Source of the DNA: a virus
Virus record (IMG/VR): IMGVR_UViG_3300034200_001896
Span: 1-64,000 of that record
Reading direction: 5' to 3' (one strand)
DNA length: 64,000 nucleotides
Position numbers and translations under genes: made by a program. How positions within the stretch are numbered: the stretch's first letter is position 1; each line of letters begins with the position of its first letter. Below the pieces are notes generated by a model. It worked only from the letters and a program-made list of their open reading frames with translations, was not told where the DNA came from and did not search any database. Shown here in pieces: positions 1-64,000 of this stretch.

Positions 1-12
1 CGCAGCGGTGCG

Positions 13-519
13 ATGAATAATCTAATGGATAAAAGATTTACTGGATTAAAGCATTTCTGGTCTGCGGTTGTAGTAGACCGTCCAAAGAATGTTAAGAAGC
101 TACATGAAAACATTGACAAATATAAGCCTGAAGGAGATTTCACAACGGAAGAAACAATTGAAAATCTAACTTCACTTTCTGGTGTATATCCAATCAACCT
201 TGTTGTTGATGCAAAAACTCTAAAGAATATCGAAGATAAATATATTTCTCCGATTGGAGATTATGAACCAGCATTAGGGGAAGTTGTTTGGTTTATTCCT
301 CGCAAGATTACAGAAAAGAAAACAAAGAACGGAAAGATGTTTTGGATTCTTGAGACTACGGATATTACAAACAAGATTACAAACATTAAGTGTTGGGGAG
401 TAAATCCAGAAAAAGATAAGATTTGGCTTAACAGACCATATCTTGGTAAGTTACAGTACGATGAGACATGGGGATTTAGTACCAGAAGCATTAAGCACAC
501 ATTTAAACTTTTAGGATAA
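13..519 (+). CDS. dnaE: DNA polymerase III alpha (DnaE-like) C-terminal OB-fold; gene probably begins upstream of the window
   Basis: KKTKNGKMFWILETTD...IKCWG matches the OB-fold end of PolIII alpha; frame is open from the window start. Confidence 0.65.
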   Translation: MNNLMDKRFTGLKHFWSAVVVDRPKNVKKLHENIDKYKPEGDFTTEETIENLTSLSGVYPINLVVDAKTLKNIEDKYISPIGDYEPALGEVVWFIPRKITEKKTKNGKMFWILETTDITNKITNIKCWGVNPEKDKIWLNRPYLGKLQYDETWGFSTRSIKHTFKLLG

Positions 520-522
520 AAT

Positions 523-861
523 ATGACAGAACAAAGACCTTGGGGATATTATAAAATTTTAGAAGATGCCGATACGCATAAAGTTAAACGTATTTGTGTT
601 AATCCAAATCAGCGTTTAAGTTTGCAATCTCATGCAAAACGTGAAGAATTATGGATTGTATTAAAAGGTAGAGGTTATGTAACTTTAGATGATAAAGATA
701 TTTTAGTAATTCCCGGCTCTATTATACGTATACCATTAGGAGCAAAGCATCGTGTAAAAAACGATGGTGTGGAAGATTTAGAATTTATTGAAGTTCAAAC
801 AGGTAGTTATTTTGGCGAAGATGATATTGTTCGCTATAGCGATGATTATGGGAGAGCATAA
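523..861 (+). CDS. Cupin, type II mannose-6-phosphate isomerase C-terminal domain
   Basis: RPWGYY, VKRICVNPNQRLSLQSH..REELW, IEVQTGSYFGEDDIVRYSDDYGR. Confidence 0.9.
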   Translation: MTEQRPWGYYKILEDADTHKVKRICVNPNQRLSLQSHAKREELWIVLKGRGYVTLDDKDILVIPGSIIRIPLGAKHRVKNDGVEDLEFIEVQTGSYFGEDDIVRYSDDYGRA

Positions 862-862
862 T

Positions 863-1258
863 ATGAAAATAGTAGCTGCTAGCGGTTATTTCAACCCTTT
901 ACACAAGGGTCACGTAGAATATCTAGAAAAAGCAAAATCACTAGGCGATAAGTTAGTTGTTATTGTTAATAGTGACCACCAACGAGCTTTAAAAGGCTCA
1001 AAAGAATTTATGAGTCAAGAAGAACGAATGATTATTGTTAAGGCTTTACGCTGTGTAGATGAAGTGATACTATCAGTTGATACGGATGCAACTGTTTGTG
1101 AAAGTTTGAGGTTAGTAAAACCGCATATTTTTGCTAAAGGTGGAGATAGATTTGCTAGTGAGATTCCAGAAGCAAAAGTATGTGATGAATTAGGCATTAC
1201 GATGGTAGATGGTTTAGGTAATAAAATTCAAAGCTCTTCATGGTTATTAGGAAAGTAA
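863..1258 (+). CDS. Cytidylyltransferase-like nucleotidyltransferase (TagD/RfaE-II/RibL family)
   Basis: SGYFNPLHKGH (HxGH), VIVNSD, FAKGGDR, QSSS; likely start ATG 863 rather than 788. Confidence 0.88.
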   Translation: MKIVAASGYFNPLHKGHVEYLEKAKSLGDKLVVIVNSDHQRALKGSKEFMSQEERMIIVKALRCVDEVILSVDTDATVCESLRLVKPHIFAKGGDRFASEIPEAKVCDELGITMVDGLGNKIQSSSWLLGK

Positions 1259-1259
1259 A

Positions 1260-1427
1260 ATGGAAGAAAAAGAAAAATGTTGCAGAGCACATCCCATGTA
1301 TGATACTCTAGCTTGTCAGCTAGAAAAAGGTCATGAAGGTCTACATAAAACCATGTTCCATTATGAAACATTAAAATGGGGTATTCCAACATACGAAGAA
1401 TTATATGATAGCAAAAGGACTAAATAA
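1260..1427 (+). CDS. 55-aa hypothetical protein with C/H motif (not in ORF track)
   Basis: MEEKEKCCRAHP...CQLEKGHEGLH...; fills the gap between two genes, TAA overlaps the dut ATG. Confidence 0.6.
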   Translation: MEEKEKCCRAHPMYDTLACQLEKGHEGLHKTMFHYETLKWGIPTYEELYDSKRTK

Positions 1428-1867
1428 TGATTAAACTACAATGCAAGAAGCTAACTGAAACTGCAAAACTACCATCAAAAGCACATACAGAAGATGCAGC
1501 TTATGATTTGTTTGCGGACATTCCATCAGGTCATATTTATATTCCGTCTGGTCAAACAAGAATTGTTCAAACAGGTATGGCTATTATGCCCCCGTTGGGA
1601 TGGAGTTGCGATATTCGTGGTCGAAGTGGAATGTCCAGTAAAGGTAAACTAGTAGCACTTGGTTTAGTGGATGCTTATTATACTGGTCCTTGGGGTATTA
1701 TTCTTTATAACAGCACACCAGAAACAATTGAAATTAATCATCATGATAAGATTGCTCAGTTTACAGTAAATCGTGTTAACGATAGCGTATTAGATTTAGT
1801 TAATGATTTTGATATTCCATCTAATACTAGAGGTGAGGGCGGTTTTGGCAGTACAGGGCATAAATAA
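1427..1867 (+). CDS. dut: Trimeric dUTPase
   Basis: AAYDL, GRSG, GLVDAYYTG, DKIAQ, RGEGGFGSTG motifs. Confidence 0.95.
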   Translation: MIKLQCKKLTETAKLPSKAHTEDAAYDLFADIPSGHIYIPSGQTRIVQTGMAIMPPLGWSCDIRGRSGMSSKGKLVALGLVDAYYTGPWGIILYNSTPETIEINHHDKIAQFTVNRVNDSVLDLVNDFDIPSNTRGEGGFGSTGHK

Positions 1868-2115
1868 TGGCATACCAAATTGGTGAATTGATTCTATTCC
1901 ATGATTCCGAAGGAAATGTAGATGATACTGCTATAGTATTAGGTAGCCGAATAATGATGCATTCAGAACATTATTATCCAGCGCATGCTAGTGAATTAAT
2001 TTACAAGATTCACTTAACGGAAGATGGACGTACTCTAGAATATCCCGAACATCATTTACGAATGAGAGCAAGTAGTAGAAAAGAATACGAGGATAAATAT
2101 GGGTTCAAGAAGTAA
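1867..2115 (+). CDS. Small SH3/KOW-like hypothetical protein
   Basis: YQIGELI...AIVLG...YKIH pattern shared with the paralog family. Confidence 0.55.
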   Translation: MAYQIGELILFHDSEGNVDDTAIVLGSRIMMHSEHYYPAHASELIYKIHLTEDGRTLEYPEHHLRMRASSRKEYEDKYGFKK

Positions 2116-2350
2116 GACGGGTAATAAAAAGAAAAAACTTGAAAACAAAATGGCTCAACAGGCTGCGCTTATTTTACAAATACCAGACAAATGTAAAACT
2201 TGTGGAGAACCATTTGACAAAAAGAACAAAATGATGGTAATGTCATGGTTCGTAGAAGTTTATAATGAACAAAAGCGTGTAGATTTATATTGTCCAAAAT
2301 GCAACGAAGATAGGAACAAACATGAAACTTCAAGAAACGCTAGCATTTGA
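2099..2350 (+). CDS. Zn-ribbon hypothetical protein
   Basis: CKTC...CPKC. Confidence 0.6.
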   Translation: MGSRSKTGNKKKKLENKMAQQAALILQIPDKCKTCGEPFDKKNKMMVMSWFVEVYNEQKRVDLYCPKCNEDRNKHETSRNASI

Positions 2351-3350
2351 TGATGTCTTACTAGTACCACAATATTCTGATATAGATTCTAGAAAACAAA
2401 CAGATATTTCTTCTTATCTTGATGATACAATCAAGTTACAAATTCCCATTATCTCAAGTCCTATGGATACTGTCACTGGTGAAGCAATGGCATGTGAATT
2501 AAGTATTCTTGGCGGTTTGGGGATTATTCATAGGTATAACACTCCAGACCAACAGGCTGACATGGTTAAATATTGTAAAGATAATATGGCCGGTTCAGTT
2601 GGTGCAGCAATTGGGTCTACTGGAGATTTTCTTGAAAGAACAGAAAAGCTATTAAACGCTGGTGTTAATGTCCTATGTGTAGATGTAGCTCACGGCGACC
2701 ATATATCGGTGAAGAATGCTATTGCTGCTATAAGAGCAAAGTTTGGTTACAAAATTCACATAATGGCAGGAAATGTGGCCACCAAAGAAGCTTTTGAACG
2801 TTTGTCAGATTGGGGTGCAGATAGCATACGTGTTGGTGTTGGAGGTGGCAGTATTTGCAGCACAAGAATTCAGACAGGTCACGGCGTTCCAACTTTCTGG
2901 TCTGTCTCAGAATGTTCTAATACATCCAAGAGGGCAAGATTGATTGCAGATGGTGGTATTAAAACATCTGGCGATATTGTTAAATCTCTTGCCGTAGGAG
3001 CCGACTTTGTTATGTTGGGTTCTATGTTAGCTGGTACCGATGTGTCACCGGGAGATATTTTTGAAGAGAACGGTAAACAATATAAAGTTTATCGTGGCAT
3101 GGCTAGCAAGGAAGCCCAAATGGATTGGAAGGGAAGCTATTCCAGCTTTGAAGGCGTAACTTCTAAAGTACTTTATAAAGGACATTTACCTAATATACTT
3201 GACGACATTACAAGAAACATTAGAAGCGGTCTTTCCTATAGTGGCGCTAAAAATTTGATTGAACTACGTGCTAAAGCCAAATTTATTAAACAATCTAATG
3301 CTGCTCAAATTGAAAGCTCTCCACATATTTTAATTAAAAATGGAAAATAA
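2322..3350 (+). CDS. guaB: IMP dehydrogenase / GMP reductase family protein without CBS domains
   Basis: LAFDDVLLVP, SSPMDTVT, DVAHG, GVGGGSICSTR (catalytic Cys), IADGGI, YRGMAS; IMPDH versus GMPR not resolved. Confidence 0.85.
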   Translation: MKLQETLAFDDVLLVPQYSDIDSRKQTDISSYLDDTIKLQIPIISSPMDTVTGEAMACELSILGGLGIIHRYNTPDQQADMVKYCKDNMAGSVGAAIGSTGDFLERTEKLLNAGVNVLCVDVAHGDHISVKNAIAAIRAKFGYKIHIMAGNVATKEAFERLSDWGADSIRVGVGGGSICSTRIQTGHGVPTFWSVSECSNTSKRARLIADGGIKTSGDIVKSLAVGADFVMLGSMLAGTDVSPGDIFEENGKQYKVYRGMASKEAQMDWKGSYSSFEGVTSKVLYKGHLPNILDDITRNIRSGLSYSGAKNLIELRAKAKFIKQSNAAQIESSPHILIKNGK

Positions 3351-3654
3351 TGGTAAAAAATTAGTTTTTAATATCGATGAAGACATACATGCACGTTTTA
3401 AGATTGCTTTATATTACGACCGTATGGGTCAATCAACGTTTATTAAACATATTATTGCGGGTTATTTAACTAACAACAAACATTTACGCAATTTTATGGA
3501 TGAAGTATTAGCTGAAAAACTGAGTAAAGCTAAAAAACGTAATAGAGCCAGAGACAGAAAAGAAGAAAAGCAAACAATAAACGATTTTGCTCTAAATGAA
3601 CAAGAAATACAGAATATATTTGACCTAATAGAAAGCGAGAATCCAGATTTATGA
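3340..3654 (+). CDS. Possible ribbon-helix-helix DNA-binding protein
   Basis: KKLVFNIDEDIHARFKIAL...QSTFIKHII fits the RHH strand-helix-helix pattern. Confidence 0.5.
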   Translation: MENNGKKLVFNIDEDIHARFKIALYYDRMGQSTFIKHIIAGYLTNNKHLRNFMDEVLAEKLSKAKKRNRARDRKEEKQTINDFALNEQEIQNIFDLIESENPDL

Positions 3655-3893
3655 GTCATTTTAAAAGTTGCGTACAGGCTTGCCAAAAATTGAACGTTTC
3701 ATGCCCAAACAAAGAATGTAGGCAATGGATAAAATACGAAGAAGACTTAAATTGTGCACTAATTACAGTGGAAAAAAACGATAAGATGACACTTCGTGAT
3801 GTAGCCAAAAGACTAAATTATAGTTTTGTACGTGTAAAGCAGATAGAAGAAAGCGCTTTAGAAAAAATGAATAAAAGATTAAGCAAATTATAG
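3651..3893 (+). CDS. Stand-alone sigma-70 region-4-like HTH protein with Cys-rich N-terminus
   Basis: MTLRDVAKRLNYSFVRVKQIEESALEKM resembles the sigma region 4.2 consensus. Confidence 0.75.
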   Translation: MSHFKSCVQACQKLNVSCPNKECRQWIKYEEDLNCALITVEKNDKMTLRDVAKRLNYSFVRVKQIEESALEKMNKRLSKL

Positions 3894-3981
3894 TAAAAGT
3901 CATAGATTTATGTACTTTTTGAAGTTAAGTTGACTATTTATTTTAAATTTGTGTTCAACAAATTATTTTAGGAGATAATAC

Positions 3982-4872
3982 ATGAGCAAAAAACAATTAT
4001 TAAACGAATCTGAGATTCGTCGTTTTATGAAGTTAGCCAATCTTGAGCCTTTAACCAAGGCCGTAGTAACAGAAATGGCTGCTGTTAATCAAATTCCACA
4101 AGACACTCGCCGTCCAGAAACAGGCATGCAACAAGAAATGATGGGACAGGAAAACGAAGCAGAAGGTCTTTCTATGGAAGCTGAAGATGCTATGGAAGTA
4201 GAGGTAGGCGAAGAAGCAGAGCCAGAAAAACAAGCTGCTTTCGAAGCAGCTGTTAAAGCCTTGGCAGATGCTATGGGCATTGAAGTGGAATTAGAAGGTT
4301 CTGGTGAAGAAGGTGAAGCTGGCGAAGAAATGCCCGACTTAGATATGGGTGGCGAAGAAGAAGCAGGTGAAGAAGAGGCAGGCCAAGAAGAAGCTGGCGA
4401 AGAAGAAAAAGAAGAAATGGATGAAGCTAAAAAAGAAGAAGGCGAAGAAGAATTAGATGAAGCTAAAAAAGATGATGAAGACGAAGAAGAAAAGCAAGAT
4501 GAAAGCAAGAAACTTTCTGAAGATTCTCTCGTAGAAGCAGTATTAGCTCGCGTAACTGCTCGCTTAGTTGCCGAAGCAAAGAAAAAGAAAATGTCTGCCA
4601 AAGAAAAGATGAAGATGAAGGCAAAAGAAAAGAAGGCAGAAAAGAAAGAAGTTGTAGAAGAAGCTACTGATTCAAAGGGTGGTGGTCCATTGTTAAGCAA
4701 GGGTGGCAATAAGCATGACGTATGGAAGGGCCACGCTGACATGGCATATGCTAAAGGCAAAGAAGGTAAAGGTGGTCACCAAATGGAAGACCTAGCTGCC
4801 AAAGCAGAACACACTGTAACACACGGTGGTAAAAACCTTGCAACATTAGGTGGTAACAAGAAGAAAGTATAA
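3982..4872 (+). CDS. Very acidic and basic low-complexity protein, probable head scaffold or internal protein
   Basis: LLNESEIRRFMKLA leader, E-rich repeats, RBS AGGAG, ACTATTTA at 3933. Confidence 0.55.
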   Translation: MSKKQLLNESEIRRFMKLANLEPLTKAVVTEMAAVNQIPQDTRRPETGMQQEMMGQENEAEGLSMEAEDAMEVEVGEEAEPEKQAAFEAAVKALADAMGIEVELEGSGEEGEAGEEMPDLDMGGEEEAGEEEAGQEEAGEEEKEEMDEAKKEEGEEELDEAKKDDEDEEEKQDESKKLSEDSLVEAVLARVTARLVAEAKKKKMSAKEKMKMKAKEKKAEKKEVVEEATDSKGGGPLLSKGGNKHDVWKGHADMAYAKGKEGKGGHQMEDLAAKAEHTVTHGGKNLATLGGNKKKV

Positions 4873-4902
4873 TAGATAGTCATAGTATTATTTCCTAAAG
4901 CT

Positions 4903-4939
4903 CACCGGCATATCCCGTAAAAAGGTGTGCCGGTGTTTT
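4903..4939 (+). terminator. Intrinsic terminator-like hairpin
   Basis: CACCGGCA...TGCCGGTG followed by TTTT. Confidence 0.6.
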
Positions 4940-4957
4940 AGGTTTAAGGATAAAACA

Positions 4958-5230
4958 ATGCAAATTTCCAAAAAACAATTAAAAGACATCATTGCAGAAG
5001 AAATGGAAACCGTTTCTAATGAAAAAGATACCGTAGAAACTCTATTAGAAGGTTATGCAGCCGATTATGATGCTAATGAAACCACGGTTTCTAAAGAAGC
5101 ACTAATTGACTTTCTAAATGTTCTAGAAGAAGGCACGATTCCATTAGAAGCTTTTCAAGCATTCATGGAAAACATGCCAGAACAAACTGTTACTGGTATA
5201 TTAAGTGAAGTTGTAGAAACAGAAGAATAA
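4958..5230 (+). CDS. Acidic hypothetical protein with MQISKKQLKDIIAEE leader
   Basis: RBS AAGGA before ATG 4958. Confidence 0.7.
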   Translation: MQISKKQLKDIIAEEMETVSNEKDTVETLLEGYAADYDANETTVSKEALIDFLNVLEEGTIPLEAFQAFMENMPEQTVTGILSEVVETEE

Positions 5231-5303
5231 AATACTTGTTAAAACCCACTCTTCCTTTTGTTATTATAGGATGTAGTGGGTTTTGTGTATCTAAAGGATA
5301 TAT

Positions 5304-5675
5304 ATGAATTTTTTTTATTTCTGTATGGGGTTTCTTTTTTGTGGTTTTTTATTTGAAATTTTAAAAGCATTTTCCATAAAAGAATCTTTTATAATTGTTG
5401 AAAAACAATTTTTGCTTGGTGCAATGTATCTTATACAGTTTAAATATCATGCTATTCAGATATTGGAATTATCTTATGCAGAAGCAGCAGAAACAAAACC
5501 AGAGAAGGCAGAAGAATGCAAAGTAGTAGTTGCTAAAATACATGAAAAGTTTAATAGTTTTGGAGATACATGGGTAAAGAATTTTATTGCATTATTACCA
5601 TATAAAACAGAATATAATGATTGGAATTCTGCGATACTATATGTTGAGCGACTAATTAATAAAGATAAAGGCTAA
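5304..5675 (+). CDS. Hypothetical protein with N-terminal TM segment
   Basis: Hydrophobic N-terminus, RBS AAGGA. Confidence 0.6.
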   Translation: MNFFYFCMGFLFCGFLFEILKAFSIKESFIIVEKQFLLGAMYLIQFKYHAIQILELSYAEAAETKPEKAEECKVVVAKIHEKFNSFGDTWVKNFIALLPYKTEYNDWNSAILYVERLINKDKG

Positions 5676-5686
5676 GGCTTAACAAC

Positions 5687-5992
5687 ATGAGTATGGCAAT
5701 TATGATGGATGATAAAGATAAAGAACTATTATTAAAAGAGATATTGAAAAAATATCTAAAAAAAGAAGATAATATTTATCTCTCAGAAAGGCTATTTATT
5801 GCAAAATCAGTTTTAAATTGGATTTTTGAAAATAGCAAACATCCTAATGTTATTAAGCTTTATGTAAAAGATTTGGAAAAATATTTAAACGGCGAGATGG
5901 ATTTAAAATGGATTAATGGCATAATTACCAAAAAATCCAAGAAAGAAAACAAAAATGATAACAAGAAAACAAAAGACACAAAAGAAGAATAA
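5687..5992 (+). CDS. Hypothetical protein
   Basis: ORF packed in the operon. Confidence 0.55.
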   Translation: MSMAIMMDDKDKELLLKEILKKYLKKEDNIYLSERLFIAKSVLNWIFENSKHPNVIKLYVKDLEKYLNGEMDLKWINGIITKKSKKENKNDNKKTKDTKEE

Positions 5993-6623
5993 AACAGGTA
6001 TGCCAGAAAATCCTAAAATTGAACATTTAGAAAAATTGCTTGATGTACCTATGTTTCAGATAGAACAAGCTTCTGCTGAGCCTATGAGAGTTGTTGGACT
6101 TTTTGGTGATGTAAATGAACAAACTTGTGCAGATGTGGTACAAAATCTATTAGTATTAAGCAAACAAGGAGAGATTCCAAAGGATGAACGTAAGGATAAA
6201 TATACACACCCGCCTATTGAATTTTATCTTAATACACATGGTGGAAGTGCCAGCGATATGTTTGCGATTTATGATATGATGCGCAATGCAAAAAAGAATT
6301 GTGAAATTCACACAATAGGTATTGGTAAAATAATGAGTGCTGGTGTTTTGCTATTAGCAGCAGGCACAAAAGGTAAGCGTAAAATTGGCTCTAATGCACG
6401 TGTTATGATTCATTCAGTTTTGGGCGGTAGCGAAGGCCCGTTATTTAATCTTGAAAATGAAATGAACGAAATACGTTTCGTTCAAGAAAAATACAGCAAA
6501 GCATTAACACGTGAAACAAATCTTACTGCAAAAGCAATGAAAGATTTATTAGAGAAGCACGTTAACATTTATTTATCAGCTGAAGAAGCAGTTAAATATG
6601 GAATTGCAGACGAGGTATTCTAA
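5955..6623 (+). CDS. clpP: ATP-dependent Clp protease proteolytic subunit
   Basis: YLNTHGGS, MSAG (catalytic Ser), GTKGKR, RVMIHS (His), YLSAEEAVKYGIADEV. Confidence 0.92.
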   Translation: MITRKQKTQKKNKTGMPENPKIEHLEKLLDVPMFQIEQASAEPMRVVGLFGDVNEQTCADVVQNLLVLSKQGEIPKDERKDKYTHPPIEFYLNTHGGSASDMFAIYDMMRNAKKNCEIHTIGIGKIMSAGVLLLAAGTKGKRKIGSNARVMIHSVLGGSEGPLFNLENEMNEIRFVQEKYSKALTRETNLTAKAMKDLLEKHVNIYLSAEEAVKYGIADEVF

Positions 6624-6624
6624 A

Positions 6625-8388
6625 GTGTCAGACAAATTAGAGAAATTAATAGAAAGTTTTTTTGCTAATCAAGAAAATATATTTGGTGTTGAACAAATTG
6701 ATAAACTCATCAAAGAGGCTGTTTTGGAAGAAGCTGTTTTTACTTATGAAAAAATGGCAGAGCCAAAATATTTTAACGCTTGGGTAGAGAGAATACAAAA
6801 AGGCGAACCATTTACAATAGAAATAGGAACTGAAAAATCAGAAATTATTATTTCTCCTGAGTTTGCTGACGTGCTAGAATCTACTAATGGTGATGAAGAG
6901 CAGCTTAAAAAAATATTTAAACCTTTAGGTAGATATATACCTGTCATACCGGCTACTGATGGAAAAAAATATTCTATTAATCAAATAAGTAAAGAAACTT
7001 TTACCGGTAAAAAAGGTGCTGGAGAAGTATCGCTTAAAGGTGATACCAATATCAAAGAAGGATTGGTTTGTTATTTTTATACTTTAGATAATTCTATCTT
7101 AGATAAAATAGAACAAAAAATAATCAAAAATGCAAATGTTAAGCTTAATTTGGAATATGGAATTTCTGCTAATTCTTCCTTAGTAGGCGATTTGGCGTCT
7201 AATAAACTAAAGGCATCAATTGATTATTTAAGTAATCAAGCAATTTCTAAAGAAGAAAAAGCTACTTATCTAAATGCTCTATCTTGCGCTAGAACAATAA
7301 AAAACATTTCCGATGGTGAAATAATAGATAGAGGAACCCTTTTTAATGAAATAAGAAATGTTGGCAGCGCTTTAACGCAACAACCACCTGATAAATGGTG
7401 CCCCGGTGATGTTTATTTGTATAAAAAGGAAAATATTGCTGCCATTAAACAAATTGTTTCAAGGTCTTCAAGTGATAAAACGGTTGTTAATGTAGTAAAT
7501 AAAGGCAAAATAATGAAAGTAGGCATTAATTCTCTTTTTGACGAAGACATGCCTTTGATTAAAGCAGTTTCTTTAAAAGAACAAGATGCTCAGCACGGCA
7601 GGGCAACAAGTTTTATAACAGCTAAAAATATTAAAGGCGAAGAAATTACTAAATATGAAATGCCAGAAAAGCAAGCAAAATTATTAATTAAATTACAAAA
7701 TATTAAAAAAGGCGCAGATGCATTAAAGAAATCTGGAAAATTAGTTAACAAGGAAGATGAATTAATTAATTTGGCAACAAAAACTCCTGATATCACTAAA
7801 ATTGATGAAGAAAAAAATAATAAGATTCTAAAGCAAATTGACGAATTGATAACTTATTATCAATCTTCTTACGAAAACGAAAAACAACAATTTATTAAAT
7901 CTTTAGGAGATAAAAAATACGGTATTGGTAAAATAGAAACAGCTTCTAGTAGAGCGGAAAGAGAATTGGATAGATTTGAAAAATTATTTTTCTTAGCAAG
8001 TAAAGAAGCATGCTATAAATTTATGAATAATTTTTTAATTAATTTTGAAAAGTTAAAAAATATTAGTGATACTATGAAACAATACTATAATCCGTTCTTA
8101 GCGTTGACTGCTTATGGAGTAGCACTTACTGGCTTTAATCCGTCCTTCTATAAAGTTAAAGCTTCAAAAGATGGTAAGCCAACAGAACCTTCGTTATTTC
8201 AAGGAAGAAATACTCTTTCTATGTCTTCTGAAGCGGTTACAATTATAGATACAAAAAATAAAGCTGGCTTCCTGTTTGAATTCGTTACCAAGATGGGTGA
8301 AAAGCTATACGTTACTCGTCTAGATACACGTTTTGATAAGGGAGTAAATATATCAGTACAAGTAGATGAATTCAAAGAAACAAATTAA
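6625..8388 (+). CDS. Large hypothetical protein, restriction-endonuclease-like fold suspected
   Basis: IKEGLV...PDKWCPGDVY...AVSLK fits a PD-(D/E)xK-like E..PxD..SLK pattern; likely GTG start. Confidence 0.5.
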   Translation: MSDKLEKLIESFFANQENIFGVEQIDKLIKEAVLEEAVFTYEKMAEPKYFNAWVERIQKGEPFTIEIGTEKSEIIISPEFADVLESTNGDEEQLKKIFKPLGRYIPVIPATDGKKYSINQISKETFTGKKGAGEVSLKGDTNIKEGLVCYFYTLDNSILDKIEQKIIKNANVKLNLEYGISANSSLVGDLASNKLKASIDYLSNQAISKEEKATYLNALSCARTIKNISDGEIIDRGTLFNEIRNVGSALTQQPPDKWCPGDVYLYKKENIAAIKQIVSRSSSDKTVVNVVNKGKIMKVGINSLFDEDMPLIKAVSLKEQDAQHGRATSFITAKNIKGEEITKYEMPEKQAKLLIKLQNIKKGADALKKSGKLVNKEDELINLATKTPDITKIDEEKNNKILKQIDELITYYQSSYENEKQQFIKSLGDKKYGIGKIETASSRAERELDRFEKLFFLASKEACYKFMNNFLINFEKLKNISDTMKQYYNPFLALTAYGVALTGFNPSFYKVKASKDGKPTEPSLFQGRNTLSMSSEAVTIIDTKNKAGFLFEFVTKMGEKLYVTRLDTRFDKGVNISVQVDEFKETN

Positions 8389-8396
8389 TTATAAAA

Positions 8397-9635
8397 ATGT
8401 TTAAACAATATCTCCTTGAACAAATTAAAAAGTCTCTTGAAGAAGAAATGGCTAACCAAGAGAAATTAATGTCTGATATTAAAAAATCATTATCAGATAT
8501 TGAAGGTTTATCCGTTACCGATTCTAATAAAAGTGATATGGCTATCGTTGTTCGTGTAGAAGATAAAGACCAAATAGAAAAAACTAGAAAAAAAGTACGT
8601 TCTGCCATAAAAGGTAGTGGTGTTAATTTAGAAGATAAGGTGGTAGCTAAATATGACCCAAGCATTGAATGCACTATTGCAGAATATAAGGATGGCTCTG
8701 GTCGTGTTTATGTAGTATATAAGTATGATATTGGTTCCCGTGAAGGATTAGCTTTAGAACACATTGTACAGTTTTTACTAACCAGAAAGATAACTGATGA
8801 ATTAAAGAACCGCCTTGATTTATCTCCCGAAGCAAGCAAGGAAGAAGTTAAGGCAAAATTAAAAGGCGATTATGCCGACGTATTAGATGTAGCTTTAAAA
8901 GGCAAACAATTAATAGAAAAGAAAATTGGGCAAGTGGTTAATGCAGAAAGTGTTGGTAGCGCCAACAATAAAGCAGACTTGGTGCTAACATTAAGTGATG
9001 GAAGAAAAGTTGGTCTATCCATTAAACTGGTTACCGAAGAAGGACGTGGTGTGAGATTTACTTATAATAAGAATCTTGGATACGGTGACGAGAAGGATGA
9101 TAATCTTGTACGTAATCCAAGTGGTAAACCTTGGTGGATGGTAGGCCGACAGATATTTGCAAGTAAAGTGGGAAGTAGAAAATATAGTCCCGGCGCAGAA
9201 GATTATGAAGCACCATCATGGATGGTATCGGCAAAAGAAAAACATCCAGATATATACAAAGAAGCAATGAGCGAACTCTATACAAAAGTTCGTGACGTAT
9301 TGACAACTAATTTGCGACGTATAAAATTAAAAGAATTGGTTGCAATGGTTAATGAAGCACATATGGGCGTTGAAGATGAAAGAAGTGAATACGATGATTT
9401 TTATGTCTTAACAAGTACCAGTGAAGGTGTTAAGTTAGAGTCCAAAGATGGTGGTAAGCCAGATTTAGAAACTATTAAAGCCAAAGGTATGAACAAAGCT
9501 GATATTGTTAGACAGGAAGATAGCCGTATAGTTATTGACATTCCCGGCCTAGAGCCGCTAACAATACACAGCGTTAAGTTCCATAGCGATATGTTGAGCG
9601 ATGACAAGCAGAATTTAAAAATTAAGACCCGATGA
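8397..9635 (+). CDS. PD-(D/E)xK nuclease-like protein
   Basis: GLALEH...KADLVL...VGLSIK. Confidence 0.55.
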   Translation: MFKQYLLEQIKKSLEEEMANQEKLMSDIKKSLSDIEGLSVTDSNKSDMAIVVRVEDKDQIEKTRKKVRSAIKGSGVNLEDKVVAKYDPSIECTIAEYKDGSGRVYVVYKYDIGSREGLALEHIVQFLLTRKITDELKNRLDLSPEASKEEVKAKLKGDYADVLDVALKGKQLIEKKIGQVVNAESVGSANNKADLVLTLSDGRKVGLSIKLVTEEGRGVRFTYNKNLGYGDEKDDNLVRNPSGKPWWMVGRQIFASKVGSRKYSPGAEDYEAPSWMVSAKEKHPDIYKEAMSELYTKVRDVLTTNLRRIKLKELVAMVNEAHMGVEDERSEYDDFYVLTSTSEGVKLESKDGGKPDLETIKAKGMNKADIVRQEDSRIVIDIPGLEPLTIHSVKFHSDMLSDDKQNLKIKTR

Positions 9636-9723
9636 TAAAGAAAGGCGTGGTGTTTTGTGAAGAAAACGTTTCTTTCATCATCACGGTATTACCGTTGCTA
9701 ATATTAGATACTAATTATAGTAT

Positions 9724-10383
9724 ATGAAAACTAACGGAATATATTGCATAGAAAATACTATAAATAACAAAAAATATATTGGCAGCAGTATTGATTGCGA
9801 CCATAGATGGTATATACACATTTGGCATTTAAAAAGGAAAGACCATCCAAATATACATTTACAAAGTGCGTGGGATAAATACGGAGAAAGTAATTTTAAA
9901 TTTTATCTCATAGAACAAAATATATTAGAAGAACAACTTCTTTCTAAAGAGCAATATTATATGAGTGTGTATAACACTCTTGATAGAGAATATGGATATA
10001 ATATTGCTGCCGACACAACTGCTCCAATGAAAGGCAGAAAACACTCTGAAGAATCTATAATGTTAATGTCCGAAAGAAAAAAGGGAGAAAAAAACAATTT
10101 CTTTGGCAAGCATCATTCAGAGGAAACAAAAGAAAAATTACGTAAAGGAAAAATAGGAAAAAAATTATCTCCCGAGCATAGATTAAAAGTAATTAAAAAT
10201 ATACATAAAATTGGAGCAGAAAACATAAACGCTAAATTAAATTTAGAATTAGTTAAACAAATGAGAGAAGAATATAAAAATAATAAATCTATAGAAATAA
10301 TAAAAAAATATTCTGAAATAACTGGCGTGCATTGTAGTACAATAAGACGAGTATTAAATAACAAAACTTGGAAAGAGAATTAA
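9724..10383 (+). mobile_element. Free-standing GIY-YIG homing endonuclease with NUMOD3 repeats
   Basis: GIYCIEN...KYIGSS...R...H, YGYNI, GRKHSEES/GKHHSEET; inserted directly upstream of groEL. Confidence 0.92.
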
Positions 10384-10385
10384 AA

Positions 10386-11960
10386 ATGAAAATCCAATCT
10401 GAATCAGAATTAACAAAATCAATTATAACTGGAGTTAATAAATTAGCAGATGCGGTTGGCTCTACTTTAGGACCAAAAGGAAGAACGGTGCTTTTACAGA
10501 GCAAAAATAAAAATCCAGTCATAACAAAAGATGGTGCATCAATCGCTAAATTTTTATCTCTTGATAATGAATTTGAAAATATCGGTGCCCAAGTTTTGAA
10601 ACAGGCTGCTATGGTTACAGCAACAGAAGCAGGCGACGGTACAACAACTGCAACCGTATTAGCAAGAGCGATTGTTAATCAAGCGCAGAAATATATTATC
10701 GCTGGTGCTTCTCCGACTGATTTAAAGCGTGGCATGGAAAGTGCAGCAGCAAAGATTGTTAGCAAGATTAAAGAAGTCAGCAAGCCAGTTACAAGTCTAG
10801 AAGATGTAGAAAATATCGCAACCATATCAGCCAATGGTGATAATAAGATTGGTAAACTTATTGCCACAGCGGTTGATAAAGTAGGTAAAGATGGAGCAGT
10901 AACAATTGAAGAAGGCAAGGCATTAGATACAGTATTAGATATTGTAGAAGGCTTCCAATTTGATAGCGGATTTGTATCTCCACAATTTATTACTGATGAA
11001 AGACGTGGTGCAGTGCGTTATGAAAATGCATTGGTAATGGTTACAGACCACAGTTTATCTTCTGTTGATGAAATGTTGCCAATATTAGAGGTTGCGGCAA
11101 GAGAAAACAAACCATTTATCATCGTAGCTGACAACGTTGAAGGACAATTATTGGCTGCATTAATTTTAAATACAGTTCGTGGTTCTATGCGTGTAGCCGC
11201 AATTAAAGCTCCACGATATGGTGAAGAACGTAGAAACATTCTTAAAGATTTAGCATTATCAGTTGGCGCTACCTTTGTTTCCCGTGAAAGCGGCATGCTT
11301 GTAAATGAAGTAAAGCGTCAACATTTAGGTGCTGCTAAAACTGTAGAAAGTCTTAAGACTTGGACTACAATTGTTGGCGGCGGTGGTAATTATGATGAAG
11401 TAGATAAGCGCATTGAATCATTAAAAACTGAGATAGCGGCCACTAGTGATATGCATGAATGCCAGCGTATTCAGGAACGTATCACCAGATTAGCCTCTGG
11501 AATCGCTATAATTCGCGTAGGAGGCTTAACAGAGGTAGACATGGTAGAACGGAAGCACCGCATTGAAGACGCTCTAGAGGCCGTTAAGAGCGCTCAAATG
11601 GAAGGTATATTGCCGGGTGGTGGAACAGCTTTATTAAAGTTATCCCGTAATCTTGATAAAGAAATAAGCGTTGAAAATGAAGATGAGCGCTTTGGTGTTG
11701 AGATTATCATGAAAGCCTGTGAGGAACCTATGCGTAAATTAGCTGAAAACTGCGGCTTGAAACCAGACGTTATGACTGAAAAAGTAGTTGAAAATACTAG
11801 CAGTTTCTGGTCTGGTGTTAATTTTGCTACAGGAGAATTTGTAGGATTAGATGTAGCGGGCATTATAGACCCAGCAAAAGTTACCCGTTGCGCTCTACAA
11901 AATGCGGTAAGTGCTGCGTCTACTTTACTCACCACTTCACATGCTATTATTGAAACTTAA
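10386..11960 (+). CDS. groEL: Chaperonin GroEL
   Basis: TLGPKGR, ITKDG, AGDGTTTATVLA, GILPGGG, IIDPAKVTRCAL; no GGM tail. Confidence 0.97.
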   Translation: MKIQSESELTKSIITGVNKLADAVGSTLGPKGRTVLLQSKNKNPVITKDGASIAKFLSLDNEFENIGAQVLKQAAMVTATEAGDGTTTATVLARAIVNQAQKYIIAGASPTDLKRGMESAAAKIVSKIKEVSKPVTSLEDVENIATISANGDNKIGKLIATAVDKVGKDGAVTIEEGKALDTVLDIVEGFQFDSGFVSPQFITDERRGAVRYENALVMVTDHSLSSVDEMLPILEVAARENKPFIIVADNVEGQLLAALILNTVRGSMRVAAIKAPRYGEERRNILKDLALSVGATFVSRESGMLVNEVKRQHLGAAKTVESLKTWTTIVGGGGNYDEVDKRIESLKTEIAATSDMHECQRIQERITRLASGIAIIRVGGLTEVDMVERKHRIEDALEAVKSAQMEGILPGGGTALLKLSRNLDKEISVENEDERFGVEIIMKACEEPMRKLAENCGLKPDVMTEKVVENTSSFWSGVNFATGEFVGLDVAGIIDPAKVTRCALQNAVSAASTLLTTSHAIIET

Positions 11961-12009
11961 AACTAATTATATATAGCCTGCCATTTTCTGGCAAAGCGGG
12001 AGTTTTTTC

Positions 12010-12339
12010 ATGGAGCAGTCAAACCTTGAATACGCTGTCAGAGAATTGACAGAGAGTATTCACGAAATAAAATTGAATACCGAAAGGCTTGTCACTAAAC
12101 TAGAACAAGTAAACAGTAATATTGAACGTTTAGAGGATAGTGTAGAAGATTTACATACTTCTTTATCAGAACAAGACAGACGTTTAACTATATTAGAACA
12201 AATGGTTCCACGTAATCTTGTGCAGGATGTCGCTATTTTGAAACAAAGCCAAGCATCAGTAAATAAAATATTATGGTTACTTGGTGGAGCAACAATTACT
12301 ACATTAGGTGACCTGTTGATGAAATTATTAGGAAAGTAG
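12010..12339 (+). CDS. Coiled-coil protein with C-terminal TM helix (XhlA/holin-like architecture)
   Basis: Heptad repeats followed by ILWLLGGATITTLG. Confidence 0.5.
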   Translation: MEQSNLEYAVRELTESIHEIKLNTERLVTKLEQVNSNIERLEDSVEDLHTSLSEQDRRLTILEQMVPRNLVQDVAILKQSQASVNKILWLLGGATITTLGDLLMKLLGK

Positions 12340-12369
12340 TTTAACTGTATCATACCTATGGTATAGTGA

Positions 12370-12398
12370 GGGAACGGATTGATGCCGTTCCCTTTTTT
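12370..12398 (+). terminator. Intrinsic terminator
   Basis: GGGAACGG-N7-CCGTTCCC-TTTTTT. Confidence 0.75.
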
Positions 12399-12411
12399 CT
12401 TTGGAGAAAAC

Positions 12412-12723
12412 ATGAATGCAAAAATGGTTATAACTGTGCCGATTGACAGAATTCCAAGAGAAGTAACAAGAATATTAGATGATATTAATATTGAATTAAG
12501 CGAAATAATGCACGAAACAAGTGAACTAATTAATAGCGAAGACCAGCTAATGAAGATACAAAAGATTGACGAAATTAGAAAGCGTCTATCTCTTATTGAC
12601 TTGAACTATGAAGACTGCTATAGTGTATTGCTGGGATATACAAAGTATCAAACTGAGAAAAGAATGAAAGAATTAGCTCCACAAGAACAGGAGAATAAAG
12701 ATGGTAATCAGTCAAATGGATAA
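12412..12723 (+). CDS. Hypothetical helical protein
   Basis: RBS GGAG before ATG 12412. Confidence 0.6.
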   Translation: MNAKMVITVPIDRIPREVTRILDDINIELSEIMHETSELINSEDQLMKIQKIDEIRKRLSLIDLNYEDCYSVLLGYTKYQTEKRMKELAPQEQENKDGNQSNG

Positions 12724-12952
12724 TCCGTTTGCTATTGGAGATTTAGTGCATATACCAAGCGGTGTTGTATTATATACTCCAATTAATGTTATCAAGGAAA
12801 AAACCGCAAGACCAGTAAAAGCACTAGAAAAACCATCAGTGGGTTTGATATTAAATAGAGATTTTTCAGAATATTATAAAGTTTCTATTGGGCTTGAAGA
12901 ATATCTGTTGAGAAAAGAAGATATGGTTCTTATTAGAAAGGGTGGAAAATAA
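12701..12952 (+). CDS. Small SH3/KOW-like hypothetical protein
   Basis: FAIGDLVHI...GLIL...YYKV. Confidence 0.6.
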   Translation: MVISQMDNPFAIGDLVHIPSGVVLYTPINVIKEKTARPVKALEKPSVGLILNRDFSEYYKVSIGLEEYLLRKEDMVLIRKGGK

Positions 12953-13275
12953 TGCTTTTAAAGCTTATGGAAGTCTATGAGGAGGTAGTACATCACAGTA
13001 AGGCAGAGGGGCAAAAACTATATTATATACGCGATGTAGTTATTAATAGAAGATATATCACTTGTATGCGTGAAGATGCAGTAATGCAAAATTATCTTAA
13101 AGAAGGAAGGCTACCATCTGCCATAACAAGTAACCAAAAATTTACTCGCATTGCTTTATCTCGCGGGAATGTAGGACAAGATATCGTAGTGGTTGGCGAT
13201 TTAGAGCAAATAATGATTCTCTTTAATGAAGAGGATTTAATTGGTAAGCCTTCTAAGAAGACTCTGAAAGGTTAA
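12952..13275 (+). CDS. Hypothetical protein
   Basis: Translationally coupled ORF (TAATG). Confidence 0.6.
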   Translation: MLLKLMEVYEEVVHHSKAEGQKLYYIRDVVINRRYITCMREDAVMQNYLKEGRLPSAITSNQKFTRIALSRGNVGQDIVVVGDLEQIMILFNEEDLIGKPSKKTLKG

Positions 13276-13278
13276 ATA

Positions 13279-13707
13279 ATGTCTACAACCGCCTCCAGAA
13301 ATACAACTACTGGTAATTCATATGAAAAGGAAATTGAAAATTTACTTATTGAGAGTAATAAATATATTTGTGAATCTCAAGTAAATATTGGTACGAAGCG
13401 AAATGGCGGTAAGCATTATGTTGACATTCTTTTAAATAAAAAACATTTAATTAGCTTAAAGTATCAGCATGTTCAAGGTACAGCTGAAGAAAAAATTCCT
13501 TTTGAAGTTATGAAGTTGCAACATGCCGTAAACGACCATAAGTATGATACAGCAACTATCGTCCTAGCTGGTCCCGATAAAGCTTGGAAATGGAAAAGTT
13601 ATTACCTTGGCGAAGAGTTTCAAAATGATATGAAAAAGGTTTATCCAAATGTTCGTATTATAAGTCACGAACAGTTTTTACTAGAGTATATTCCATCTAA
13701 CACTTGA
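13279..13707 (+). CDS. PD-(D/E)xK restriction-endonuclease-like protein
   Basis: GNSYEKEI...YVDILL...ISLKYQHVQGTAEEK. Confidence 0.7.
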   Translation: MSTTASRNTTTGNSYEKEIENLLIESNKYICESQVNIGTKRNGGKHYVDILLNKKHLISLKYQHVQGTAEEKIPFEVMKLQHAVNDHKYDTATIVLAGPDKAWKWKSYYLGEEFQNDMKKVYPNVRIISHEQFLLEYIPSNT

Positions 13708-13722
13708 AAGGTATAAATAAAT

Positions 13723-14274
13723 ATGGCTCCACGATTTTCTGCTAATGGCAAGCGTCTAGGTCGTCCACCAAAAAACCCACAACCGGTTTCAGAAGGTGTT
13801 GTATTTAATGTAGTTACCCCCGCTGTTGTTAAAAAGGAAGAAGTTAAGCCTGTTGAAGTTGACCCCTCATCCATGGTACCTTGTGAGTTAGTTGGCTTAG
13901 CGCAATATGAAATTTTTAATGACCCTAAGCCAGAAAGAAAATATGGCAGGTATAGTAGCTCTATATATTACATAGACGGTTTTAATACAGAACGTTGGGT
14001 TGTTTTGGCTTATGTTAAGGCAGACTTTGAAAAATATAGGTCAGAAGGTTTAAATAATACGGAGATTGCCAAGCGTTGTATTAATTATCTTAATACCGTA
14101 GAACCAAGAAAGAAGTTTCCTAAAAAGCCTCCAACATCTAAATACGGTCAATTGCAACTAATTAGAGAAGATATAAAATTCACAAACCGCTTTGGCTACG
14201 AAATGGCAATCCTAGAATTTTCAACCGATGAAAGAAAAAACGATAATTTCTGGGGAGAAGGAGATAAGTGGTAA
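13723..14274 (+). CDS. Hypothetical protein with N-terminal AT-hook
   Basis: KRLGRPPK. Confidence 0.55.
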   Translation: MAPRFSANGKRLGRPPKNPQPVSEGVVFNVVTPAVVKKEEVKPVEVDPSSMVPCELVGLAQYEIFNDPKPERKYGRYSSSIYYIDGFNTERWVVLAYVKADFEKYRSEGLNNTEIAKRCINYLNTVEPRKKFPKKPPTSKYGQLQLIREDIKFTNRFGYEMAILEFSTDERKNDNFWGEGDKW

Positions 14275-14292
14275 AATTAAGGAAATAAATTA

Positions 14293-14679
14293 ATGTCTAG
14301 TAAACCAACCCAATCGCAATATTATAGCGTAAAATTAGAAAAAGTTTTAAATTTGATGGTAGATTCCGATAGATGCATGCGTATGTTTGCCACTTCAGTT
14401 AAAACGATGGTAGAAAAATATGATATTGAAAATTGGAGTTCAAGTCCCGTAGCGGACTATATGGACGGCTATCTTAATGCTAAAGTATTAAGAGATTTCT
14501 TAGATAAGAAGTTAAAAGAGCCAGACCAAAAATTAGTTGAATATGCTAGAAAAAATAAAGTTGATGGCGTATTAGTAACTAAAAATGAATTGAGTATGTT
14601 GCAAAGTTTAGTTATTAATTTTGAAGAAACAAAAGAATATTTAAATAAAAATTACGGTTTTTCTACATTACCTAATTAA
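14293..14679 (+). CDS. Hypothetical protein
   Basis: RBS AAGGA, 128-aa ORF. Confidence 0.6.
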   Translation: MSSKPTQSQYYSVKLEKVLNLMVDSDRCMRMFATSVKTMVEKYDIENWSSSPVADYMDGYLNAKVLRDFLDKKLKEPDQKLVEYARKNKVDGVLVTKNELSMLQSLVINFEETKEYLNKNYGFSTLPN

Positions 14680-14761
14680 ACCATCTTGACAGAAAAAATA
14701 GTTGTTTTATGTTGTATTTGTGAGCGGGAAACCGCCTTAAAAATTACAAAGGAGAACAATT

Positions 14762-15136
14762 ATGTCTGTACATGCTTTAGATAAGTTTTTAAATAATGTT
14801 TTTGATATTTATGCTATGCCTAACGTTTCATCTGATTTCTCATATAGTAAAGAAGAATACTATGTATCATCCGATGATAAACAGGTGACAATTGAAATGC
14901 CAATGGTTGGAATATCAAAAGAAAATTTAAAAATTGATGTTGAAGACAGCATGCTAGTAATTAAAGCAATTTCTTCGATAAAATCCAAAGCAGTTAGAAA
15001 TATTAATAAATCTTGGTATATTGACGATTCAGTTGATATTTCTGCCATAGCCGCTAAATTGGAGAATGGTCTTTTAACGGTTACTCTCCCAAAGAGCAAA
15101 CCAGCAAAAAAAAGCGTAGCTGTTACGATATCTTAA
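14762..15136 (+). CDS. Small heat-shock protein Hsp20
   Basis: MVGISKENLKIDVE...AKLENGLLTVTLPK; own promoter TTGACA at 14686. Confidence 0.9.
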   Translation: MSVHALDKFLNNVFDIYAMPNVSSDFSYSKEEYYVSSDDKQVTIEMPMVGISKENLKIDVEDSMLVIKAISSIKSKAVRNINKSWYIDDSVDISAIAAKLENGLLTVTLPKSKPAKKSVAVTIS

Positions 15137-15217
15137 CAAAAAATAAATAATTATTAATCCGAAGAGAAGCTGGTGTTTTTGCCTGCTTCTCTTTGTTTTT
15201 TTGACTACTTATGTATT

Positions 15218-15469
15218 ATGAAGATAAAATATAAAATTAAAGAGATGATTCGTCCCGCTGGTGAACCAGACCGTGCTCAACACGGTCTACACAATATTAC
15301 AGGAGCAGGTTTAGAAGAAAATATAGAAATAGATGAATCTTTTCTTTATGAAAAGAAAGACCGCTGTTATCATTTGGCTAAACAAAAATATGATGTATTT
15401 CCAAGCGCTTATGCCTCTGGTTTTATAGTTAGATGCCGTAAAGGTAAGGTCGCTAAAAAGAAGAAATAA
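15218..15469 (+). CDS. Small basic protein (PSAYASG family)
   Basis: AKQKYDVFPSAYASGFIVRCRK; ATG 6 nt after ACTACTTA. Confidence 0.7.
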   Translation: MKIKYKIKEMIRPAGEPDRAQHGLHNITGAGLEENIEIDESFLYEKKDRCYHLAKQKYDVFPSAYASGFIVRCRKGKVAKKKK

Positions 15470-15471
15470 TA

Positions 15472-15828
15472 ATGCACTTAGAAGATATATTAAGACAATT
15501 AATTTTAGAGTGTATTCAAGAAGAATATCTTGAAATTGATGATTTATTATTCGAAGGCACTTTTGATAAAGAAAAGAGCAGTGGTTTACATGGATGGTTT
15601 CAAAGACGAGGTGGTAAAGGAAAAAGCAAAGGCTGGGTAGATTGTAATACATGTCGCACAGATAAAAAAACAGGACGTAAAACATGTAAATCTTGTGGAA
15701 GACAAAAAGGTGAAAAACGTGGTAAATACCCTGCATGTCGTCCAACGCCAAGCGCTTGCAATAGAAAAGGCACAAGTAGTAAAAAAAGTAGCACAAGAGT
15801 TTCTTGGAAGAAAAAGAAAAAGGATTAA
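15472..15828 (+). CDS. Small basic Cys-rich protein (DUF5872-like)
   Basis: GLHGWF...GWVDC...CGR...KYPACRP. Confidence 0.65.
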   Translation: MHLEDILRQLILECIQEEYLEIDDLLFEGTFDKEKSSGLHGWFQRRGGKGKSKGWVDCNTCRTDKKTGRKTCKSCGRQKGEKRGKYPACRPTPSACNRKGTSSKKSSTRVSWKKKKKD

Positions 15829-15830
15829 AT

Positions 15831-16244
15831 ATGTTAATATCTAAACAAGAATTACAAAATATTATTAAAGAAAGCTTGCAAGAACATTTAATTCTTGAAA
15901 ATGAATTAGGCGAAGATACTTCTGTATTAGAAGATGGAACTCCTGTTTGTGAAGCGTGTCTTTATGAAACCGTCACCTGTGGTTGCCCAGATGTATTAGA
16001 AGAAGCAGATTATCAAGGACGTAAAGTGCCACTTGGTAAACCAATGCGTGGCGATGTAAAAAAATTTAAAGTATTTGTCCGTGACCCAAAAACAGGAAAT
16101 GTTAAAAAAGTAAACTTTGGTGATAAGAAAATGCGTATTAAGAAAAGCAATCCAAAGCGCCGCAAGAGTTTTCGTGCTCGTCATAATTGTGACAGTCCCG
16201 GCCCAAGAACAAAGGCCCGGTACTGGAGTTGTAGAGCTTGGTAA
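15831..16244 (+). CDS. Small basic protein (DUF5754/DUF6321-like)
   Basis: KKVNFGD...RRKSFRARHNC...ARYWSC. Confidence 0.7.
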   Translation: MLISKQELQNIIKESLQEHLILENELGEDTSVLEDGTPVCEACLYETVTCGCPDVLEEADYQGRKVPLGKPMRGDVKKFKVFVRDPKTGNVKKVNFGDKKMRIKKSNPKRRKSFRARHNCDSPGPRTKARYWSCRAW

Positions 16245-16279
16245 TATCGTATCAAATTGCCATAAAGGTTAAATAAACT

Positions 16280-18733
16280 ATGAGCAATCCCAAAAACGAT
16301 ATTAATTTCTTAAGAGCTAAAATAAAAAGATTAGAGGCTCTTTTAAATAAAAAAGATACTCCAGCCGAAGAAACATTAAGTAATGTTAGCGGAACATTAA
16401 AAAATTTAAAAGACTCTCTCGATTCATTAAATTTACCAACTAAATTTGGAAATTATGATTTAGATTTTTCTGATTTAAAGGGGTTTAAGACAAACGCTGG
16501 TTTAGATTTATCAGATTTAAAAGGCTTCAAAACAAACGCTGATTTAGATTTATCGGATTTGAAGGGCTTTAAGACTAATACTCTTCCTGATTTATCAGAC
16601 TTGAAGGATTTCAAATCTTCTGCCCTTCCTGATTTATCGGATTTGAAAGACTTTAAATCCACAGCCACGCCCGATTTGATTGATTTAAAAACTTTTAAAA
16701 CCAGTGCCAATACTGATTTAACTGATTTGAAGGGCTTCAAGACTACGACAAATACTGATTTAACAAAAATTAAAACAGGTGATTTAACTGATGCTACTGG
16801 CTTAAAGGGTATATTAGACGGCAAAGCGACAGTAGCAGCGGTAAATTTAAAAGCTAATTCAGATGATGTTTATTCTAAAACAGATGCTGACGGTAGATAT
16901 CCAACGGCTGTTGCAGCTTCAGGCACATTTAGAACATCAGCACAGGTTATTAGTGATATTGGAGGATTTGATTTTAGTGCCGGTGGAAATAACAGCATAA
17001 ACACTAGATTTGGTCTGCATTACACTAAAACAGCTGCTGACGGTAGATATCCAACAGCAGCCGCTGCTTCTGGCACTTTTAGAACCGCTGCACAGGTTAG
17101 TGACGCCATAACTTTGCATCCGTCCGTAACTGAAAAAGCAAAAAGTGTTGATGTTTATTCTAAAACCGATGCCGATGGAAAATTTTCAACTCCAGCTTCT
17201 GTAGCAACGGCAATTGGTTCTTTTGATTTTAGCGCAGCTGGTAATTCAAGCTTAAATACAAGATTTGGCTTACATTATACAAGAACACAAACTGATAGTG
17301 CTTTAGGATTAAAAGCAAATACTTCGGCAGTATACACTAAAAGCGACGTTGATTCTGCCTTGGGTTTAAAGGCCAATTCTTCTGCTGTGTATACTAAAAC
17401 AGAAACTGATACGGCACTAGGTTTAAAAGCAAATACAGCTAATGTTTATTCTAAAACTGATGCCGATAGCAGATTTCCAACAGCAGCAGCAGCCTCTGGT
17501 ACATTTAGAACATCCGCACAAGTTAATTCTGCAATAGGCTCTTTTGATTTTAGCGGTAATGGTAATACCTCTTTTAATACAAGAATTGTTGGAACAGAAA
17601 ATAAAGTTGGTAGTATTGGCTTGGTAGCCAATGCGGGTTCTGCGAACACTGGATTTGGTGGTTTTTTTGCTGTTGCCGGAAGCCAAGGGTGGAATTATAT
17701 AGGCTCTAACGGAAGATACACAATAGCATTATCATCTGCGTCCCTTGCAGCTAATGCTGGAACTGACATTCCAGAATTTTCGTTAGCTTTAGAGCGAAAT
17801 GCTTATTATTTAAATGGTTTTCTTCAAGGTAGAACCGAGACAGACGTTCAAAAATTTATCACCTATGATATGAACGTTGGAGATTCAAGAGGTGATTTAA
17901 CTTTAAACGCTGGTAGCGTTTTTATTAAAGGCGATGATATATATGGCGCTCATTTAACACATTTCACTCATAACAGAGGCGCTATCGTTGGCGGTACAGA
18001 TAATGGTGGTGCAATATATTTTGGTGTATCTGCTGGCGACCAAAATAATGGCACTTTACCAACTGCTGGTATAGAAACATCTTGGAATAATGCAAGTAGT
18101 CCTAGAATTGGCATCGGTGTAACAAGAGATGGCAATAAAGCTTCTATAATGATGGATTATGCTGGTAATATAACATTTAAGACAAATAATACTACTAAGT
18201 TAAATATTGCAACTAGCGTAGTAGTTAATAATAACATTGATTTTATACCAAATTTAAGTAATACCAGCCGTTGTGGAACAGCTGGGCAGGCATGGAAAGA
18301 ATTACATTCTGTCACAGGCTTAAATGTTTCATCTGATGAAAGAGTTAAATATGAAATAAAACCATCTAACTTAGGTCTAGATTTTATAAAAAGCATCGAA
18401 CCGGTATCTTATAAACTAAAATCAAGAGATAAAAAGATAATCAAAGATGAATTTGGTAATGATGTTCTAGAAGATATTCCCGGCGTGCGACCTCATTATG
18501 GCTTTATTGCCCAACAAATTAAAAGTGTTTTGGGAGATAAAGATTTTGCTGGGTATACTCATGACACGGAAAGTGATTTACGTGGTTTAAGGTATGAAGA
18601 ATTTATTTCTCCAATGGTTAAAGCTATTCAAGAACTTTCCGCAGAAAATGACTATTTAAAGAAGAAACTAGAAGAAAAAGATAAACAAATTCAAGATATT
18701 CTTTTAAGATTATCTCTTTTGGAAAGCAAATAA
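16280..18733 (+). CDS. Tail fibre with C-terminal peptidase S74 intramolecular chaperone
   Basis: SSDERVK...GLDFI..IEPVSY...HYGFIAQ...LRYEEFISPMVKAIQEL; VYSKTDAD repeats. Confidence 0.85.
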   Translation: MSNPKNDINFLRAKIKRLEALLNKKDTPAEETLSNVSGTLKNLKDSLDSLNLPTKFGNYDLDFSDLKGFKTNAGLDLSDLKGFKTNADLDLSDLKGFKTNTLPDLSDLKDFKSSALPDLSDLKDFKSTATPDLIDLKTFKTSANTDLTDLKGFKTTTNTDLTKIKTGDLTDATGLKGILDGKATVAAVNLKANSDDVYSKTDADGRYPTAVAASGTFRTSAQVISDIGGFDFSAGGNNSINTRFGLHYTKTAADGRYPTAAAASGTFRTAAQVSDAITLHPSVTEKAKSVDVYSKTDADGKFSTPASVATAIGSFDFSAAGNSSLNTRFGLHYTRTQTDSALGLKANTSAVYTKSDVDSALGLKANSSAVYTKTETDTALGLKANTANVYSKTDADSRFPTAAAASGTFRTSAQVNSAIGSFDFSGNGNTSFNTRIVGTENKVGSIGLVANAGSANTGFGGFFAVAGSQGWNYIGSNGRYTIALSSASLAANAGTDIPEFSLALERNAYYLNGFLQGRTETDVQKFITYDMNVGDSRGDLTLNAGSVFIKGDDIYGAHLTHFTHNRGAIVGGTDNGGAIYFGVSAGDQNNGTLPTAGIETSWNNASSPRIGIGVTRDGNKASIMMDYAGNITFKTNNTTKLNIATSVVVNNNIDFIPNLSNTSRCGTAGQAWKELHSVTGLNVSSDERVKYEIKPSNLGLDFIKSIEPVSYKLKSRDKKIIKDEFGNDVLEDIPGVRPHYGFIAQQIKSVLGDKDFAGYTHDTESDLRGLRYEEFISPMVKAIQELSAENDYLKKKLEEKDKQIQDILLRLSLLESK
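16463..16760 (+). repeat. Seven tandem 42-bp (14-aa) repeats DLSDLKGFKTNxxx
   Basis: Directly visible in the DNA and the protein. Confidence 0.9.
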
Positions 18734-18734
18734 A

Positions 18735-19382
18735 ATGATAAAGATAAAAGTTTTAAAAGAACGTGAAAAACTAGTTGGTGGGCAAGGTGACAATAAACCA
18801 GATAGTAGTTTTGACCCAGAGGAATTAGCTAAAGGTGCTTCCGATGAAGAAGGAGAGCACACTCCTGATAAAGATATTGCTAAAGAAATAGCTAAAGACC
18901 ATTTAAGCAAAGACCCAGATTATTATAAAAAGGCCGAAAAAGCCGGTCTTGGTGAAAGAAAAAGCAGAAAGTTAAGTACTTATTGGAAGAAGCGTGCCAA
19001 ACGTAGAGCATTAAAAGCTGAGCGTCAATGGCCTAATAATATTGATTATAAATGGGCGTTATTAGAACAAGAAAAATCTACTAATATGAACAAGTCCATT
19101 AATGCTTTATTTGAAAAAGAATTGGAAATGTCTGAAGAATTGTCTGGTACTGTTGAACAATTATTAAAGAAAATGAAGAAAGTACGTGAACAAATGCGTA
19201 TACAGAAATTTGGTCCCGGCACTCCTAACAAATCTAAAAAATCTTTATCTAAACCATATCCAAAACATAAAAAAGGTGAAACGGTTGGTGGTTATTATAG
19301 AAAAGCAGCAAAGAAATTAGGCGGTATAGCAGCAGCTCCCGGTGAAACAATTGGTCCCGGCGTTGGCATTGCAGAAGAATAA
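18735..19382 (+). CDS. DUF5661-like protein
   Basis: EEGEHTPDKDIAKEIAKDHLSKDPDYYKK. Confidence 0.7.
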   Translation: MIKIKVLKEREKLVGGQGDNKPDSSFDPEELAKGASDEEGEHTPDKDIAKEIAKDHLSKDPDYYKKAEKAGLGERKSRKLSTYWKKRAKRRALKAERQWPNNIDYKWALLEQEKSTNMNKSINALFEKELEMSEELSGTVEQLLKKMKKVREQMRIQKFGPGTPNKSKKSLSKPYPKHKKGETVGGYYRKAAKKLGGIAAAPGETIGPGVGIAEE

Positions 19383-19396
19383 GGAAAGGCAATTAA

Positions 19397-19825
19397 ATGT
19401 CCATCATATATCCAAATATAAATGTAAGTAATTTTGCGACAACTGGCTCCAATACATTTATCGGTGACCAAACAATTACAGGTACAATTAATTTAACTGG
19501 TGCTTTAGAAGATTACAATGCAAAAGTTACTGTGAATACTGCCACCTCTGGTGTCGTTAACCAATTTTCTATTTCGCATAACGCCGCTAGGTTTACTGCA
19601 ATGGTTGAAACATCTACTGGCACATATCACGTACAAAGCGCTGACCTTTTATTGGCACACAACAACTCCTCAGTACTAATTACACCATACGCCTTAACCT
19701 GCACCAGCGGTAGTTATTTAGCTATCTTTGATGCACAAATAAATGGCGGTAACATAGAAATATTAGCAAGGAATTTAGTTAGTGATACCGTAACAGTAAC
19801 AATGACTAAAACATATTTAGCATAG
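19397..19825 (+). CDS. Virion structural protein
   Basis: FATTGSNTFIGDQTITG motif; C-terminal beta domain similar to the end of 19851-21476. Confidence 0.6.
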   Translation: MSIIYPNINVSNFATTGSNTFIGDQTITGTINLTGALEDYNAKVTVNTATSGVVNQFSISHNAARFTAMVETSTGTYHVQSADLLLAHNNSSVLITPYALTCTSGSYLAIFDAQINGGNIEILARNLVSDTVTVTMTKTYLA

Positions 19826-19850
19826 CGCATAGCGCAAGGAAAATAATAAG

Positions 19851-21476
19851 ATGGCAATTTCAAACTTTGTTTTACCAACAGGATTGGAGGTTAGCGGCAC
19901 AACTACTATTACTGGCTCTGTTGGCGTTTCACAAACATTAACAGCAGTAAATTTAACAGCTAGCGGTGATATCTCTGGTTCAGTAGGTAATTACGGTAGT
20001 TTGTTTGTAAATGGTAGCGCAGTATTAACTACCGTTGGTTTAGCAGGATATGCAAAGAGTGTAGATGTTTCATCCTCTTTCGTACAGCCTTCACAAGTTA
20101 GCGCTTCTTATGTAACACCATCGCAAGTTTCAGCATCATTTGCCCAACCAGCCGATGTAAGCGCTTCTTTTTCTGCGCCTTCACAAGTTAGTGCTTCTTT
20201 TGTACAACCTTCACAAGTTAGTGCATCTTATTCAACACCTTCGCAAATTAGTGCTTCTTTTGTACAGCCTTCACAAGTAAGTTCTTCATATACCACTCCA
20301 TCGCAAATTACAGGTGCGGTAGCTTTCTTAACTGCTTCAAACGTATTTACCGAAACACAACAAATTACTGGTGGTTTGAGCATGACAGGAGATTTGCTAG
20401 CTCGCACTGGCTCTTTAACAGGTGATTTAACTGTTGGTGGTAATTTAACGGTTCGCGGAACTACAACTTATATTGATTCTACCACAGTTAATATCGGTGA
20501 TAAAAATATTAATATCGGTACCGGCAGTTCAACATTGTCAGTATTAGATGGCGGTGGTTTAGATTTAGGAACCAATGCGGAAGTACAATTAAGATACGAT
20601 AACGCTAATAGTGCTTGGACATCAAATGTAGGTATTAACGTAACAGGCGCAGTCCCAGCTGTTAAATTGGCAGGCGTTAATGCTTTGACAAGAGTAGCTG
20701 GTGCTAATGCTCTTGTCAATTCTACTTTTGGTTCTGTAAGTATAACAAATACAAGTATAACAACACTTAGCGGTGCATTAACTGCCTCTGTAGTTGCTCC
20801 AACAGTAACAGTAGGTTCCGCCTTAGTAACAAGCGCATCATTAAATGCTGCAAACAGCGTTGTAGTTGGTAATCAAAGTACTCTCGTTACTACAATCAAC
20901 GGCGCAAATACAACTGTTTATGGTACAAACGTATTCTTAACTGGCACAACAGCGATTTATTTATCAAGCTCTGCTACATACGTAACCGGCGCTTCTTATC
21001 ATAACAGCCTCGTATCAGGTACCGTAGCGGAGTTCACAACTATTACTGGTTCTACTGTAACAGGTTCTACAGCGTTATTTACCACAGTGTCCGCTTCAGC
21101 AATATCCGCTTCTACTTTACTTGTGAATACAATTTCACCAGTAGTTAGAACTGAAAATAGTAATGCCTCTTTATCAATTAATACTTTACAAACTGGTACA
21201 ATTGATACATTCGCTTGGGCAACATATGGCGGCGCTAAATATACTATTAAAGCAAAAGAACAAGCTGGAACTAACTATGCTCATGTTGCCGAATTAATTG
21301 TTGCTACTGATGGTACTTACGCATTTGGAACTCCATACGGTTCTACATACACCGGTCCAAGCGCAATCATGGGTTTTGATGTAGCATTTAACGGCGCAAA
21401 CGTAGATGTAAAAATTATAAACAACTCCGCACAAACCGTTGTTGTTAAATGGATTAAAGATTATTTAACAACCTAG
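19851..21476 (+). CDS. Ser/Thr/Gly-rich fibre-like virion protein
   Basis: TGS/SAS-rich; LTVGGNLTVRGTTTYIDSTTVNIGD motif. Confidence 0.7.
   Translation: MAISNFVLPTGLEVSGTTTITGSVGVSQTLTAVNLTASGDISGSVGNYGSLFVNGSAVLTTVGLAGYAKSVDVSSSFVQPSQVSASYVTPSQVSASFAQPADVSASFSAPSQVSASFVQPSQVSASYSTPSQISASFVQPSQVSSSYTTPSQITGAVAFLTASNVFTETQQITGGLSMTGDLLARTGSLTGDLTVGGNLTVRGTTTYIDSTTVNIGDKNINIGTGSSTLSVLDGGGLDLGTNAEVQLRYDNANSAWTSNVGINVTGAVPAVKLAGVNALTRVAGANALVNSTFGSVSITNTSITTLSGALTASVVAPTVTVGSALVTSASLNAANSVVVGNQSTLVTTINGANTTVYGTNVFLTGTTAIYLSSSATYVTGASYHNSLVSGTVAEFTTITGSTVTGSTALFTTVSASAISASTLLVNTISPVVRTENSNASLSINTLQTGTIDTFAWATYGGAKYTIKAKEQAGTNYAHVAELIVATDGTYAFGTPYGSTYTGPSAIMGFDVAFNGANVDVKIINNSAQTVVVKWIKDYLTT
20064..20311 (+). 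repeat. About eight tandem 30-bp (10-aa) repeats PSQVSASFVQ
   Basis: Directly visible. Confidence 0.9.
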
Positions 21477-21500
21477 TATTTAATTCTATAGGAGTTTATC

Positions 21501-24266
21501 ATGCCCATTCAAGATTTTAAATTAGAAACAGGTTTACAAGTAAGTGGTAGTGCTAGAATATCCGGCTCTGTAAGTGCCTCACAGGGCTTTACTGGCAGTT
21601 TGTATGGTACTGCTTCTTACGGACAAGATTCTAATTTACTGGATGGGTATGACAATACGGCATTTGCTAAATTAGCAAGTGCTAATATATTTACAGAAAC
21701 ACAAACTGTGAGCGGTAACCTTTTTGTTACCGCTTCACTTTCTTCTTCTGCTTTAACCGCTTCCGCAATGACGGGAAGTGAATTAAATATAGATTATATT
21801 GATTTTGTTCCACAGCCAAGTGCAACACCTCCAGCACAACAAGTAGGAAGAATATTTGTAGACAATTTATATAATGAAGTTAACACTTGGACTGATGTTA
21901 CTGGAGTTAAATTGTTGCAAGGACAACAACTTGTATTAAGAGCTAAATGTACCGACATGGCTACATTTACGAAAGGTACTGTTGTAAGAATTAACGGCGG
22001 CACTGGTGCTAATGCTACATTCGTTACCGCTAGCTGGGAAAATGACACAAATTCTGCTGATACGCTTGGCCTTTTGATGAACAGCGGCGTGACAAACGAT
22101 TTTGCTTATATAATTATCAACGGATATTTAACAGATATTAATACAGCCGGTTATACTCCCGGTCAAACACTGTATTTATCCTCCAGCGGAAACTATACTA
22201 ACGTTGTTCCACTATATCCAAATCATGAGGTAAGATTAGGACAAGTGGTTAGAGCGCATGCAACAGTTGGTAGCGTTTTCGTTCGTGTACAAAATGGTTA
22301 TGAACTTGGCGAATTACACGATGTTTATACTGGTTCATTAAGTCCCGGCGATTTATTGGTGTATGAAAATACAGTTAACACTCAATGGACAAACAAAAAA
22401 CAACTAACTGGTTCCTATGGTTTAACTGGTAGTTTAACAGCCAGCGTTGGTTTATCAGGTGCGTTAGGCTTATTCCCAGTATTAACTGGTTCAAATGTTT
22501 CAGGAACAACAGCACAATTTACAACCGTTAGCGGTTCTGCTATTAGTGGTGCATTGATAGGTACACTAAACACAATTAGTGTTATTAATGCTGGCTCAAA
22601 CTTGACTGCTTCAAACGTCGGAAGTATCAGAACTTTAGCTTTAACTTCCAGCGTAGCAGGTTTAACTTCTTTGTCAAGCGCAACTGGCAGTTTCACTATT
22701 TTATCTGGCTCCACTACGACTGGCTCAACGGCATTATTTACAACTGTAACTGGTAGTACAATAAGCGGTTCTACTTTATCTTACACAACCTTAAACACCA
22801 CACAAATGACTTCAAGTGGTAAGATATTGGTTGATAACAACGTAACTATTGGTAATGGTAGCAATTCTGTTTCTACTAATATAGCAATCGGTTCCGACGT
22901 ATTAAGAAGCAATCCTATCGGTGGTATTAATAATTTAGGTATCGGTTATCAATCCCTATATAGCGCTAATGGCGGAAGCAGTAATCTAGCAATTGGTAAT
23001 TATTCTTTATATAAAAGCACTACTTCGACTAATAATATAGGTATTGGCGTACAAGCAGGAAATGATATTACAACTCAAACAGATAATATTTTAATTGGTC
23101 ATTTCGCAGGATTTTTAAATAACGGTTCTTACAATGTTGCTTTGGGAAATTTTGCCGGTTATCGTCTTAAAACAAATCAAAATATAGCTATTGGATATTA
23201 TGCCTTAAACTCTCATAATGGAACAGGAGCTAGTAATTTTGCTGCTGGTGTAGGCGCAGCACAAGCAATGGTAACTGGTGCTCAAAACGTTGCTATTGGT
23301 GTTAACGCTCTAAATGGTATCATTAATGGAGAAAACAATATAGCTATTGGCGCACAAGCTATGTCGCCAGTATTAGCGGGTTTTTCTACAGTGACAGCAA
23401 GTTTTAATACTGCAATAGGCTTTAATTCTCTAGGCATTATGAGAACTGGTTCACAAAATTTATCGATAGGTTATAGTTCTACAACTAATTTGGGAAGTGG
23501 TTCTTTCAACTCTGCTATTGGTACAACAGCTTTAAGCTCTTTAAGGACCGGTTCAGCTAATACATCAATAGGTTATAGTGCATTAAGCAGTTTATTAACT
23601 GGTAGTAATAACGTAGTTGTCGGTAATTTAGCTGGTTCATCAATACTAACTGGTTCTGGAAACGTTATTATTGGTAGTGCAGGCGGTACTAACAATACAG
23701 ACAACAATATTTATGTTGCCGATGGAGCTGGTAACTTAAGATTGCAAGTAGACAGCAACGGTGTACTAGATGTAAAATCAGGACAAATTAAATTCCCGTC
23801 CGTACAAACAGCTTCAAACGACCCAAATACATTAGATGATTATGAAGAAGGAACATGGACGCCATATCTTACTGGCAGTGGCGGCAGTACTGGAATAGCT
23901 TATTCCGGCCCTACACCTACACTGGGAAATGTGGGTTTGTATACTAAAATAGGTAAAAGTGTTGTAGCAATAGGTCATATCAAACTTACTTCGACTGGTT
24001 CTGCAAATGGTTCAGTAACAATAGGAAATTTACCGTATGCTTCTTCAATCTGGCCATTAGGCCCGCATTATTATAGTGTCACATTTCATCAATACACAAA
24101 TTTTAATTCTTCGATTACAACAATACCATATGGTAGCATAACACAAAATACAGCAATAATAGATTTTTATAAGGCTGGCGCAGGCGGCGGAACAGCTTTA
24201 CAAATATCTGACTTAAGCAATTCTGCAGAATTTAGCTTTATTGCTATTTACGTTGCAACATCTTAA
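21501..24266 (+). CDS. Tail fibre / receptor-binding protein with beta-roll repeats
   Basis: Many NIAIG..AL repeats (YadA-head-like); LDDYEEGTWTP C-terminal module. Confidence 0.75.
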   Translation: MPIQDFKLETGLQVSGSARISGSVSASQGFTGSLYGTASYGQDSNLLDGYDNTAFAKLASANIFTETQTVSGNLFVTASLSSSALTASAMTGSELNIDYIDFVPQPSATPPAQQVGRIFVDNLYNEVNTWTDVTGVKLLQGQQLVLRAKCTDMATFTKGTVVRINGGTGANATFVTASWENDTNSADTLGLLMNSGVTNDFAYIIINGYLTDINTAGYTPGQTLYLSSSGNYTNVVPLYPNHEVRLGQVVRAHATVGSVFVRVQNGYELGELHDVYTGSLSPGDLLVYENTVNTQWTNKKQLTGSYGLTGSLTASVGLSGALGLFPVLTGSNVSGTTAQFTTVSGSAISGALIGTLNTISVINAGSNLTASNVGSIRTLALTSSVAGLTSLSSATGSFTILSGSTTTGSTALFTTVTGSTISGSTLSYTTLNTTQMTSSGKILVDNNVTIGNGSNSVSTNIAIGSDVLRSNPIGGINNLGIGYQSLYSANGGSSNLAIGNYSLYKSTTSTNNIGIGVQAGNDITTQTDNILIGHFAGFLNNGSYNVALGNFAGYRLKTNQNIAIGYYALNSHNGTGASNFAAGVGAAQAMVTGAQNVAIGVNALNGIINGENNIAIGAQAMSPVLAGFSTVTASFNTAIGFNSLGIMRTGSQNLSIGYSSTTNLGSGSFNSAIGTTALSSLRTGSANTSIGYSALSSLLTGSNNVVVGNLAGSSILTGSGNVIIGSAGGTNNTDNNIYVADGAGNLRLQVDSNGVLDVKSGQIKFPSVQTASNDPNTLDDYEEGTWTPYLTGSGGSTGIAYSGPTPTLGNVGLYTKIGKSVVAIGHIKLTSTGSANGSVTIGNLPYASSIWPLGPHYYSVTFHQYTNFNSSITTIPYGSITQNTAIIDFYKAGAGGGTALQISDLSNSAEFSFIAIYVATS

Positions 24267-24280
24267 AAAGGAGTTATGAA

Positions 24281-24517
24281 ATGGCTTTAACAGAACGTAG
24301 TACAATTGATAAAATTGAAGTATTAGAAAACGGCATCATTCAAGTCCGTCGTGCAGACATTGTGGAAAGAGATGGAGTAGAAATTGCTAAAAGTTATCAT
24401 CGTTGGACTTTAAGCCCCGGTCAAGATTTAACAGGCCAAGAACAACGTGTTATAGATGTAGCAAATGCAGTTTGGACACAAGAAGTTATCGCTGCTTATC
24501 AACAAATAATTGGATAA
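24281..24517 (+). CDS. Tail-fibre-associated small protein
   Basis: DKIEVLENGIIQVR...SYHRW..PG, directly after the fibre gene. Confidence 0.6.
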   Translation: MALTERSTIDKIEVLENGIIQVRRADIVERDGVEIAKSYHRWTLSPGQDLTGQEQRVIDVANAVWTQEVIAAYQQIIG

Positions 24518-24521
24518 TAAA

Positions 24522-24860
24522 ATGAAGATTACAAATGAAGATATACGTAATTTAATTAAAGAATGTATGGATGATATGGGTTATGGTCAGGCAACAAATT
24601 TTGCCCCTCCAATCCAACCAGCTAACCCTGCACAAATGCCCATGCAAAATGCAGACCCAGATGGATACGAAGGCCGTATGGCAAAAGGAAATCTATTTAA
24701 AATGGCAGAATATGCCATGCAATTGCACAACATGATTCAAGATGGACAAAATCTTGAACCTTGGGTCGAAGAAAAAATAGCTGTTGCTGCCTCTATGTTA
24801 GATTCTGTTACACATTATATGCAATACGAAAAAGTTAGAGGCCCGCAGCAAGGGGAATAA
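24522..24860 (+). CDS. Hypothetical head-associated protein
   Basis: MKITNEDIRNLIKE leader; EGRMAK...LEPWVEEKI. Confidence 0.6.
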   Translation: MKITNEDIRNLIKECMDDMGYGQATNFAPPIQPANPAQMPMQNADPDGYEGRMAKGNLFKMAEYAMQLHNMIQDGQNLEPWVEEKIAVAASMLDSVTHYMQYEKVRGPQQGE

Positions 24861-24861
24861 T

Positions 24862-26457
24862 GTGCAAGATATCTTTAAAAACTGGAGAAGCTTTTTAAAC
24901 GAAAGCAAGGTAATAAAAGAAGTGTATCATATAGAGGGTATGTACCTACCAAAAGAATTCATTTCTAAGCTTCCAAAACCAGTTAAAGATAAAATTGAAG
25001 AATATGATGTATTAGATTTTGCTTTTGAAAGATATCGTCAATTATTTCCAGAAATAAAATTAACATCTCTACCACAAAAATTCCTTGTTCCATATGGCTC
25101 TGGAGAGGAATTGTTATTTGATTTTTCTTCTGATTCAACTCCAGAGACACAAGCTAGAAAACCCACACCAGATGAAATGGAACAGAGAAATAAATCTATT
25201 CCAGTACTTCCTAAAAATTGGTATAACGCTTTTCTTAATCGTCTAGGAGAGCCATTACTGACAGAAAGCAAGCATAAGCGTGACTTATCTTTAGTAACGA
25301 CTCTAGCGGTTTTTGATTTTGACCACACTTTATATAAAAGTCCAGAGGCTCCAAAGGGTCATAAAGGTAATTGGCATATCAAACCCGAATCCCTTCCAGA
25401 AAATCCTAAAGATAAATCTTGGAATAATGAGATAGTAATCAAAGCACAGGAACTTTGTGATGACCCATCTGTTTACTGTGTCATGATGACGGGTCGTGTA
25501 GGAAATGTGTTTGGTGAAAAGATAGATAATTATTTTAAACAACGTGGATTAAACTTTGCTAAAACTTTTTATAATGAATTCGGTGGCGATACCGCTGACT
25601 ATAAGATTGATAACATTAATAAACTTCTTAACAAATTATCAAATGTAAAATCGTTAATTATGTGGGACGATGATAGGGAAAAGGCAGAGAAATATTCTGA
25701 AGAGTTTGCAGACAAAATAGATTATAAGATACACATGGTCGGCGATGAAGAATTATCAGAAAGTAAATTTGAAGAAGTAAAATATGATGTAAATAATGTC
25801 GGTCTATTAACTTTAGATAAACGTAAATTCATTCTTTTCGATACTAAAAGATTAATTGATTTTGTTTCGCAATTACCAAAAGATAATCCAGATATGGATA
25901 GCGCTGCATTAATAGATAACAATATTACTTTATCTTATGCAGCAGTAACTCCAAATGATAAGTTAAAAAATCCCTGCATGGGTGCTGCTGAAAGAAGTAT
26001 ATTAGCGCAGAATCCAAGTATAAAAGGTTCTGGAATGGGCAGATACATGATGTCTGTTTTATTTAAGTTCTATCCAGAGGGTATAATGAATGATAGAGGT
26101 GATGTTAGCCCTATGGCTAAACAATCAGCTAGATTATTAGCGTTATCAGGCTTGGCTAAGATTAAGAAAATAAAAGACGGCGATGAGATTCTTGATAAAT
26201 TAGATGATATTGATAATCCAAAAACAGCAACAAAAAAAGATGATTGCGAAGTTCATAATGATGATTTGTTAGATAGAGTATATCAATACAACGACCCTAA
26301 CGTAAATGAGCAAGCGTTATTAAAGAAATCACAAGAAGCCCTACAGGTCTGTGAACAAATAACAGAAGGTAATTGGCCCACATATGCATTAGAAGATTTA
26401 ATAGAAGCTTCAGGAATGGCTCTTTATTATAGAAGTATAGATACTTCTAATATGTAA
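24862..26457 (+). CDS. Multidomain protein: Swiss-army-knife-type HAD phosphatase plus possible GNAT-like domain
   Basis: AVFDFDHTLYKSP...WN..IV...MMTGR...K...WDDD; later KGSGMGRYM; FKNWRSFLNE leader. Confidence 0.65.
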   Translation: MQDIFKNWRSFLNESKVIKEVYHIEGMYLPKEFISKLPKPVKDKIEEYDVLDFAFERYRQLFPEIKLTSLPQKFLVPYGSGEELLFDFSSDSTPETQARKPTPDEMEQRNKSIPVLPKNWYNAFLNRLGEPLLTESKHKRDLSLVTTLAVFDFDHTLYKSPEAPKGHKGNWHIKPESLPENPKDKSWNNEIVIKAQELCDDPSVYCVMMTGRVGNVFGEKIDNYFKQRGLNFAKTFYNEFGGDTADYKIDNINKLLNKLSNVKSLIMWDDDREKAEKYSEEFADKIDYKIHMVGDEELSESKFEEVKYDVNNVGLLTLDKRKFILFDTKRLIDFVSQLPKDNPDMDSAALIDNNITLSYAAVTPNDKLKNPCMGAAERSILAQNPSIKGSGMGRYMMSVLFKFYPEGIMNDRGDVSPMAKQSARLLALSGLAKIKKIKDGDEILDKLDDIDNPKTATKKDDCEVHNDDLLDRVYQYNDPNVNEQALLKKSQEALQVCEQITEGNWPTYALEDLIEASGMALYYRSIDTSNM

Positions 26458-26538
26458 ATTAAAAAGGCTTAACAAACTTTTTTCTCTTTGGTATAGATAC
26501 TACTACTTAGTTGTACTTTCTTAAGGAGCTAACTATCT

Positions 26539-26817
26539 ATGTGCATGATTTGTAAGGGTCTAGAAAAGGGTAAGTTCTCACCAGAAGATGCCCGTGAAAA
26601 ACTTGAAGAGTTCGTTGATTTAGATTTGCTAGACGAAGACCACCAAGAAGAAGTAGAGTCCCTTATTGCTGAAGCGGAAGAAGAGGAATTCTATTGGGCT
26701 TCAGCTAAGAAAGATGTGCGTAAATACGAAGACTATGATGATGAATACGTAGACGAAGAAGAATATGCAGATGATTATTCCTATCCCGACGATGAAGAAG
26801 AACCGTTAGAAGACTAA
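26539..26817 (+). CDS. Very acidic small protein with N-terminal CxxC
   Basis: MCMIC; D/E-rich tail; RBS AAGGAG. Confidence 0.7.
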   Translation: MCMICKGLEKGKFSPEDAREKLEEFVDLDLLDEDHQEEVESLIAEAEEEEFYWASAKKDVRKYEDYDDEYVDEEEYADDYSYPDDEEEPLED

Positions 26818-26825
26818 TTATATGC

Positions 26826-27518
26826 ATGAAGTTTATTTGCGACCACACCTATGGTTTCGGCAAAATGCGGAATCAGAACATTATCTATGTTCCGTTTGGT
26901 GTGATGTTGGAGCCAAATGAATATAAAGAATATCTAGAACAAGGTTGGTATCCAGCAACAAATGATATATGGTTTCAAACACGCAGCACGCGAATAAACT
27001 TAGAACATTATAAGCCAACAAAAACAGTATTACGTCTGGCAAAGAAGGTTAAATACTTTCCAGACGTAAACATGACCCCAGCCAAACGTGAAAGATTAGC
27101 ACGAATCTATGACAAGTATATCGAACACAAAGGCTATAGTGATGATATGTCAATTGATGATATTATCACTAATAGTCACGGGCATATCTACTATGTATAT
27201 AATAATGAAATCGTTGCATTTGCGTTTTATAAAGTTATCGAAGATGCTTACTTGGGCATAGAATTTGCGTGGGATTATGGCGAACCAAAACTTTCTTTGG
27301 GTCATGTCAATGTATATTACAATTCTCTTTTTGCTCGTTTCAAGCGTTGTAAATATATTTACCTATCTTCTGGATATGAAAGTTGTTCCATTTATAAAAG
27401 CCAATATCCGGGCTTTGAGTGGTGGCTTGGTTACCAATGGTCTACGGACGTTGAAATGTATAGAGAATTATGTAAAAGGGATGATGAAATAAAGATAGAA
27501 GCTGGAGACTTAATATAA
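26826..27518 (+). CDS. ATE1/Bpt-like aminoacyl-tRNA--protein transferase
   Basis: YLEQGW...STRINL (N-domain-like); AWDY..PKLSLG...YIYLSSGYESCSIYK.QYPGFE (ATE_C-like). Confidence 0.72.
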   Translation: MKFICDHTYGFGKMRNQNIIYVPFGVMLEPNEYKEYLEQGWYPATNDIWFQTRSTRINLEHYKPTKTVLRLAKKVKYFPDVNMTPAKRERLARIYDKYIEHKGYSDDMSIDDIITNSHGHIYYVYNNEIVAFAFYKVIEDAYLGIEFAWDYGEPKLSLGHVNVYYNSLFARFKRCKYIYLSSGYESCSIYKSQYPGFEWWLGYQWSTDVEMYRELCKRDDEIKIEAGDLI

Positions 27519-27581
27519 AGTTGTTAACAGCAAGATGTTCTGTGATACTATCAGTTATGTTGTTCAGCCAGTGAGGGATAA

Positions 27582-28577
27582 ATGATTGATTACGCTGATG
27601 TTATTGTTGACTTGGCTTATGGTGATTCCGGTAAGGGAAAAGTAACGCACTTACTTAGTAAGAGTGGTGAATATACACATTGTATTAGGTACAATGGGTC
27701 GAATAATGCAGGCCATACAATCTATCATGAGGGTAAAAAGATTGTAACACATTCAATTCCTACAGGGGTTGTGCATGGTGTCAAGTCTATTATTGGCCCC
27801 GGTTGTGTAATGAATGTTAAGCAATTCTTTGATGAACTTAAGGAGTTGCAAGATGCCGGTATTAACACTGACGGTCTTGTATATATTGCAAAGAACGTTC
27901 ATATCATCACAGAAGAGCACTTGCAAGAAGATAGACAAGATGCTAAGATAGGTACAACGAAGCGAGGCAACGGTCCAGCATATCGTGATAAGTACGCTAG
28001 GAAAGGAATTCGCGCAGAACAGATTCCAGAATTACAAAACTATTTAATAGACATATATGAAGAGCTTCATAGTGACAATACAAGATGTCGCATCCTTTTT
28101 GAAGGGGCTCAAGGATTTGGTTTGGATATCGACTTTGGTGATTATCCTTATTGCACTAGCTCCACATGCACAGTTGGCGCTGCTGTTGCTAACGGCGTTC
28201 CTCCAAGCAAAATTAGGAATGTATGGGGAATAACTAAAGTATATGAGACATATGTTGGTGGTAAAAAGTTTGAACCTGATGAACCTATATTTAAACATAT
28301 TCGTGAACTTGGTGGTGAATATGGTGCCACAACTGGTCGTCCTCGTCAATGCAATTGGATAAATACAGCTCTATTACGCAAAGCTGCCAGAATCAACGGT
28401 GTTAATCGTGTTGTGTTTAATAAGGCAGATATCCTTCGCAAGATTAATCAATGGAAGGCATATGATGTAAATGGTAATCTTATTAACTTCCAAGATGAAG
28501 AGCTAATGAAACAATGGATGCAAGAAGTATTACCAGATGTAAAGATTTATTGGAGTGATTCACCCGATAAATTGTAA
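27582..28577 (+). CDS. purA: Adenylosuccinate synthetase (short form)
   Basis: YGDSGKGK, NNAGHT, IGTTKRGNGPAY, FEGAQG, GDYPYCTSS, EYGATTGRPR, NKAD. Confidence 0.95.
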   Translation: MIDYADVIVDLAYGDSGKGKVTHLLSKSGEYTHCIRYNGSNNAGHTIYHEGKKIVTHSIPTGVVHGVKSIIGPGCVMNVKQFFDELKELQDAGINTDGLVYIAKNVHIITEEHLQEDRQDAKIGTTKRGNGPAYRDKYARKGIRAEQIPELQNYLIDIYEELHSDNTRCRILFEGAQGFGLDIDFGDYPYCTSSTCTVGAAVANGVPPSKIRNVWGITKVYETYVGGKKFEPDEPIFKHIRELGGEYGATTGRPRQCNWINTALLRKAARINGVNRVVFNKADILRKINQWKAYDVNGNLINFQDEELMKQWMQEVLPDVKIYWSDSPDKL

Positions 28578-28599
28578 ATTAAAAAAGAATATAAAGTGC

Positions 28600-28655
28600 T
28601 TTACAAGAAGAAGCAGTAGAAGTATAGTAGATACATCAACTGAGCCGAAAGGCTC
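28600..28655 (+). promoter_or_regulatory. Sigma70-type promoter plus 5' GAAA-tetraloop hairpin
   Basis: TTTACA-17-TATAGT, then GAGCC-GAAA-GGCTC. Confidence 0.65.
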
Positions 28656-28674
28656 CATAACCAAGGAGAAATAA

Positions 28675-28953
28675 ATGTCTAACCGTACCAATTCAACCCG
28701 TCGTTCTTCCACCCGCAACTCCCGTCCAGTTTATAATGTAACTGAAAAGGGCGTATATCGTCGTGAGCGCAAGCTTTCACGTATCGGCATGGGAATTCGT
28801 CGTGGTGATACCCGTCACGGTGATTATTCCAACGTAGTACTTTGGAAGCCAACTGACAGCGATGGTCCGTCCCGCCGTTTCGTAATGTCCCTTGCTGAAG
28901 CACGTGCATTCAAGGCATTCCTTGACCGTGAGCTTCAAACTCTCGCTCGCTAA
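28675..28953 (+). CDS. Arg-rich, probably highly expressed nucleic-acid-binding protein
   Basis: Strong RBS, biased codons (CGT, GGT, TCC), own promoter and terminator. Confidence 0.7.
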   Translation: MSNRTNSTRRSSTRNSRPVYNVTEKGVYRRERKLSRIGMGIRRGDTRHGDYSNVVLWKPTDSDGPSRRFVMSLAEARAFKAFLDRELQTLAR

Positions 28954-28995
28954 ATAAAAAGCAGCAAGACTAAAATAGAATAGTTGCAAATCTGC

Positions 28996-29026
28996 CGCCC
29001 ACCTGATACAATCAGGTGGGCGTTTT
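28996..29026 (+). terminator. Intrinsic terminator overlapping the next promoter
   Basis: CGCCCACCTGAT-ACA-ATCAGGTGGGCG-TTTT; TTGCAA(28984)-17-TACAAT(29007) overlaps it. Confidence 0.75.
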
Positions 29027-29040
29027 GCATTGGAGATACA

Positions 29041-29496
29041 ATGACTGAAAACAAAACTAACATTTTAAAAGTTGCATTTCCTAATTTTATTCGTGAGAGT
29101 TTTTATATTGAATGTGGTAATGGTTGGTTTGATATTATTGCAGAGGTTTGTCAATTTATTGAATCAAAAACAAAATATTGCCACGCTCAACAAATTAAAG
29201 AAAAGTTCGGCCTACTCAGAATCTATTTCGATTGTGATTACGATGAAAATGGTGAACCATTAACCGATAGAGATACAATGGAAGAAATATATTCCTTTAT
29301 TAATAAAAAAGAAAGCGAAAGTAAAAACATATGTGAAGATTGTGGTATAAAGCTTGTAGAAGATAACAGGGCTAAGAAAGAACATCTTGGTTATTGGATT
29401 GCAAATATCTGTATGGATTGTCTTGATAGAACAAATCGGGAAGCATCAGAAAGATTAGAAAAAAAGATTTATAAGACCCTTAAAGAAAAGCCATGA
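29041..29496 (+). CDS. Conserved phage hypothetical protein (GW...QIKEKFGxLR family)
   Basis: CGNGWFDII...QIKEKFGLLRIY...CEDCG. Confidence 0.75.
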   Translation: MTENKTNILKVAFPNFIRESFYIECGNGWFDIIAEVCQFIESKTKYCHAQQIKEKFGLLRIYFDCDYDENGEPLTDRDTMEEIYSFINKKESESKNICEDCGIKLVEDNRAKKEHLGYWIANICMDCLDRTNREASERLEKKIYKTLKEKP

Positions 29497-31558
29497 GTGA
29501 ATTTAAATTAGGAGACTTAGTTGAATTCATCCCAGAAAACTTTGATTATCCAAATTATACATATCGCTTAATAGGTATTGGTTATATAGAACAAATTACA
29601 GAAGATAATATTTATTTCGTTTATTGCGGTAAAGTTATAAAACAACAAATGAAAAACTTTGCAGAACTAGAATTAAAAGATAAAACCTTTTCTTTTACGG
29701 AAGAAATAATGAGGATAATATGCAGGAAGATAAATTCAAAGTAGGAGACTTGTTAGAATTTTGTACAGAAAAGCAGCAGCTATGGAATCACGATGACTTG
29801 ATTTATGAAGGTTACGGAATGGTTGTTTCTATTGAGCCGGGAGAACATATAGATGAAATGATATATACAGTTGATATTTATAAAGGCACAGAAACAAGTA
29901 TAAAGGCTAATGCCGATATATCTGGATTTAAGTTTAAACTTTACGAGTCACAAATTCATCATGATATGAGGTTACTAAATGCGGGAACTAAAAATAAAAC
30001 CAGAGATAGGTAAATTATATAAATTCCGAGAAGATAATCGTGAAGCACTGTTAAAAAAATATAGTCACCATTATACTGGCTTGCTTTTATGTATTCAGAC
30101 AGATATAATAAATGATATAAGCGTTCCAGAATCTGTAAAAAATTGGGTTCAACATCCTAATCCTATATATCAATTTGAAGTTTATAACTGCGTACAGATA
30201 TTTGCACAAATAGATTTTTTCGGTAGAAAAGAAATAATTATTAAGTCTCCTTTGTATTTAACTCTTTTTGAACTAAACGATATGATAGAGGATGCATATG
30301 GCAAGAAAGAAACATAAAATTGGTGATTTAGTTTTATGCACTCCACAAGAAGAAGATGTTCGGTTTGTTTTTGGAATCATAAAAAGCTACGACCGTCAAT
30401 TTTACTTTGTCGATTGGACCGATGGTAATCATGACACGGAACCTTATTCTTGGCACGAAATTCAACACTGGAAAGAGATATTACAAAAACATGTTAAAGG
30501 TCGGTGATTTAATAATGAATAAGTTTGGTAATCTTGGAATGATAACCAGTTTAGTTTATCATCCAACTATTAAAAAATATAATAGTGGTTATGTTGAGTG
30601 GTATCCATATAATCCAAAACAAGGTAAAATTAATTTATCTATTTCTAAACTAGAAGAATATAGAGATAACTTTACTGGTTATATGTTTTTAGAAAAACGC
30701 GGGGCACGGGTAGAATGAAAAAACGCGAAGCGCCTAAAAAAATTTTTCCTCCCGGCTCACTCATCGCCATGCGTGATAGTAAATTAATAGGTATGATAGT
30801 AGAATATGACTACGATTCCAACCTCCATGATTGGTATCGTGTTGAATGGTTTGGTGCGAACGGCGAAATTGGATGGATGGAAACCCTAACATCACACGAA
30901 ATAAAGATATACACCCGTGAATATAAGCAATTGCGTAAAGACCTTGGCATCTAGAAAGACTATGGTATCATGTATCTATGAATCAGTTCCTTGGACACTT
31001 GGTAATGAATTATGCTTACAGGTTAGGAATGGTTATCTATACAGATATAGATAATGGTTGGCATACGGTTGAATGGTTGGGCGGCAACATAGAAATCGCC
31101 AGTTATCCTACATTTTCAATAACCAATTTTATCAGGACATACGAAAATTATAAGGATGAAAACAAGCTATGAACGAAAGCGAACTTTATCGTGTTGGAGA
31201 ATTGGTGCATTCCCGCCATGCAGGATATGGAATAATTACAAGTGTATACCAACACGGTGCAACTATCTATTGGTTTGAACTTAAGAAATATAGTCCCGAA
31301 GCATTTCATTGGGTAGCAACGTTTAAAAAGGATTTGTATAATAAATTACGGGGTGAAGAAGAATGAAATACGCAATCGGTGACCTTGTGGCGTTTGGTTA
31401 TAAAATCGGCATGATAACCAATTATGATGTTAAAGATAAAACATATCAAGTTGAATGGGCGGCAAATCGCTTAGAGCTTATTCCAGAGGAACGTGTTGGT
31501 GCCCTACGCGAACACTTTGTGACACTCAGGAATTTGCTAAAGCTATCAGGATATTCTA

Positions 31559-31777
31559 ATGGAATTTAAGATTGGTGATTTGATAGCGGTGGAAACAATA
31601 AACTCTTATCATAAAACAAGTAAAATAAATTTAGGAATGATTGTTGAAATTATATCAAATAGCGATACTCCTTATCGTGTAGAATGGTATGGATTACAAG
31701 TGAACCGTCCAGTATACATGCGACAAAGCATTGAACATATGCGTAGAACTTATATAAATTTTCGTAAAACAATATGA
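31559..31777 (+). CDS. Representative SH3/KOW-like paralog
   Basis: MEFKIGDLIAV...LGMIVE...YRVEWYG...RRTYINFRK. Confidence 0.8.
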   Translation: MEFKIGDLIAVETINSYHKTSKINLGMIVEIISNSDTPYRVEWYGLQVNRPVYMRQSIEHMRRTYINFRKTI

Positions 31778-32179
31778 ACTTTAAGATTGGTGACTTGGTA
31801 GCAACTCCGCAATGGACATTGCATGGCGATAAAACGTGCTTGGGCATGATTGTTGCCAGAAACACAAGCAGTTGGAAGGTAGATTGGTATGGAATAGAAG
31901 TGGAATTTTCTTGGTATACACCAGATGATATAAAACTATTTCGTAATAATTATTTAAAGTTGCGTAAGGAAAATGGAATTTAAACTTGGTGATTTAGTTG
32001 CCACAGATGCTTGGACACCAGAAGGATATAAAACATGCTTAGGCATGCTTGTATATAGAAGAGATGATTTATATTGGAAAGTTGATTGGTATGGTTGTTA
32101 TGTTAAAACGCCTTGGTATTTACCATATGAATTAAAACCGATGCGTGAAAAATATTTAGAATTACGTGACAACTTATGA
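31774..32179 (+). CDS. Two closely similar adjacent paralogs (31774-31983 and 31973-32179)
   Basis: FK(I/L)GDLVAT..WT..G.KTCLGM...WKVDWYG...WY.P..K..R..YL.LR in both. Confidence 0.85.
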
Positions 32180-34118
32180 AATACGGTGAACATTACATAG
32201 GCCACATGGTTGGTTATAGAGAAGACGACCGCTTTTCTATTGGCATGATTGTTGGATATGATGAAGATATTCCGCATGTTCCATATCGTGTTGAATGGTA
32301 TGGTGAATATAGGGGAACAAAATTGGTTAATTATACGTTAGCACAAATAATGTTTTACATGGACGAGTACAATAAATGGACGAAGAAGATATCCTAACAC
32401 GACCAAAAGTTGGCGATATGGTCATGGACATGGAAAATTATGGCATGATTATAGAACAGATTGGTAGCAAGTTCCTAGTTGAATGGTATGGCCGGATGCG
32501 TTATGCTTATCGCTATGATGTTTCAACGGTACGTTTGATGCGGCAAGACTTCTTGTATTATAAAAAACATGGCAGGCATCCATTGTCAATGTAAATATGA
32601 ACTATATTCCACGTATTGGCGACTTAGTGTTATATGAGTCTCTTCATGGCAAATCTACTCTTGGAATAATTAAGGGCATATATATCTATCCTTCGGATTT
32701 AGAAAATATACATCCAGATGATTTTGTTGGCAATCTTTACCGTATACTTTGGATAACCGAGAACGATGAAGCAGGATATATTATAGATAGGGTAAAGGAA
32801 TATAGACAGAATTATTTAAGATGGAGAAAAAATAATGGTTTATGAACCACAGGTTGGTGATTTGCTAGCGGTTGAAAACGAAAATTCTCAAATTGTGTTG
32901 GGAATGATATACAAAAAATATAAAAAGGGTGGACGGACAGATTACTATACGGTAGAATGGTTTGACGAAACAACGTCATATGAATACAACATTGGCGACA
33001 TAGATACATTTAGAATACAATTTGTAAAATGGCGAGACAGTGAATGCATCAACCTCCATACATAGGTGAATTGCTTGCTGTCCATGACTATAAAAAAGAT
33101 TATATTCTTGGAATGATTGTAGACATATGTGATGATGGTGATTTTCCATACGTTATAGATTGGTATTACAAAGACGCATCTGTTGTTGATTCAGCTTATA
33201 CAAGTTTAGAAGATGTGCTACTGTATCGTAAACGTTTTCGGGAACTAAAAAAGAAACTATGAACATAAATATTGGCGACCTTGTGTTACAAAACGGCAAT
33301 AACCTTGGTATGATTATTGGTGCATTTGATGGTCAATATATAGTTGAATGGTATGGCAATGATGATGTAACGCCATACAAGTTTAATTATTCGCCGTTTA
33401 TCACCGAAAGCTTTCGCAGAACATACATGAAATACAGGAAATGGATATGAAAGATTATATTCCAAAACTAGGTGATTTAATACTAAAGCATGTTGGTAAA
33501 GAATATATGATTGGAATGATTGTCGAAGAATATGCCTCCTCTTGGTCTGTGGAATGGATTGGTCGTGACCTCCTATATTCAGGATATACACAAACAGAAT
33601 TGATGCATGCCAGACAATCTTTCCTAAAGTTTAAGAAAACCCTATGAAACATCCTATCACAAAAGTTGGTGCCCTTGTTGCCCACAAAACTAATCCACAA
33701 AGTGAATTCACCTTGTTTGGTCATGTGGTGGAGATAGTCCAGAACGATAGCTACCCACATGGTTATGGTTATAGGGTTATTTGGCACAACAATGATAGCG
33801 ATGAATACGTTTACAACACGCGAGAAATAGATTACTATCTAGGTATAGTTGAGGAGTTGAAGAAACTATGAAAGCCCATGTCGGAAGTCTTGTTGCAGTT
33901 AAAATAACAGGGCTTCATGCGTTAAATAATGGCAGCAAAATAGTTGATGGTAGCAAACGCACAGGTTTATTATTTGGTCATGTGGTGGAGATAAAAGAGG
34001 GTAGCAAAAAGATTATTAAGCATTACCGTGTTATATGGGATAATGGTAACGAGTTTCTTTACAATGATTATGAAATGGATACATATCTAAAAAACATACA
34101 GGATATAAAGAACAGTTA

Positions 34119-34592
34119 ATGAGTACTACCTACCCACTACCCCACCACCCCCCCTCTACCCATCTACTACTCCAGCAGGGGGAGATGGTCTATATGATAA
34201 GCGGGAGATTAAAGCGTGAAAGGATGAAAGGATATTTCACTACATATTCCTATATGGACCCGCAAGAAGTAGTGGACAACTTTATAGCTAATGATAGTGA
34301 AGCTGTAGCCAAACGTAAATCCACCGGGGAACTAATAAATATAAGTACCCATATGATTGGTTATATCCTAAGCGATAGGAAGTATAGTGAACAACATGCT
34401 GTGATGCAAAGTCCCCTATTAATAGGTTATGATATCCGTTGGGAATATGCTCAGAGTAACGGGCATCATAATATCTTTGAAGATGAGGAAAGCATTGTGC
34501 CATTAAAAGACCTAATTATATTAAACCCAGAAGAATTAAAGGGTGAGGTCTTTAATGATGGTGGACCCAAGAAAGGTCAGCAAGCCGGATAA
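34119..34592 (+). CDS. Hypothetical protein, possibly an expanded SH3-like member
   Basis: QGEMVYM...IGYI...YDIRWE. Confidence 0.55.
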   Translation: MSTTYPLPHHPPSTHLLLQQGEMVYMISGRLKRERMKGYFTTYSYMDPQEVVDNFIANDSEAVAKRKSTGELINISTHMIGYILSDRKYSEQHAVMQSPLLIGYDIRWEYAQSNGHHNIFEDEESIVPLKDLIILNPEELKGEVFNDGGPKKGQQAG

Positions 34593-34670
34593 AGATAGAC
34601 CATACTTGTTGATTGATGTAACTATATCAACCATCCTGTTATATTTTTTATATTGTATAGTTTCTTAACA

Positions 34671-34746
34671 AGTCAGAAGCATGACGCCAAAAGCTTGTCA
34701 TGCCATATAGTTGACGCCAAGATTCTGTCGTGACCATATGTTGCCC
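34671..34746. repeat. Tandem degenerate 16-bp palindromes (consensus YGTCA-N6-TGACR)
   Basis: AGTCA-GAAGCA-TGACG, CGCCA-AAAGCT-TGTCA, TGCCA-TATAGT-TGACG, CGCCA-AGATTC-TGTCG. Confidence 0.7.
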
Positions 34747-35080
34747 TACTTGTAGCGTAAAGATTCTATACATGGGTGGCGCTAATAACTAACAATGGCA
34801 AAAGTAGAAAAACTAATACGGTGTGTTAGGGATTGGAAAAGGTGAGAGTATTTAACCCCCACGCACGAAAAAATATCTAATCATTTCAAGGGGTTACGCA
34901 ATCACATATTGTATATTCTTGCCTCGCTTAACAATTGACATAACACATGGTACCATGCCTAATCGTTGCTGTATAGCTCCCTATATTCCCTGTATATTAT
35001 TAGGTGATTATGTCTGCAATTAGATTGCGCTTGACTTCCCCATCCCTTGTGATATGATGGGGGAAGCCCGGCGGCTGGCG

Positions 35081-35144
35081 TGTCACATGGGGGTGACAGT
35101 ATGGAAAAAAGGGGTTGCGGGGATAGGGGTACCTGTGTTATACT
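35081..35144 (+). promoter_or_regulatory. Operator-promoter module 1
   Basis: TGTCAC-ATGGGG-GTGACA, 16 nt, TTGCGG-18-TATACT. Confidence 0.8.
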
Positions 35145-35236
35145 AATATCGCGGTGTGGGAGTCCGTGCTAGCCGCCATTATGGGTAAAAGGTCGGGAGT
35201 ATATCAGACCTAGGCCCCCTGTCAAGGGAAAAGTGA

Positions 35237-35299
35237 TGTCACCCGCAGGTGACACCCCGAAAACCTCTGCTTGCCAATATGGGGAGGGGGGTGTATTAT
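35237..35299 (+). promoter_or_regulatory. Operator-promoter module 2
   Basis: TGTCAC-CCGCAG-GTGACA, 16 nt, TTGCCA-17-TATTAT. Confidence 0.85.
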
Positions 35300-35337
35300 G
35301 GGTACATCTTCAACGGCGAACCACGGAGAGAAAAACA

Positions 35338-35928
35338 ATGGCATGGAAAGACGGCAAGCGTACAGTGATGTGCCGACGGTGTTATAGTTATGGGCATAAT
35401 ATGCGGTCCTGCCCTACAATGTCTCCAGAAATGAAGGCTATGTATAAGGATGGAGATAGGGCCCGCAAGTGCTCCTACTGTTCCGAGAAGGGTCACACCA
35501 AACGCAAGTGTGAGAAGCGAACCAAAGACATAGCAGAATACGCTGCCGAGAATAAGAAGTATCGGAAGGCTTATCTTGATGCTATGGTTCAGCATGGTCT
35601 GTCCATTGGTTCTCTTGTCACCCCCATGGGGGCACGTGGTGAAAAGGATTTGGGTGACATTAGCCCAGAATATATTGGCATGGTGACACACATTGAATGG
35701 AAAGACATTCAATATCGTCGTCGTTCCAATCGTCCTATCCAAGCTAAACGGTTGGGCGAACAAGAGAATAACTGGAATAATGATATGTGGTTGGGTAGTC
35801 CGCCAATCAATAGCAAGGATTATGAAAGCTGGGGCAGATGTCAAGTATTGTCCCGCCGTAATGATATCCTGTCTCATGTTCCCGCTGATTGGTTGGATGG
35901 ATTGAGCGGGGCAGAGGAGTTCTTCTAA
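35338..35928 (+). CDS. Double zinc-knuckle (CCHC) protein fused to an SH3-like domain
   Basis: CRRCYSYGHNMRSC, CSYCSEKGHTKRKC; LSIGSLV...GMVTHIEW. Confidence 0.75.
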   Translation: MAWKDGKRTVMCRRCYSYGHNMRSCPTMSPEMKAMYKDGDRARKCSYCSEKGHTKRKCEKRTKDIAEYAAENKKYRKAYLDAMVQHGLSIGSLVTPMGARGEKDLGDISPEYIGMVTHIEWKDIQYRRRSNRPIQAKRLGEQENNWNNDMWLGSPPINSKDYESWGRCQVLSRRNDILSHVPADWLDGLSGAEEFF

Positions 35929-35933
35929 CCCAC

Positions 35934-35993
35934 TGTCACCGCAGAGTGACGCCGAAAAAAACCGGTTGCGCTTCCCGGTGGTTGTGGCATAAT
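35934..35993 (+). promoter_or_regulatory. Operator-promoter module 3
   Basis: TGTCAC-CGCAGA-GTGACG, 14 nt, TTGCGC-16-CATAAT. Confidence 0.75.
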
Positions 35994-36048
35994 AGGTTCA
36001 TCAATCGCAGTTAACCACCCACGCAGTATAGCACAAACGAGGTTGCAC

Positions 36049-37098
36049 ATGGCTGTTGATTTCAAGACGTTCCTTAAGGTTGTTCCCCACGTTGCCGCTG
36101 TCAAGAAGCCTGTCCTTATCCGTGGTCGTCACGGTGTCGGTAAGAGCGAGACTGTGTATGCCTTTGCTGCCAATCGTGGCATGAAGGTTGTGGAGCGTCG
36201 GGCATCCCAAATGACCGAGGGTGACCTGATTGGTCTGCCGTCTATTGACGGTAACAGCACCAAGTTCAATCCTCCTGATTGGTTTAAGGATTGTTGCGAT
36301 AATGGTCGGGCGCTGTTTCTTGACGAGGTGGACCGTGCTACGCTTGAGGTTCGTCAGGGTATTTTCGAGTTGACCGATTCCCGCAAGCTTAACGGTCACA
36401 CGCTGCATCCTGATACGCTTATCTTTGCCGCTGTGAACGGTGGTGTGCATGGTGCACAGTATCAGGTGGGCGAGATGGACCCTGCCGAGTTGGACCGTTG
36501 GACTGTCTTTGACCTTGAGCCTTCCGTTGATGATTGGCTTGATTTTGCAAAGACTAACGCTGACGGTCTGATTTGGGATTTCATTAACCAGAACCGTGGG
36601 CACCTTGAGCACAAGGGAGAGTTTGAGCCTAACAAGGTTTATCCCTCTCGTCGTTCTTGGATGCGTCTTAATGAGTGTCTGACCCATGCGGGCTTCCTTG
36701 GTACCGATGTTAAGAATAACCTCACTCCTATCTATGAGATTGGGTGTGCCTTTGTTGGCTTTGAGGCTTCGGTTGCCTTCCGTGACTTTGTTGACAAGTA
36801 TGAGCGTCAGGTGACTATTGACGACATTCTTGCTGGCAAGCTTGAGAAGGTTAAGGATTGGGGCATCAATGACCACACCGCTATGGCAGACAAGCTTGTT
36901 GCGTCGGGTCTGTTTAAGGAGGAGTTGACCGATGCAAAGATTGACGCTGTTTGCAAGTATGCTCACCTTATGCCGTCTGAGGTTTGCATGAAGTTCTGGC
37001 GTGCCTTGTCGGGTGAGAATGTCAAGAACACGGTCAAGATTCACGATAAGCTTTCCGACCGTATCATCACCATTCTTAATCCCGCTGCCAAGAAGTAA
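36049..37098 (+). CDS. MoxR-type AAA+ ATPase
   Basis: GRHGVGKS Walker A, LFLDEVDRA Walker B, AAVN, MDPAELDRW, PSRRSW. Confidence 0.92.
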   Translation: MAVDFKTFLKVVPHVAAVKKPVLIRGRHGVGKSETVYAFAANRGMKVVERRASQMTEGDLIGLPSIDGNSTKFNPPDWFKDCCDNGRALFLDEVDRATLEVRQGIFELTDSRKLNGHTLHPDTLIFAAVNGGVHGAQYQVGEMDPAELDRWTVFDLEPSVDDWLDFAKTNADGLIWDFINQNRGHLEHKGEFEPNKVYPSRRSWMRLNECLTHAGFLGTDVKNNLTPIYEIGCAFVGFEASVAFRDFVDKYERQVTIDDILAGKLEKVKDWGINDHTAMADKLVASGLFKEELTDAKIDAVCKYAHLMPSEVCMKFWRALSGENVKNTVKIHDKLSDRIITILNPAAKK

Positions 37099-37109
37099 TG
37101 CATGACATT

Positions 37110-37140
37110 GCGGGGGAGGTTGAATGACTCCCCCGCTTTT
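37110..37140 (+). terminator. Intrinsic terminator
   Basis: GCGGGGGAG...CTCCCCCGC-TTTT. Confidence 0.8.
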
Positions 37141-37171
37141 GTTGTATGTCTTTGCCTAGCCGCCCAAATAT

Positions 37172-37474
37172 ATGACAAAACTGGAACAAGAGTATAGAAG
37201 CAATATTGGCAAGTTATTTGTTCACCGTGATAGACAATGGACAGGAGCAGCTAAAGGTTGGGTGTTGGTAGGTGATTTGGTAATGATTGAGAAGGTGGAG
37301 AAACAGGGAGGATGGTATCACTATCACATGGAGATTATCAAACGCAATCTAGATAATGTGCCAGATATAAAAGATTCTAGAAATAAGCGTATTGTATCTT
37401 GCCGAGAGTTTCACAGGCACAGCGAATCCCCCCTGTCACTCTTGGGTGACACGGAAAACAAGGAGGTTGCATAA
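37172..37474 (+). CDS. Hypothetical protein, YxxxIGKLF subfamily
   Basis: YRSNIGKLF; 3' end contains operator module 4. Confidence 0.7.
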   Translation: MTKLEQEYRSNIGKLFVHRDRQWTGAAKGWVLVGDLVMIEKVEKQGGWYHYHMEIIKRNLDNVPDIKDSRNKRIVSCREFHRHSESPLSLLGDTENKEVA

Positions 37475-37494
37475 ATCTCAGGATGGGGTACTAT
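37434..37494 (+). promoter_or_regulatory. Operator-promoter module 4
   Basis: TGTCAC-TCTTGG-GTGACA, 15 nt, TTGCAT-16-TACTAT. Confidence 0.8.
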
Positions 37495-37524
37495 GTATCC
37501 ATAACTCGCTGATGGAGAAGCACA

Positions 37525-38721
37525 ATGGCTAACGAGACTGAGCAGTTCGACCTTGACCGTTATATCTACAATCTCTTGCAGAACGAGCCGTTCTTTGCAG
37601 AGATTTCCCGCCATGTTGAGAAACGTTCCAGCACCGCAATCCCTACCGCTGGTGTGCGTATCACCAAGGAGGGACAGTTTGAAATGATGTATAACCCTGC
37701 CTTCTTCCAGAAGCTTACCCGTGAGCAGCGGGCAGGTGTTATCAAGCATGAGTTTTATCATTTGGTTTTCGGTCACGTCACTGACCGTATGCCTGATGGT
37801 AAGATGTCTAAGAAGTGGAATATTGCAACTGACCTTGCAATCAATAGTCATATCAAGGATGAACTGCCCTCAATGGCTTGCATCCCCGGTGTTGGTCCCT
37901 TCAAGGATTTGCCGTTGTTTGAATCGTCTGAGTGGTATTATAACAATCTGCCAAAGCAAGACGAAAAGAGCGGCAAGGGATTGGGTGAGGGTTCTCCTGA
38001 TGGTGGTGGTGAGGGTGAATCTGATTCCTTCGACGACCATTCCCAGTGGGGTGAGAACGCAGAGAACCTTGACCCCGGATTGCGTGAACTCGCCAAGGAA
38101 CGTCTGCGTGAAATGATGCGAAGCGCAGCAGAGGAGGCCAACAAATCCTCTAATGGTTGGGGTTCTGTCACTCATAATATCCGCAAGGAGATTATGGACC
38201 GTATCTCTGGCAAGATTGATTGGCGTGCGGTGCTGCGCTACTTCATCAAGACCTCTCAGCGTTCTGCAAAGACTAGCACGGTTAAGCGTATCAACAAGCG
38301 TTACGCTTACATCCATCCCGGTCAGAAGGTGCAGCGTCATGCTAAGATTGCCATTAGCATTGACCAGAGCGGTTCTGTCTCGGATGAAATGCTGGAAGCT
38401 TTCTTCTCTGAACTAAACAACCTTGCAAAGATTGCCACGTTTACTGTGGTACCCTTTGATACGGAGGTTGATGATAACCTTGTTTATGTTTGGAAGAAGG
38501 GAATGTCTCGCAGGAAGGAACGTGTTAAGTATGGCGGAACTGACTTTGACGCTCCAACCAAGTATGTTAATGATAAGGGGTTCGATGGACATATAGTGCT
38601 TACAGATATGCAGGCACCAAAGCCTATCACTAGCAAGTGCCAGCGTATGTGGATGACTACTAAAGATTGTATGTCGTCGGCCCCTTTTAAGACTCATGAG
38701 CGGGTAATCCCTGTTGAATAA
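37525..38721 (+). CDS. DUF2201-type metallopeptidase plus VWA domain protein (MoxR partner)
   Basis: IPTAGV, KHEFYH, NIATDLAIN, DQSGS (MIDAS), GGTDF, LTD. Confidence 0.9.
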   Translation: MANETEQFDLDRYIYNLLQNEPFFAEISRHVEKRSSTAIPTAGVRITKEGQFEMMYNPAFFQKLTREQRAGVIKHEFYHLVFGHVTDRMPDGKMSKKWNIATDLAINSHIKDELPSMACIPGVGPFKDLPLFESSEWYYNNLPKQDEKSGKGLGEGSPDGGGEGESDSFDDHSQWGENAENLDPGLRELAKERLREMMRSAAEEANKSSNGWGSVTHNIRKEIMDRISGKIDWRAVLRYFIKTSQRSAKTSTVKRINKRYAYIHPGQKVQRHAKIAISIDQSGSVSDEMLEAFFSELNNLAKIATFTVVPFDTEVDDNLVYVWKKGMSRRKERVKYGGTDFDAPTKYVNDKGFDGHIVLTDMQAPKPITSKCQRMWMTTKDCMSSAPFKTHERVIPVE

Positions 38722-38732
38722 ATAAACACATA

Positions 38733-38770
38733 TGGTGTGGGCAGTAAGGCAGACGATACTGCCCACACCA
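38733..38770. terminator. 14-bp-stem hairpin, possibly bidirectional terminator
   Basis: TGGTGTGGGCAGTA-N10-TACTGCCCACACCA. Confidence 0.75.
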
Positions 38771-38820
38771 ATGATGTTTGATATAGCATTGCGGGGGCTG
38801 GGAATGGCAATAAACCTCCC

Positions 38821-38943
38821 AGTATATCAAAATCCAGCCGCCCCGTCAAGCACTATTTTCTACCTGTCACCTACGGGTGACGTAACGTGGGGGTGACACC
38901 CTCTAAAAAACCGGTTGCAAAAAGGCGAGAGCAGAAGTATTAT
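38821..38943. promoter_or_regulatory. Double operator with divergent promoters (module 5)
   Basis: Minus: TTGACG-17-TATACT (38849-38821); sites 38865-82 and 38881-98; plus: TTGCAA-17-TATTAT. Confidence 0.85.
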
Positions 38944-38949
38944 CTACCT

Positions 38950-39297
38950 ATGACCCCCACCGAAAAGCAATACGCAAAGAATGTTGGCAAGTTGTTTATC
39001 GCTAAGGACAGGCGATACAATACGGATAAGCAAAAGTTTGAGCATACTCATACTCTTTGTTTTGTCTATGGTATGTACCGTACTGGTTACAATGGTAAGA
39101 ATGGTGCATATGGTTACAAGATACAATCTCTTTTTCCTAAACTAGAACAAGATTGGAGAATGGATTATACTATAAGGTGTAAAGAGTTTAATGAAGGTGG
39201 TAGACGTGGCCACTGGCACAGGATGGATTATCTCCCCGCTACTCCTGAGAATACGGAACTGATTGGAAAAGTTATTGACGTGCCAGAAAATGAATGA
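38950..39297 (+). CDS. Hypothetical protein, IGKLF subfamily; predicted leaderless
   Basis: YAKNVGKLF; ATG 6 nt after the -10 box. Confidence 0.7.
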   Translation: MTPTEKQYAKNVGKLFIAKDRRYNTDKQKFEHTHTLCFVYGMYRTGYNGKNGAYGYKIQSLFPKLEQDWRMDYTIRCKEFNEGGRRGHWHRMDYLPATPENTELIGKVIDVPENE

Positions 39298-39309
39298 TAA
39301 GATGATTAT

Positions 39310-39645
39310 ATGAGTCAGACAGAAAAGCGATACAACAAACACATAGGCAAACTGTTTTGGTGTGGTGAACGAACATATAATACAGATGTAAGCGGATATC
39401 ATCATTACTTTACGCTTGTAATGATTAGGGGAATAGAAAAAGAAAAATACAACAAGAAATACCAATATATTGTAGATGTAATATCTTCCCCATATAAACA
39501 TAACGAAGGAGAAACTTACAAAGTTGGATGTGCGTATTTCTGTAATGATTTGTTGGAAGTTATTACCCAGTATGGAAATGGATACTTCCCAGCGACTACA
39601 GGAGATTTAGAAAAAGATGTTGCCCAAATCCAGAAAGCGTGTTAA
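39310..39645 (+). CDS. Hypothetical protein, IGKLF subfamily; predicted leaderless
   Basis: YNKHIGKLF; TTGACG-17-TAAGAT-6-ATG. Confidence 0.7.
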   Translation: MSQTEKRYNKHIGKLFWCGERTYNTDVSGYHHYFTLVMIRGIEKEKYNKKYQYIVDVISSPYKHNEGETYKVGCAYFCNDLLEVITQYGNGYFPATTGDLEKDVAQIQKAC

Positions 39646-39892
39646 GATGGGTTGCAAGCACAAGTATCAAGTCCGCATCGGATACGAGGAAGCGGAAAGC
39701 TTTGCAGGAGATATGTATCAGCTAGAAGTGACAGAGGTTTATGAATGTTTGGACTGTAAGAAAATCGTCAAGGTCTAGAAAAAAGATATTGACCTCCAGC
39801 ACAAAATAGAATAAGATGGTTTCTGAAGTTAAGCGAAGTGATTGCAGTTAACCCTAACCAGAAGTTCACTCTCACTAAGGACAATAACTATT

Positions 39893-40183
39893 ATGGCTAC
39901 CATTTCTAACTCTGACGTTCTCTCCGCTGTGCAGACTTTCGTTTCCTCTAACAACCGTCCCTGCCCTGCCCATTTCCTGACTGAGAAGTTTGGTGATGAT
40001 GTGCTGGATGTGATTGACGAGTTGAAGGCTTCGGGTGTTCTGCTTGGTCTGCGTGGTCGCAACGGTGGTCTTGCCACTCCTGATTCCGAGATTGTGGCTA
40101 AGCGTTCTGCCAAGTCTAAGACTGTAAGCAATACTAACGAGCCTGCCTCCGAGGCTGCCGAGACTGTGGCTGCCGTTGGGTAA
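39893..40183 (+). CDS. Small winged-helix protein with Rrf2-like wing motif
   Basis: IDELKASGVLLGLRGRNGGL; RBS AAGGA; own promoter and downstream hairpin 40203-40242. Confidence 0.55.
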   Translation: MATISNSDVLSAVQTFVSSNNRPCPAHFLTEKFGDDVLDVIDELKASGVLLGLRGRNGGLATPDSEIVAKRSAKSKTVSNTNEPASEAAETVAAVG

Positions 40184-40427
40184 GCTGATGTAGATGTGGT
40201 AAAGGCAGGGAGGCAGAAACTTTAACTCTGTCCTCCCTGCCTGTTGTTTCTAACATAAGGATTAACCAAAATGTCACTGTGGCGTTGTTCAGTTTGTCAT
40301 AAGGCAGGTCTTGAAGATGATTTTGTTTTCGTTCCTGTTGATGATACTCATGAGGATATATACTGTTTTGATTGTGCTCCTCCAGAGGCAATGAAACAGC
40401 ATTGGCCTGTCGATGAGGAGGAAGACA

Positions 40428-40712
40428 ATGACAGCGACTGAGAGGAATTATAGAAAGTATCTTGGCAAGCTTTATTGGTCTACTAACAGAGGTTCGCTTG
40501 TGACTATCGAAGCAGTTAAACGTTCACAATACGGTAACCGTTGGAAATTTGATATATTCTATATGAATGCCAACGTTGGACAGCAGACTAGAAAGATTGA
40601 TTGTGTAAGAATAGCCAACCTAATTAAAGAAGGTACTTGGATTCCAGCAGACCAGTATATCAAAAACCCGCCTCCCGCTGTCAAGCTGAAAGTAGCAGAA
40701 AAAAGTTGTTGA
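40428..40712 (+). CDS. Hypothetical protein, IGKLF subfamily
   Basis: YRKYLGKLY; RBS GAGGAGG. Confidence 0.7.
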   Translation: MTATERNYRKYLGKLYWSTNRGSLVTIEAVKRSQYGNRWKFDIFYMNANVGQQTRKIDCVRIANLIKEGTWIPADQYIKNPPPAVKLKVAEKSC

Positions 40713-40745
40713 CTTCCTCCACCACTCTGGTATTATCTTCCCATC

Positions 40746-41423
40746 ATGAGCACTTGGAAATACAACCGAATGTATGCAGCACAGGCACGTACTCCTGTTG
40801 AGAAGGTTACGGATGCTACCATCCCCACTCGCATTGATGCTATTCTGAATAACGGTATCTGTAACGATTGGGAAAAGAACTTCTGTACTTCCATTAAGGA
40901 AAGCTTTACCAAGTATCAGGGTCTGACTAAGGGGCAATATGATACGTTTGTGAAGGTTGAACAGCGTTACGATTCTGCTGCTGTTACGGCACGTAATAAC
41001 TGGAATGCCGCTTGGGATGCCAGCAAGAAGGCGAAGTGGGATAAGATGATTGAGTATTATTCCAAGACACCTTACTACAAGGGAGCGACGGATAAGGTTA
41101 GGGTTAATCCTAACTATATCCCCAGCGAAAAGGAATACGCTGCAATCTGCGAAAACAAGTATGCTGTCAAGATGCTTGCCCAGCAGAATATTCCTCCCAA
41201 GTATAAGTGTGGTGAGCTGACTGTGTATAAGGAATATGGTAACTATCGTTTGGCAACTGTTGTTGAAGTTGGCAACGTTGATAGTTGGGTTAAGGGTAGT
41301 CGCACTTACAAGATTAACATCGTGGGTGAAGCTGCCATTAAACTAGTTGAGGAGCGGGATATGTTGTATTACCGTGACTCGATTATCCCCAAGTTGACTA
41401 AAAAGGATGAAGTACCTTTTTAG
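40746..41423 (+). CDS. Hypothetical protein with C-terminal SH3-like domain and acidic EVPF tail
   Basis: WEKNFCTSI...LTKGQ; PKYKCGEL...; ends DEVPF. Confidence 0.7.
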   Translation: MSTWKYNRMYAAQARTPVEKVTDATIPTRIDAILNNGICNDWEKNFCTSIKESFTKYQGLTKGQYDTFVKVEQRYDSAAVTARNNWNAAWDASKKAKWDKMIEYYSKTPYYKGATDKVRVNPNYIPSEKEYAAICENKYAVKMLAQQNIPPKYKCGELTVYKEYGNYRLATVVEVGNVDSWVKGSRTYKINIVGEAAIKLVEERDMLYYRDSIIPKLTKKDEVPF

Positions 41424-41473
41424 TTCACACTGAAAGCCCACTGTGATACTATATACACAGTGCGGCGGCTAGC

Positions 41474-41632
41474 ATGGAAAACAAAACAATGAACAAAGAT
41501 ATCAAGACCCGAGACTATTTCATGTTGCTTATTATCAACGGTGTTACCAAGAGCGGCACCCATAAGGATAAGAAGCGGGAACAAAATAAAAAAGAGTGCA
41601 GAAAAAAGGTTGACACTCGCAGGGAAGATTGA
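41474..41632 (+). CDS. 52-aa basic protein (not in ORF track)
   Basis: MENKTMNKDIKTRDYF...SGTHKDKKREQNKKECRKK; promoter TTCACA-17-TACTAT upstream. Confidence 0.55.
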   Translation: MENKTMNKDIKTRDYFMLLIINGVTKSGTHKDKKREQNKKECRKKVDTRRED

Positions 41633-41736
41633 TAGAATAGATGGGCAGCAGGAAGCAAACAAAAAAGAATAGCAGAAGCCTAAAAGAAAGTGCTAGACAA
41701 GTAGGAAGAAGTGATGTAGAATAGATGATGTAAAAC

Positions 41737-41821
41737 GGACTCGACGGTTGGACTGACCACTCGCTTATAACGAGTTGCACTAGATTGGTGTTGGGATAGG
41801 GTTCGATTCCCTACGGGTCCA
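41737..41821 (+). tRNA. tRNA with UAU (Ile) anticodon and long variable arm, atypical
   Basis: Acceptor GGACTCG/CGGGTCC, anticodon arm ACTCG-CTTATAA-CGAGT, V-arm GCACTA-GAT-TGGTGT, T-arm TAGGG-TTCGATT-CCCTA. Confidence 0.8.
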
Positions 41822-41873
41822 TAGAAGAAAGTAGTTGACAAGTGAATAGCAGTTGATGTATAATAGATGTGTC

Positions 41874-41957
41874 GCCCCCATGGTGGAATCGGTAGACACA
41901 ACAGACTTAAAATCTGTCGTCCGCAAGGGCATCCCCGTTCGACTCGGGGTGGGGGCA
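41874..41957 (+). tRNA. tRNA-Leu(UAA)
   Basis: GCCCCCA/TGGGGGC, ACAGA-CTTAAAA-TCTGT, long V-arm, TTCGACT. Confidence 0.95.
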
Positions 41958-41974
41958 TGATGTAAAGTTGTAAA

Positions 41975-42047
41975 GGGTCTGTAACTCAATGGTTAGAGTA
42001 CTCGCCTTTTAAGCGATAAGTTGTCGGTTCGAGTCCGACCAGACCCA
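41975..42047 (+). tRNA. tRNA-Lys(UUU)
   Basis: GGGTCTG/CAGACCC, anticodon loop CTTTTAA, TTCGAGT. Confidence 0.95.
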
Positions 42048-42049
42048 CT

Positions 42050-42433
42050 ATGAATAAACGTAAAACTCCAATAATTGGAGAATATGAAATTAGAAATTGC
42101 AGCAAACATGGTGAGGTTCGCTATGTGAAAGAATCTAGTGGCTACTGGCGTTGTACGAAATGCAGAAATGCAAATGTTAGCAATCGTAGAGACAAATTGA
42201 AGTTAATGGCAATTGAATATAAAGGCGGGGAATGTCAGAAATGCGGATATAATAAATGTAATAGAGCATTAGCATTTCATCATCTAGACCCAACACAAAA
42301 AGATTTTGGTTTAGCAAAAAGCGGATTAACAAGAAGTTGGGAAAAGATGAAAGAAGAACTTGACAAGTGCATATTGGTATGTCATAATTGTCACGCAGAA
42401 ATACATGATGAAGAACATATAAGAAGTTATTAG
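42050..42433 (+). mobile_element. HNH homing endonuclease in the tRNA cluster
   Basis: CQKCG...AFHHLDP...ELDKCILVCHNCHAEIH. Confidence 0.88.
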
Positions 42434-42434
42434 T

Positions 42435-42508
42435 AGGGGCATAGTTTAATTGGCAAAACCTCTGACTTTGAATCAGATGACGTGAAGGTTCGATTCCTTC
42501 TGCCCCTT
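42435..42508 (+). tRNA. tRNA-Gln(UUG)
   Basis: AGGGGCA/TGCCCCT, TCTGA-CTTTGAA-TCAGA. Confidence 0.93.
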
Positions 42509-42521
42509 TGTTGTGTTGTAT

Positions 42522-42595
42522 TCCCAAGTAGCTCAGTTGGTAGAAGCGCCGAACTGTTAATTCGGATGTCGTTGGTTCGAATCCAACCTTGGGAG
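42522..42595 (+). tRNA. tRNA-Asn(GUU)
   Basis: TCCCAAG/CTTGGGA, CCGAA-CTGTTAA-TTCGG. Confidence 0.95.
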
Positions 42596-42611
42596 CAGGT
42601 AGTATGTAGTC

Positions 42612-42684
42612 GGCCCTATCATCTAGAGGTCTAGGATACCGCCCTTTCAAGGCGATTACGCGAGTTCGAATCTCGCTAGGGTCA
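42612..42684 (+). tRNA. tRNA-Glu(UUC)
   Basis: GGCCCTA/TAGGGTC, anticodon loop CTTTCAA. Confidence 0.93.
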
Positions 42685-42685
42685 T

Positions 42686-42898
42686 ATGGAAATCAAAGAA
42701 GGTGACTTGGTTTGGAATAAATTTAATGGCTATGGGACGGTACTAAAGATTAGGATTGAATATTGCGCCGTCTATTGGTATGCACCGACAAACCCAACAG
42801 AGAACACAAACTATCTTAAACCAGATTATCATGTAAAGTATGTAAGACAGTGGAAACGTAATGTTGAAGATAAATGCAGCGTTAGCTCAATTGGATAG
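42686..42898 (+). CDS. SH3/KOW-like paralog
   Basis: IKEGDLV...GTV...VYW. Confidence 0.7.
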   Translation: MEIKEGDLVWNKFNGYGTVLKIRIEYCAVYWYAPTNPTENTNYLKPDYHVKYVRQWKRNVEDKCSVSSIG

Positions 42899-42901
42899 AG
42901 C
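42876..42901 (+). pseudogene. 5' remnant of a canonical tRNA (Arg-like)
   Basis: GCAGCGT-TA-GCTCAATTGGATAGAGC = acceptor 5' strand plus complete D-arm, then cut off by the HNH gene. Confidence 0.6.
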
Positions 42902-43244
42902 CGTGATGCCTTAGTCTATGGCAATTAGAACAAAGCAATATGCACTTATCAAGTTCTTGTTTTAACCTTTCATCGCTAACCATCTTTGCTCTATCCCATG
43001 CCATATCTTTCTTTGATGGGTCTAAGTGATGAAAATCATAAACAGAGAAATGATATGTCTGTTTGCAATCGTGACATTTATCGCCTTTATCTTTTATGGC
43101 TTTTATTTTTCTCTCTCTCCAACGGTTAATACAATAACTACTAAAACATTTCTTACATCTTGACATAAATCTACCTTTAGTTCCAGCTTTCTTGTAACCG
43201 TTTAATTCATTAATTTCTACTTTACAATCTGTGCAAACTGACAT
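42882..43244 (-). mobile_element. HNH homing endonuclease, paralog of 42050-42433
   Basis: CHDC...DFHHLDP...ELDKCILLCSNCHRLRH; RBS AGGAG. Confidence 0.88.
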
Positions 43245-43258
43245 ATAGTATCTCCTAT

Positions 43259-43327
43259 GCCCCGTGTAGCGGACCTACTAGTTGGTCTTCTAAACCGACA
43301 AAAACCGTTCGACTCGGTTACGGGGTG
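43259..43327 (+). tRNA. tRNA-Arg(UCU) with shortened D-arm, atypical
   Basis: GCCCCGT/ACGGGGT, TTGGT-CTTCTAA-ACCGA, AACCG-TTCGACT-CGGTT; 69 nt. Confidence 0.7.
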
Positions 43328-43368
43328 CTATAGTAAGTAGTTGGGTAAAACAGAAAAGTCTACCTAAA

Positions 43369-43572
43369 ATGACAACAATAAATGTTGGTGATTTGCTGCG
43401 TACTAATAGTTGGTTTGGTGTTGTGATGCGTATAGATGAAGGAAATAATTACGAAGAAACTGCATATATGGTTCACTGGTTCTTCCCTGACAATAGAAAT
43501 CCTATTAGTATGATAAACGGTTATAATGCATTAAAGTATAGAATTAATGTATTGACAATACTTGGAAAGTAG
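43369..43572 (+). CDS. SH3/KOW-like paralog
   Basis: VGDLL...GVV...YMVHW; 3' end encodes TTGACA-17-TATAAT for tRNA-Tyr. Confidence 0.75.
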   Translation: MTTINVGDLLRTNSWFGVVMRIDEGNNYEETAYMVHWFFPDNRNPISMINGYNALKYRINVLTILGK

Positions 43573-43605
43573 TGTATAATATTTTCCCTCACGCTGTGCT
43601 GTTAT

Positions 43606-43688
43606 GGGGATGTTGACAGTAAGGTTACTGACGTGGACTGTAAATCCGCTGCCATTAGGCCAACTAGGTTCATGTCCTAGCATCCCCA
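43606..43688 (+). tRNA. tRNA-Tyr(GUA), atypical D-arm and T-loop
   Basis: GGGGATG/CATCCCC, GTGGA-CTGTAAA-TCCGC, V-arm, T-loop TTCATGT. Confidence 0.8.
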
Positions 43689-43733
43689 TCTTTTTTTCTT
43701 GACTTTCCCTCCAGCTTCGGTATACTAGCCGCC

Positions 43734-44848
43734 ATGTTAAAGACAAGAAAGCTGAATCTAGGTGACTTGGTTGCGGTAACAGAGCATAAAGACAATATCA
43801 CTATTGGAATGATTGTAGAATTTGACGATGCTTATACTACCTACAAGATTGAGTGGTGCAACGGTAAACATATCTGGGCTAAGGCATCGTGGATAACTAC
43901 CCAACAGTACCGTAACATTTTCCTTGACTGGAAGGCACAACTGTTATAGGATACTTCCCGTGAACGACCCTTACATCGGCAAGTTGTTCCTCATGGATTG
44001 GCATCCTCCATCGTTCGGTGTTAACCCGACTCAGCGTATATATCTTTTCATGGTTGTCGGCAAGGGTAAAGAACATCATACCAAGCAAGGTTATATTTGT
44101 GAGTCCCTGACTTCGGGTAGGCAATATATCTACAACGAATACGAGATTATCTCAGGACTTGTGCAATACAAGCAATGGAAGGAGCAAAATAATGTTTGAT
44201 ATCCGCGAAGGTGATAGTTTGTTGGGTTATAGTATTGCTACCAAGGATTATATTGTTGGCATCGTTACTGATATTAAGCTTGACGCAATTGCCCGTAAGC
44301 AGTATAATGTTCATTGGGCTGATGCACAAGTTGGATGGTTGGACCATAACACCGCTGTACGTTTGCGTGAGAAATATCTTGACTTCCGCAACAAGTAGGG
44401 TATAGTGTTTATCATGGATATCAAAATCGGTGACAGTGTTGCGTTCATTGGCAGTGTTGCATCCACTGGTAAATCTTTCAGCTACGTTGGCGTGGTGTCA
44501 AAGATATCTAACCATAACCCTCGTTATTGTGTTTCTTGGAATGACGGTACGGAAACTTACGAAGATAGTCCTGAGATTGCCATTTTCCGAAAACAATACC
44601 TTGACTTCCTCAACAAGTAGGGTATAGTAACTATCATGGATATCAAAGTCGGTGACAGTGTAGCATTTAAGCCTAGGAAAACGTCTAACGAATACGATTT
44701 GGGAATCGTTGTAAATATAATTCCAAACAAAAATTACTGTGTAAAGATAATATGGAATGATGTTGCATTTCCCTCTAGTGAGACTGTTGAGTTAATGGCG
44801 GACGCTCTAGAGTTCCGTCAGATTTATCTTGACCTTCTCGCAAAGTAG
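43734..44848 (+). CDS. Five SH3/KOW-like paralogs (43734-43949, 43960-44199, 44192-44398, 44414-44620, 44636-44848)
   Basis: GD(L/S)V...G(M/I/V)V...W motif; four of the five start 7 nt after a -10 box. Confidence 0.8.
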
Positions 44849-44866
44849 GGTATAGTAGTAATCATG
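44375..44866 (+). repeat. Three copies of a ~42-bp gene-junction/promoter repeat (44375, 44597, 44825)
   Basis: TAYCTTGACYT...CAA(C)AAGTAGGGTATAGT.....ATCATG. Confidence 0.85.
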
Positions 44867-45205
44867 AAAGCGACCGATTGCGTTGAGTGCGGAGAGCAGT
44901 TCAATCTTTATTCCCCTGAGAAGCGCAGGACAGGCGGTAAAGCTAATACTTGTCCCCTGTGTAGTGAGGAGACTGCCGTTAAATATGCGGGAGTCTCAGC
45001 AGGTGAAGGCAAGATGGGTAGTGTGCAGGTATTGAAGTTTTCCTCTAATGCTGACCGTGCAGCTTATCTTTCATTCTGGAAAGCTACAAGCGGTATGAAT
45101 ACAGGCAAGAACTGTCAGATGCAGTTTCGTGCCAAGGAACCAAACGTAAAGTTTAAGACTGTCGCAACCTTTACAGGCAACGTAAATCACAAGGGGAAGG
45201 CATAA
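44864..45205 (+). CDS. Zn-finger hypothetical protein; predicted leaderless
   Basis: CVECG...CPLC. Confidence 0.7.
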   Translation: MKATDCVECGEQFNLYSPEKRRTGGKANTCPLCSEETAVKYAGVSAGEGKMGSVQVLKFSSNADRAAYLSFWKATSGMNTGKNCQMQFRAKEPNVKFKTVATFTGNVNHKGKA

Positions 45206-45373
45206 TGTCTGACGTACTTTCGTCTAAGTATCTTACCCGTGATAATCGTCCAACCATTCGTCAACTGTTTGAGAAACTTGGAATCAACAAAGGCGAGCAT
45301 GATGAAAATGTTAGGGCAGCACTTGAAGAACTTATTACGTTGAGAAATCACAAGGGAAGGAGTTGATAATACA

Positions 45374-45604
45374 ATGCTTATTGAAAATAAGAAAAATCTG
45401 GATATCAAAACCTTAGATTCTATCAACAGCGGCGCTGCTTTTTGTTTTTATGAAAGTCACTTGGGCAAAGGTATATATATGAAAACTGCTCTACCGCCCA
45501 ATGGTAAGAAGTACGCTATAGTATCTCTTGAAGATGGAGAGATTGAGGAATATGATAGGTCGGTGAGAGTGACCGTCCTTAATGCAAAGGTAGTTATAGA
45601 CTAA
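45374..45604 (+). CDS. Hypothetical protein
   Basis: RBS AGGAG; 76 aa. Confidence 0.6.
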   Translation: MLIENKKNLDIKTLDSINSGAAFCFYESHLGKGIYMKTALPPNGKKYAIVSLEDGEIEEYDRSVRVTVLNAKVVID

Positions 45605-46197
45605 CCAATATATCTATCTTGCTTTGATATATTGTCCTTTGCCCAAAGAGGTTGGAGATTATCTAAACTCCAGCACTTAAGAAAGTTCTCGTCCTCTATA
45701 GAATCAAACGGCAACCAAGATTGAGGTATGATGTGGTCAATATGCCATTCACCGTGGTTATCCCATGTCATACCTTCTTTAAACTTGCTTTCAAGATGCT
45801 TACGCAAATCATCAGGGGTATAACCAAGACGTTCAAATATCTTCTTTGAAGGCCAACCATTCTTTAGGGCACGCTTGATAGAAACAAAAAGGTTCTTATA
45901 CCAACCTCTAACTTCATATGACTTCTTCCAGTGTTTCCTCTGTATCTCTTTATAGCGTTCTGGATTCTGTTCCTTCCAGCGTTTTGTATTCTCTCTTTGA
46001 CGTTCCTTATTACCTTTTCTCCATTGACGGGAACGCTGATTAATGGTATCTTTGTTTTGTAGAGAGTAGTCCTTATCTTTAGAATGTTTGCAGGAACGAC
46101 ATATACTTTGATGCCCGTCTTTCTTTGTGGCATCCTTATTGAAATCAGCAAGTGACTTTTCTTCTTGACATACACGGCAAAGTTTGGTAGTATCCAT
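45601..46197 (-). mobile_element. HNH homing endonuclease
   Basis: CRVC..EK...CRSC; GMTWDNHGEWHIDHIIP...NLQPLWAKDNISK; start 6 nt after minus-strand ACTACTTA. Confidence 0.9.
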
Positions 46198-46252
46198 ATA
46201 CAGTAAGTAGTCAATCGGATAAGAATAGACCAAAGAAAGTGAGGAGATAATA

Positions 46253-46345
46253 ATGGGACATCCAAAGAAAAACCGCCCACGCAAGGGACGCAGGAAGATT
46301 GGTAGCAAGAAGCGTAAGGCTCAGAGCAATAACCGAAAGAAGTAA
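46253..46345 (+). CDS. 30-aa very basic peptide (not in ORF track)
   Basis: MGHPKKNRPRKGRRKIGSKKRKAQSNNRKK; strong RBS GAGGAG. Confidence 0.7.
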   Translation: MGHPKKNRPRKGRRKIGSKKRKAQSNNRKK

Positions 46346-46348
46346 ACC

Positions 46349-46522
46349 ATGAAAAGACTTAAGCGTGGCGACCTAGCTTGGATGATTTTTGATGGTAAGC
46401 AAAGCATGGTAATGATTACGGAGTGCAGATACAAGACTGATGTTTATCTTTGTGCCCCTGTTGCCGTAGCGCATCATGCATCATGGGTGTCAGGCTTTAG
46501 GTTGGAGCGTATAGTACCGTAA
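46349..46522 (+). CDS. SH3/KOW-like paralog (57 aa, not in ORF track)
   Basis: LKRGDLAW...VMI...Y. Confidence 0.6.
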   Translation: MKRLKRGDLAWMIFDGKQSMVMITECRYKTDVYLCAPVAVAHHASWVSGFRLERIVP

Positions 46523-46713
46523 GGATTGCCTCCCCCTGCCACTACCGTAGTAGGGTGGGGGGAGGTCGTGAAAAAAACAAAATTTCCTGTGCAGCCAGCC
46601 GCCGTTAAGGCGGTATTCTAGTATATATTAGTACATATATATATGTATGGGGTAGTGGCGGCTAGCTCTTGACAGGGTACTACTGTAGTGGTAGAGTAGG
46701 AGGGGGCTACAGA

Positions 46714-47049
46714 ATGTATTATTCTTTTAGACAAAACAACAGCGGCGGTAGATTTCAAGGTCCAGCAAACACTGTATGGGTAGAAGCTGATAGCGCAGAG
46801 GAAGCTAACAATATATTTACAACTCTGGATAACTGTTACTTCGACCCTGACTTTCAGTTTGACTGTGGATGCTGCCGTGCTCGTTGGTATGAGGCAGACG
46901 AGCAGGCTGCTAAATCACACTACGATATGTTGCGGGAGATAGATAGAGATATTAATAGTGAATGGAAATCAATGAGTGATTTGATTGGCAGAAACAAGAT
47001 TCCACAGCATATGGTAAGGCACAAGAATGGCACCGTCCAGTTTATCTAA
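46714..47049 (+). CDS. Conserved phage protein (QNNSGG family)
   Basis: FRQNNSGG...VEADSAEEAN...DCGCCRARW. Confidence 0.75.
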   Translation: MYYSFRQNNSGGRFQGPANTVWVEADSAEEANNIFTTLDNCYFDPDFQFDCGCCRARWYEADEQAAKSHYDMLREIDRDINSEWKSMSDLIGRNKIPQHMVRHKNGTVQFI

Positions 47050-47236
47050 AAACATAGGTAGACTATGCATCGATGCTCTCAAAGGCACCATGTATATGAT
47101 TGTCGGTGTTGAATGTGAAATTAATTCATCGCCTAAATATATACTATACAATGTTCAAAGCGGTGTAAGGTTTTCGTTGTATGTAAACGCTCTTGACAAC
47201 CCCAACCTCGTCAAATGGCTGACGCCACCTCGATGA
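47027..47236 (+). CDS. IGKLF-subfamily small protein
   Basis: KNIGRLC...YMIVG...Y. Confidence 0.6.
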   Translation: MAPSSLSKNIGRLCIDALKGTMYMIVGVECEINSSPKYILYNVQSGVRFSLYVNALDNPNLVKWLTPPR

Positions 47237-47336
47237 CACGTCAGAAAAATGACGTGACAGAAGTTTGACATGTCAGAAATTTGACGTTAGCTGCTGTAAA
47301 GAAAGTTTGCTTCCTGTCAAAAATTTGACAGGAAGC
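47209..47336. repeat. Tandem array of six 16-bp palindromes YGTCA-N6-TGACR
   Basis: Units at 47209, 47223, 47239, 47255, 47271, 47315; the last sits inside the inverted repeat GCTTCCTGTCAAA-AA-TTTGACAGGAAGC. Confidence 0.85.
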
Positions 47337-47454
47337 TCCAATCCAATACACTAATAATATCATGGGTTTAGCGTTTCGTCAATGAAAGTCTTTGACCCTT
47401 GTAACCATGCGGAATCATTAGGGAAAGAGAATATTGGCGCGCCGTTTTTCCCCT

Positions 47455-47556
47455 TGTCCACCTATCTTTTTCCACCGTCACCACCATGAGACTGTCACAC
47501 GGATGCGACACCGTGAAAACCGGTTGCTTGCAAGCGTGGCCGTTTCGTGAGAATAT
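47455..47556. promoter_or_regulatory. Double operator-promoter module 6
   Basis: Sites 47476-93 and 47493-510; TTGCAA(47528)-17-GAATAT. Confidence 0.75.
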
Positions 47557-47600
47557 ATGTCCACTTCAAACGACGGACTAACCGAAAGGCAAACGAAACT

Positions 47601-48254
47601 ATGAACCTGAATCTTAAGTGGACCATGGGCAACGCAAAGCTTGTCAAGACCTCCGGTGAGGCTTACCGTGTACTTGGCTTTGGCATCCCTGCCGATATGT
47701 CTTTCGATGGTGGCAATACTTGTCCCGGTGCTAACGCTTGCCGTGGAGTGTGCTACGCTAAGCAGGGACGTTATATCATGGCAGGGGTTAAGAATGCTCG
47801 GATGCATAACTTCAATGCCTCCCGTGATTATGTTTCCTTCGTTGTGTCTGCCATTGCTGACCTGACCCGTTTGACTAAGCGTTATAACGTGGTTCGTTTG
47901 CACGATAGCGGGGACTTCTACTCTCAAGAATATCTCAACGCTTGGAAGGCTATTGCGTTTGCTTTCCCTAACACTATCTTTTATGCTTACACTAAATCTC
48001 TGCACCTTGACATTGAGAGCGATAAGCCTGCTAATCTTCGCATCGTTCAGTCTCTCGGTGGCAAGTATGATGCAAAGCTTAACCTTAATCTCCCTCACTC
48101 CCGTATCTTTTCCACTGACGAGGACCGCATTGCAGCGGGATACATTGACGGTAACGTGAGTGACATTCCGGCAATCGAGGGAGAGATTAATATTGGTTTG
48201 GTTTATCACGGTGTCCGCAAGCTTACGTCTGCACAGAATGAGTTTTTCCGCTAA
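47601..48254 (+). CDS. Phage Gp88-like protein (radical-SAM-like Cys motif)
   Basis: GNAKL, TCPGANACRGVCYA, VRLHDSGDFYS, FYAYTK. Confidence 0.8.
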   Translation: MNLNLKWTMGNAKLVKTSGEAYRVLGFGIPADMSFDGGNTCPGANACRGVCYAKQGRYIMAGVKNARMHNFNASRDYVSFVVSAIADLTRLTKRYNVVRLHDSGDFYSQEYLNAWKAIAFAFPNTIFYAYTKSLHLDIESDKPANLRIVQSLGGKYDAKLNLNLPHSRIFSTDEDRIAAGYIDGNVSDIPAIEGEINIGLVYHGVRKLTSAQNEFFR

Positions 48255-48267
48255 TCATTAACATAAT

Positions 48268-48306
48268 GCCGCTGCCCTAGCGATTGATGCTAGGGTTTGC
48301 GGCGGC
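48268..48306. terminator. GC-rich hairpin
   Basis: GCCGCTGCCCTAGC...GCTAGGG..GCGGCGGC. Confidence 0.65.
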
Positions 48307-48340
48307 TGTAACGTCCCTTTACACCGGAAATATGGCGCGC

Positions 48341-48463
48341 AAAATATTGCCAGCCGCCTGCCTGTCAAGCTCTTTCTGATGGGTGTCACATCCATGCGAC
48401 TGTCACCCGAACGTGACACCTAAAAACCGGAAGCTTGCACGTACGGGGAAGAGCAGCTATATT
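48341..48463. promoter_or_regulatory. Double operator with divergent promoters (module 7)
   Basis: Minus TTGACA at 48368; sites 48384-401 and 48401-418; TTGCAC-17-TATATT-6-ATG 48470. Confidence 0.85.
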
Positions 48464-48469
48464 ATGTGC

Positions 48470-48637
48470 ATGAACGACGAACACATGTGCGAGCGGTGCG
48501 GTGAGGAACCTGCCTCTAATCTTTTGGAGCATACGCTGTATGCGGAAGCGGTTTGCGGATTGTGCCTGAAGGATGAACGGGAGCACCACGAAAATGAAAA
48601 CGTTCTTTACATGGAGGATTATCGGGCAGCGATGTGA
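48470..48637 (+). CDS. Small Zn-finger protein; predicted leaderless
   Basis: CERCG...CGLC. Confidence 0.65.
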   Translation: MNDEHMCERCGEEPASNLLEHTLYAEAVCGLCLKDEREHHENENVLYMEDYRAAM

Positions 48638-48697
48638 AACCTGAAGGCGACAGGTAGAAAAAGGTAGCTTGCAAAAAACCGGAACCCGTGAGATAAT
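48635..48697 (+). promoter_or_regulatory. Operator-promoter module 8
   Basis: TGAAAC-CTGAAG-GCGACA, 16 nt, TTGCAA-17-GATAAT-7-ATG. Confidence 0.75.
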
Positions 48698-48704
48698 AAC
48701 CGCC

Positions 48705-49174
48705 ATGAACGACAACATCCAGTGGACGAACGATGCGACGGCCAATGTGGCAAAGTGGATTGACCGTGACCCTGCCTTCTACAACGTTGCAAAGAATAAT
48801 GCGAAGGGACGGCAGCCGTATCTGAACCTGCGTTCATGGATGAAGGAACTGGGTTTCCATAAGACTCCTGACCAGATTTCTTTTTTTGATTCCACGCTTG
48901 ACATTCGGCAGCTCAATCTTTTCATCAAGGAGCTTTAATCATGGCTGATACCTCTTACAACGGTTGGACGAACTACGAGACTTGGAACGTTGCGCTGTAT
49001 ATCCAGAACGAGGAGCCGCTTTATAGGATTGCCTTGCGGAGTGATGATTATGCTGATTTCCTTAGAGAGTCAGAACATATCCGTGGAGTGAACACTCCTG
49101 ATGGTGTACAATGGGATAGCGGAGAGCTTGATTGGGATGAGCTTGATGATATGATTGTGGAGCTTCGCTCTTGA
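48705..49174 (+). CDS. Two paralogous small proteins of the YNGWTNYETW family (48705-48938, 48941-49174)
   Basis: WTNDATANVAKWI...TPD and YNGWTNYETWNVALYI...TPDG. Confidence 0.75.
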
Positions 49175-49241
49175 TTCATCGTAGCAACGCAATCTTTTTC
49201 ATTCCCTCGCTGTATATTCCTGTTGGGATTATCGCTTATCT

Positions 49242-49448
49242 TTGGAGGATACATTGATTATTAATCTGAACGACTTTCGCAAGCTGCACGGTATTGACAA
49301 TCAAACTGACTTTTGGAATCTGTTGACGGATTGGAGTGAGAGTGCTAGCGTTCCCGCTATGTGCTCTCAGCTGTGTGAGGTTTCCCCTGATGCGAAGTGC
49401 GAGCATGGTGCTCCCAGTATCATTGTGCGTGTGATTGGAGAGAACTGA
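49242..49448 (+). CDS. Small Cys/His protein
   Basis: VPAMCSQLCEVSPDAKCEHGAPSI. Confidence 0.6.
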   Translation: MEDTLIINLNDFRKLHGIDNQTDFWNLLTDWSESASVPAMCSQLCEVSPDAKCEHGAPSIIVRVIGEN

Positions 49449-49546
49449 TATACATTGCCCCGCTGCCCTGTTAATGACAGGGTTTGCCCGGGCTGGATTG
49501 CGCGAGGGACAATATTCAGCGCGGCAATATTTCCCAGCCCCCGGCA

Positions 49547-49747
49547 AGTCAAGTGGAAAGTTCACGGTGTCACCGGCTGGTTACTGTCACCCGAACGTGA
49601 CACCTAAAAAAGAGGTTGCTTGCCAAGTGAGGCAGGGTGTGAGAATATATGTCCCGTTGATGCAGCACGGGTGAGCGGTGAAGGTGAAACCCGGAAGTGA
49701 CACCCTGAAAAAAGAAGCTTGCAGGTTCGAAGGTTCCACGGTATAAT
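49547..49747. promoter_or_regulatory. Operator-promoter modules 9 (double, divergent) and 10
   Basis: Sites 49568-85, 49585-602, then TTGCCA-17-GAATAT; site 49685-702, 16 nt, TTGCAG-17-TATAAT. Confidence 0.85.
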
Positions 49748-49778
49748 AAGCGCAACCCAAACGAAAGGTAACAAAACA

Positions 49779-50078
49779 ATGTCCAAGTCCTCTTCTGTGT
49801 TCGTGGTTGACGGTGGTGATTACTATCAGGATGTGCGTGGTGCTTTTACTTCGCTCGATGCTGCGAAGGATTATGTTCTCTCTGATATTCTTCTGGACGT
49901 GCTGGATGGTGACGAGTATGTGGACACCATGAAGTCGGTTGTTCTTGAGTATCAGGGTGGCGACCTTGTAAACCGGTTTGAGGTTTCCTGTCAGGGCTTT
50001 GACTTCGACGTGTGCAAGGTGACGAACAAGAACAAGGTGTTGGAGTCGCTGGACCTGAAGTGTGAAACCGTGCGGTGA
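49779..50078 (+). CDS. Hypothetical protein
   Basis: RBS GAAAGG; stop codon lies inside operator module 11. Confidence 0.65.
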   Translation: MSKSSSVFVVDGGDYYQDVRGAFTSLDAAKDYVLSDILLDVLDGDEYVDTMKSVVLEYQGGDLVNRFEVSCQGFDFDVCKVTNKNKVLESLDLKCETVR

Positions 50079-50125
50079 CACTCCGCAAGTAGCAGGTTGC
50101 ATCCCGTCCCGTCCTGCTGTATATT
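50063..50125 (+). promoter_or_regulatory. Operator-promoter module 11
   Basis: TGAAAC-CGTGCG-GTGACA, 16 nt, TTGCAT-17-TATATT. Confidence 0.8.
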
Positions 50126-50156
50126 ATCACCACACTAACCGAAAGGCAGAAACAGA

Positions 50157-50895
50157 ATGATTACCCGTCAGCTTGGCATCGTTGTGGAGAATCAGAAGGA
50201 TTGGACGCTGGATGCTCTCCTTAATCAGTCCTGTATGAAGGCAACGCATTGCGTCAATGCCGAAGACCCTCACGGTGAGCCTGCCCGTGTTTGGGCAGAG
50301 GGTGAGGGACACGCAGACAACATTGCCAAGTTTCTTGTTTCGTATGGTTACACCATCATTGACACGGAGGAGGTTTGATTAGTGAATGACAAGCGTATGA
50401 TTTTCTCGCCTTTGACCCATGAACAATGGGGTACGCTTAAGTATTGTCACAAGTGCGGGAAACAGGAACGCTTGTATTTGCTGGAGGGTGACCTTTGTTT
50501 TGGTTATGTTTTCTGCGCTAAATGTTTCAGCGAACTAGCCCCCGCTATTAGCGCAAGGCTAGACGAACAGATTAGGGATGCAAAGATTGGCATGGTTGTG
50601 TTAGTAGTTTTGGTTTTGCTCACCATTTACTTTAGGGGTTAACATCATGGCTCGCAAGATGAAGCGGATTGACGGTAAGAGTGTTGTGACGGTTCATGCT
50701 TTCGGTGTCACGAAGCACTTCTGGGAGTATTATATCCTTGATAATGCTAAGACTGATTATCGTCTGGCGTTGGTGGAAGGATTTGAGCAGGAGATGGGTG
50801 ACATTAGCATGAGTGAGATTAAGCCTTATCTCCTGTCATTCACTCATGATGTGTCTGAAATTGCTCCTGCTCCCGGTTGGGAATGGATTGACTAA
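50157..50895 (+). CDS. Three small ORFs (50157-50378; 50382-50642 Zn-finger plus TM; 50647-50895 DUF2958-like)
   Basis: CHKC..CAKC plus TM helix; LVEGFEQEMGDISMSEI. Confidence 0.65.
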
Positions 50896-50939
50896 GCTGT
50901 GCCGTTTCGGGTGCTGTCCTGCCCGAAATTCGGCGCGCA

Positions 50940-51062
50940 GCTTTATTCCCAGCCCCCGGTTTGTCAAGAAGAAAGCGCAGGGTGTCACACGAAAGTTACT
51001 GTCACCCGGATGTGACACCCGGAAACAGGAAGCTTGCACGTAGCAGGAAACAGGCGTATATT
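50940..51062. promoter_or_regulatory. Double operator with divergent promoters (module 12)
   Basis: Minus TTGACA at 50967; sites 50983-51000 and 51000-017; TTGCAC-17-TATATT-6-ATG 51069. Confidence 0.85.
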
Positions 51063-51068
51063 ATGGGC

Positions 51069-51389
51069 ATGAACACGACAAAGCGGACAGCGTGGGTTGT
51101 GGGCAACGGCAAGCGGTTCCTTATTGAAAAGGATACGCTCGGTAAGTTTGATAAGGCTATCTTCTATCAAAGCAAGGAAGGTGCTTACCGTGCGTTGGAT
51201 AGGCTTCACCGCACGCACGCTGATACAAAGCAACACCTTGCGGAAGTTCTCCAGCGTGGTTATGTTGCTGATTATATCCTGAATGAGAGTGAAAGTGGGC
51301 AACGCTTTATTGCACGCTATAGGAAGTACATCCGTTATAATAACCCGAAGGACTGCAATCCAATGAAGGTGACTGTCACGCTTGGGTGA
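51069..51389 (+). CDS. Hypothetical protein; predicted leaderless
   Basis: ATG 6 nt after the -10 box; stop codon lies inside operator 13. Confidence 0.65.
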   Translation: MNTTKRTAWVVGNGKRFLIEKDTLGKFDKAIFYQSKEGAYRALDRLHRTHADTKQHLAEVLQRGYVADYILNESESGQRFIARYRKYIRYNNPKDCNPMKVTVTLG

Positions 51390-51436
51390 CAGGTAGAAAA
51401 AAGGAAGTTGCAGTTTCCCCTAACCTGTGAGACTAT
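51374..51436 (+). promoter_or_regulatory. Operator-promoter module 13
   Basis: TGTCAC-GCTTGG-GTGACA, 16 nt, TTGCAG-17-GACTAT-7-ATG. Confidence 0.85.
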
Positions 51437-51443
51437 ATACCCC

Positions 51444-52563
51444 ATGAACGAAACCACTACTGCCACTGAGTCGATTGCCGCTGTTGATACTGTGCTTCCC
51501 GGTTTTGAGGTTGTCCAGATTCCTGTTGAGGTTGAGCCTGTGAAGCCGGACCTTGATGCCGTGTGCTACACGATGAACGCAGCGGAGGTTGATTGTCAGC
51601 AGGCTTTGTTCCAGATTGTTGATATCATGCGAAACCTTAGCAAGTCGCTGAATGACCTTGATAATGCAATCGAGATTGTGGAGTCTAACCTTGAGCGGGA
51701 GGATTGTTAATATGGCTAAGAGCAAGGCAAGCGTTGTGCATTTGCAGGTCACGCAGGAACAGGCAGACGCATTGGTGGCAGCAATGGATGCCGTAAAGGA
51801 AACGCTGGAACGTACAACGCCAAAGGGCAAGCTGTATCAGGAGAACCTTTACAATGCCCAGCGGATTATCACTGACCAGATTATAGGAAAGGGAGTGCTG
51901 AACTAATGGATAAGATTGCCAATGCGGTTGAGACTAGCCCCCAGTTCCAAGGTCATAAGCGTGTGCTGCGTGCGAGGGGTTGGAATGAAGATAGGATTAA
52001 CAAGTTTCTTTATGATGCGATGACTCATCTTATTGCCATCAACGAAAAGGAAAAGGGGAACATTCAATAATGAATAAGATTGATAAGCATGAGTTGAATG
52101 AGTTGGTTCAAGGTGGTCTGACTGCGATTGGTATTGTTATCCTTACTGTTGGTCTTCTCTACTTTGGTTATGCGATGGGGTATTAATGATTGACTATAAC
52201 CTGCAACAGATTAGACTTACCCTTCAACGCCTGAATGATATGTGGAGCTTTGCTGATTCTCCAATGACATATCAAGTTGACATGCTGTTGCGCATCACTC
52301 CAACTGAACCGGTGGAGAATATCCTTTATGCTATTCGTGGATATGGTTGTTTATCTGCTGCTGCTGGTTACCATATCGAGCAAGGCATCAACCCTCCTGA
52401 TGAATGGACTAGATTGTTCAGCCAGTGTGGACAGCGATTGATGTTTGACTTGCCAGAGAACCTAAAGTATTTTGATAGGCGAAGGTTTGAAAAGCAAGCC
52501 GCCAAAAACTTCATGGTTGGCTTTAACACTTGCACCCCCTCCCCCTCCTCCGGGGGGAGGTGA
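51444..52563 (+). CDS. Operon of small hypothetical ORFs (51444-51710, 51712-51906, 51906-52070, 52186-52563)
   Basis: Tightly coupled ORFs with RBS or TAATG overlaps. Confidence 0.6.
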
Positions 52564-52715
52564 TGTGTCCTGTTTACCGGAATCTATGTCTGCCCGAGAA
52601 ATGTTGTATGTGTTTAAGGGCGCTAGGGTCGTAAATAAACCCCGGACCAAAAATTGGAAATTTCTTGTTTTTCTTGAAAAGTGTGGCATACTAAAAAAAT
52701 CCTCGGAAAAAATTT

Positions 52716-53215
52716 ATGGAAAATCTCAATCTAATCGGACGTTTAATAGCCTTCCACACCAATTTTGCAAGAACAAAAATAATATTGGGTGTAGTATCTG
52801 ATACACGGATGGTGACATCAAAAAACTTATTTGGCTTTAAAAAACAAATAACAGAATATAAGATTGTTTGGCAGGATAAGGAATATGACGATACATGGAC
52901 AACAGAAAATGGCATTAAAACAGGCGCAGAAATATTAAATAACTATAAAAATTTATGAAAAACTCATCCATCAAAGTAGGTGACCTTGTGCTTTGCAAGG
53001 CAAAAATAGACCCAAGTTATGATTTTGAAGATAAAAATATAAAACTTGTGATTGGGTGGATAACAAAAAAAACTACAACTACTTTTATGGATGGTAAATT
53101 TACAATTTTCCATGTACAATGGAGCGACAAAGAAACAGATGGTGAATTAAAAGAGGAAGATGCACTATCGGTACGTAATTTTTTCTTAAAAATGCGAAAG
53201 GAATGGGGTATTTAA
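52716..53215 (+). CDS. Two SH3/KOW-like paralogs (52716-52958, 52955-53215)
   Basis: IGRLI...GVV...YKIVW; VGDLV...GWI...VQW...FLKMRKEWGI. Confidence 0.75.
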
Positions 53216-53216
53216 A

Positions 53217-53393
53217 ATGGCTACTTGTTTTAAGTGCATGTCTAAAATTGATGCTTGGGCTAGAGTTTGTCCGTATTGCACTAGAGATGTATATAGTATC
53301 AGCAGCTCATCAGGGGGTTCTTCCGCTCAAAGCGAAGGAATATTTTCATTAGTAATTTTGATTATCATAGTTGGCATGGCTATATTTAAATAA
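53217..53393 (+). CDS. Zn-ribbon plus TM small protein (not in ORF track)
   Basis: CFKC...CPYC, hydrophobic C-terminus. Confidence 0.6.
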   Translation: MATCFKCMSKIDAWARVCPYCTRDVYSISSSSGGSSAQSEGIFSLVILIIIVGMAIFK

Positions 53394-53462
53394 ATTTTTC
53401 TATTTAAAAAGACCCATATGCATGGGTAGTAGAAACCCCATCATCGATGCTAAATCCCCTAC

Positions 53463-53497
53463 GGGTTGCTAATTACTATTAGCAACCCTATTTTATT
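53463..53497 (+). terminator. Intrinsic terminator
   Basis: GGGTTGCTAAT-TACT-ATTAGCAACCC-TATTTT. Confidence 0.7.
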
Positions 53498-53552
53498 TGC
53501 ATCAGAAAGGCCGTAGATTTGCGTACAAACGATTCTTTGAGGACAGGGCAAC

Positions 53553-54412
53553 TTGGACACGTTCAACGAAAAGAGCATTTCTATAGGCGCTTTAGTGCGT
53601 ATAAAGGTGCATGGAGCAAAGCGCTATCTTGGCATCGTCACGGAACGCATTTGGCACGGCAATGCTAAAAAACTAGGTTATACTGTTTACTTGATGGAAC
53701 TGGAAGCTAGCATCATGATGTTCGACCATGAATTTGAGGTTTTAAGTGATAAAGTATCGTAATCCAATAGCAATTGGTGCTTTAGTAAAAGATAAAAGCA
53801 CAAAACGCCTAGCAATCATTCTAGATAAAATGAGCACTAGCGAATGGGAGCGAACTGATAAAGATAATGAATTCAATGCTGGAATAGTTTATGGCATGCA
53901 ATTTATGGACGGAATAGGACCGTTTAAGACATATCGGTACGCTTATGAGGTAGAAGTACTAAGTCGAGGAAAGGAGAATGGATAGAAAGGTAATAGATTT
54001 TAAAATAGGTGACCTTGTTTACCTAAACATAGAAAATGGCGACGGTGGGATGGGGATGGTTATAAGCGATATAGTTTATACGGAAATAGAGTTTTATTAT
54101 GCTGTTTTCTCCATGCGGGAAAATAAAATCATAATTGCGTTCCCTTATGAATTGGAATTAGTACGTGGCTAACTATTTATATGTATGGGGAACAAAAGAA
54201 TCATTCCAGACGTTCATATACCAATTGGTGCGCTTGTGAGAGTTAATATCATAAAGCGTAGAGAAGATTTAGCCGTTGTTGTAGATAAAAACGTTGGCTT
54301 ACTTGAAAACTGTTGGTATATGGTCCATAGCTTAAGCACTGGTAAAGAATATATGGCATATCCTCATGAACTTGTTTGGTTAACTAAGGAAAGGGATGGT
54401 GAAAGCGGGTAA
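53553..54412 (+). CDS. Four SH3/KOW-like paralogs ending in (Y/F)xxE(L/F/V) (53553, 53746, 53978, 54185)
   Basis: IG(A/D)LV...(G/A)(I/M/V)V...Y..EL/EV. Confidence 0.75.
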
Positions 54413-54452
54413 CGTCTTAAAACGCCTATATTACATACGGAGGGATTTCTTC

Positions 54453-54980
54453 ATGAAAAGTGGAACAACAGTATATTATGATTTGGTGCATGCAATAAAA
54501 GAAGAATTTCCCGATTTTGAAGTTATCCCTAAACTTAACAGTAAACTCATGTGGGCATGCTATTATTTTGGCCTTATGCGTTTCTGGAATCCCTATTTCA
54601 TGGAACGTTATATTACAACCGCATTTGGCAAGGTTTATATGCCCGCTGAGTTGATTGGAACTGAAATAGGAGCGGACGTATTGCGTCATGAATTGGTGCA
54701 TTTGCGTGATGCAAAACGTTGGGGAATCCTGTTTTATTCATCCTATCTCTTATTTCCGCTACCCGCCATTTTTACCATGAGAGCGTATTGGGAATATCGC
54801 GGTTATTGCGAAAGTCTACGTTGCGAATATGAGCGCTATGGCGTAGTTTATAGCGAAAGTTTAAATTATTATGTTTCCCTTTTCACCGGTCCTGCCTATT
54901 TATGGATGTGTCCATTCCAAGATTTTATAATGGGACAATTTGTTGCTTTTTGCAAAAAAGAAGGGATAAGGATTGTATAA
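54453..54980 (+). CDS. Zn-metallopeptidase-like protein (HExxH)
   Basis: LRHELVHL...WEYRGY; RBS GGAGG. Confidence 0.7.
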   Translation: MKSGTTVYYDLVHAIKEEFPDFEVIPKLNSKLMWACYYFGLMRFWNPYFMERYITTAFGKVYMPAELIGTEIGADVLRHELVHLRDAKRWGILFYSSYLLFPLPAIFTMRAYWEYRGYCESLRCEYERYGVVYSESLNYYVSLFTGPAYLWMCPFQDFIMGQFVAFCKKEGIRIV

Positions 54981-54981
54981 T

Positions 54982-55302
54982 ATGAAAAAAAGTATGCTTT
55001 TGGCACGTCCAACTTTAGCTGAATTAAAAGAAAATGTCACCTTGAATGACAAACCAATTAATAAACACGGCGTTGATAGCGATAGTGAACTGTTTTCTAA
55101 ATTAGAAAGTATTGCTCATGAATTAGAACAAGTAAATGTAAATTTAGGTGGTCATCAATTGTTAAAAGCATTGCATACACGCATGGTAGATGTTTTAAAA
55201 GACATTGAGCCATCATACGATTATTCCTATCAAGATGGCGGTGAAGAGGGACAAGAAACACCTGAAGAAGAATATGAATTTAGCGAAGAAGATTTTGAAT
55301 AA
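54982..55302 (+). CDS. Hypothetical protein with acidic tail
   Basis: Coupled ORF. Confidence 0.6.
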   Translation: MKKSMLLARPTLAELKENVTLNDKPINKHGVDSDSELFSKLESIAHELEQVNVNLGGHQLLKALHTRMVDVLKDIEPSYDYSYQDGGEEGQETPEEEYEFSEEDFE

Positions 55303-55416
55303 TTTAAAGGCGCTAGTCCTGTTTCTTATTATATTGCCTTATTGGTTAGTTAGGGAAATAAAAAACAGAAAGTAGGAAGTAAAATAGTTTTAGGCCGCTT
55401 CGCGGTTTGCGCCTCC

Positions 55417-55438
55417 AAGCCCCCTTTGGGGGCTTTTT
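55417..55438 (+). terminator. Intrinsic terminator
   Basis: AAGCCCCC-TTT-GGGGGCTT-TTT. Confidence 0.75.
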
Positions 55439-55463
55439 CATTATTTTCAACTACTTATATATT

Positions 55464-55894
55464 ATGGCATTCCGTAGACCATGTTATGTAAAGGTAGGTG
55501 ATTTAGTTCGTACCCGTGGAGATTTAGATATCTACGGATATGTTACATATATTGATGGTAACAGCGAAACTGGTGAATATTACGTAGAAATAGTTTTCGA
55601 TGAGGACGCTGACCCATTGTATTTTTATGATGACCAACTGGAAGTATTAACGGTAATTAAAGAATAATGGAACATAACATAGGCGATTTGCTCCTTGCAC
55701 ACACCGTTGATGGTGGTATAATGTTTGGAATAATAACAAAGATAGATGAATCTTTATTTGACAAAAATTTTAACTTATACACCGTAACTTGGTTTCAAAA
55801 AAATAATATTCAAGATACCCGTGACTATACATACAACAACATAACTCGTTTGAAAAAAAATTTAGAAGATTATTTTAATAACGATAGGGTTTAA
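55464..55894 (+). CDS. Two SH3/KOW-like paralogs (55464-55667, 55667-55894)
   Basis: VGDLV...GYV; IGDLL...GII...YTVTW. Confidence 0.75.
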
Positions 55895-56074
55895 ATATGA
55901 GTTCTGAACAATTAGATAATTTAGTTAAACTTTCTAAGCATTTTATTTCTATTTGTATTATTTGTTTATCACTATTAATAATTTGTAAAGTTGCTTACTC
56001 ATATTGGATAGACCCACCACAAAAACCTCAACCACGTTTTAAAAATACATTACAAAGAGATATAAATCCATAAT

Positions 56075-56710
56075 ATGAAAAAATTTTTTTTGATTCTGAC
56101 GGCTGTTTTATCACTTGGCGTTGCTCCTGCGCCAATCATGAAGCCCTTGATGTGGGAACAAAAAAATCCTAAAAGAAATAAATGGAGTGAATTTACATTT
56201 CAACAAATATATCGTAATTTTGATTCTTTTAATAAAGTAAAAGACATGGATTTTTTTTGTCCAAATTACAATAATTTAAATCGGGACGAACGAGTTAATG
56301 TTTGGGGTCAATTAATAGCAGCAATGTCTTGGTATGAAAGCGGTCACAATCCAAAAGCCAGATTACCGCAACCAAGCTTAGGTATAGACCCTGTTACTAA
56401 TCAATATACATGCGCCGAAGGTTTATTACAATTAGGCTATGCTGATACAATGTGGCATTCGTATTGTGATTTTGATTGGTCGCAAGATATACAATTTGAT
56501 ATAACGGACGGTAGAAAAACCACTTTTGACCCATATATTAATTTAAAATGCGGTATTGGCATTCTTGCTAATCAAATTGATAAATATGGTAAAATAGTAT
56601 TAACTCGCGGCGCTTATTGGTCTGTATTAAAAGATGGACATAAAAATAGTAGATTAGAAGGAATAAGAAAAATAGTTAGTAACTATGAAATGTGTAAATT
56701 AAATGAATAA
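56075..56710 (+). CDS. Secreted lytic transglycosylase (SLT domain)
   Basis: Signal peptide; WYESGHNP (catalytic Glu), EGLLQL, DPYINLKCGIGIL, YWSVL. Confidence 0.85.
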   Translation: MKKFFLILTAVLSLGVAPAPIMKPLMWEQKNPKRNKWSEFTFQQIYRNFDSFNKVKDMDFFCPNYNNLNRDERVNVWGQLIAAMSWYESGHNPKARLPQPSLGIDPVTNQYTCAEGLLQLGYADTMWHSYCDFDWSQDIQFDITDGRKTTFDPYINLKCGIGILANQIDKYGKIVLTRGAYWSVLKDGHKNSRLEGIRKIVSNYEMCKLNE

Positions 56711-57026
56711 TAATATAAAAATAACGTTAGTAGCAATTTGTTTAATAAGTAATGGAATATTTGCCGCTTTTTTGTCAAAATCTATTAGACTTGGAAACAC
56801 GGCTTGGTATTGGTCATACTTGACTAGCTTCATTAGTGCTTCAGTGTTTGCTTATCAATTAAAAGAAAAATTACTACCATTAACTGTTACATCAGTATTT
56901 CAAACTTTCTTTTTTCATGCCGCTTGGTACGCAACAGCATTTTTTATTTTATCGAATGAATTACAAGGTCATAAATTGTTTGGTCTTATATTGGCATTTT
57001 GTGGTATGATAATAATGAGTTTGTAA
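56703..57026 (+). CDS. Four-TM small membrane protein (SMR/DMT-like)
   Basis: Four hydrophobic segments; KLFGLILAFCGMIIM end. Confidence 0.6.
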   Translation: MNNNIKITLVAICLISNGIFAAFLSKSIRLGNTAWYWSYLTSFISASVFAYQLKEKLLPLTVTSVFQTFFFHAAWYATAFFILSNELQGHKLFGLILAFCGMIIMSL

Positions 57027-57037
57027 AGGGGAACTAT

Positions 57038-57286
57038 ATGGGACTAACACAAACACAAATTGAAAATGCTAAAAATGTAGCATGTGAAAAATGCGGAAAT
57101 GAAATTTTAAAACAAGTTTATGTTATTAAATCAATTTCTGCTTTATTAACTGGGGAGTCTAAAGATACTTATATTCCAGTACCAATATTTGCATGCAATG
57201 ATTGCAATCATGTTAATGAAATATTTTGCAAAGACTTAAATATCTCTTCCAAAATAAATAAATCTGTTCTTCATGTAACAGTATAA
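57038..57286 (+). CDS. Zn-ribbon protein
   Basis: CEKCGN...KSISALLTG...FACNDCNHVN. Confidence 0.7.
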   Translation: MGLTQTQIENAKNVACEKCGNEILKQVYVIKSISALLTGESKDTYIPVPIFACNDCNHVNEIFCKDLNISSKINKSVLHVTV

Positions 57287-57349
57287 TTATTTTAGATTGA
57301 TACCTAGGTAAAACTCATGTATGATGGCAAGACGACTGGAGATTTAAGT

Positions 57350-57874
57350 ATGAAAGTTCTTGCGCTGTCTGCTAATTATGAGCCTCTTGGTGTTGTCTCT
57401 TGGGAACGGGCTATTACGCTTGTTTATTCAGATAAAGTTTCTGTAGTTGAAGAATATGATTGTTTTGTGCGTTCTCCGTCAGTTCAAGTTAAAATTCCTG
57501 CTGTTGTTGTTTTTAAAAAATCGTTTATAGGTAATAAACGTAATTCTGTTAGATTTTCTCGTAAGAATGTTTGGATTCGTGATGAGGGAAAGTGCCAATA
57601 TTGTCATTTGCATGTTTCTCTTTCTACTTTCACTATTGACCACGTTATTCCAAAAACTCTCGGTGGAAAAACCGTTTGGGATAATGTAGTTGTATGCTGC
57701 TATTCTTGTAATCAAAAAAAGGGCGATAAAAGTTTGAAAGAAGCCGGATTTAAACTATTTAAAGTACCACGGAAGCCATTTAAGTTACCGTATCTACAAG
57801 AAATAACAGATGGACAATACAACTTGGAAAAAAATATTCCCCAAGAGTGGAAATTCTATCTAGAAAGATTTTAA
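57350..57874 (+). CDS. HNH endonuclease (McrA-like)
   Basis: VLALSANYEPL, RDEGKCQYC, TIDHVIP, WDNVVVCCYSCNQKK. Confidence 0.9.
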   Translation: MKVLALSANYEPLGVVSWERAITLVYSDKVSVVEEYDCFVRSPSVQVKIPAVVVFKKSFIGNKRNSVRFSRKNVWIRDEGKCQYCHLHVSLSTFTIDHVIPKTLGGKTVWDNVVVCCYSCNQKKGDKSLKEAGFKLFKVPRKPFKLPYLQEITDGQYNLEKNIPQEWKFYLERF

Positions 57875-58459
57875 ATGAGAATTACTGTTATCGATACTGA
57901 AACAACAGGTCTTGACCTGTTAAAACACGAAATTATTCAAATAGCTGCAATAGAATTAGAACAAGAAGACTGCGGCGATTTAAAGACTATTAAAGAATTT
58001 CAATATAATATTCGACCATTTAATATAAACACCGCTAGTCCAGAAGCGCTTAGGATAAACGGATATAATAAAAATGATTGGGAAGAAGCAAGTTCTTTTT
58101 CTGAAGTTATTGGTCTTTTAAATAATATTTGGGATAATTCTGAGTTATTGCTTGGCCAAAACCTAATTTTTGATTTACGTTTTATAGCAAAACATTATAA
58201 ACGTTATGGTTTTAACTGTCCAAATTTTCCACGTTATATCGACACAAAACACATGGGTAGTCTTTTAGTAAGTGAAGGAGTTATGAAATCAAGCTCCATG
58301 GATAATATGTGTAAGCACTTTAATATAAAATTTAAAGGTAGAGCACATACAGCGTTGACTGATTGCCAAAGAACTGTTACATTGTGGAGACAGCTAGCTA
58401 AGTATGCAGAAGCAAAAAAGTTTTCTTACAAGGAGCCATATAATCCCCATGCAAAATAG
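57875..58459 (+). CDS. DEDDh 3'-5' exonuclease (DnaQ-like)
   Basis: IDTETTGL, GQNLIFD, IDT, AHTALTD. Confidence 0.92.
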   Translation: MRITVIDTETTGLDLLKHEIIQIAAIELEQEDCGDLKTIKEFQYNIRPFNINTASPEALRINGYNKNDWEEASSFSEVIGLLNNIWDNSELLLGQNLIFDLRFIAKHYKRYGFNCPNFPRYIDTKHMGSLLVSEGVMKSSSMDNMCKHFNIKFKGRAHTALTDCQRTVTLWRQLAKYAEAKKFSYKEPYNPHAK

Positions 58460-58867
58460 AATTCAAATGCCCGAGAATCTTTCTCCTAAAGACTTAGACC
58501 GTATCTCTTATGTTTTTTCTAAGATGTCTATGGCTTCCAAGCACGATTTTTTAGCAGCAATGATGGTAGAGTGCCCAAAGCAGTATATAAAAGTCATAGA
58601 AGCCCTTGGAAGCGATTACAAAAAATCTATGGTGCAAGCATGAAAGCTGGTGCTTTAGTTAAAGTTGAAATATTGACACCCGGTTTATCAGTATATTCTT
58701 ATGGTATTTTAGTTGATGATGAAGCTCATGACTTATATGACGGCAGAGAAAAATATAAAAAGATATGGGTTTTTAAATATCCTGAGTCATATGGAGAAAT
58801 GGAGCCTAAAAACATGTTAATTCAAGAAGAACGTATAACTCACATTAAGACGTTTGAGGATTGGTGA
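58449..58867 (+). CDS. Two small ORFs (58449-58643; 58640-58867 SH3-like)
   Basis: Coupled ORFs; AGALVKV...YGIL. Confidence 0.55.
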
Positions 58868-59138
58868 AACTAGATAATAATATGGGTTTTTATACCCATA
58901 AGGAGTCTATATGTTTCTCCCAGCTATAGCTGAAAAGCTAAAGAAAGAAAAAGAAATCACAATCGAAAAGCGTTTAGAACTTCCCAATTATCAAGAACAA
59001 TACGAAGAATATTATAAAAATAAAGAAAAAGAACAACCAAAACAAACAGTTATTCAAATTCAAATACTATAATTAAATAAGAAATTTAAGCTTTAAGAAA
59101 CTACTTATGTCATAGCGCATAGGTAGTTTTTTTATTTT

Positions 59139-60026
59139 ATGGAACTTTTACTAGAAAATATTAGCCACGAAGAACTTAAAAAATATACAAAAGAGTTCTA
59201 TAATTATGCTAAAAAACAATTAAAACTAACACGTACGCCGAAAGTGTTTTTTAAAAAAAATCAATTCAATGCAGATGATTTATTAGGTAAAACTGGTTAT
59301 TATGACCCAGAAAAAGAAGAAATACATTTATATATATCTGATAGACATGCAAAAGATATAATACGTTCTTTCTCACACGAATTAGTACATCATGCACAAA
59401 AATTAGCTGGATTTGATAATAATATCAATTTATCTTTAACTAGTAGCGACCCAGCGTACGCTTCCCACGATGAAGGATTAAGAGAAATGGAACGTGATGC
59501 TTTCGAACGTGGTAATATGATTTTTAGAGATTGGACAGACAACAAAAAACTTGAGAGGAAAAACAACATGGCAGAGCAAAAAAAATTACCAAAAAGTGTA
59601 GTTAAAAAAGGTCATAAAATAGCTAAAAAAATAGAAAAAACCGACAGTGCCGTAAATCCATATGCTGTTGGCATGGCGGCTGCTAAAAAAGAAGCTGGTT
59701 TAACAGAGCTAGAAGATAAAAAGAAAGCAGATTTAAATAAAGACGGTAAAATTTCTTCATATGAAAAAAAGCGTGGAGAAGCTATAGAGAAATCTATAAA
59801 AAAAACAGCTAAAAAGCAAGCAAAAGACGATATGAAAGCTCGCCACGGTAAAGACATTGAAGAACAAGGTGAATATGTTGAAAAACTAGAAGAAAATAAA
59901 AGTCAAGAAATACAACATCCATATCCGCAGCTATTTACCGAAAAAGAGCGTATTCTTAAAGATGTATTTAATAAGCGAGAAGAAGCAATATATCAAGAAT
60001 TAATTAATCGATTCATTAAAAAATAA
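59139..60026 (+). CDS. HExxH metallopeptidase-like protein with EF-hand-like loop
   Basis: SHELVHHAQ...MERDAF; ADLNKDGKISSYE. Confidence 0.7.
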   Translation: MELLLENISHEELKKYTKEFYNYAKKQLKLTRTPKVFFKKNQFNADDLLGKTGYYDPEKEEIHLYISDRHAKDIIRSFSHELVHHAQKLAGFDNNINLSLTSSDPAYASHDEGLREMERDAFERGNMIFRDWTDNKKLERKNNMAEQKKLPKSVVKKGHKIAKKIEKTDSAVNPYAVGMAAAKKEAGLTELEDKKKADLNKDGKISSYEKKRGEAIEKSIKKTAKKQAKDDMKARHGKDIEEQGEYVEKLEENKSQEIQHPYPQLFTEKERILKDVFNKREEAIYQELINRFIKK

Positions 60027-60280
60027 TGGCTAGAGAATTTATTATACAGTTAGATAATACTAGGGCTTCCGGGTCTTTAGCGGGATATTTACCAACGGTT
60101 TCTAATGGTGGTAATACGTATATTTTAACTGTGGCTGATTCTGGAAATACATATTTAGCAAAATATCCCATATACGTGCTTACTCCCATGGGGCAATATA
60201 CAAACACCGTTTTATCATTAAAAAATACTGGTGTACCATATCGATTATTTGTTGGCGATAAAGAAGATAATTTACCTTAA
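60026..60280 (+). CDS. Hypothetical protein
   Basis: Coupled ORF. Confidence 0.6.
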   Translation: MAREFIIQLDNTRASGSLAGYLPTVSNGGNTYILTVADSGNTYLAKYPIYVLTPMGQYTNTVLSLKNTGVPYRLFVGDKEDNLP

Positions 60281-60290
60281 GGATTATATA

Positions 60291-62423
60291 ATGTCAGATT
60301 TATTATTAGAAGGAGGTGTGGCTGGACATATGAACCATTTATACGATAATGGTGATTTGACATTTGCTAAATTAAAAGAAATATTTGCTGCAGCTGCCGA
60401 AGGTAAACTAGAGGGCACAGAAAAAACAGATGGTCAAAATTTGATGATATCTTTCTCTGTCAAAGAGGGAAGAGCTAAAGGTGTTCGTAACAAAGGAGAA
60501 ATTAAGGGAGGCGGATTAACCCCAGAACAATTAGCAGCAAAGTTTGCCGATAGAGCCAACCCAGCACTCAAAGAAACGTTTAGTGATGCTCTACGAGCCT
60601 TTGAAAAGGCTATTCAAGGCTTAGACCACGATGAACAAGTTGAACTTTTCGGTCCTGATACAAACATATATTATAACGCAGAAGTAATGGACCCCAGAGC
60701 CCCAAACGTTATTAATTACGATACAAAAACATTAGTTATTCATCGTGTTGGCCATGGCGAATTTGATAGAGCTACTGGCAAGAAAACAGAAACTGATGTA
60801 ACAGATAAAGCAAAAAAATTAGAAGATATTATTAAAGATTCTCAAGAAAAAGTTAAAGACGAAAATTATGGCTTACAAGTTAATGCCATTAAGAGACTTA
60901 AAGCCCTAAGTGATAAACGTCCATTAAATACTGCCAATAATAAAATTAACGTAATGTTGTCTTCTGTTAATAAATTAATAGGAAATGAACAATTATCTTT
61001 ATCTGATAGTTCTACTATTGATGAATTTATGATGGCAAGAATATATATTCTTTTAAACTCTATACTCAAAAAAGGCGGATATGAAAAAATTGAACCATTA
61101 GTTAAAATGAGTATTGCTAAAAATTTATTAGGCGTTGGCGGAATATCTGCTTTAGATATTAAAAAGAAAATGAGTAAAGAAGAATATGCTTTCGTTAAAG
61201 AAAATATATTAAATAGCGATAGCAAAAAACAAATTTATGTAACCGCCATTCAACCATTAGAAGCTATTGTTAGTGATTTTGCCGTTGATATGCTCCGTGG
61301 AATGAAGAGCGCTTATATATTAGATAATGAAAAAGAAGTTCAACGTTTAAAAAAAGAAGTTCAGGTAGCTATAGATGCCATAGAAAAATCCGGCAATGAA
61401 GAAGCTATGGAAATTCTGAAACGTCAAATGAGTAAATTACGTAGTGCAGATAAAGTTAGCGCCACTGCCGAAGGGTTTGTTTTTGATTATGATGGAGTAA
61501 CATATAAATTTACTGGAAATTTTGCTCCGGTTAATCAAATATTAGGTCTTTTTAAATATGGTAGAGGCTCTGTACCTGCCATGAAGCAGGACTTAGAAGA
61601 AGTATCAAAAAAGCCAAAAGGATTAACAGTAGCAGTTATTCCCGGTGCTTTTAAGCCTCCACATAAAGGCCATTTAGATATGGTTAAACAATATGCCAGA
61701 GAAGCTGACAAGGTTATTGTTTTTATTTCTCCTATGGCCCGTGAATTAGAAGATGGTACACCAGCTACTTTTGATATATCTAAAAAGATTTGGGATATGT
61801 ATTTAAAGGCAGCTGCTCTAACAAATAAAGTAACTGTCATGCAATCGCCTTTTAGTTCTCCGGTTCGTGCTGCTTATGAATTTGTTGGAAATCAAGATAA
61901 TCGTTCTGAATTTGCTCAACCGGGACAAACAGTAATACTTGGCACAAGTACAAAAGGTGGTGACGAAGAACGTTTTGCAAGAGATGCAAAAAAATATGCC
62001 AGAGAAGGTGTTACCGTTATGGTTAAACCTATGCCACCACTAGAATCCTTAAGTGCAACAGATATGAGAAAAGCAATATTTAATAATAATATCGCTGAAT
62101 TAACTAAGTTTTTACCAGACGAGTTAAAAAATAAAGAAACTACTGCTAAAGATATTATTAAACTGTTCAAGCCAGAAGTCAATAAAAAATTATCTGAAAA
62201 TATATTTTATGATATAATTAATGAAACTATTACTAAAAGAGGTGATAAATATTGTCTTGTCTCTAAAAAATCTAAAAAGAATTTAGGATGTTATACAAGT
62301 AAAAGCGGTGCAGAAAAGAGAGAACGTCAAGTACAATATTTTAAACACGCTAAAGAAGAAAATATGGCCGCTGGCTCCGTCGCTGGTTATGGCACTAAAA
62401 TTGAAGATAAAATGGAGTCATAA
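60291..62423 (+). CDS. Fusion of a phage nucleotidyltransferase-like (DUF6267-like) domain and a cytidylyltransferase domain
   Basis: EGGVAGHMNHLYD...TEKTDG...EGFVF..YKFTGNFAPVNQILG; PGAFKPPHKGH...LSATDMR. Confidence 0.75.
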   Translation: MSDLLLEGGVAGHMNHLYDNGDLTFAKLKEIFAAAAEGKLEGTEKTDGQNLMISFSVKEGRAKGVRNKGEIKGGGLTPEQLAAKFADRANPALKETFSDALRAFEKAIQGLDHDEQVELFGPDTNIYYNAEVMDPRAPNVINYDTKTLVIHRVGHGEFDRATGKKTETDVTDKAKKLEDIIKDSQEKVKDENYGLQVNAIKRLKALSDKRPLNTANNKINVMLSSVNKLIGNEQLSLSDSSTIDEFMMARIYILLNSILKKGGYEKIEPLVKMSIAKNLLGVGGISALDIKKKMSKEEYAFVKENILNSDSKKQIYVTAIQPLEAIVSDFAVDMLRGMKSAYILDNEKEVQRLKKEVQVAIDAIEKSGNEEAMEILKRQMSKLRSADKVSATAEGFVFDYDGVTYKFTGNFAPVNQILGLFKYGRGSVPAMKQDLEEVSKKPKGLTVAVIPGAFKPPHKGHLDMVKQYAREADKVIVFISPMARELEDGTPATFDISKKIWDMYLKAAALTNKVTVMQSPFSSPVRAAYEFVGNQDNRSEFAQPGQTVILGTSTKGGDEERFARDAKKYAREGVTVMVKPMPPLESLSATDMRKAIFNNNIAELTKFLPDELKNKETTAKDIIKLFKPEVNKKLSENIFYDIINETITKRGDKYCLVSKKSKKNLGCYTSKSGAEKRERQVQYFKHAKEENMAAGSVAGYGTKIEDKMES

Positions 62424-62424
62424 A

Positions 62425-63294
62425 ATGGAACAAATGCAAGAATTAAGACAATACATTAGAGAAGTTTTACGTAAAATTAAAAAAGACCAAAAACAAGAAT
62501 TACGTAAAGAAGTACGTGAGCAAAGAGAATTACGTAAATTAGTTCGTGTAATGCTAAAAGAAAAGCAAGATACTGTACAACATAGTTCTACTGGTATTAA
62601 TGCATTAGAAAAATTACTTGGTAGTATTGTTCCTATATTAGAAACCGGCTATAAAGATTTAAAAACAGATGCTGCTCAACGTAAATCTTTTAAAGCTCAC
62701 ATTCTTCGTGCAATACAGAACTTATTATCCACCGCTTCAGTATATTTTTCAGCTGATAAAAAAGGTGGAGAACCTACCGCTGCGCCTGCTTTAGCAGTTC
62801 CCCCTGCTAATCTAGAACAACCAGAAGCTGAATTAAAAGAACAAGATGAAGAAGCAGGTCCTGAAACTGACCCACAATTTATTGATATCAATAAAGATAA
62901 AAAAGGTAAAGAAGAAAAAGCTAAAAAAGACCCTGTTAATGCTTTCCAAACCGTTCAAGGAGAAGACTTAACTGGTAGAAACTTTGCTCTTGAAACTTTC
63001 AAGAAAATTCAAAAACAGATTTTGGAAACATATTCTTTATTATCAAACGAACAAGACCGCGAAATATTTTATGATTACTTGCTAACCAACACTAAACTAT
63101 ATTTTGATAAGTTTGAAACTGAATTAGAAGCTACCCCGGCGGAACCCACAACTCCTGAATATGAGGCTGAAAAGGCAAAGAAAGATGCATCATTACAACC
63201 AACAGGCCAAGATGTTGCGGGCTTAGAACAGCCTGTAGAACAACCAGCTGGATTAGAAACTGCTGCAGAGGAATTGCCAGAACCAGAAGTATAA
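62425..63294 (+). CDS. Hypothetical head-associated protein
   Basis: ELRQYIRE/ELRKLVRVMLKE leader; RBS GGAG. Confidence 0.65.
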   Translation: MEQMQELRQYIREVLRKIKKDQKQELRKEVREQRELRKLVRVMLKEKQDTVQHSSTGINALEKLLGSIVPILETGYKDLKTDAAQRKSFKAHILRAIQNLLSTASVYFSADKKGGEPTAAPALAVPPANLEQPEAELKEQDEEAGPETDPQFIDINKDKKGKEEKAKKDPVNAFQTVQGEDLTGRNFALETFKKIQKQILETYSLLSNEQDREIFYDYLLTNTKLYFDKFETELEATPAEPTTPEYEAEKAKKDASLQPTGQDVAGLEQPVEQPAGLETAAEELPEPEV

Positions 63295-63372
63295 AGAAGA
63301 AGGACATGGCGTTCAAACTACACTAGTGAAATTTTCTAGTTAAATCTAAATATTAAAAAGGAATATATAAAA

Positions 63373-63645
63373 ATGAATCCATTAAAACGGAAAAAACTCT
63401 ATCGTCTTGAATTATCTAAGCAAAAAAATAAAACAGAAATTCAAGTTGAACAAAAAGTAACCGTTACTGAACCAATAAAACTTGCTGAAGCAATACAAGA
63501 AACTGCACCGGTTGAAGCTGCTGAATTGCCAATGGGTCTTAAAGTTAGCTTACCAGTAGAAACTTCTACAGAAACTGCAGCAACTGAATCAGTAGTAGAA
63601 AACAAGAAAGAAAAGAAAAAGAAATGGTCTTCACAAGATGCATAA
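63373..63645 (+). CDS. Hypothetical low-complexity protein
   Basis: RBS AAGGA. Confidence 0.55.
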   Translation: MNPLKRKKLYRLELSKQKNKTEIQVEQKVTVTEPIKLAEAIQETAPVEAAELPMGLKVSLPVETSTETAATESVVENKKEKKKKWSSQDA

Positions 63646-63663
63646 TTGTGTTATAGTAGGTTA

Positions 63664-63945
63664 ATGACCACTAAAACATATAAACAAATTGGTGAAGAAA
63701 TTGGTAGTTTAGTAGATGAAAAAAACGCAGCATATGGTAGTTCATTTGCTGAATGTCACAAAATTCTGAGCGTCTTATATCCTAATGGTATCCAACCAGA
63801 ACAATATACAGACGCTCTTGCTATTATAAGAGTAATAGATAAATTATTTAGAATAGCTAATAAGAAAAATGCATTTGGCGAATCTCCATGGAATGATATA
63901 GCAGGATATGCTATATTAGGAGTCGCTAATCATGATAAAAAATAA
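63664..63945 (+). CDS. Nucleotide-modification-associated domain 1 (DUF1599-like) protein
   Basis: KNAAYGSSF...RVIDKLFRI...PWNDIAGYAIL. Confidence 0.75.
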   Translation: MTTKTYKQIGEEIGSLVDEKNAAYGSSFAECHKILSVLYPNGIQPEQYTDALAIIRVIDKLFRIANKKNAFGESPWNDIAGYAILGVANHDKK

Positions 63946-64000
63946 ATATAATAATACTTGTGAAGATTATAGTATTAGTAAAATATTAAGAGAACAAAAA

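Follow-up and report, generated by a model that had tools for sequence, protein, structure and literature searches.

We found that a giant phage from lake water codes for a 230-aa protein, here called ATEL, that is a member of the ATE1/Bpt superfamily of aminoacyl-tRNA transferases, judging from sequence profiles and its predicted structure. The gene lies in the window, the whole 64,000-nucleotide stretch of phage DNA analyzed here. Cellular enzymes (ATE1, Bpt, and Aat) are known to add amino acids from tRNA to N termini, and a full-text literature search found no published viral example. The reading that we prefer, tentatively and somewhat short of an even chance, is that ATEL is a functional, virus-specific member of this superfamily, a tRNA-dependent aminoacyl transferase with a noncanonical acceptor. 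Its aminoacyl donor would be a charged tRNA of the host or the phage, probably one carrying an uncharged amino acid and not arginine. The group would be passed to an amine, in the most likely case the alpha-amino group at the N terminus of a protein or peptide, following an acceptor rule different from that of ATE1 and Bpt. The outcome could be a degradation tag, an altered protein activity, or something else. The gene and the features around it are the following.

24862..26457, + strand: gene for a 531-aa protein with the HAD phosphatase domain HAD_SAK_1 at residues 180-284 (Pfam E 8.3e-14; BLASTP domain mapping)
26523..26528, + strand: AAGGAG ribosome-binding site of c14, identified in the sequence 10 nt before the c14 ATG
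26539..26817, + strand: ORF of the acidic protein c14, 92 aa, with its stop 8 nt before the ATEL start
26826..27518, + strand: ATEL, ATE/Bpt-like aminoacyl-tRNA transferase gene, 230 aa (ATG-started ORF; Pfam, hhalign, AF2, and fold match)
27582..28577, + strand: short adenylosuccinate-synthetase-like gene, 331 aa, directly downstream of ATEL (Pfam E 5.7e-83; synteny)
28996..29022, + strand: terminator-like hairpin downstream of the block, 12 pairs, 8 of them G-C, followed by a T-run (sequence scan)

The first-pass annotation had described a 230-aa ORF with the motifs LSLG, YIYL, and GYESCSIYK, which is real and starts with an ATG; all three motifs are present in its translation. The span given there begins earlier, at 26502, and so includes the small acidic gene c14 and the intergenic stretch before it. 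The leaderless start that had been proposed was dropped because ACTAATTA includes the TAA that ends the upstream gene, with the ATG of ATEL 8 nt further on; the start of ATEL is operon-internal and coupled to the upstream gene.

Single-sequence comparisons place ATEL near the edge of detection. Pfam ATE_C matches it with an E value of 6.6e-4 (20.7 bits, under the gathering score of 25), a phmmer search with the single sequence found nothing significant among PDB chains (best E 0.43), and PHROGs holds no family for it, the sole match covering 11 residues (E 0.0077). Four NCBIfam models of the Bpt type match ATEL (best E 4.9e-6), with 17-26 bits versus cutoffs of 170-252. At the family level, ATE_C is matched by 53 of 76 members (E<=1e-3, best 1e-12), Acetyltransf_6 by 8 of the 76, and LPG_synthase_C by one. 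Aligned by hhalign to 10 bacterial Bpt proteins, the family gives 99.0% probability (E 8.4e-18, 181 columns), and its profile matches the ATE1 chains of yeast (E 1.5e-9) and K. lactis (E 1.7e-9). None of the 76 members matches Pfam ATE_N; hhalign places ATEL residues 29-75 on the ATE_N region of Bpt, so the ATE_N lobe of the family appears to have kept its fold and lost its sequence signature. The protein would combine an ATE_N-like fold lacking cysteines with a GNAT core of the ATE_C type and end in a short helix. The assignment to an ATE1/Bpt-like family lacking the cysteine cluster, made earlier from the letters alone, holds with these profile matches and with the fold described below.

The AF2 model of ATEL (pLDDT 87.6) shows a predicted two-lobed fold of the ATE1 type. 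Among the matches listed by Foldseek, ranks 1-24 were all ATE1 (best E 1.2e-8), and in VIA the human enzyme came first (Z 16.1, 216 residues aligned, model residues 1-222), with KlAte1, a yeast ATE1, at Z 14.7; the best match in both searches was therefore ATE1, and not an unrelated GNAT or FemABX enzyme. Eukaryotic ATE1 (K. lactis 7WFX/7WG1, S. cerevisiae 7TIF/8E3S, human 8TZV) is the best fold match over about 210 residues and has the GNAT-core motifs in common with ATEL, but it is a cellular protein of about 500 aa, more than twice as long, and ATEL lacks its variable C-terminal domain. Bpt, the Asp/Glu leucyltransferase (ATE_N plus ATE_C; PRK01305 models), is of similar size (232-274 aa, n=10), and its domain order matches that of ATEL. 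Aat/LFTR can be considered a functional analogue, being a small enzyme of bacteria that aminoacylates N termini independently of a metal site; its structure 2DPS matches the ATEL model distantly (Z 9.3), and its family has no Pfam match to ATEL at E<=1.

Following ATE1 in the VIA ranking were MprF (Z 13.9), L-PGS (13.8), FemX (13.6), and Sbb17 (11.9). MprF (L-PGS/A-PGS), FemX/FemA, and Sbb17 share with ATEL a GNAT-derived fold that uses aminoacyl-tRNA, and they transfer the amino acid to lipids, to peptidoglycan precursors, or to antibiotics. These matches, together with the Acetyltransf_6 and LPG_synthase_C hits, are consistent with the same chemistry directed at a nonprotein acceptor such as a small molecule, a nucleotide or nucleobase, or a lipid or cell wall precursor, a possibility that we consider unlikely though the nearest competitor to the reading that we prefer. 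Against it, ATE1 ranks above all of them in both fold searches, and the fold of the N-terminal lobe, the part of ATE1 that makes up the polypeptide cleft, is kept (model residues 1-222 aligned). In most cases the alignments to FemX, MprF, and Sbb17 are confined to the C-terminal lobe (for example model residues 30-202 or 48-202).

On the donor side, ATEL was shown by alignment to retain the residues of ATE1. For the roles of these residues we rely on PMC9351520, and the residue map from Bpt to ATE1 comes from our own alignments; conservation was counted over 236 unique family members. Tyr190-Lys191 of ATEL corresponds to Y303/K304 of KlAte1, where the Tyr303 hydroxyl is essential (PMC9351520), and is kept in 216 (Tyr) and 235 (Lys) of the 236. 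Trp149/Asp150 corresponds to W260/D261 (Trp149 kept in 188/236), and Tyr98 to Tyr173 (198/236). The basic helix Lys66/Arg70/Lys73/Lys74 matches the alpha3 patch of KlAte1, where the 3' segment of the tRNA is bound (PMC9351520), and basic residues are common at these four positions across the family. An exception is His178, which contacts the phosphates of tRNA C75/A76 in KlAte1 (PMC9351520); its counterpart in ATEL is Gly103, and the position is not conserved across the family. Near-invariant positions are Tyr190/Lys191, Trp149/Asp150, Arg53/Arg56, and Trp205.

The pocket for the amino acid is different. It consists of Ser/Ser/Glu/Tyr in ATE1 and Ala/Ala/Gln/Leu in Bpt (PMC9351520), and of Gly144/Asn162/Asn166/Ile178 in the ATEL clade, where Asn166 takes the place of the acidic residue (E277 in KlAte1, Asp in the same column in S. 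cerevisiae); ATEL and Bpt thus share an uncharged pocket. Since the pocket of the ATEL clade is Gly/Asn/Asn/Ile, with no Glu, arginine would be an unlikely donor, and an uncharged amino acid is probably used instead, an extrapolation from mutagenesis of one yeast enzyme. Across the family the pocket falls into several types: an Arg-type (Ser/Ser/Glu), a polar-neutral type (Gly/Asn/Asn, that of ATEL), and hydrophobic types (Ala/Asn/Leu, Ala/Ser/Ala). Of the 236 members, 160 carry the ATE1-like Glu, and along the family tree the acidic residue has appeared or disappeared at least 10 times.

Conserved tRNA-side residues combined with lost acceptor-side features could also be expected of a noncatalytic tRNA-binding protein that sequesters or protects the 3' ends of charged tRNAs, for example in tRNA repair or counterdefense together with the upstream HAD protein, whose domain HAD_SAK_1 is named for RNA-repair proteins; the phage also carries a tRNA island. 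We regard this as highly improbable, because the near-invariant pocket and cleft residues exceed what binding alone would need and the pocket varies in discrete types, as the specificity site of an enzyme would. PADLOC gave no match for ATEL or five of its neighbors, which also speaks against a role in counterdefense.

The acceptor side has changed. ATE1 carries a Cys4 zinc site (CxxC...CC), which shapes the substrate cleft and is described as critical for stability and substrate access (PMC10115844), and Bpt has the invariant cysteines C22, C66, C69, and C72 and a G-F-R-R-S motif; ATEL has none of these. Its four cysteines, at positions 5, 175, 187, and 216, are not those of the ATE1/Bpt N-terminal metal site, all four of which are missing, as had been noticed in the first-pass annotation: an 8-residue deletion takes two of them, and Thr52 stands in place of the last. 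In the 236-member alignment, no N-terminal Cys column is held by at least 60 members. The first Arg of the motif G-F-R-R-S-G, R80 in KlAte1, is required for acidic N termini, and R80E abolishes activity (PMC9351520). It aligns to Tyr42 of ATEL (hhalign column confidence 8/9), a position where 231 of the 236 members have a hydrophobic or uncharged residue (Leu 71, Phe 48, Ile 33, Tyr 26, Cys 15, and others), the other 5 have a gap, and none has Arg or Lys. Because the family has lost both the Cys4 site and this reader of acidic ends, with an aromatic or aliphatic residue in the place of the latter, the acceptor rule is expected to differ from that of ATE1 and Bpt. The replacement of this Arg by hydrophobic residues would also suit a nonprotein acceptor.

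The first-pass annotation had suggested a viral branch of the Leu/ or Arg/N-degron pathway, in which Leu or Arg would be added to the Asp or Glu ends of host or scaffold proteins for destruction by ClpS/ClpAP. Membership in the ATE/Bpt superfamily fits this idea, as do the ATE1-type Glu for the arginine donor in the 160 members that keep it and the role of ClpAP as a bacterial N-degron protease (PMC9351520). Arg53 (230/236) and Arg56 (232/236), close to the cleft, could also bind a carboxylate; the family-specific Arg53 adjoins the lost metal site and could restore recognition of acidic N termini. We nonetheless consider the pathway unsupported and this reading improbable, since the equivalent of R80 is never basic, the metal site is absent, and the pocket of the ATEL clade has Asn and not Glu. 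The genomic context invoked for it fares similarly. A ClpP-fold ORF is indeed present at 5955..6623, but its best family matches are head maturation proteases. The genome contains two such ORFs, and both look like head maturation proteases by their PHROG matches (E 3.9e-22 and 3.4e-45, versus 1.6e-7 and 1.1e-19 for the families labeled ATP-dependent protease). A search for ClpS (PF02617, E<=1) found nothing in the 85,763-base record, about 34% of the genome by CheckV. In favor of the pathway, ClpS/ClpAP are encoded by most bacteria. The tRNA-Leu(UAA) that had been reported, at 41874..41957, was found by both ARAGORN and Rfam (54.4 bits). The tRNA-Arg(UCU) at 43259..43328 (70 nt) is a doubtful call, made by ARAGORN only; with the Rfam tRNA model the site has no match as good as E 0.01.

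Upstream of ATEL, the very Asp/Glu-rich small protein of the first-pass annotation was recovered as c14 (38 of 92 residues Asp or Glu, pI 4.05). Its N-terminal part, which begins with M-C-x-[IV]-C, is predicted to form a domain of three helices (3-10, 15-27, and 33-64; model pLDDT 72), followed by a disordered Asp/Glu tail, and M1, C2, C5, and H35 are invariant among its 11 homologues. A fold search with the model gave no match at E<=0.001 (best E 6.5), and its ESM-Atlas neighbors are viral clusters without names. c14 is present in 12 of 13 loci resembling the window and lies directly upstream of the transferase in 10; a pattern scan found it in at least 6 loci, 5 of those 6 on contigs already recovered by the transferase search. 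The GGAG core of its ribosome-binding site is kept in 9 of 11 aligned relatives, and the AAGGAG is likely the translational entry for the c14-ATEL pair. ATEL would then be translated together with the Met-Cys-initiated c14, and c14 may be a partner or target of ATEL; a complex prediction for the two (ipSAE 0.01 and 0.01, without controls) argues neither for nor against binding. In a bolder version of the reading that we prefer, the family would be a virus-only branch of ATE/Bpt with both specificity sites rewired, made of diversifying tRNA-dependent "amino-acid taggers" that each add the residue particular to their lineage to one dedicated target, of the phage or of the host, here possibly c14; we consider this version rather doubtful.

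The other conserved neighbors belong to nucleotide metabolism. In relatives, the HAD part of the upstream protein is a separate gene of 170-220 aa directly upstream of the acidic gene, and the PurA-like gene adjoins the transferase in 9 loci resembling the window. The identification of this downstream gene as PurZ, suggested by a PurZ-like PHROG label, was rejected (PurA E 1.4e-60 versus E 2.4e-19 for a solved PurZ). In another lineage, the neighbors of the family gene are large ORFs whose translations look, by eye, like the ribonucleotide reductase subunits nrdA/nrdB. In eight neighbor proteins from other lineages, Pfam found nothing above its cutoffs except PDDEXK_1 (22.1 bits). Given these nucleotide metabolism neighbors, a nonprotein acceptor fits at least as well as a protein. 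On the other hand, neighborhoods vary by lineage, no biosynthetic partner is common to all of them, and early or middle phage genes often lie in clusters with nucleotide genes. The partners from other lineages c1 (64-70 aa), c18, c23, c2, c62, c22, c99, and c113 had no match in the phage genome.

The family appears to be restricted to viruses. We found 77 homologues of ATEL at E<=1e-3 and 223 family loci in IMG/VR; the family is confined to uncultured phages of lakes and oceans, and in the tree its members group together as a separate clade (SH-aLRT 100). On the cellular side, a search of 185,579 species genomes matched only two MAG contigs, both short. Neither a tblastn search with three family members, against 50,697 GenBank phage records, nor a blastn search with 8 kb of the window, against GenBank phage records, found any match. 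Fused forms of 488-2000 aa were not found either, which is weak evidence, forms of 403-488 aa being outside that range. The 36 columns that are invariant among 35 sequences of 43-89% identity show purifying selection. Together with the 77 homologues and the profile match to yeast ATE1, they make the similarity more than a chance one.

With hundreds of members that combine a variable donor pocket with the loss of the metal site and of the acidic-end reader, this family would extend aminoacyl-transfer chemistry to viruses and provide natural specificity variants from which to learn how such enzymes choose donor and acceptor. If ATEL tags host proteins, it would represent a new phage route to reprogram host proteostasis, and if it acts on a small molecule, an undescribed phage pathway. 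At 230 aa and without a metal, these proteins would also be attractive for in vitro assays and as tools for labeling protein N termini.

Contigs from three RNA libraries match parts of ATEL with zero differing letters, although RNA libraries can contain DNA, and the stretches of the gene without such cover carry no meaning. Between 24300 and 29600, promoter-like signals (18 versus 21.5 expected from shuffled sequence) and terminator-like signals (3 versus 3.0) are not in excess. Contigs from four RNA libraries end at 28986-28997, near the hairpin at 28996..29022. Outside the window, a search of the phage genome with c118, from another lineage, detected one related GNAT at 79349-79765.

The ATE_C-like motifs that the first-pass annotation quoted for an ATE1/Bpt-like aminoacyl-tRNA transferase are found in the translation of the 230-aa ORF, which lies among these features of the window:

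24862-26457, HAD_SAK_1 phosphatase-domain protein, 531 aa, domain at residues 180-284
10 nt upstream of the acidic gene's ATG, AAGGAG box
26539..26817 (+), acidic protein, 92 aa, 38 Asp+Glu, pI 4.05
26826..27518 (+), transferase, 230 aa, ATG start
27582-28577, short adenylosuccinate-synthetase-like gene, 331 aa, directly 3' of the transferase gene
28996-29022, terminator-like hairpin, 12 pairs with a T-run

Single-sequence support for the ATE1/Bpt assignment is weak but consistent: Pfam ATE_C matches the transferase at E 6.6e-4 (20.7 bits, under the 25-bit gathering score), and four Bpt-type 'arginyltransferase' models of NCBIfam give hits of E 4.9e-6 to 3.7e-3, far under their cut-offs. Family-level support is strong. 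Many of the 77 homologues found (193-247 aa) have PF04377 precomputed, and two are labelled arginyltransferase by JGI's pipeline. A 35-sequence family profile matched yeast ATE1 at E 4.9e-5, and a 76-sequence profile matched it at E 1.5e-9 and the K. lactis enzyme KlAte1 (7WFX) at E 1.7e-9; ATE_C is matched in 53 of these 76 members and Pfam ATE_N in none. Profile-profile comparison with 10 Bpt genes taken from bacterial genomes gave 99.0% probability and E 8.4e-18 over 181 columns (residues 29-207 of the window's protein). The AlphaFold2 model (pLDDT 87.6, pTM 0.85) agrees, as a predicted fold, with the sequence-based assignment. With this model, Foldseek ranks 1-24 among the matches listed are all ATE1 (best human ATE1, E 1.2e-8), and MprF/L-PGS and FemX rank after them. 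A second fold search, independent of Foldseek and covering 48,161 chains, placed human ATE1 at the top (Z 16.1 and rmsd 3.6 over 216 residues, model 1-222). KlAte1 came next at Z 14.7 over 209 residues, followed by MprF (Z 13.9), L-PGS (13.8), FemX (13.6) and Sbb17 (11.9), with ordinary GNATs at Z about 9-12 and LFTR at 9.3. The best structural match is thus ATE1 and not an unrelated GNAT or FemABX enzyme, and the family identity proposed from sequence alone stands. We conclude that the transferase is a real member of the ATE/Bpt aminoacyl-tRNA transferases, a conserved variant restricted to viruses; among the papers listed by full-text literature searches, none deals with a phage-encoded member.

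We confirmed 223 family loci in IMG/VR, 80 of which were retrieved, and the family comprises 387 clusters at 50% identity (E<=1e-3). Three divergent queries found no family match in 50,697 GenBank phage records, and among 185,579 prokaryote species (one genome each) there are only two family loci, both on MAG contigs <10 kb. These sole 'cellular' matches, L084 and L085 (9.7 and 8.0 kb), come from MAGs labelled Neomarinimicrobiota and Betaproteobacteria, which have no Pfam ATE_C match at E<=0.01, and they probably represent viral contigs that ended up in MAG bins. No longer fused forms of the transferase were found in the 488-2000 aa range. A quick IQ-TREE tree of 164 family representatives and the 10 Bpt groups the viral proteins in a single clade (SH-aLRT 100).

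Residue roles were taken from PMC9351520 (KlAte1) and PMC10115844. Native numbering is obtained by subtracting 4 from the 7WFX chain index, as verified on W260, S273, E277, Y289, C298 and Y303, and conservation was counted over 236 unique family members. Judged by alignment, donor-side residues are kept and acceptor-side features are lost.

KlAte1 residues, their equivalents in the transferase and conservation in the family
Y303 (hydroxyl essential, PMC9351520): Tyr190, 216/236
K304: Lys191, 235/236
W260 / D261: Trp149 / Asp150, 188/236 / 165/236
Y173: Tyr98, 198/236
alpha3 patch K112/K119/R120 (tRNA 3' segment binding, PMC9351520): Lys66/Lys73/Lys74, Arg70 close by, basic residues common
H178 (contacts tRNA C75/A76 phosphates, PMC9351520): Gly103, not conserved

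On the acceptor side, KlAte1 R80, the first Arg of G-F-R-R-S-G (R80E is inactive, PMC9351520), aligns to Tyr42, a position with Arg or Lys in 0 of 236 members (L, F, I, Y, C, V and others instead), and the second Arg aligns to Pro43. The N-terminal Cys cluster is missing, as had been noticed at first pass: unlike ATE1 (C23/C26/C95/C96 in KlAte1) and Bpt (C22/C66/C69/C72 in the 10-gene set), the transferase has none of the four metal cysteines, two of which are taken out by an 8-residue deletion. According to PMC10115844, the zinc site of ATE1 is critical to the stability of the enzyme and shapes how substrates gain access. A family-specific, nearly invariant Arg53 (230/236) adjoins the position of the lost metal site and might stand in for R80.

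The KlAte1 residues S255/S273/E277/Y289 are inferred binders of the Arg moiety; activity is undetectable in E277K, very low in E277A and wild-type-like in E277D, and the Bpt equivalents are Ala/Ala/Gln/Leu (all from PMC9351520). They align to Gly144/Asn162/Asn166/Ile178 of the transferase. Family-wide, position 166 is Glu in 160/236 members, Asn in 22, Leu in 18 and Ala in 18, the most frequent pocket signatures being Ser-Ser-Glu-(Met/Leu/Ile/Val). The window's transferase falls in a Gly-Asn-Asn clade of 8 rows (support 100), with Ala-Asn-Leu and Ala-Ser-Ala sister clades, inside a 37-row clade (support 99) whose basal and most other members are Ser-Ser-Glu. Over the 164 representatives (118 Glu, 46 non-Glu), the Glu/non-Glu state changed at least 10 times. 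We read the donor pocket as a putative labile specificity site, by which most relatives look Arg-type and the window's transferase does not.

The best-supported reading is tRNA-dependent aminoacyl transfer, in which the enzyme would move an aminoacyl group from a charged tRNA through a rewired acceptor site and, in the window's clade, the donor would be a non-arginine amino acid. Its acceptor may be a protein or peptide N-terminus, which we propose tentatively; an acceptor that is not a protein is somewhat doubtful. The canonical model of the first-pass annotation, with Leu or Arg put on Asp/Glu N-termini for destruction by ClpS/ClpAP, is improbable, and a non-catalytic role is more improbable still. 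The features bearing on the canonical model are the following:

window 5955..6623, ClpP-fold ORF, best PHROG head-maturation protease
record 66772..67398 (L083:1375-2001), second ClpP-fold ORF, best PHROG head-maturation protease
window 41737-43690, tRNA island, 8 tRNAs by ARAGORN

A ClpP-fold ORF is present as claimed; by their best PHROG matches, both ClpP-fold products may be head-maturation proteases, and the two ORFs are paralogous within one phage fragment. ClpS was not matched in the record. This virus contig is linear, 85,763 bases long and 34% complete by CheckV, so it covers part of a phage genome of roughly 250 kb. Besides the tRNA island, it carries genes for GroEL, tail-spike-like virion proteins and a GIY-YIG/NUMOD3 endonuclease. 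The Rfam tRNA model backs five of the eight ARAGORN calls, Leu(UAA), Lys, Gln, Asn and Glu, and falls short of E 0.01 for Ile(UAU, 85 nt), Arg(UCU, 70 nt) and Tyr(GUA, 86 nt); of the two proposed donor tRNAs, tRNA-Leu(UAA) is confirmed and tRNA-Arg(UCU) is not.

The Asp/Glu-rich protein reported before the transferase is the acidic protein listed. The leaderless start proposed at ACTAATTA does not hold: this segment includes the TAA stop of the acidic gene, with the transferase ATG 8 nt beyond that stop. The start is operon-internal and probably translationally coupled to the acidic gene, whose AAGGAG box has its GGAG core conserved in 9/11 aligned relatives. A TACTACTTA-like motif at window 26478-26500, in the same place in the relatives L002, L003, L005 and L006, lies ~30-40 nt 5' of this ribosome-binding site in 5/11 aligned relatives and may be a phage promoter element.

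Across 13 window-like loci a small ORF comes first, then the HAD phosphatase, the acidic 92-aa protein, the transferase and the PurA-like enzyme; the acidic gene occurs in 12 (immediately 5' of the transferase in 10) and the PurA-like gene in 9. All 11 acidic-protein homologues begin M-C-x-[IV]-C and keep His35, and the predicted model, a three-helix domain with a disordered acidic tail, matched no known fold. The family of the 27582-28577 product bears the PHROG label '2-aminooxy adenylosuccinate synthetase' (PurZ-like). The product matches bacterial/archaeal PurA at E 1.4e-60 and short archaeal PurA at E 2.7e-44, whereas solved PurZ is weaker (E 2.4e-19 and 4.4e-15), and we rejected a PurZ identity. 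In relatives the HAD part is its own 170-220-aa gene immediately 5' of the acidic gene, and the C-terminal ~230 residues of the 531-aa protein are fused within a different 632-650-aa protein. Neighbourhoods differ in other lineages. In 36/80 loci (L014-L055 and others, e.g. L017:6662-6865), representing three different contexts, the gene for a highly conserved 64-70-aa protein comes immediately after the transferase gene and often overlaps it. Of the 37 loci in the cluster of this protein, one has its gene away from the transferase; Pfam gave no match for the protein, and the window's record encodes no homologue. In another lineage the transferase lies between two large ORFs, ribonucleotide-reductase-subunit-like by eye. 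No partner gene is common to all lineages in the 80 loci.

The stretch was found again in lake-water/freshwater metagenomes (24 runs among the matches listed, 23 studies, 2018-2025). RNA-library contigs are identical to it, with zero differing letters, and pieces lie within the transferase gene in 3/4 runs and within the acidic gene in 2/4; because RNA libraries may contain DNA, these are a mere hint of transcription. Contigs of all four lake RNA-library runs end at 28986-28997, adjoining the terminator-like hairpin; one such end bears an Illumina adapter. The top word depth of the stretch (up to 78) comes from RNA contigs over a 92-aa Arg/Ser-rich ORF at 28675..28953.

Elsewhere in the window, the compositionally distinct region seen at first pass matches a rise in G+C from 0.33-0.36 to 0.40-0.49 across ~32-52 kb (32001-52000), then back down. 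The GIY-YIG/NUMOD3 homing-endonuclease gene (9724..10383) runs into the start of the phage GroEL gene (10368..11960), whose product has 44% identity to GroEL of Flavobacterium and Vibrio phages.

Follow-up and report, generated by a model that had tools for sequence, protein, structure and literature searches.

The window analysed here, a 64,000-nucleotide stretch, belongs to an 85,763-bp source record, an uncultured giant phage fragment that is ~34% complete according to CheckV. Positions 29493–34119 are filled by 21 consecutive plus-strand ORFs of 63–112 aa each, which bears out the uninterrupted run described in an earlier inspection of the letters by themselves (the sequence-only reading). 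The main unit (first gene at 29041, members at 29.5–34.1 kb) is packed, with overlap at 20 of 22 gene junctions, nine of them as ATGA, suggesting that its genes are probably translationally coupled. The region shows no excess of promoter-like sites (35 against 34 expected). The features of the unit are as follows; members are those of the family defined by the profile searches below, and orthologues and sister copies are those of a sister phage, with percent identity. Unless marked otherwise, E-values are those of the profile of mostly foreign relatives.

28984..29022, +: terminator-like hairpin at 28996–29022 (12-bp stem, 8 G-C pairs, T tract)
Overlapping the hairpin, 18 nt before the 29041 gene: sigma-70-like promoter match, TTGCAA-17-TACAAT with TG (consensus match only)
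29041..29496, +: first gene of the unit, non-member, 151 aa, Cys-rich; no Pfam match; hhalign 0.3%; orthologue 93%, dN/dS 0.06
29493..29744, +: probable divergent member, 83 aa; HMM E 5.5e-4 (iterated search) and 0.0067 (foreign-relative profile); hhalign 88.9%, 58 columns; family match of its orthologue 8e-6
29720..30013, +: member, 97 aa; foreign-relative profile E 4.1e-5; orthologue 93%, dN/dS 0.06
29979..30317, +: embedded non-member, 112 aa
30292..30507, +: member, 71 aa; E 1.2e-19; looks like a swapped allele (sister copy 58%, dS 1.26)
30491..30718, +: member, 75 aa; E 3e-11; orthologue 95%; start picked to fit that orthologue
30715..30954, +: member, 79 aa; E 3.1e-13; sister phage has another member as gene body (breakpoints 30751, 30949)
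30978..31172, +: member, 64 aa; E 1.1e-11; orthologue 89%
31169..31366, +: member, 65 aa; E 4.1e-5; sister copy 49%, dS 1.24
31363..31569, +: member, 68 aa; E 2e-12; orthologue 98%
31559..31777, +: member, 72 aa; E 2.5e-20; no close orthologue in sister phage (breakpoints 31582, 31768)
31774..31983, +: member, 69 aa, the modelled protein; E 2.5e-20
31973..32179, +: member, 68 aa; E 1.2e-13; closest paralogue pair with 31774
32176..32397, +: member, 73 aa; E 1.7e-16; orthologue 97%, dN/dS 0.04
32376..32594, +: member, 72 aa; E 3.4e-12; orthologue 94%
32597..32845, +: member, 82 aa, longest second loop; E 1.7e-15; sister copy 58%, dS 1.27
32835..33065, +: member, 76 aa; E 4.3e-19; two extra members directly before it in sister phage
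33044..33262, +: member, 72 aa; E 1.3e-16
33259..33450, +: member, 63 aa; E 9.1e-14
33441..33647, +: member, 68 aa; E 1.4e-14; one extra member directly before it in sister phage
33644..33871, +: member, 75 aa; E 3e-15
33868..34119, +: member, 83 aa, longest first loop; E 4e-9; one extra member after it in sister phage

A first HMM, built from 18 ORFs of the 29493–34119 run and tested on window ORFs of at least 40 aa on both strands, recovered 18/18 of its own ORFs and 12 of 378 others (E<1e-3), while minus-strand ORFs all stayed at E=1.9 or worse. The iterated search settled at 31 family members in the window; a second profile, made from 138 relatives mostly foreign to the window, likewise retrieved 31 window ORFs at E<1e-3, and a six-frame search of the entire 85,763-bp record gave 32 matches, 32/32 of them within the window. 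An HMM from the paralogues, as proposed in the sequence-only reading, thus defines one family, with 31 members in the window and a probable 32nd (ORF 29493); the ~32 stand-alone proteins range from 63 to 97 aa. The large expansion noticed in that reading is real, but its count of about 40 copies comes down to 31–32 by profile searches. Where it had counted about 21 tandem paralogues, 19 are sure members (29720–34119) and 29493 is a probable one, whereas ORF 29979, which gave no HMM match (hhalign 1.6%), was rejected. The latter is a real conserved gene, with an orthologue 87% identical and a dN/dS of 0.16. Elsewhere in the window, 12 sure members lie at 42.7–44.8, 52.7–54.2 and 55.5–55.9 kb, and six members are surrounded by tRNA genes:

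42686..42898, +: member, 70 aa, immediately after tRNA-Glu; E 1.9e-4 (first HMM round 8.9e-4)
43369..43572, +: member, 67 aa, after tRNA-Arg; E 9.8e-9
43734..43949, +: member, 71 aa, after tRNA-Tyr; E 3.3e-20; orthologues of 51–100% identity in 9 loci retrieved
44192..44398, +: member, 68 aa; E 1.1e-11
44414..44620, +: member, 68 aa; E 7.3e-14
44636..44848, +: member, 70 aa; E 8.3e-14
52716..52958, +: member, 80 aa; E 3.7e-12
52955..53215, +: member, 86 aa; E 1.6e-16
53553..53762, +: member, 69 aa, TTG start, without Trp; E 6.1e-4 (first round 6.6e-4)
53978..54172, +: member, 64 aa; E 6.9e-6, match limited to the N-terminal two thirds
55464..55667, +: member, 67 aa, strongly acidic (pI 4.1), without Trp; E 1.4e-4
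55667..55894, +: member, 75 aa; E 3.1e-19
35338..35928, +: possible fusion of a pair of CCHC zinc knuckles (zf-CCHC_2 E 3.5e-4, short of the Pfam cut-off) to a stretch resembling the domain's first half

Other copies proposed at 46349, 54185, 43993 and 53746 were rejected as unsupported by hhalign, and those at 1867, 12701 and 58640 gave only weak scores (31–49%, against 0.2–0.7% for five control ORFs). The suggested C-terminal fusions held up poorly: the match at 35338 is partial (hhalign 84% over 29 columns) and its structure model poor (pLDDT 47.8), and that at 40746 is weak (19.5%).

Conservation is concentrated in the first strand (I-G-D-L-V), the second (L-G-M-I), the third (Y-x-V-E-W) and the hydrophobic face of the helix. 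Both glycines occur in 31/31 window members and the V-E-W tryptophan in 27/31, in agreement with the shared GDLV...GMIV...YxVEW motif reported earlier; among the 138 relatives, both glycines are found in 100%, the Trp in 99%, the Tyr in 82% and a basic residue at the helix position in 86%. The two loops joining the conserved strands are indeed variable in length and sequence, with spacings in window members of 9–30 residues from Gly to Gly and 13–28 from Gly to Trp. No N-terminal hydrophobic leader was seen by eye in the member sequences. AlphaFold modelled the 31774 protein with a pLDDT of 90.7 and a pTM of 0.78, placing strands at residues 8–10, 23–29 and 34–38 and a helix at 50–67. On the basis of this one modelled member, the family is predicted to adopt a small SH3-type (Tudor/chromo-type) barrel packed on an amphipathic, basic C-terminal helix, consistent with the fixed small β-barrel scaffold and basic helix that had been anticipated.

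The best structural matches of the model were the SMN Tudor domain (1g5v, Z 5.9) and the PWWP domain 6kco (Z 5.6), then MBT and chromo barrels (MPP8, MRG15; Z 5.2–5.5); these scores are middling (Z <6) and are equalled by those of numerous unrelated small barrels. Foldseek assigned probabilities of 0.96–0.98 to Tudor/PWWP/chromo/MBT-type matches, with 6kco at the top. In PDB sequences, similarity of the family profile to these eukaryotic 'Royal family' readers was borderline (E 0.015–0.02; NSD3 PWWP 0.015, MPP8 chromodomain 0.017). Members and Royal-family domains share a ~60–70-residue SH3-type barrel with a C-terminal helix, and the MPP8 chromodomain aligns with members at the Y-x-V-x-W third strand, the next aromatic residue and the helix; Royal-family domains, however, are parts of chromatin proteins, whereas the members are stand-alone phage proteins. 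No Pfam or NCBIfam family fits, no member reaching a Pfam cut-off. The searches turned up neither a family nor a function already described for the members; the sequence-only reading likewise knew of no function for such an array. The sole library family with repeated matches was PHROG 1690, which carries no annotation; it matched 7 of the 138 relatives (best E 1.3e-6) and one of the 31 members in the window (E 0.0033), with three weak six-frame matches in the source record, and differs in that the weak match covers only the middle of the domain.

KOW domains (NusG, Spt5, ribosomal L24) resemble the members in their SH3-like barrel, the G-D-x-V of the first strand and the glycine of the second, and differ from them in lacking the added C-terminal helix and in the first loop, which spans 9–30 residues in members. 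The members might be mimics of KOW, CarD or UvrD-Tudor domains that latch on to the host's RNA polymerase or ribosome and redirect transcription or translation. Structural matches to the UvrD C-terminal domain on the RNAP lobe (7egs, Z 4.5), CarD (4l5g, Z 4.4) and Spt5 KOW (Z 4.2–4.5) point in this direction, as do weak CarD_TRCF_RID and PcrA_UvrD_tudor Pfam matches in distant multi-repeat relatives. These structures, however, tie with dozens of unrelated barrels and score below Tudor/PWWP; the suggested NusG-KOW mimicry finds support at the level of the fold only. L24 and eS4 gave sequence E-values of 0.2–0.6, and the Pfam matches listed for the 138 relatives include one CarD_TRCF_RID (E 0.0045), one KOWx_SPT5 (E 0.031) and no KOW family. 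Moreover, a single conserved target would not call for 32 diverged copies, and we consider this explanation very unlikely.

Like some PWWP, Tudor and Sso7d-type barrels, the members could be small binders of ssDNA, RNA or DNA with a role in coating, chaperoning or marking the nucleic acids of the phage or its host. The first Foldseek match, 6kco, is a stand-alone PWWP solved with ssDNA, and the basic helix, the tRNA genes around six members and the possible partial copy joined to two zinc knuckles at 35338 fit this role, although the last amounts to a 29-column match in a poorly modelled protein. Charge is mixed, with pI ≥8 in only 7/31 members and ≤6 in 13/31, which argues that members are not general nucleic-acid binders, and generic binding poorly explains 32 very different copies. 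This alternative is therefore unlikely, if still worth weighing.

The history of the array was examined against a sister phage whose flanking proteins are 83–98% identical. Paralogues have a mean identity of 23%, and the closest adjacent pairs, 31774/31973, 33644/33868 and 44414/44636, reach 55%, 45% and 44%, so that the first two, previously called near-duplicates, are well diverged. By contrast, sister-phage orthologues are 76–98% identical in 13 of 16 pairs; since orthologues are far closer than paralogues, the duplications are old and predate the split of the two phages. The gene accordion suggested in the sequence-only reading, taken as recent tandem amplification still under way amid a current arms race, could draw on the slightly greater similarity of adjacent paralogues (28.3% vs. 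25.2% identity, permutation p=0.011) and on copy numbers, a comparison proposed earlier, that differ between relatives (23 members in the sister phage vs. 20 in the window). The maximum identity of 55%, the absence of DNA repeats >43 nt, the age of the duplications and dN/dS below 0.4 throughout nevertheless largely refute it, leaving it highly improbable.

All 16 orthologue pairs have a dN/dS of 0.04–0.38, showing that member genes are kept individually by purifying selection. By site, as had been suggested, dN/dS was 0.28 (95% CI 0.20–0.38) in loop codons and 0.13 in the core, with amino-acid differences at 235/637 loop vs. 87/580 core positions (p=2e-18). Quicker loop change is expected of any protein, and a loop dN/dS of 0.28 indicates constraint, not diversifying selection; no arms-race signature appears at this time scale. 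The same selection, together with intact, tightly packed reading frames and a scaffold kept across 576 clusters in public metagenomes (50% identity, E≤1e-3), makes neutral or selfish filler ORFs of no use to the phage scarcely credible, even though turnover of gene content would suit them.

Relative to the window, the sister phage has four whole genes inserted and the bodies of two others replaced, the breakpoints falling at gene junctions, and in near-identical contigs carrying the second cluster, 100%-identical genes adjoin copies of 30–57% identity. The array is thus an old multigene family whose whole-gene cassettes are exchanged among related phages by insertion, loss or replacement. Recombination probably takes place in the conserved coding sequence at the 5' and 3' gene ends, and related phages accordingly carry different member sets. 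Among metagenomic relatives, nearly all are stand-alone, unnamed and 63–95 aa long (141 of 150 clusters among the matches listed are ≤100 aa), and 106 of 146 are <40% identical to every window member, indicating that other phages hold other repertoires. A search for longer relatives found only three multi-repeat proteins, without an enzyme domain, and no informative fusion partner.

Small barrels such as the Sm proteins form mixed rings from paralogues. The members could similarly be co-expressed subunits of mixed oligomers, or virion-associated or internal proteins; gene overlap in one unit suggests similar dosage, and tail-fibre-like genes lie upstream at 16–24 kb. Differing gene content between near-identical phages would be unusual for the parts of one assembly, however, and members are spread over at least four clusters and vary widely in charge and loop length, which renders a structural role quite improbable. 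We tentatively favour, at a little under an even chance, a repertoire of single-domain binders, shuffled between phages, that would serve in host takeover or counter-defence. Each putative binder would engage a different partner through its variable loops, which would border the face where SH3/Tudor/chromo barrels usually take up their ligand, and during infection the phage may use the set to capture proteins of the host or of rival phages, blocking or redirecting them.

Parts of such a system have precedents. In bacteria, chromo-like domains occur as repeats of a single secreted polypeptide, joined to peptidases of the caspase-like and other types (Kaur, Iyer, Subramanian and Aravind 2018, PMC5906684). 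They share with the members a prokaryotic chromo/Tudor-type SH3 fold in multiple copies, and the distant relative P0149, with six repeats after an N-terminal hydrophobic leader, recalls them; the members, in contrast, are separate one-domain genes. The accessible portion of that paper describes none from phages; 'bacteriophage' occurs there only for an integrase structure. The jumbo Bacillus phage G carries about 35 zinc-ribbon copies, a lineage-specific expansion (Iyer et al. 2021, PMC7824862) whose products are guessed to bind DNA or act as transcription factors. There too, a single large phage has some 30 or more versions of a very small domain, but that domain is a zinc ribbon rather than an SH3-type barrel, and the accessible text reports no cassette exchange. 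In T4-type phages, hyperplastic regions and PeSL cassettes (PMC2839356, PMC4122927) hold small genes of unknown function that are inserted, deleted or replaced whole among close relatives, as here. PeSLs, however, are intergenic promoter/stem-loop units, whereas the main array has no intergenic space, so that exchange within it would need conserved coding ends.

One family of unnamed small SH3-type-barrel proteins takes up approximately 7 kb of the 64-kb window. Its main array, between 29493 and 34119, consists of 21 ORFs of 63–112 aa lying back to back. A seed HMM built from 18 ORFs of this run and searched against 396 plus- and minus-strand ORFs of ≥40 aa (197 and 199, respectively) recovered all 18 seeds and 12 of the remaining 378 ORFs at E<1e-3, all 12 on the plus strand; the 199 minus-strand ORFs gave no family match (best E=1.9). 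The iterated search converged at 31 window members. The same number of window ORFs (31, E<1e-3) was retrieved by a profile of 138 relatives, mostly foreign; this profile is in part dependent on the window, since 31774 itself and several sequences matching window members exactly or closely are among the 138. Searching the complete 85,763-bp record in six frames gave 32 matches, every one inside the window. The confirmed members, named by start coordinate, were distributed as follows:

29720 to 34119, plus strand: main array, 19 genes
42686-44848, plus strand: second site, six genes
52716-54172, plus strand: third site, four genes
55464-55894, plus strand: fourth site, two genes

From its sequence, ORF 29493 is probably a further member: its E value is 0.0067, hhalign gives 89% across 58 columns, and its orthologue in a related phage (hereafter the sister phage) scores E 8e-6. 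ORF 29979 (112 aa, mid-run) was rejected in the hhalign comparison; it is a real conserved gene, with an orthologue 87% identical and a dN/dS of 0.16. The sequence-only reading had counted about 21 tandem paralogs in the run and about 40 in the window. Expansion over several sites was borne out, with 20 of the 21 ORFs in the run retained (29493 counted as probable, 29979 excluded), and the window total came down to 32. Among the further copies it had proposed, that at 42686, five in 43369-44848, four in 52716-54172 and the two at 55464-55894 stood, 46349, 54185, 43993 and 53746 were unsupported by hhalign, and 1867, 12701 and 58640 reached just 31–49%, compared with 0.2–0.7% for five control ORFs. 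Fusion of similar domains to the C-termini of two larger proteins was at best weakly confirmed: 35338 has a partial match of 29 columns (hhalign 84%) C-terminal to two CCHC zinc knuckles, and 40746 reached 19.5%. The protein encoded at 35338-35928 comprises the two knuckles, a helix and then a segment similar to the family domain's first half; the Met codon at 35338 is probably its start, to judge by the sister phage, and its structure model was set aside (pLDDT 47.8).

The source record is a linear viral sequence of 85,763 bp, estimated by CheckV as ~34% complete. The window contains 132 ORFs of ≥55 aa on the plus strand versus 50 on the minus strand. It encodes GroEL (best phage matches just 44% identical), adenylosuccinate synthetase and eight tRNAs, and is therefore a piece of a large uncultured phage. 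The G+C content is 0.43–0.49 in the block 34000-52000 and 0.31–0.39 elsewhere in the window, and the following features lie within this block:

36049-37098 and 37525-38721: AAA_5 (MoxR-like) ATPase and, after it, DUF2201 metallopeptidase/VWA protein, together a conserved two-gene pair
37172-37474, 38950-39297, 39310-39645 and 40413-40712: four copies of a second small family, ~100–115 aa
41737-43690: tRNA cluster (Ile-TAT, Leu, Lys, Gln, Asn, Glu, Arg-TCT, Tyr)

The tRNA-Glu, tRNA-Arg and tRNA-Tyr genes are each followed by a member of the main family starting 2–45 nt downstream. The four-copy family shares the N-terminal start T-E-K-x-Y-x-K-x-I-G-K-L-F, its own HMM matches these four ORFs only, and kinship of 37172, 38950, 39310 and 40413 with the main family was rejected (hhalign 2%).

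The window members of the main family are separate proteins of 63–97 aa, and no N-terminal hydrophobic leader was seen by eye in their sequences. Across the 138 relatives both glycines are invariant, the Trp of the Y-x-V-E-W motif is 99% conserved and its Tyr 82%, and the positions Y34, W38 and Y48, which bear on a possible cage for methylated lysine or arginine like that of the Royal family, are aromatic in 93%, 99% and 67%, respectively. The C-terminal helix carries hydrophobic or aromatic residues in an i, i+3, i+4, i+7 pattern and Arg or Lys at one position in 86% of the relatives. In the 31 window members, spacing is 9–30 residues from Gly to Gly and 13–28 from Gly to Trp, and 16–21 from Trp to Arg in 27 of the 31. 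The AlphaFold2 model of 31774, computed from the 31-member alignment (pLDDT 90.7, pTM 0.78), consists of three strands with a short bridge and a helix at 50–67. Foldseek returned no PDB match at E≤0.001 for this model; its top rows were PWWP (6kco), MBT and Tudor domains with probability 0.96–0.98. An independent structure search gave SMN Tudor (Z 5.9), PWWP (5.6) and the ARF1, BAHCC1 and FXR1 Tudor-type domains (5.3–5.5), the top Tudor, PWWP and MBT rows all falling within Z 5.0–5.9, whereas UvrD-CTD, CarD and Spt5 KOW were lower (Z 4.2–4.5), with numerous other barrels scoring the same as Spt5 KOW. All of these are middling Z values, and by the tool's own warning values below 8 may reflect just a common arrangement, so the modelled likeness to Tudor, chromo and PWWP domains shows the fold class only. 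Searched against PDB sequences, the family profile gave borderline matches (E 0.015–0.02), among them the PWWP domain of NSD3 (E 0.015) and the chromodomain of MPP8 (E 0.017), with alignments that take in the third strand, the aromatic residue after it and the helix, and BFVD returned uncharacterised phage proteins only. The earlier description as SH3/KOW-like was thus right at the level of the SH3-like barrel, with the nearest shape of the model being Tudor/chromo/PWWP rather than KOW. The KOW proteins (NusG/Spt5/L24) have the barrel in common with the family, but no match to a curated KOW profile reached Pfam's cut-off: Pfam gave none in ten window members and listed no KOW family for the 138 relatives, one of which had KOWx_SPT5 at a sub-threshold E of 0.031. 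Mimicry aimed at RNA polymerase or the ribosome, which the sequence-only reading had suggested, appears improbable to us.

No Pfam family reached its cut-off in the ten window members, the 138 relatives or nine marginal ORFs, and no NCBIfam family did so in the 31 window members. Below cut-off, Pfam matches among the 138 relatives included Tudor_5 in three, Chromo in one and PWWP in one. The sole recurring PHROG, phrog_1690, itself of uncharacterised function, matched seven of the 138 relatives and one of the 31 window members at E≤0.01, its best match in the record being weak (3.7e-4); other PHROG matches were also weak and of uncharacterised families. In agreement with the sequence-only reading, none of these three libraries tied the proteins to a single well-characterised family. 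A tblastn search of three family proteins against 50,697 cultured-phage records found none, a weak test for proteins of ~70 aa at ~30% identity. The ESM Atlas neighbours were unnamed viral clusters only (scores ≤0.90), and source databases label the proteins "hypothetical protein" or leave them unnamed. In the published articles searched, no description of the family or of a phage chromo/Tudor expansion was found.

Scanned in full with HMMER, 1.84 billion representatives yielded 576 clusters (50% identity) at E≤1e-3, and 106 of 146 relatives were less than 40% identical to every window member. Among the 150 clusters listed of the 576, 141 are ≤100 aa and nine are longer and mostly multi-repeat; of these nine, three carry a C-terminal DUF3310, and in one, of 405 aa, an N-terminal hydrophobic leader precedes six full repeats. 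P0113, P0134, P0191 and P0149, distant metagenome relatives, comprise three or four helix-less repeats with a C-terminal DUF3310, or the six-repeat form. The DUF3310 fusions were set aside as a functional clue, as they belong to a distant sub-type without the helix. A search for longer proteins gave three multi-repeat proteins, all without enzyme domains, and no peptidase fusions were found among the relatives searched.

Paralogue identity in the window averages 23%, with top pairs at 55%, 46%, 45% and 44%, three of these four being adjacent. Neighbouring paralogues are slightly more alike (28.3% vs 25.2%, permutation p=0.011). DNA repeats are confined to motif-coding patches, of which the longest measures 43 nt (70–72% identity). 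The expansion therefore arose by old tandem duplications. A recent gene accordion, the ongoing tandem duplication which the sequence-only reading saw in adjacent near-duplicates, is very improbable; near-identical tandem copies are lacking, and neither paralogue identities nor DNA repeats in the window show a sign of ongoing amplification.

In the sister phage (G001, locus L001), flanking proteins are 83–98% identical to those of the window, and all 16 member orthologue pairs have dN/dS values of 0.04–0.38. Each copy is thus under selection, and the notion that the array is junk is hardly credible. For the pairs 30292, 31169 and 32597, dS is 1.24–1.27, compared with 0.13–0.92 for the other 13, and these three look like swapped alleles rather than fast evolvers. 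Differences between window and sister phage concentrate in the loops (235 of 637 loop vs 87 of 580 core positions, p=2e-18). In the 13 orthologue pairs left after omission of the saturated 30292, 31169 and 32597, dN/dS was 0.28 (CI 0.20–0.38) for loop codons and 0.13 (0.08–0.19) for core codons. The claim of a fixed scaffold with variable loops was thereby confirmed, positive selection in the loops was rejected, and no current arms race was seen in this comparison.

The sister phage has 29 family matches in 61 kb and 23 members in the array region, versus 20 in this region of the window, so copy number differs between related phages. According to blastn, the differences are whole genes: the sister phage has four genes inserted, two ahead of 32835, one ahead of 33441 and one behind 33868, and two gene bodies replaced (30751-30949 and 31582-31768), with exchange breakpoints at gene junctions or within ~35 nt of them. 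In the second cluster (43.3–44.9 kb), near-identical contigs contain extra genes and 100%-identical genes adjoining 30–57%-identical copies. All eight metagenome loci fetched via the orthologue of 43734 have 4–7 members clustered, including the locus of a more distant phage, in which that orthologue is 51% identical. Identical proteins are also present on contigs of up to 188 kb. Members are thus exchanged between phages cassette-wise.

The array genes form a co-packed unit, 29041 to 34592, in which 20 of 22 junctions overlap, nine as ATGA, the sole gaps being 23 and 2 nt; the second cluster has short spacers between its genes. At three junctions with 11-nt overlaps (31559, 31973 and 32835) N-G-I or N-G-L forms the C-terminus of the upstream product, and at 31559 and 31973 the bases for this tail double as the code for M-E-F-K at the beginning of the downstream gene. 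Many foreign relatives have this tail too, so the overlapping junction itself seems to be old and inherited along with the gene unit. One feature immediately precedes the first gene of the unit:

28996-29022: strong terminator-like hairpin that overlaps a sigma-70-like promoter match

In this region (28984-29022) the hairpin loop carries the -10 box of the promoter match, which has an extended -10 and lies 18 nt upstream of the unit's first gene. The array region shows no enrichment of promoter-like sites.

The ligand face of SH3, Tudor and chromo barrels is bordered by two loops, one following the first strand and one following the second, and loop variation around this face would most simply mean a different partner for each member. 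We consider a repertoire of single-domain binders for host takeover or counter-defence to be the leading reading, falling only slightly short of an even chance. The pI of the members ranges from 4.1 to 9.5 (≥8 in seven and ≤6 in 13 of the 31), and this mixed charge disfavours generic nucleic-acid binding; that these are nucleic-acid binding proteins retains a minor, if appreciable, probability. Assembly or structural roles are quite unlikely. A more specific version of the binder repertoire, rather unlikely in our estimate, would be a shuffled library of stand-alone chromo/Tudor-type "reader" modules for counter-defence or host takeover. The two variable loops would tune each module to a different host or rival-phage protein, perhaps at modified or tagged residues, and phages would trade the modules as whole-gene cassettes through recombination at conserved gene ends, giving a modular repertoire on the same fold by which eukaryotes read chromatin marks. 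A tie between such modules and the phage's own ATE-like transferase, encoded 2 kb upstream, is pure speculation.

In public data the family amounts to at least 576 clusters at 50% identity without an assigned function. If its members are specific binders, they would constitute a natural, ready-made library of tiny, stable binding modules and an indication of which host systems giant phages have to neutralise. Unit-wise exchange without intergenic cassettes suggests that a repertoire can be reshuffled via conserved gene ends alone, and the resemblance to chromo, Tudor and PWWP domains bears on the origin of those eukaryotic readers.

The nearest precedent that we found in print for the copy expansion is the ~35-copy zinc-ribbon expansion of Bacillus phage G, as reported in PMC7824862. 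For the exchange process, it is the PeSL cassettes of T4-type phages (PMC2839356, PMC4122927), which are described there as an intergenic promoter and stem-loop between shuffled genes, whereas the main array, with its overlapping junctions, lacks these. The family has the barrel and the C-terminal helix of the chromo and PWWP forms of the Royal family (Tudor/chromo/PWWP), but no significant sequence match to a curated family. The bacterial chromo-like domains described in PMC5906684 are secreted, repeated within one polypeptide and fused to peptidases, with no phage versions named there; the window members, in contrast, are single separate proteins. New, then, is a large, unnamed, Tudor/chromo-like family of stand-alone proteins with cassette exchange, an expansion of a kind already known.

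Follow-up and report, generated by a model that had tools for sequence, protein, structure and literature searches.

In P2/P4-type phages, late promoters activated by the Ogr/Delta zinc-finger proteins carry a dyad, TGT-N12-ACA, upstream of a poor -35 box, and one region serves the divergent pair PP/PO, with both divergent promoters of P2 driving genes; in Smp131, both putative divergent promoters lie on the same palindrome (PMC3931495, in the sections available). The same consensus describes the PpsR/CrtJ sites of purple photosynthetic bacteria, palindromes that come in pairs 8-9 bp or long distances apart (PMC4452267, in excerpt). The promoter-early stem-loop (PeSL) cassettes of T4-type phages are repeated intergenic units, each made of a sigma70-type promoter with A/T-rich sequence upstream of it and a G/C-rich stem-loop, set among small accessory genes; the stem-loop varies in position relative to -35 and -10 and may even lie within the spacer, genes are replaced at the cassette edges, and the promoters aim at the downstream gene (Arbiol et al. 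2010, PMC2839356; Comeau et al. 2014, PMC4122927, partial texts). A term search of PMC4122927 finds none of the words antisense, bidirectional and opposite. Symmetrical bidirectional promoters of bacteria give divergent transcription from one region through a shared symmetrical -10, one side often being non-coding (Warman et al., bioRxiv 10.1101/2020.01.31.928960; PMC12825309, both in part).

The locus compared here belongs to an uncultured lake phage and was read directly from the sequence; the window is the whole stretch of DNA analysed, 64,000 nt. Its operators have the consensus TGTCAC-N6-GTGACA, which fits TGT-N12-ACA, and five are doubled, consisting of two abutting copies. On balance, and with modest confidence, we read these modules as divergent promoter pairs in which each promoter would have one operator at about -60, the leftward one would make a short non-coding RNA, and the whole would probably form a boundary. 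Ogr/Delta sites are centred at -55, and the proteins contact the polymerase alpha-subunit. The lake phage differs in its centre at about -60 and in having two abutting sites rather than one, and a search of the 85.8-kb record, which covers only about 34% of the genome, gave no match to Ogr_Delta (PF04606). Repression by PpsR works from sites that overlap the promoter, and their pairs are spaced apart, whereas the lake phage sites share 1-2 bases; the likeness is one of sequence alone. With PeSL cassettes the comparison is one of layout rather than of T4-like kinship. Two orthologous loci, L201 and L162, have a different upstream gene, homology beginning at the left edge of module 1, as in gene replacement at cassette edges, but the lake phage adds a gene-less backward promoter with the doubled operator between. 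Unlike symmetrical bidirectional promoters, the doubled modules have a separate -35 and -10 for each direction; an overlapping pair at 47325/47382 does fit that class. The operators and the rightward promoters are as follows.

38865-38882 and 38881-38898: module 1, first site (O1, 1 mismatch) and second site (O2, 2 mismatches)
47476-47493 and 47493-47510: module 2, O1 (3 mismatches) and O2 (1 mismatch)
48384-48418: module 3, O1 48384-48401 (2 mismatches) and O2 48401-48418 (perfect)
49568-49585 and 49585-49602: module 4, O1 and O2
50983-51000 and 51000-51017: module 5, O1 and O2
35237-35254: single operator, TGTCACCCGCAGGTGACA, 11 nt right of the -35 box of leftward promoter P_L(35225)
38915-38952, plus strand: module 1 rightward promoter, TTGCAA 38915-38920, TATTAT 38938-38943, ATG 38950 at the predicted start (leaderless)
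48435-48463, plus strand: module 3 rightward promoter, TTGCAC, 17-nt spacer, TATATT

First sites begin at 38865, 47476, 48384, 49568 and 50983, with O2 offset rightward by 16 nt in module 1 and 17 nt in the other four; across the five modules, first sites have 1-3 and second sites 0-2 mismatches to the consensus. To their right lies a regulated promoter, in which a short A-tract precedes the TTGC -35 and the -10; an ATG often follows at the predicted start. Most promoters have 16 nt between operator and TTGC (14-17 nt overall), and in module 3 the operator centre falls about 60.5 nt upstream of the predicted rightward start by hand count.

The sequence-only reading had placed a TTGACA-like box on the minus strand, with a gap of exactly 15 nt, left of every doubled operator, and direct inspection bears this out at all five first sites (TTGACG, TGGACA, TTGACA, TTGACT and TTGACA in modules 1 to 5). 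A match of at least 5/6 to TTGACA at one fixed position has a chance of 0.0058 in this genome, a figure to be read with the modules being paralogues, so that the five occurrences are not independent. No such match at 15 nt occurs at seven single-operator promoters, one of which (35237) has its box at 11 nt. Within this clade (G000, G001 and G002), a box lies at 14-16 nt in 8/9 doubled versus 0/17 single promoters; with metagenome orthologues included, 16 of 17 doubled modules have it in that range, 14 of them with a gap of exactly 15 nt, many of the modules in these counts being paralogues or orthologues and hence not independent. G002 carries the orthologue of 38881 at 9970 and, at the place orthologous to single operator 35237, a doubled operator with a 14-nt gap. 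Gap sequences between box and operator vary among modules. The fixed gap is not universal, since two single operators of G001, at 4429 and 6652, have the box immediately adjoining them. Both this and the absence of the box from one doubled module, L191c, the orthologue of module 4, count against the divergent-pair reading.

Because TGTCAA shares 5/6 bases with the half-site TGTCAC and sits at a fixed spacing, 21 bp (two turns of the helix) away from the left O1 half-site, the box might instead be a degenerate operator half-site that helps assemble a larger complex. We consider this highly improbable: the box survives in operator-free relatives, it abuts the operator in G001, and the variable base before GTCAA (T, C, A or G) is the sixth and least constrained -35 position. 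The boxes and their candidate promoters, all on the minus strand except one, are these.

35198-35225, minus strand: P_L(35225), TTGACA 35225-35220, 16-nt spacer ending in TGn, TATACT 35203-35198, predicted start about 35191
38821-38849, minus strand: P_L(38849), module 1, TTGACG 38849-38844, 17-nt spacer with TGn, TATACT 38826-38821, predicted start about 38814
47325-47382, minus strand: P_L(47382), leftward member of the overlapping pair, TTGACG 47382-47377, 17-nt spacer with TGn, TATTAT 47359-47354, predicted start about 47347
47325-47382, plus strand: rightward member of the pair, TTGACA 47325-47330, 16-nt spacer, TACACT 47347-47352
48341-48368, minus strand: P_L(48368), module 3, TTGACA 48368-48363, 16-nt spacer, TATTTT 48346-48341, predicted start about 48334
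47460-47455, minus strand: module 2 box TGGACA, degenerate, no usable -10 (AATATT at spacer 19 only)
49552-49547, minus strand: module 4 box TTGACT, weak -10 only (AATATT at spacer 15)
50967-50962, minus strand: module 5 box TTGACA, no usable -10 (best TAAAGC at spacer 16)

The earlier grading of the leftward -10 boxes, with 38849 best, the others weaker and none clear at 47460, agrees with the sequence. P_L(35225), TTGACA-16-TATACT, faces a rightward promoter (TTGCGG 35115-35120, TATACT 35139-35144), with 53 nt between the -10 boxes. Between 34.5 and 52.5 kb, promoters 35225, 38849, 47382 and 48368 are the four best minus-strand promoter-like sites, and of the four TGn hits that the full 85.8-kb record has on its minus strand, three belong to these leftward promoters. 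The number of minus-strand promoter-like sites in that interval is at chance: shuffles average 2.4, and of 200 shuffles 21% contain at least the 4 observed, so the case for leftward promoters rests on position and conservation. As far as sequence can indicate, these four probably fire, whereas the copies at 47460, 49552 and 50967 (3/5 doubled sites), which lack a usable -10 and keep the -35 alone, are probably weak or dead. Persistence of the -35 where the -10 is gone suggests that the box has a further role, and this, like the loss of the -10 and the chance-level count, weighs against the divergent-pair reading.

Leftward transcription from 38849, 47382 and 48368 would run into non-coding DNA with the following elements.

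38733-38770, no strand assigned: 13-bp hairpin that follows a 398-aa gene (stop codon 38721), with 6 T in the first 8 bases of its minus-strand tail
38768-38820, minus strand: non-coding block that would form the body of the P_L(38849) RNA, from alignment and fold
47309-47336, no strand assigned: 12-bp hairpin containing a TGTCA-N6-TGACA palindrome, called as a minus-strand terminator by a terminator scan
48268-48306, no strand assigned: nested hairpin after the gp88-family gene (stop 48254), minus-strand tail ATTATGTT

The GC hairpins reported earlier at 38733-70, 48268-306, 49457-510 and 50895-941 were recovered, with predicted plus-strand folds of -24.7 to -28.1 kcal/mol. Three hairpins lie downstream of a leftward promoter with a usable -10, and their 8-base tails hold 6, 3 and 5 T on the minus strand versus 4, 2 and 2 on the plus strand; the minus-strand tails are not T-richer at the module 4 and 5 hairpins. 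Hairpin 47309-47336 likely terminates an RNA of about 50 nt from P_L(47382), and hairpin 38733-38770 likely ends both the P_L(38849) RNA and that of the upstream gene. The latter is missing from L201 and L162, where the upstream gene differs, so it travels with the gene and not with the promoter. Hairpin 48268-48306 differs from its module 4 counterpart by two compensatory pair changes, and its inner stem is followed by TTTG on the plus strand; since this TTTG follows the module 3 and 4 hairpins alike, they resemble ends of upstream RNAs as much as targets of leftward RNAs. The proposal of short leftward small or antisense RNAs is thus plausible for promoters 38849, 47382 and 48368, 50-100 nt into a hairpin, and lacks support at the three doubled sites without a usable -10.

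Such units, each with promoter, hairpin and U-rich tail, could be genes for trans-acting small regulatory RNAs, with the 38768-38820 block as a functional body. This block, which contains GGGGGCTGGGAATGG, the inverted partner of a C-rich run at 38834-38844, is almost invariant in five orthologues even where the upstream gene is swapped: about 38768-38811 is nearly constant across 5/5 orthologues, with two scattered changes, and L138 has four changed bases beside the -10. We nevertheless regard RNA genes as improbable, since the leftward units match no Rfam family, other plus-strand sequence in the record offers only chance 11-12-mers, the RNA bodies are unrelated between modules, L201 and L162 lack the terminal hairpin, and covariation is scarce.

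Conservation in related genomes had been named beforehand as a test, and the leftward promoters are kept in both orthologues and distant relatives. When five sequences of module 1 are aligned, L138, L162, L201 and G002 retain both hexamers, whereas the spacer differs in sequence and in length (17-18 nt). P_L(35225) has a G002 counterpart, TTGACA-18-TATAAT; the -10 of P_L(48368) is TATTCT in L215 and CAAAAT in L167. Across 12 orthologous pairs, substitutions number 13/144 in hexamers, 30/210 in spacers and 177/600 in flanks, so that hexamers change three times less than flanks, whose divergence is inflated by alignment without gaps. These data support the view that the leftward boxes behave as real sigma70-type promoters.

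A different account, which we find unlikely while taking it seriously, holds that the boxes are relics or by-products without meaningful transcription. GTCAAG would be kept for the rightward upstream region, as a contact for the polymerase alpha-subunit or another protein, and the apparent -10 would arise where the terminator of the upstream gene, with its T/A-rich tail, is read in the opposite direction. Consistent with this, the -10 has decayed and the -35 is kept in modules 2, 4 and 5 and in L152, L167a and L191a-c; G001 has TAAAAA or TAAAAC at the -10 position, with no T at -7, and this is a T-run behind a plus-strand GC-rich element; relatives keep GTCAAG, then an A-tract, then a TTGCA -35; and the chance-level count given above points the same way. 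Against it stand the conservation of hexamers over spacers and flanks and the TATACT with TGn of module 1, present in 5/5 orthologues while adjacent bases change. Distant relatives also far exceed controls in TGn -10 boxes, 16-18 nt spacings and near-consensus hexamers. A conserved GG(G/C)GGCTGG word inside the leftward spacer is not explained by a promoter and counts against the divergent-pair reading.

These relatives were found through the gp88-family gene (72-45% identity), which anchors 19 loci, L225-L243; no cultured relative appeared, gp88 identity in the phage collection being at most 34%. None of the 19 loci has an operator at up to 1 mismatch, and five have a single 2-mismatch match. 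They contain 53 minus-strand promoter-like sites versus 18.4 expected, and 18 loci hold 15 back-to-back promoter pairs, where shuffled sequence gives 1.15 (at most 6, over 40 shuffles) and a displaced control gives 3. Most leftward promoters of relatives have an extended -10; a TGn -10 accompanies 16/237 minus-strand TTGAC words, against 0/102, 1/158 and 2/190 for three control words. Even without TGTCAC operators, relatives thus pair rightward promoters back-to-back with a leftward one of TTGACA-17-(TGn)TATAAT-like form; L227, for example, carries CCAGTATATCA...CCAGCCCCC..TGTCAAG upstream of gp88, operator-free and plainly homologous to module 1. In 16 of the 19 leftward promoters inspected, no minus-strand open reading frame above 45 codons starts within 120 nt, and the predicted leftward RNA usually begins at a GC hairpin, 55-120 nt past the upstream stop codon. 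In L225, L226, L230, L231 and L236, a gene-less host-type promoter is aimed backwards into the GC hairpin that ends the previous operon. Since operator-free relatives hold them, backward promoters are not special to doubled sites; on this sequence comparison, the backward promoter is an old feature of the phage lineage that predates the operators.

Because distant relatives keep this layout, it probably marks boundaries of transcription units. For the divergent pairs of the lake phage, we propose that the doubled operator is the common centre, its two copies between the -35 boxes giving each promoter a site about 60 nt upstream of its start, so that a single regulator would govern both directions. 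For this putative regulator, activation is somewhat favoured over repression, since the operator sits upstream of the -35 and the TTGC box is weak; a near-consensus -35 needs no activator, which counts against the divergent-pair reading. The leftward host sigma70-type promoter would fire into the non-coding end of the preceding plus-strand gene, with P_L(38849), P_L(47382) and P_L(48368) each probably yielding a non-coding RNA some 50-100 nt long, terminated by a hairpin and its U-rich tail. A polymerase bound or firing backwards, together with the antisense RNA, would hinder transcription running on from the upstream unit, and the downstream genes would then answer to the operator-bound regulator alone. 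A boundary is the most likely role, and the weakest, inferred step of the proposal.

The backward promoter might also act mainly by binding host polymerase and so tune or compete with the rightward promoter, its RNA being irrelevant. In one relative (L226) the -35 boxes of the two directions come as near as about 24 nt, and from established polymerase footprint sizes two polymerases could not bind together at that separation. In the doubled modules the -35 boxes lie back-to-back 66 nt apart, which weakens competition, and we rate this the most remote of the alternatives. Its DNA-entry variant, also raised by the sequence-only reading, found nothing in its favour, and leftward firing would oppose transcription-driven entry in the gene direction. 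A further point in favour of competition is the overlapping pair 47325/47382, where the -10 boxes are adjacent and the predicted divergent starts lie about 12 nt apart; the hexamers of P_L(47382) are identical in L152 and L167.

The record, an IMG/VR virus of 85,763 bp with an estimated completeness of about 34%, carries all large ORFs of the window, its first 64 kb, on the + strand. In the phage collection, a megablast of 38000-42000 returned a 40-nt match only and no close DNA relative, and the best match to the gp88-family protein, encoded between modules 2 and 3, reached 34% identity, again no close relative. At one mismatch or fewer, the 18-bp palindrome TGTCAC-N6-GTGACA occurs ten times in the record, always within 35-52 kb, compared with one occurrence of the reversed control pattern. 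It serves as the putative operator of a set of promoters:

35081-51391, plus strand: thirteen predicted rightward promoters with operator, the spacing between operator and TTGC -35 box being nearly constant

Next to each of the thirteen operators comes a short run rich in A; the gap to the TTGC box is 14-17 nt, and a further 17-18 nt lead to the -10. By hand count, and taking transcription to start 7 nt past the -10, the operator centre lies about 60.5 nt 5' of the predicted start in modules 1 and 3. An ATG, often as ATGAAC or ATGACC, lies 6-7 nt past several -10 boxes in both the window and the related IMG/VR record G001, so several of the mRNAs may be leaderless. At five promoters (modules 1-5) a second, weaker operator is present 16-17 nt upstream; with this start-to-start spacing, the paired sites share one or two bases.

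The sequence-only reading had placed a minus-strand -35-like box exactly 15 nt to the left of the outer operator at all five doubled sites, and this proved true at each of them (TTGACG, TGGACA, TTGACA, TTGACT and TTGACA in modules 1-5), whereas none of the seven single-operator promoters of the window has a box at that distance. Its ranking of the -10 elements, good at 38849 and weaker elsewhere, also matches our reading of all five, and the sixth leftward promoter that it had proposed at 35225-35198 is present as TTGACA-16-TATACT with an extended -10 (TGn), opposing a rightward promoter across 53 nt between -10 boxes. Named by the start of the minus-strand -35, the remaining copies are as follows:

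38849, minus strand: predicted leftward promoter, TATACT with TGn, spacer 17, good -10
48368, minus strand: predicted leftward promoter, TATTTT, spacer 16, fair -10
49552, 50967 and 47460, minus strand: leftward boxes with poor -10
47382-47354, minus strand: additional predicted leftward promoter, TTGACG-17-TATTAT with TGn

The -10 of the promoter at 47382-47354 abuts that of a rightward promoter at 47325-47352. Five or six of six -35 positions match TTGACA at the five doubled sites, 35225 and 47382. The boxes at 35225, 38849, 47382 and 48368 are accompanied, after 16-18 nt, by a -10 whose second base is A and whose sixth is T; those at 47460, 49552 and 50967 are not. The leftward boxes beside doubled operators are real, and four of the seven copies support the central proposal that they are leftward promoters. 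Promoter-like sites matching at least 10 of 12 positions are not enriched by number on the minus strand of the window between 34.5 and 52.5 kb (4 compared with a shuffle mean of 2.4; 21% of 200 shuffles reach 4); the + strand has 18. As had been claimed, no gene lies directly leftward, and no ORF follows the leftward promoters in the window.

To find relatives, we searched IMG/VR with operator patterns, which returned 78 and 17 loci; apart from G001 and G002, all of these proved to be unrelated GTGACA repeats or to match by chance. Matches from a metagenome scan for the doubled operator consisted predominantly of an unrelated repeat family, and a TTG[CA] filter was applied to the matches listed; one locus, L210, passed the filter yet is unrelated. 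The operator system is present in at least seven metagenome relatives (L138, L152, L162, L167, L191, L201 and L215), plus G001 and G002. Many loci with WNF and Ga prefixes among L107-L223 are short contigs in which the doubled pattern matches a highly repeated element, TGTCACATGTCACACC[CT]GTCAC...GTGACAcattttagaccca, which looks like an unrelated, non-phage repeat family.

Among the matches listed, 16 of 17 doubled modules, the window's five included, have a box with at least five of six matches 14-16 nt away from the outer operator; in 14 of the 17 the distance is exactly 15 nt, and the gap sequences vary between modules; the sole box-less case is the module 4 orthologue of L191. Across G000, G001 and G002, the box accompanies 8/9 doubled promoters compared with 0/17 single ones, a count in which the promoter at 9970 of G002 is an orthologue of 38881, and in which 3300 of G001, with half an upstream site and a box, is scored as single. 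The proposed conservation in related genomes holds; a strict 15-nt rule is contradicted in G001, where boxes directly abut the single operators 4429 and 6652, and at 35237, where the gap between box and operator is 11 nt, and 14 nt in G002.

Within module 1, an alignment of five sequences retains GTCAAG and AGTATA-TCA, the spacer between them being 17 or 18 nt long and variable in sequence. The same alignment is nearly unchanged over some 45 nt on the left side of the -10 region (38768 to ~38811), and four bases adjoining the -10 differ in L138. Over 12 orthologous pairs, hexamers are substituted at 13/144 positions, spacers at 30/210 and flanks, taken as 25 nt without gaps, at 177/600.

The gp88-family gene belongs to Pfam PF17338, which has hundreds of homologues. 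An alignment of 22 of these led to 80 IMG/VR loci, of which we used 19 (L225-L243, 72-45% identity). No operator at one mismatch or fewer was found in any of the 19, and five contain a single two-mismatch match. In L225, L226, L227, L229, L230, L231 and L236 the intergenic order is kept nonetheless: a GC-rich word, (T)GTCAAG, an A-rich stretch and a rightward promoter of TTGCA or TTGAC type. In the leftward direction, the same regions contain TTGACA-17/18-TATAAT-like promoters, most with TGn, and in L227 the sequence 5' of gp88 is plainly homologous to the module 1 promoter. Minus-strand sites with at least 10 of 12 matches number 53 in the 19 loci compared with 18.4 expected, and back-to-back promoter pairs number 15 in 18 loci (L238, a duplicate of L237, was left out) compared with 1.15 for shuffled sequence (40 shuffles, maximum 6) and 3 for a displaced control. 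A TGn -10 follows 16/237 minus-strand TTGAC words; the control words gave 0/102, 1/158 and 2/190, and the + strand 41/313.

For 16 of 19 stereotyped leftward promoters of these relatives, no minus-strand ORF of more than 45 codons starts within 120 nt. This was a local ORF test; mapping the relatives' ORFs greedily had produced shadow ORFs even over gp88 and was set aside. At each of the 19 leftward promoters inspected, a + strand open frame terminates 5-175 nt to the left, and the first bases of the predicted leftward RNA usually lie at a strong GC hairpin. Because leftward promoters are kept in operator-less relatives, the backward promoter is ancestral. On this comparison, the operators of the window's clade sit between the forward promoter's A-tract and the leftward -35. 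The gene upstream of module 1 (398 aa) was also tried as a comparison through its distant homologues L006-L009; they have no comparable downstream module and plain rightward promoters only.

In the window, leftward RNAs are predicted to start near 38814, 47347 and 48334 and to meet a hairpin after ~45-80 nt. For the hairpins of 38849, 47382 and 48368, the first eight tail bases contain 6, 3 and 5 T on the minus strand compared with 4, 2 and 2 on the +; in modules 4 and 5, which have no -10, neither strand has a T-rich tail. A terminator scan predicted two sites at these units:

47336-47309, minus strand: predicted terminator
48283-48269, minus strand: predicted terminator

Overall, terminator-like sites are not enriched (12 compared with 14.8 expected). 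Between modules 3 and 4, two base pairs of the hairpin have changed in a compensatory way; in both modules TTTG comes next on the + strand, and these hairpins may also serve the upstream mRNA. An Rfam search found no family at the leftward units, its only matches being tRNAs at 41.7-43.7 kb, and a trans-target search with four leftward RNAs gave chance 11-12-mers only. We rejected a micro-ORF that runs leftward in module 1, since it has no ribosome-binding site and is followed by different sequence in L201 and L162. A long-range stem, GGGCTGG...CCAGCCC, scores strongly in module 1 (z of -7.4 for the + strand and -5.2 for the minus strand) and is found also in module 4; it was rejected as a universal structure, being absent in module 2, L152, L167a and L191 (z near 0).

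Upstream of module 1, L201 (~3880-3960) and L162 (~3280-3360) have a different gene from that of the window (38700-38770), and their homology to the window starts at the module's left edge, ACACCAATGATG. This breakpoint suggests gene replacement at a cassette edge. The 38733-70 hairpin is missing from both loci and therefore belongs to the gene that lies upstream in the window.

One candidate for a protein acting at the operators was found:

40271-40441: candidate operator-binding protein, 56 aa, acidic tail, CX2C-X22-CX2C, no Pfam match above cut-off

Its cysteine spacing is close to the CX2CX22CX4C quoted for Ogr. Ogr_Delta (PF04606) itself had no match at E up to 10 in the record, which is about 34% complete, and for ten early proteins Pfam gave no DNA-binding family above cut-off and PHROGs nothing relevant. 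The regulator would be an activator, given a site upstream of the -35, a weak TTGC box and an operator where relatives have a distal A-tract. The doubled site would control both promoters, each through its own operator near -60. In class I activator-dependent promoters of the CRP type the activator site is near -61.5 and the -35 is weak, and the 14-17 nt gaps to TTGC and 17-18 nt spacer predict a similar layout here.

Geometry, conservation and the lack of leftward genes can be read directly from the genomes. Leftward transcription would probably form a boundary opposing read-through from the upstream unit. This model as a whole leaves unexplained both the retention of -35 boxes that have no -10 and the conserved spacer word GG(G/C)GGCTGG. 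It is an unlikely generalization that phages widely use backward host promoters lacking a gene as boundaries in their early and middle regions, in unrelated lineages, to replace or reinforce terminators, and that in this clade duplication of the operator brought them under a dedicated regulator, one protein simultaneously switching on the genes to its right and, to its left, an RNA that blocks read-through from the preceding block or is antisense to it.

The leftward units are a variation on known promoter/stem-loop cassettes and divergent promoter pairs and form no new category. Ogr/Delta late promoters of P2 and P4 have a dyad centred at about -55; a TGT-N12-ACA dyad also lies upstream of the -35 here, but its centre is at about -60 in modules 1 and 3. 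TGT-N12-ACA is the consensus of Ogr-activated P2-type late promoters (PMC3931495) and also of PpsR/CrtJ sites, whose paired palindromes are 8-9 bp apart or distant (PMC4452267), whereas the sites here abut, 16-17 bp start to start. The closest described elements are the PeSL cassettes of T4-type phages (PMC2839356), whose promoters point forward. Ours resemble them in recurring between genes and in combining a sigma70-type promoter with a G/C-rich stem-loop, but their leftward promoters are aimed at the upstream gene's 3' end. PeSL gene swapping by cassette recombination may have one counterpart here, the upstream gene of L201/L162 replaced at the module edge. The 2014 PeSL paper (PMC4122927) does not mention antisense or bidirectional promoters, and a limited literature search returned no paper on backward gene-less promoters in such cassettes. 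Symmetrical bidirectional promoters, defined by coinciding or abutting -10s, fit the 47325/47382 pair only (47347-47359); the five doubled sites differ in having a separate -35 and -10 per promoter.

When all genes of a phage lie on one strand, transcription is usually taken to run simply in one direction. This lineage retains, under purifying selection, predicted promoters that fire backwards at no gene, which points to a further layer of control, be it insulation, antisense control of preceding genes or polymerase competition. If there is one site per promoter, single-site mutations would uncouple the two directions. The retained promoters also bear on the annotation of promoter/terminator cassettes that serve as recombination points.

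Several other elements were seen in these regions. A canonical + strand terminator (GCGGGGGAG, 9-nt loop, CTCCCCCGC, TTTTGTTG) lies at 37110-37144, 3' of the gene for a 351-aa ATPase, so the phage can use ordinary terminators, the scan count being no higher than chance. At 47359-47450, 3' of the rightward promoter 47325, a non-coding stretch of ~90 nt (ggtttagcgtttcgtcaatgaaag...gcggaatcatta) is kept with scattered changes in L152, L167 and L191 and may be a leader or small RNA. Three copies of another palindrome, (T)GTCA-N6-TGAC(A), whose centre is A/T-rich, lie at 47240-53, 47271-86 and 47315-30, the last forming a 12-bp hairpin whose right half is the -35 of promoter 47325. GGCGGCT(G/A)G or its complement occurs between genes at 35070-35078, 35169-35177, 37156-37164, 38834-38842, 43725-43733, 46595-46603, 46657-46665 and 48350-48358; its placement relative to promoters varies (before the -35, within the spacer or after the -10), and at 43725 it occupies the gap between TATACT and the start ATG. 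Finally, an unrelated phage, IMG/VR contig L055 (115,788 bp), carries variants of TGTCAC-N6-GTGACA about seven times on its minus strand (~1098-9479), directly after TTGACAgcttaaagtt, where the palindrome overlaps the -10 region in a repressor-type layout.
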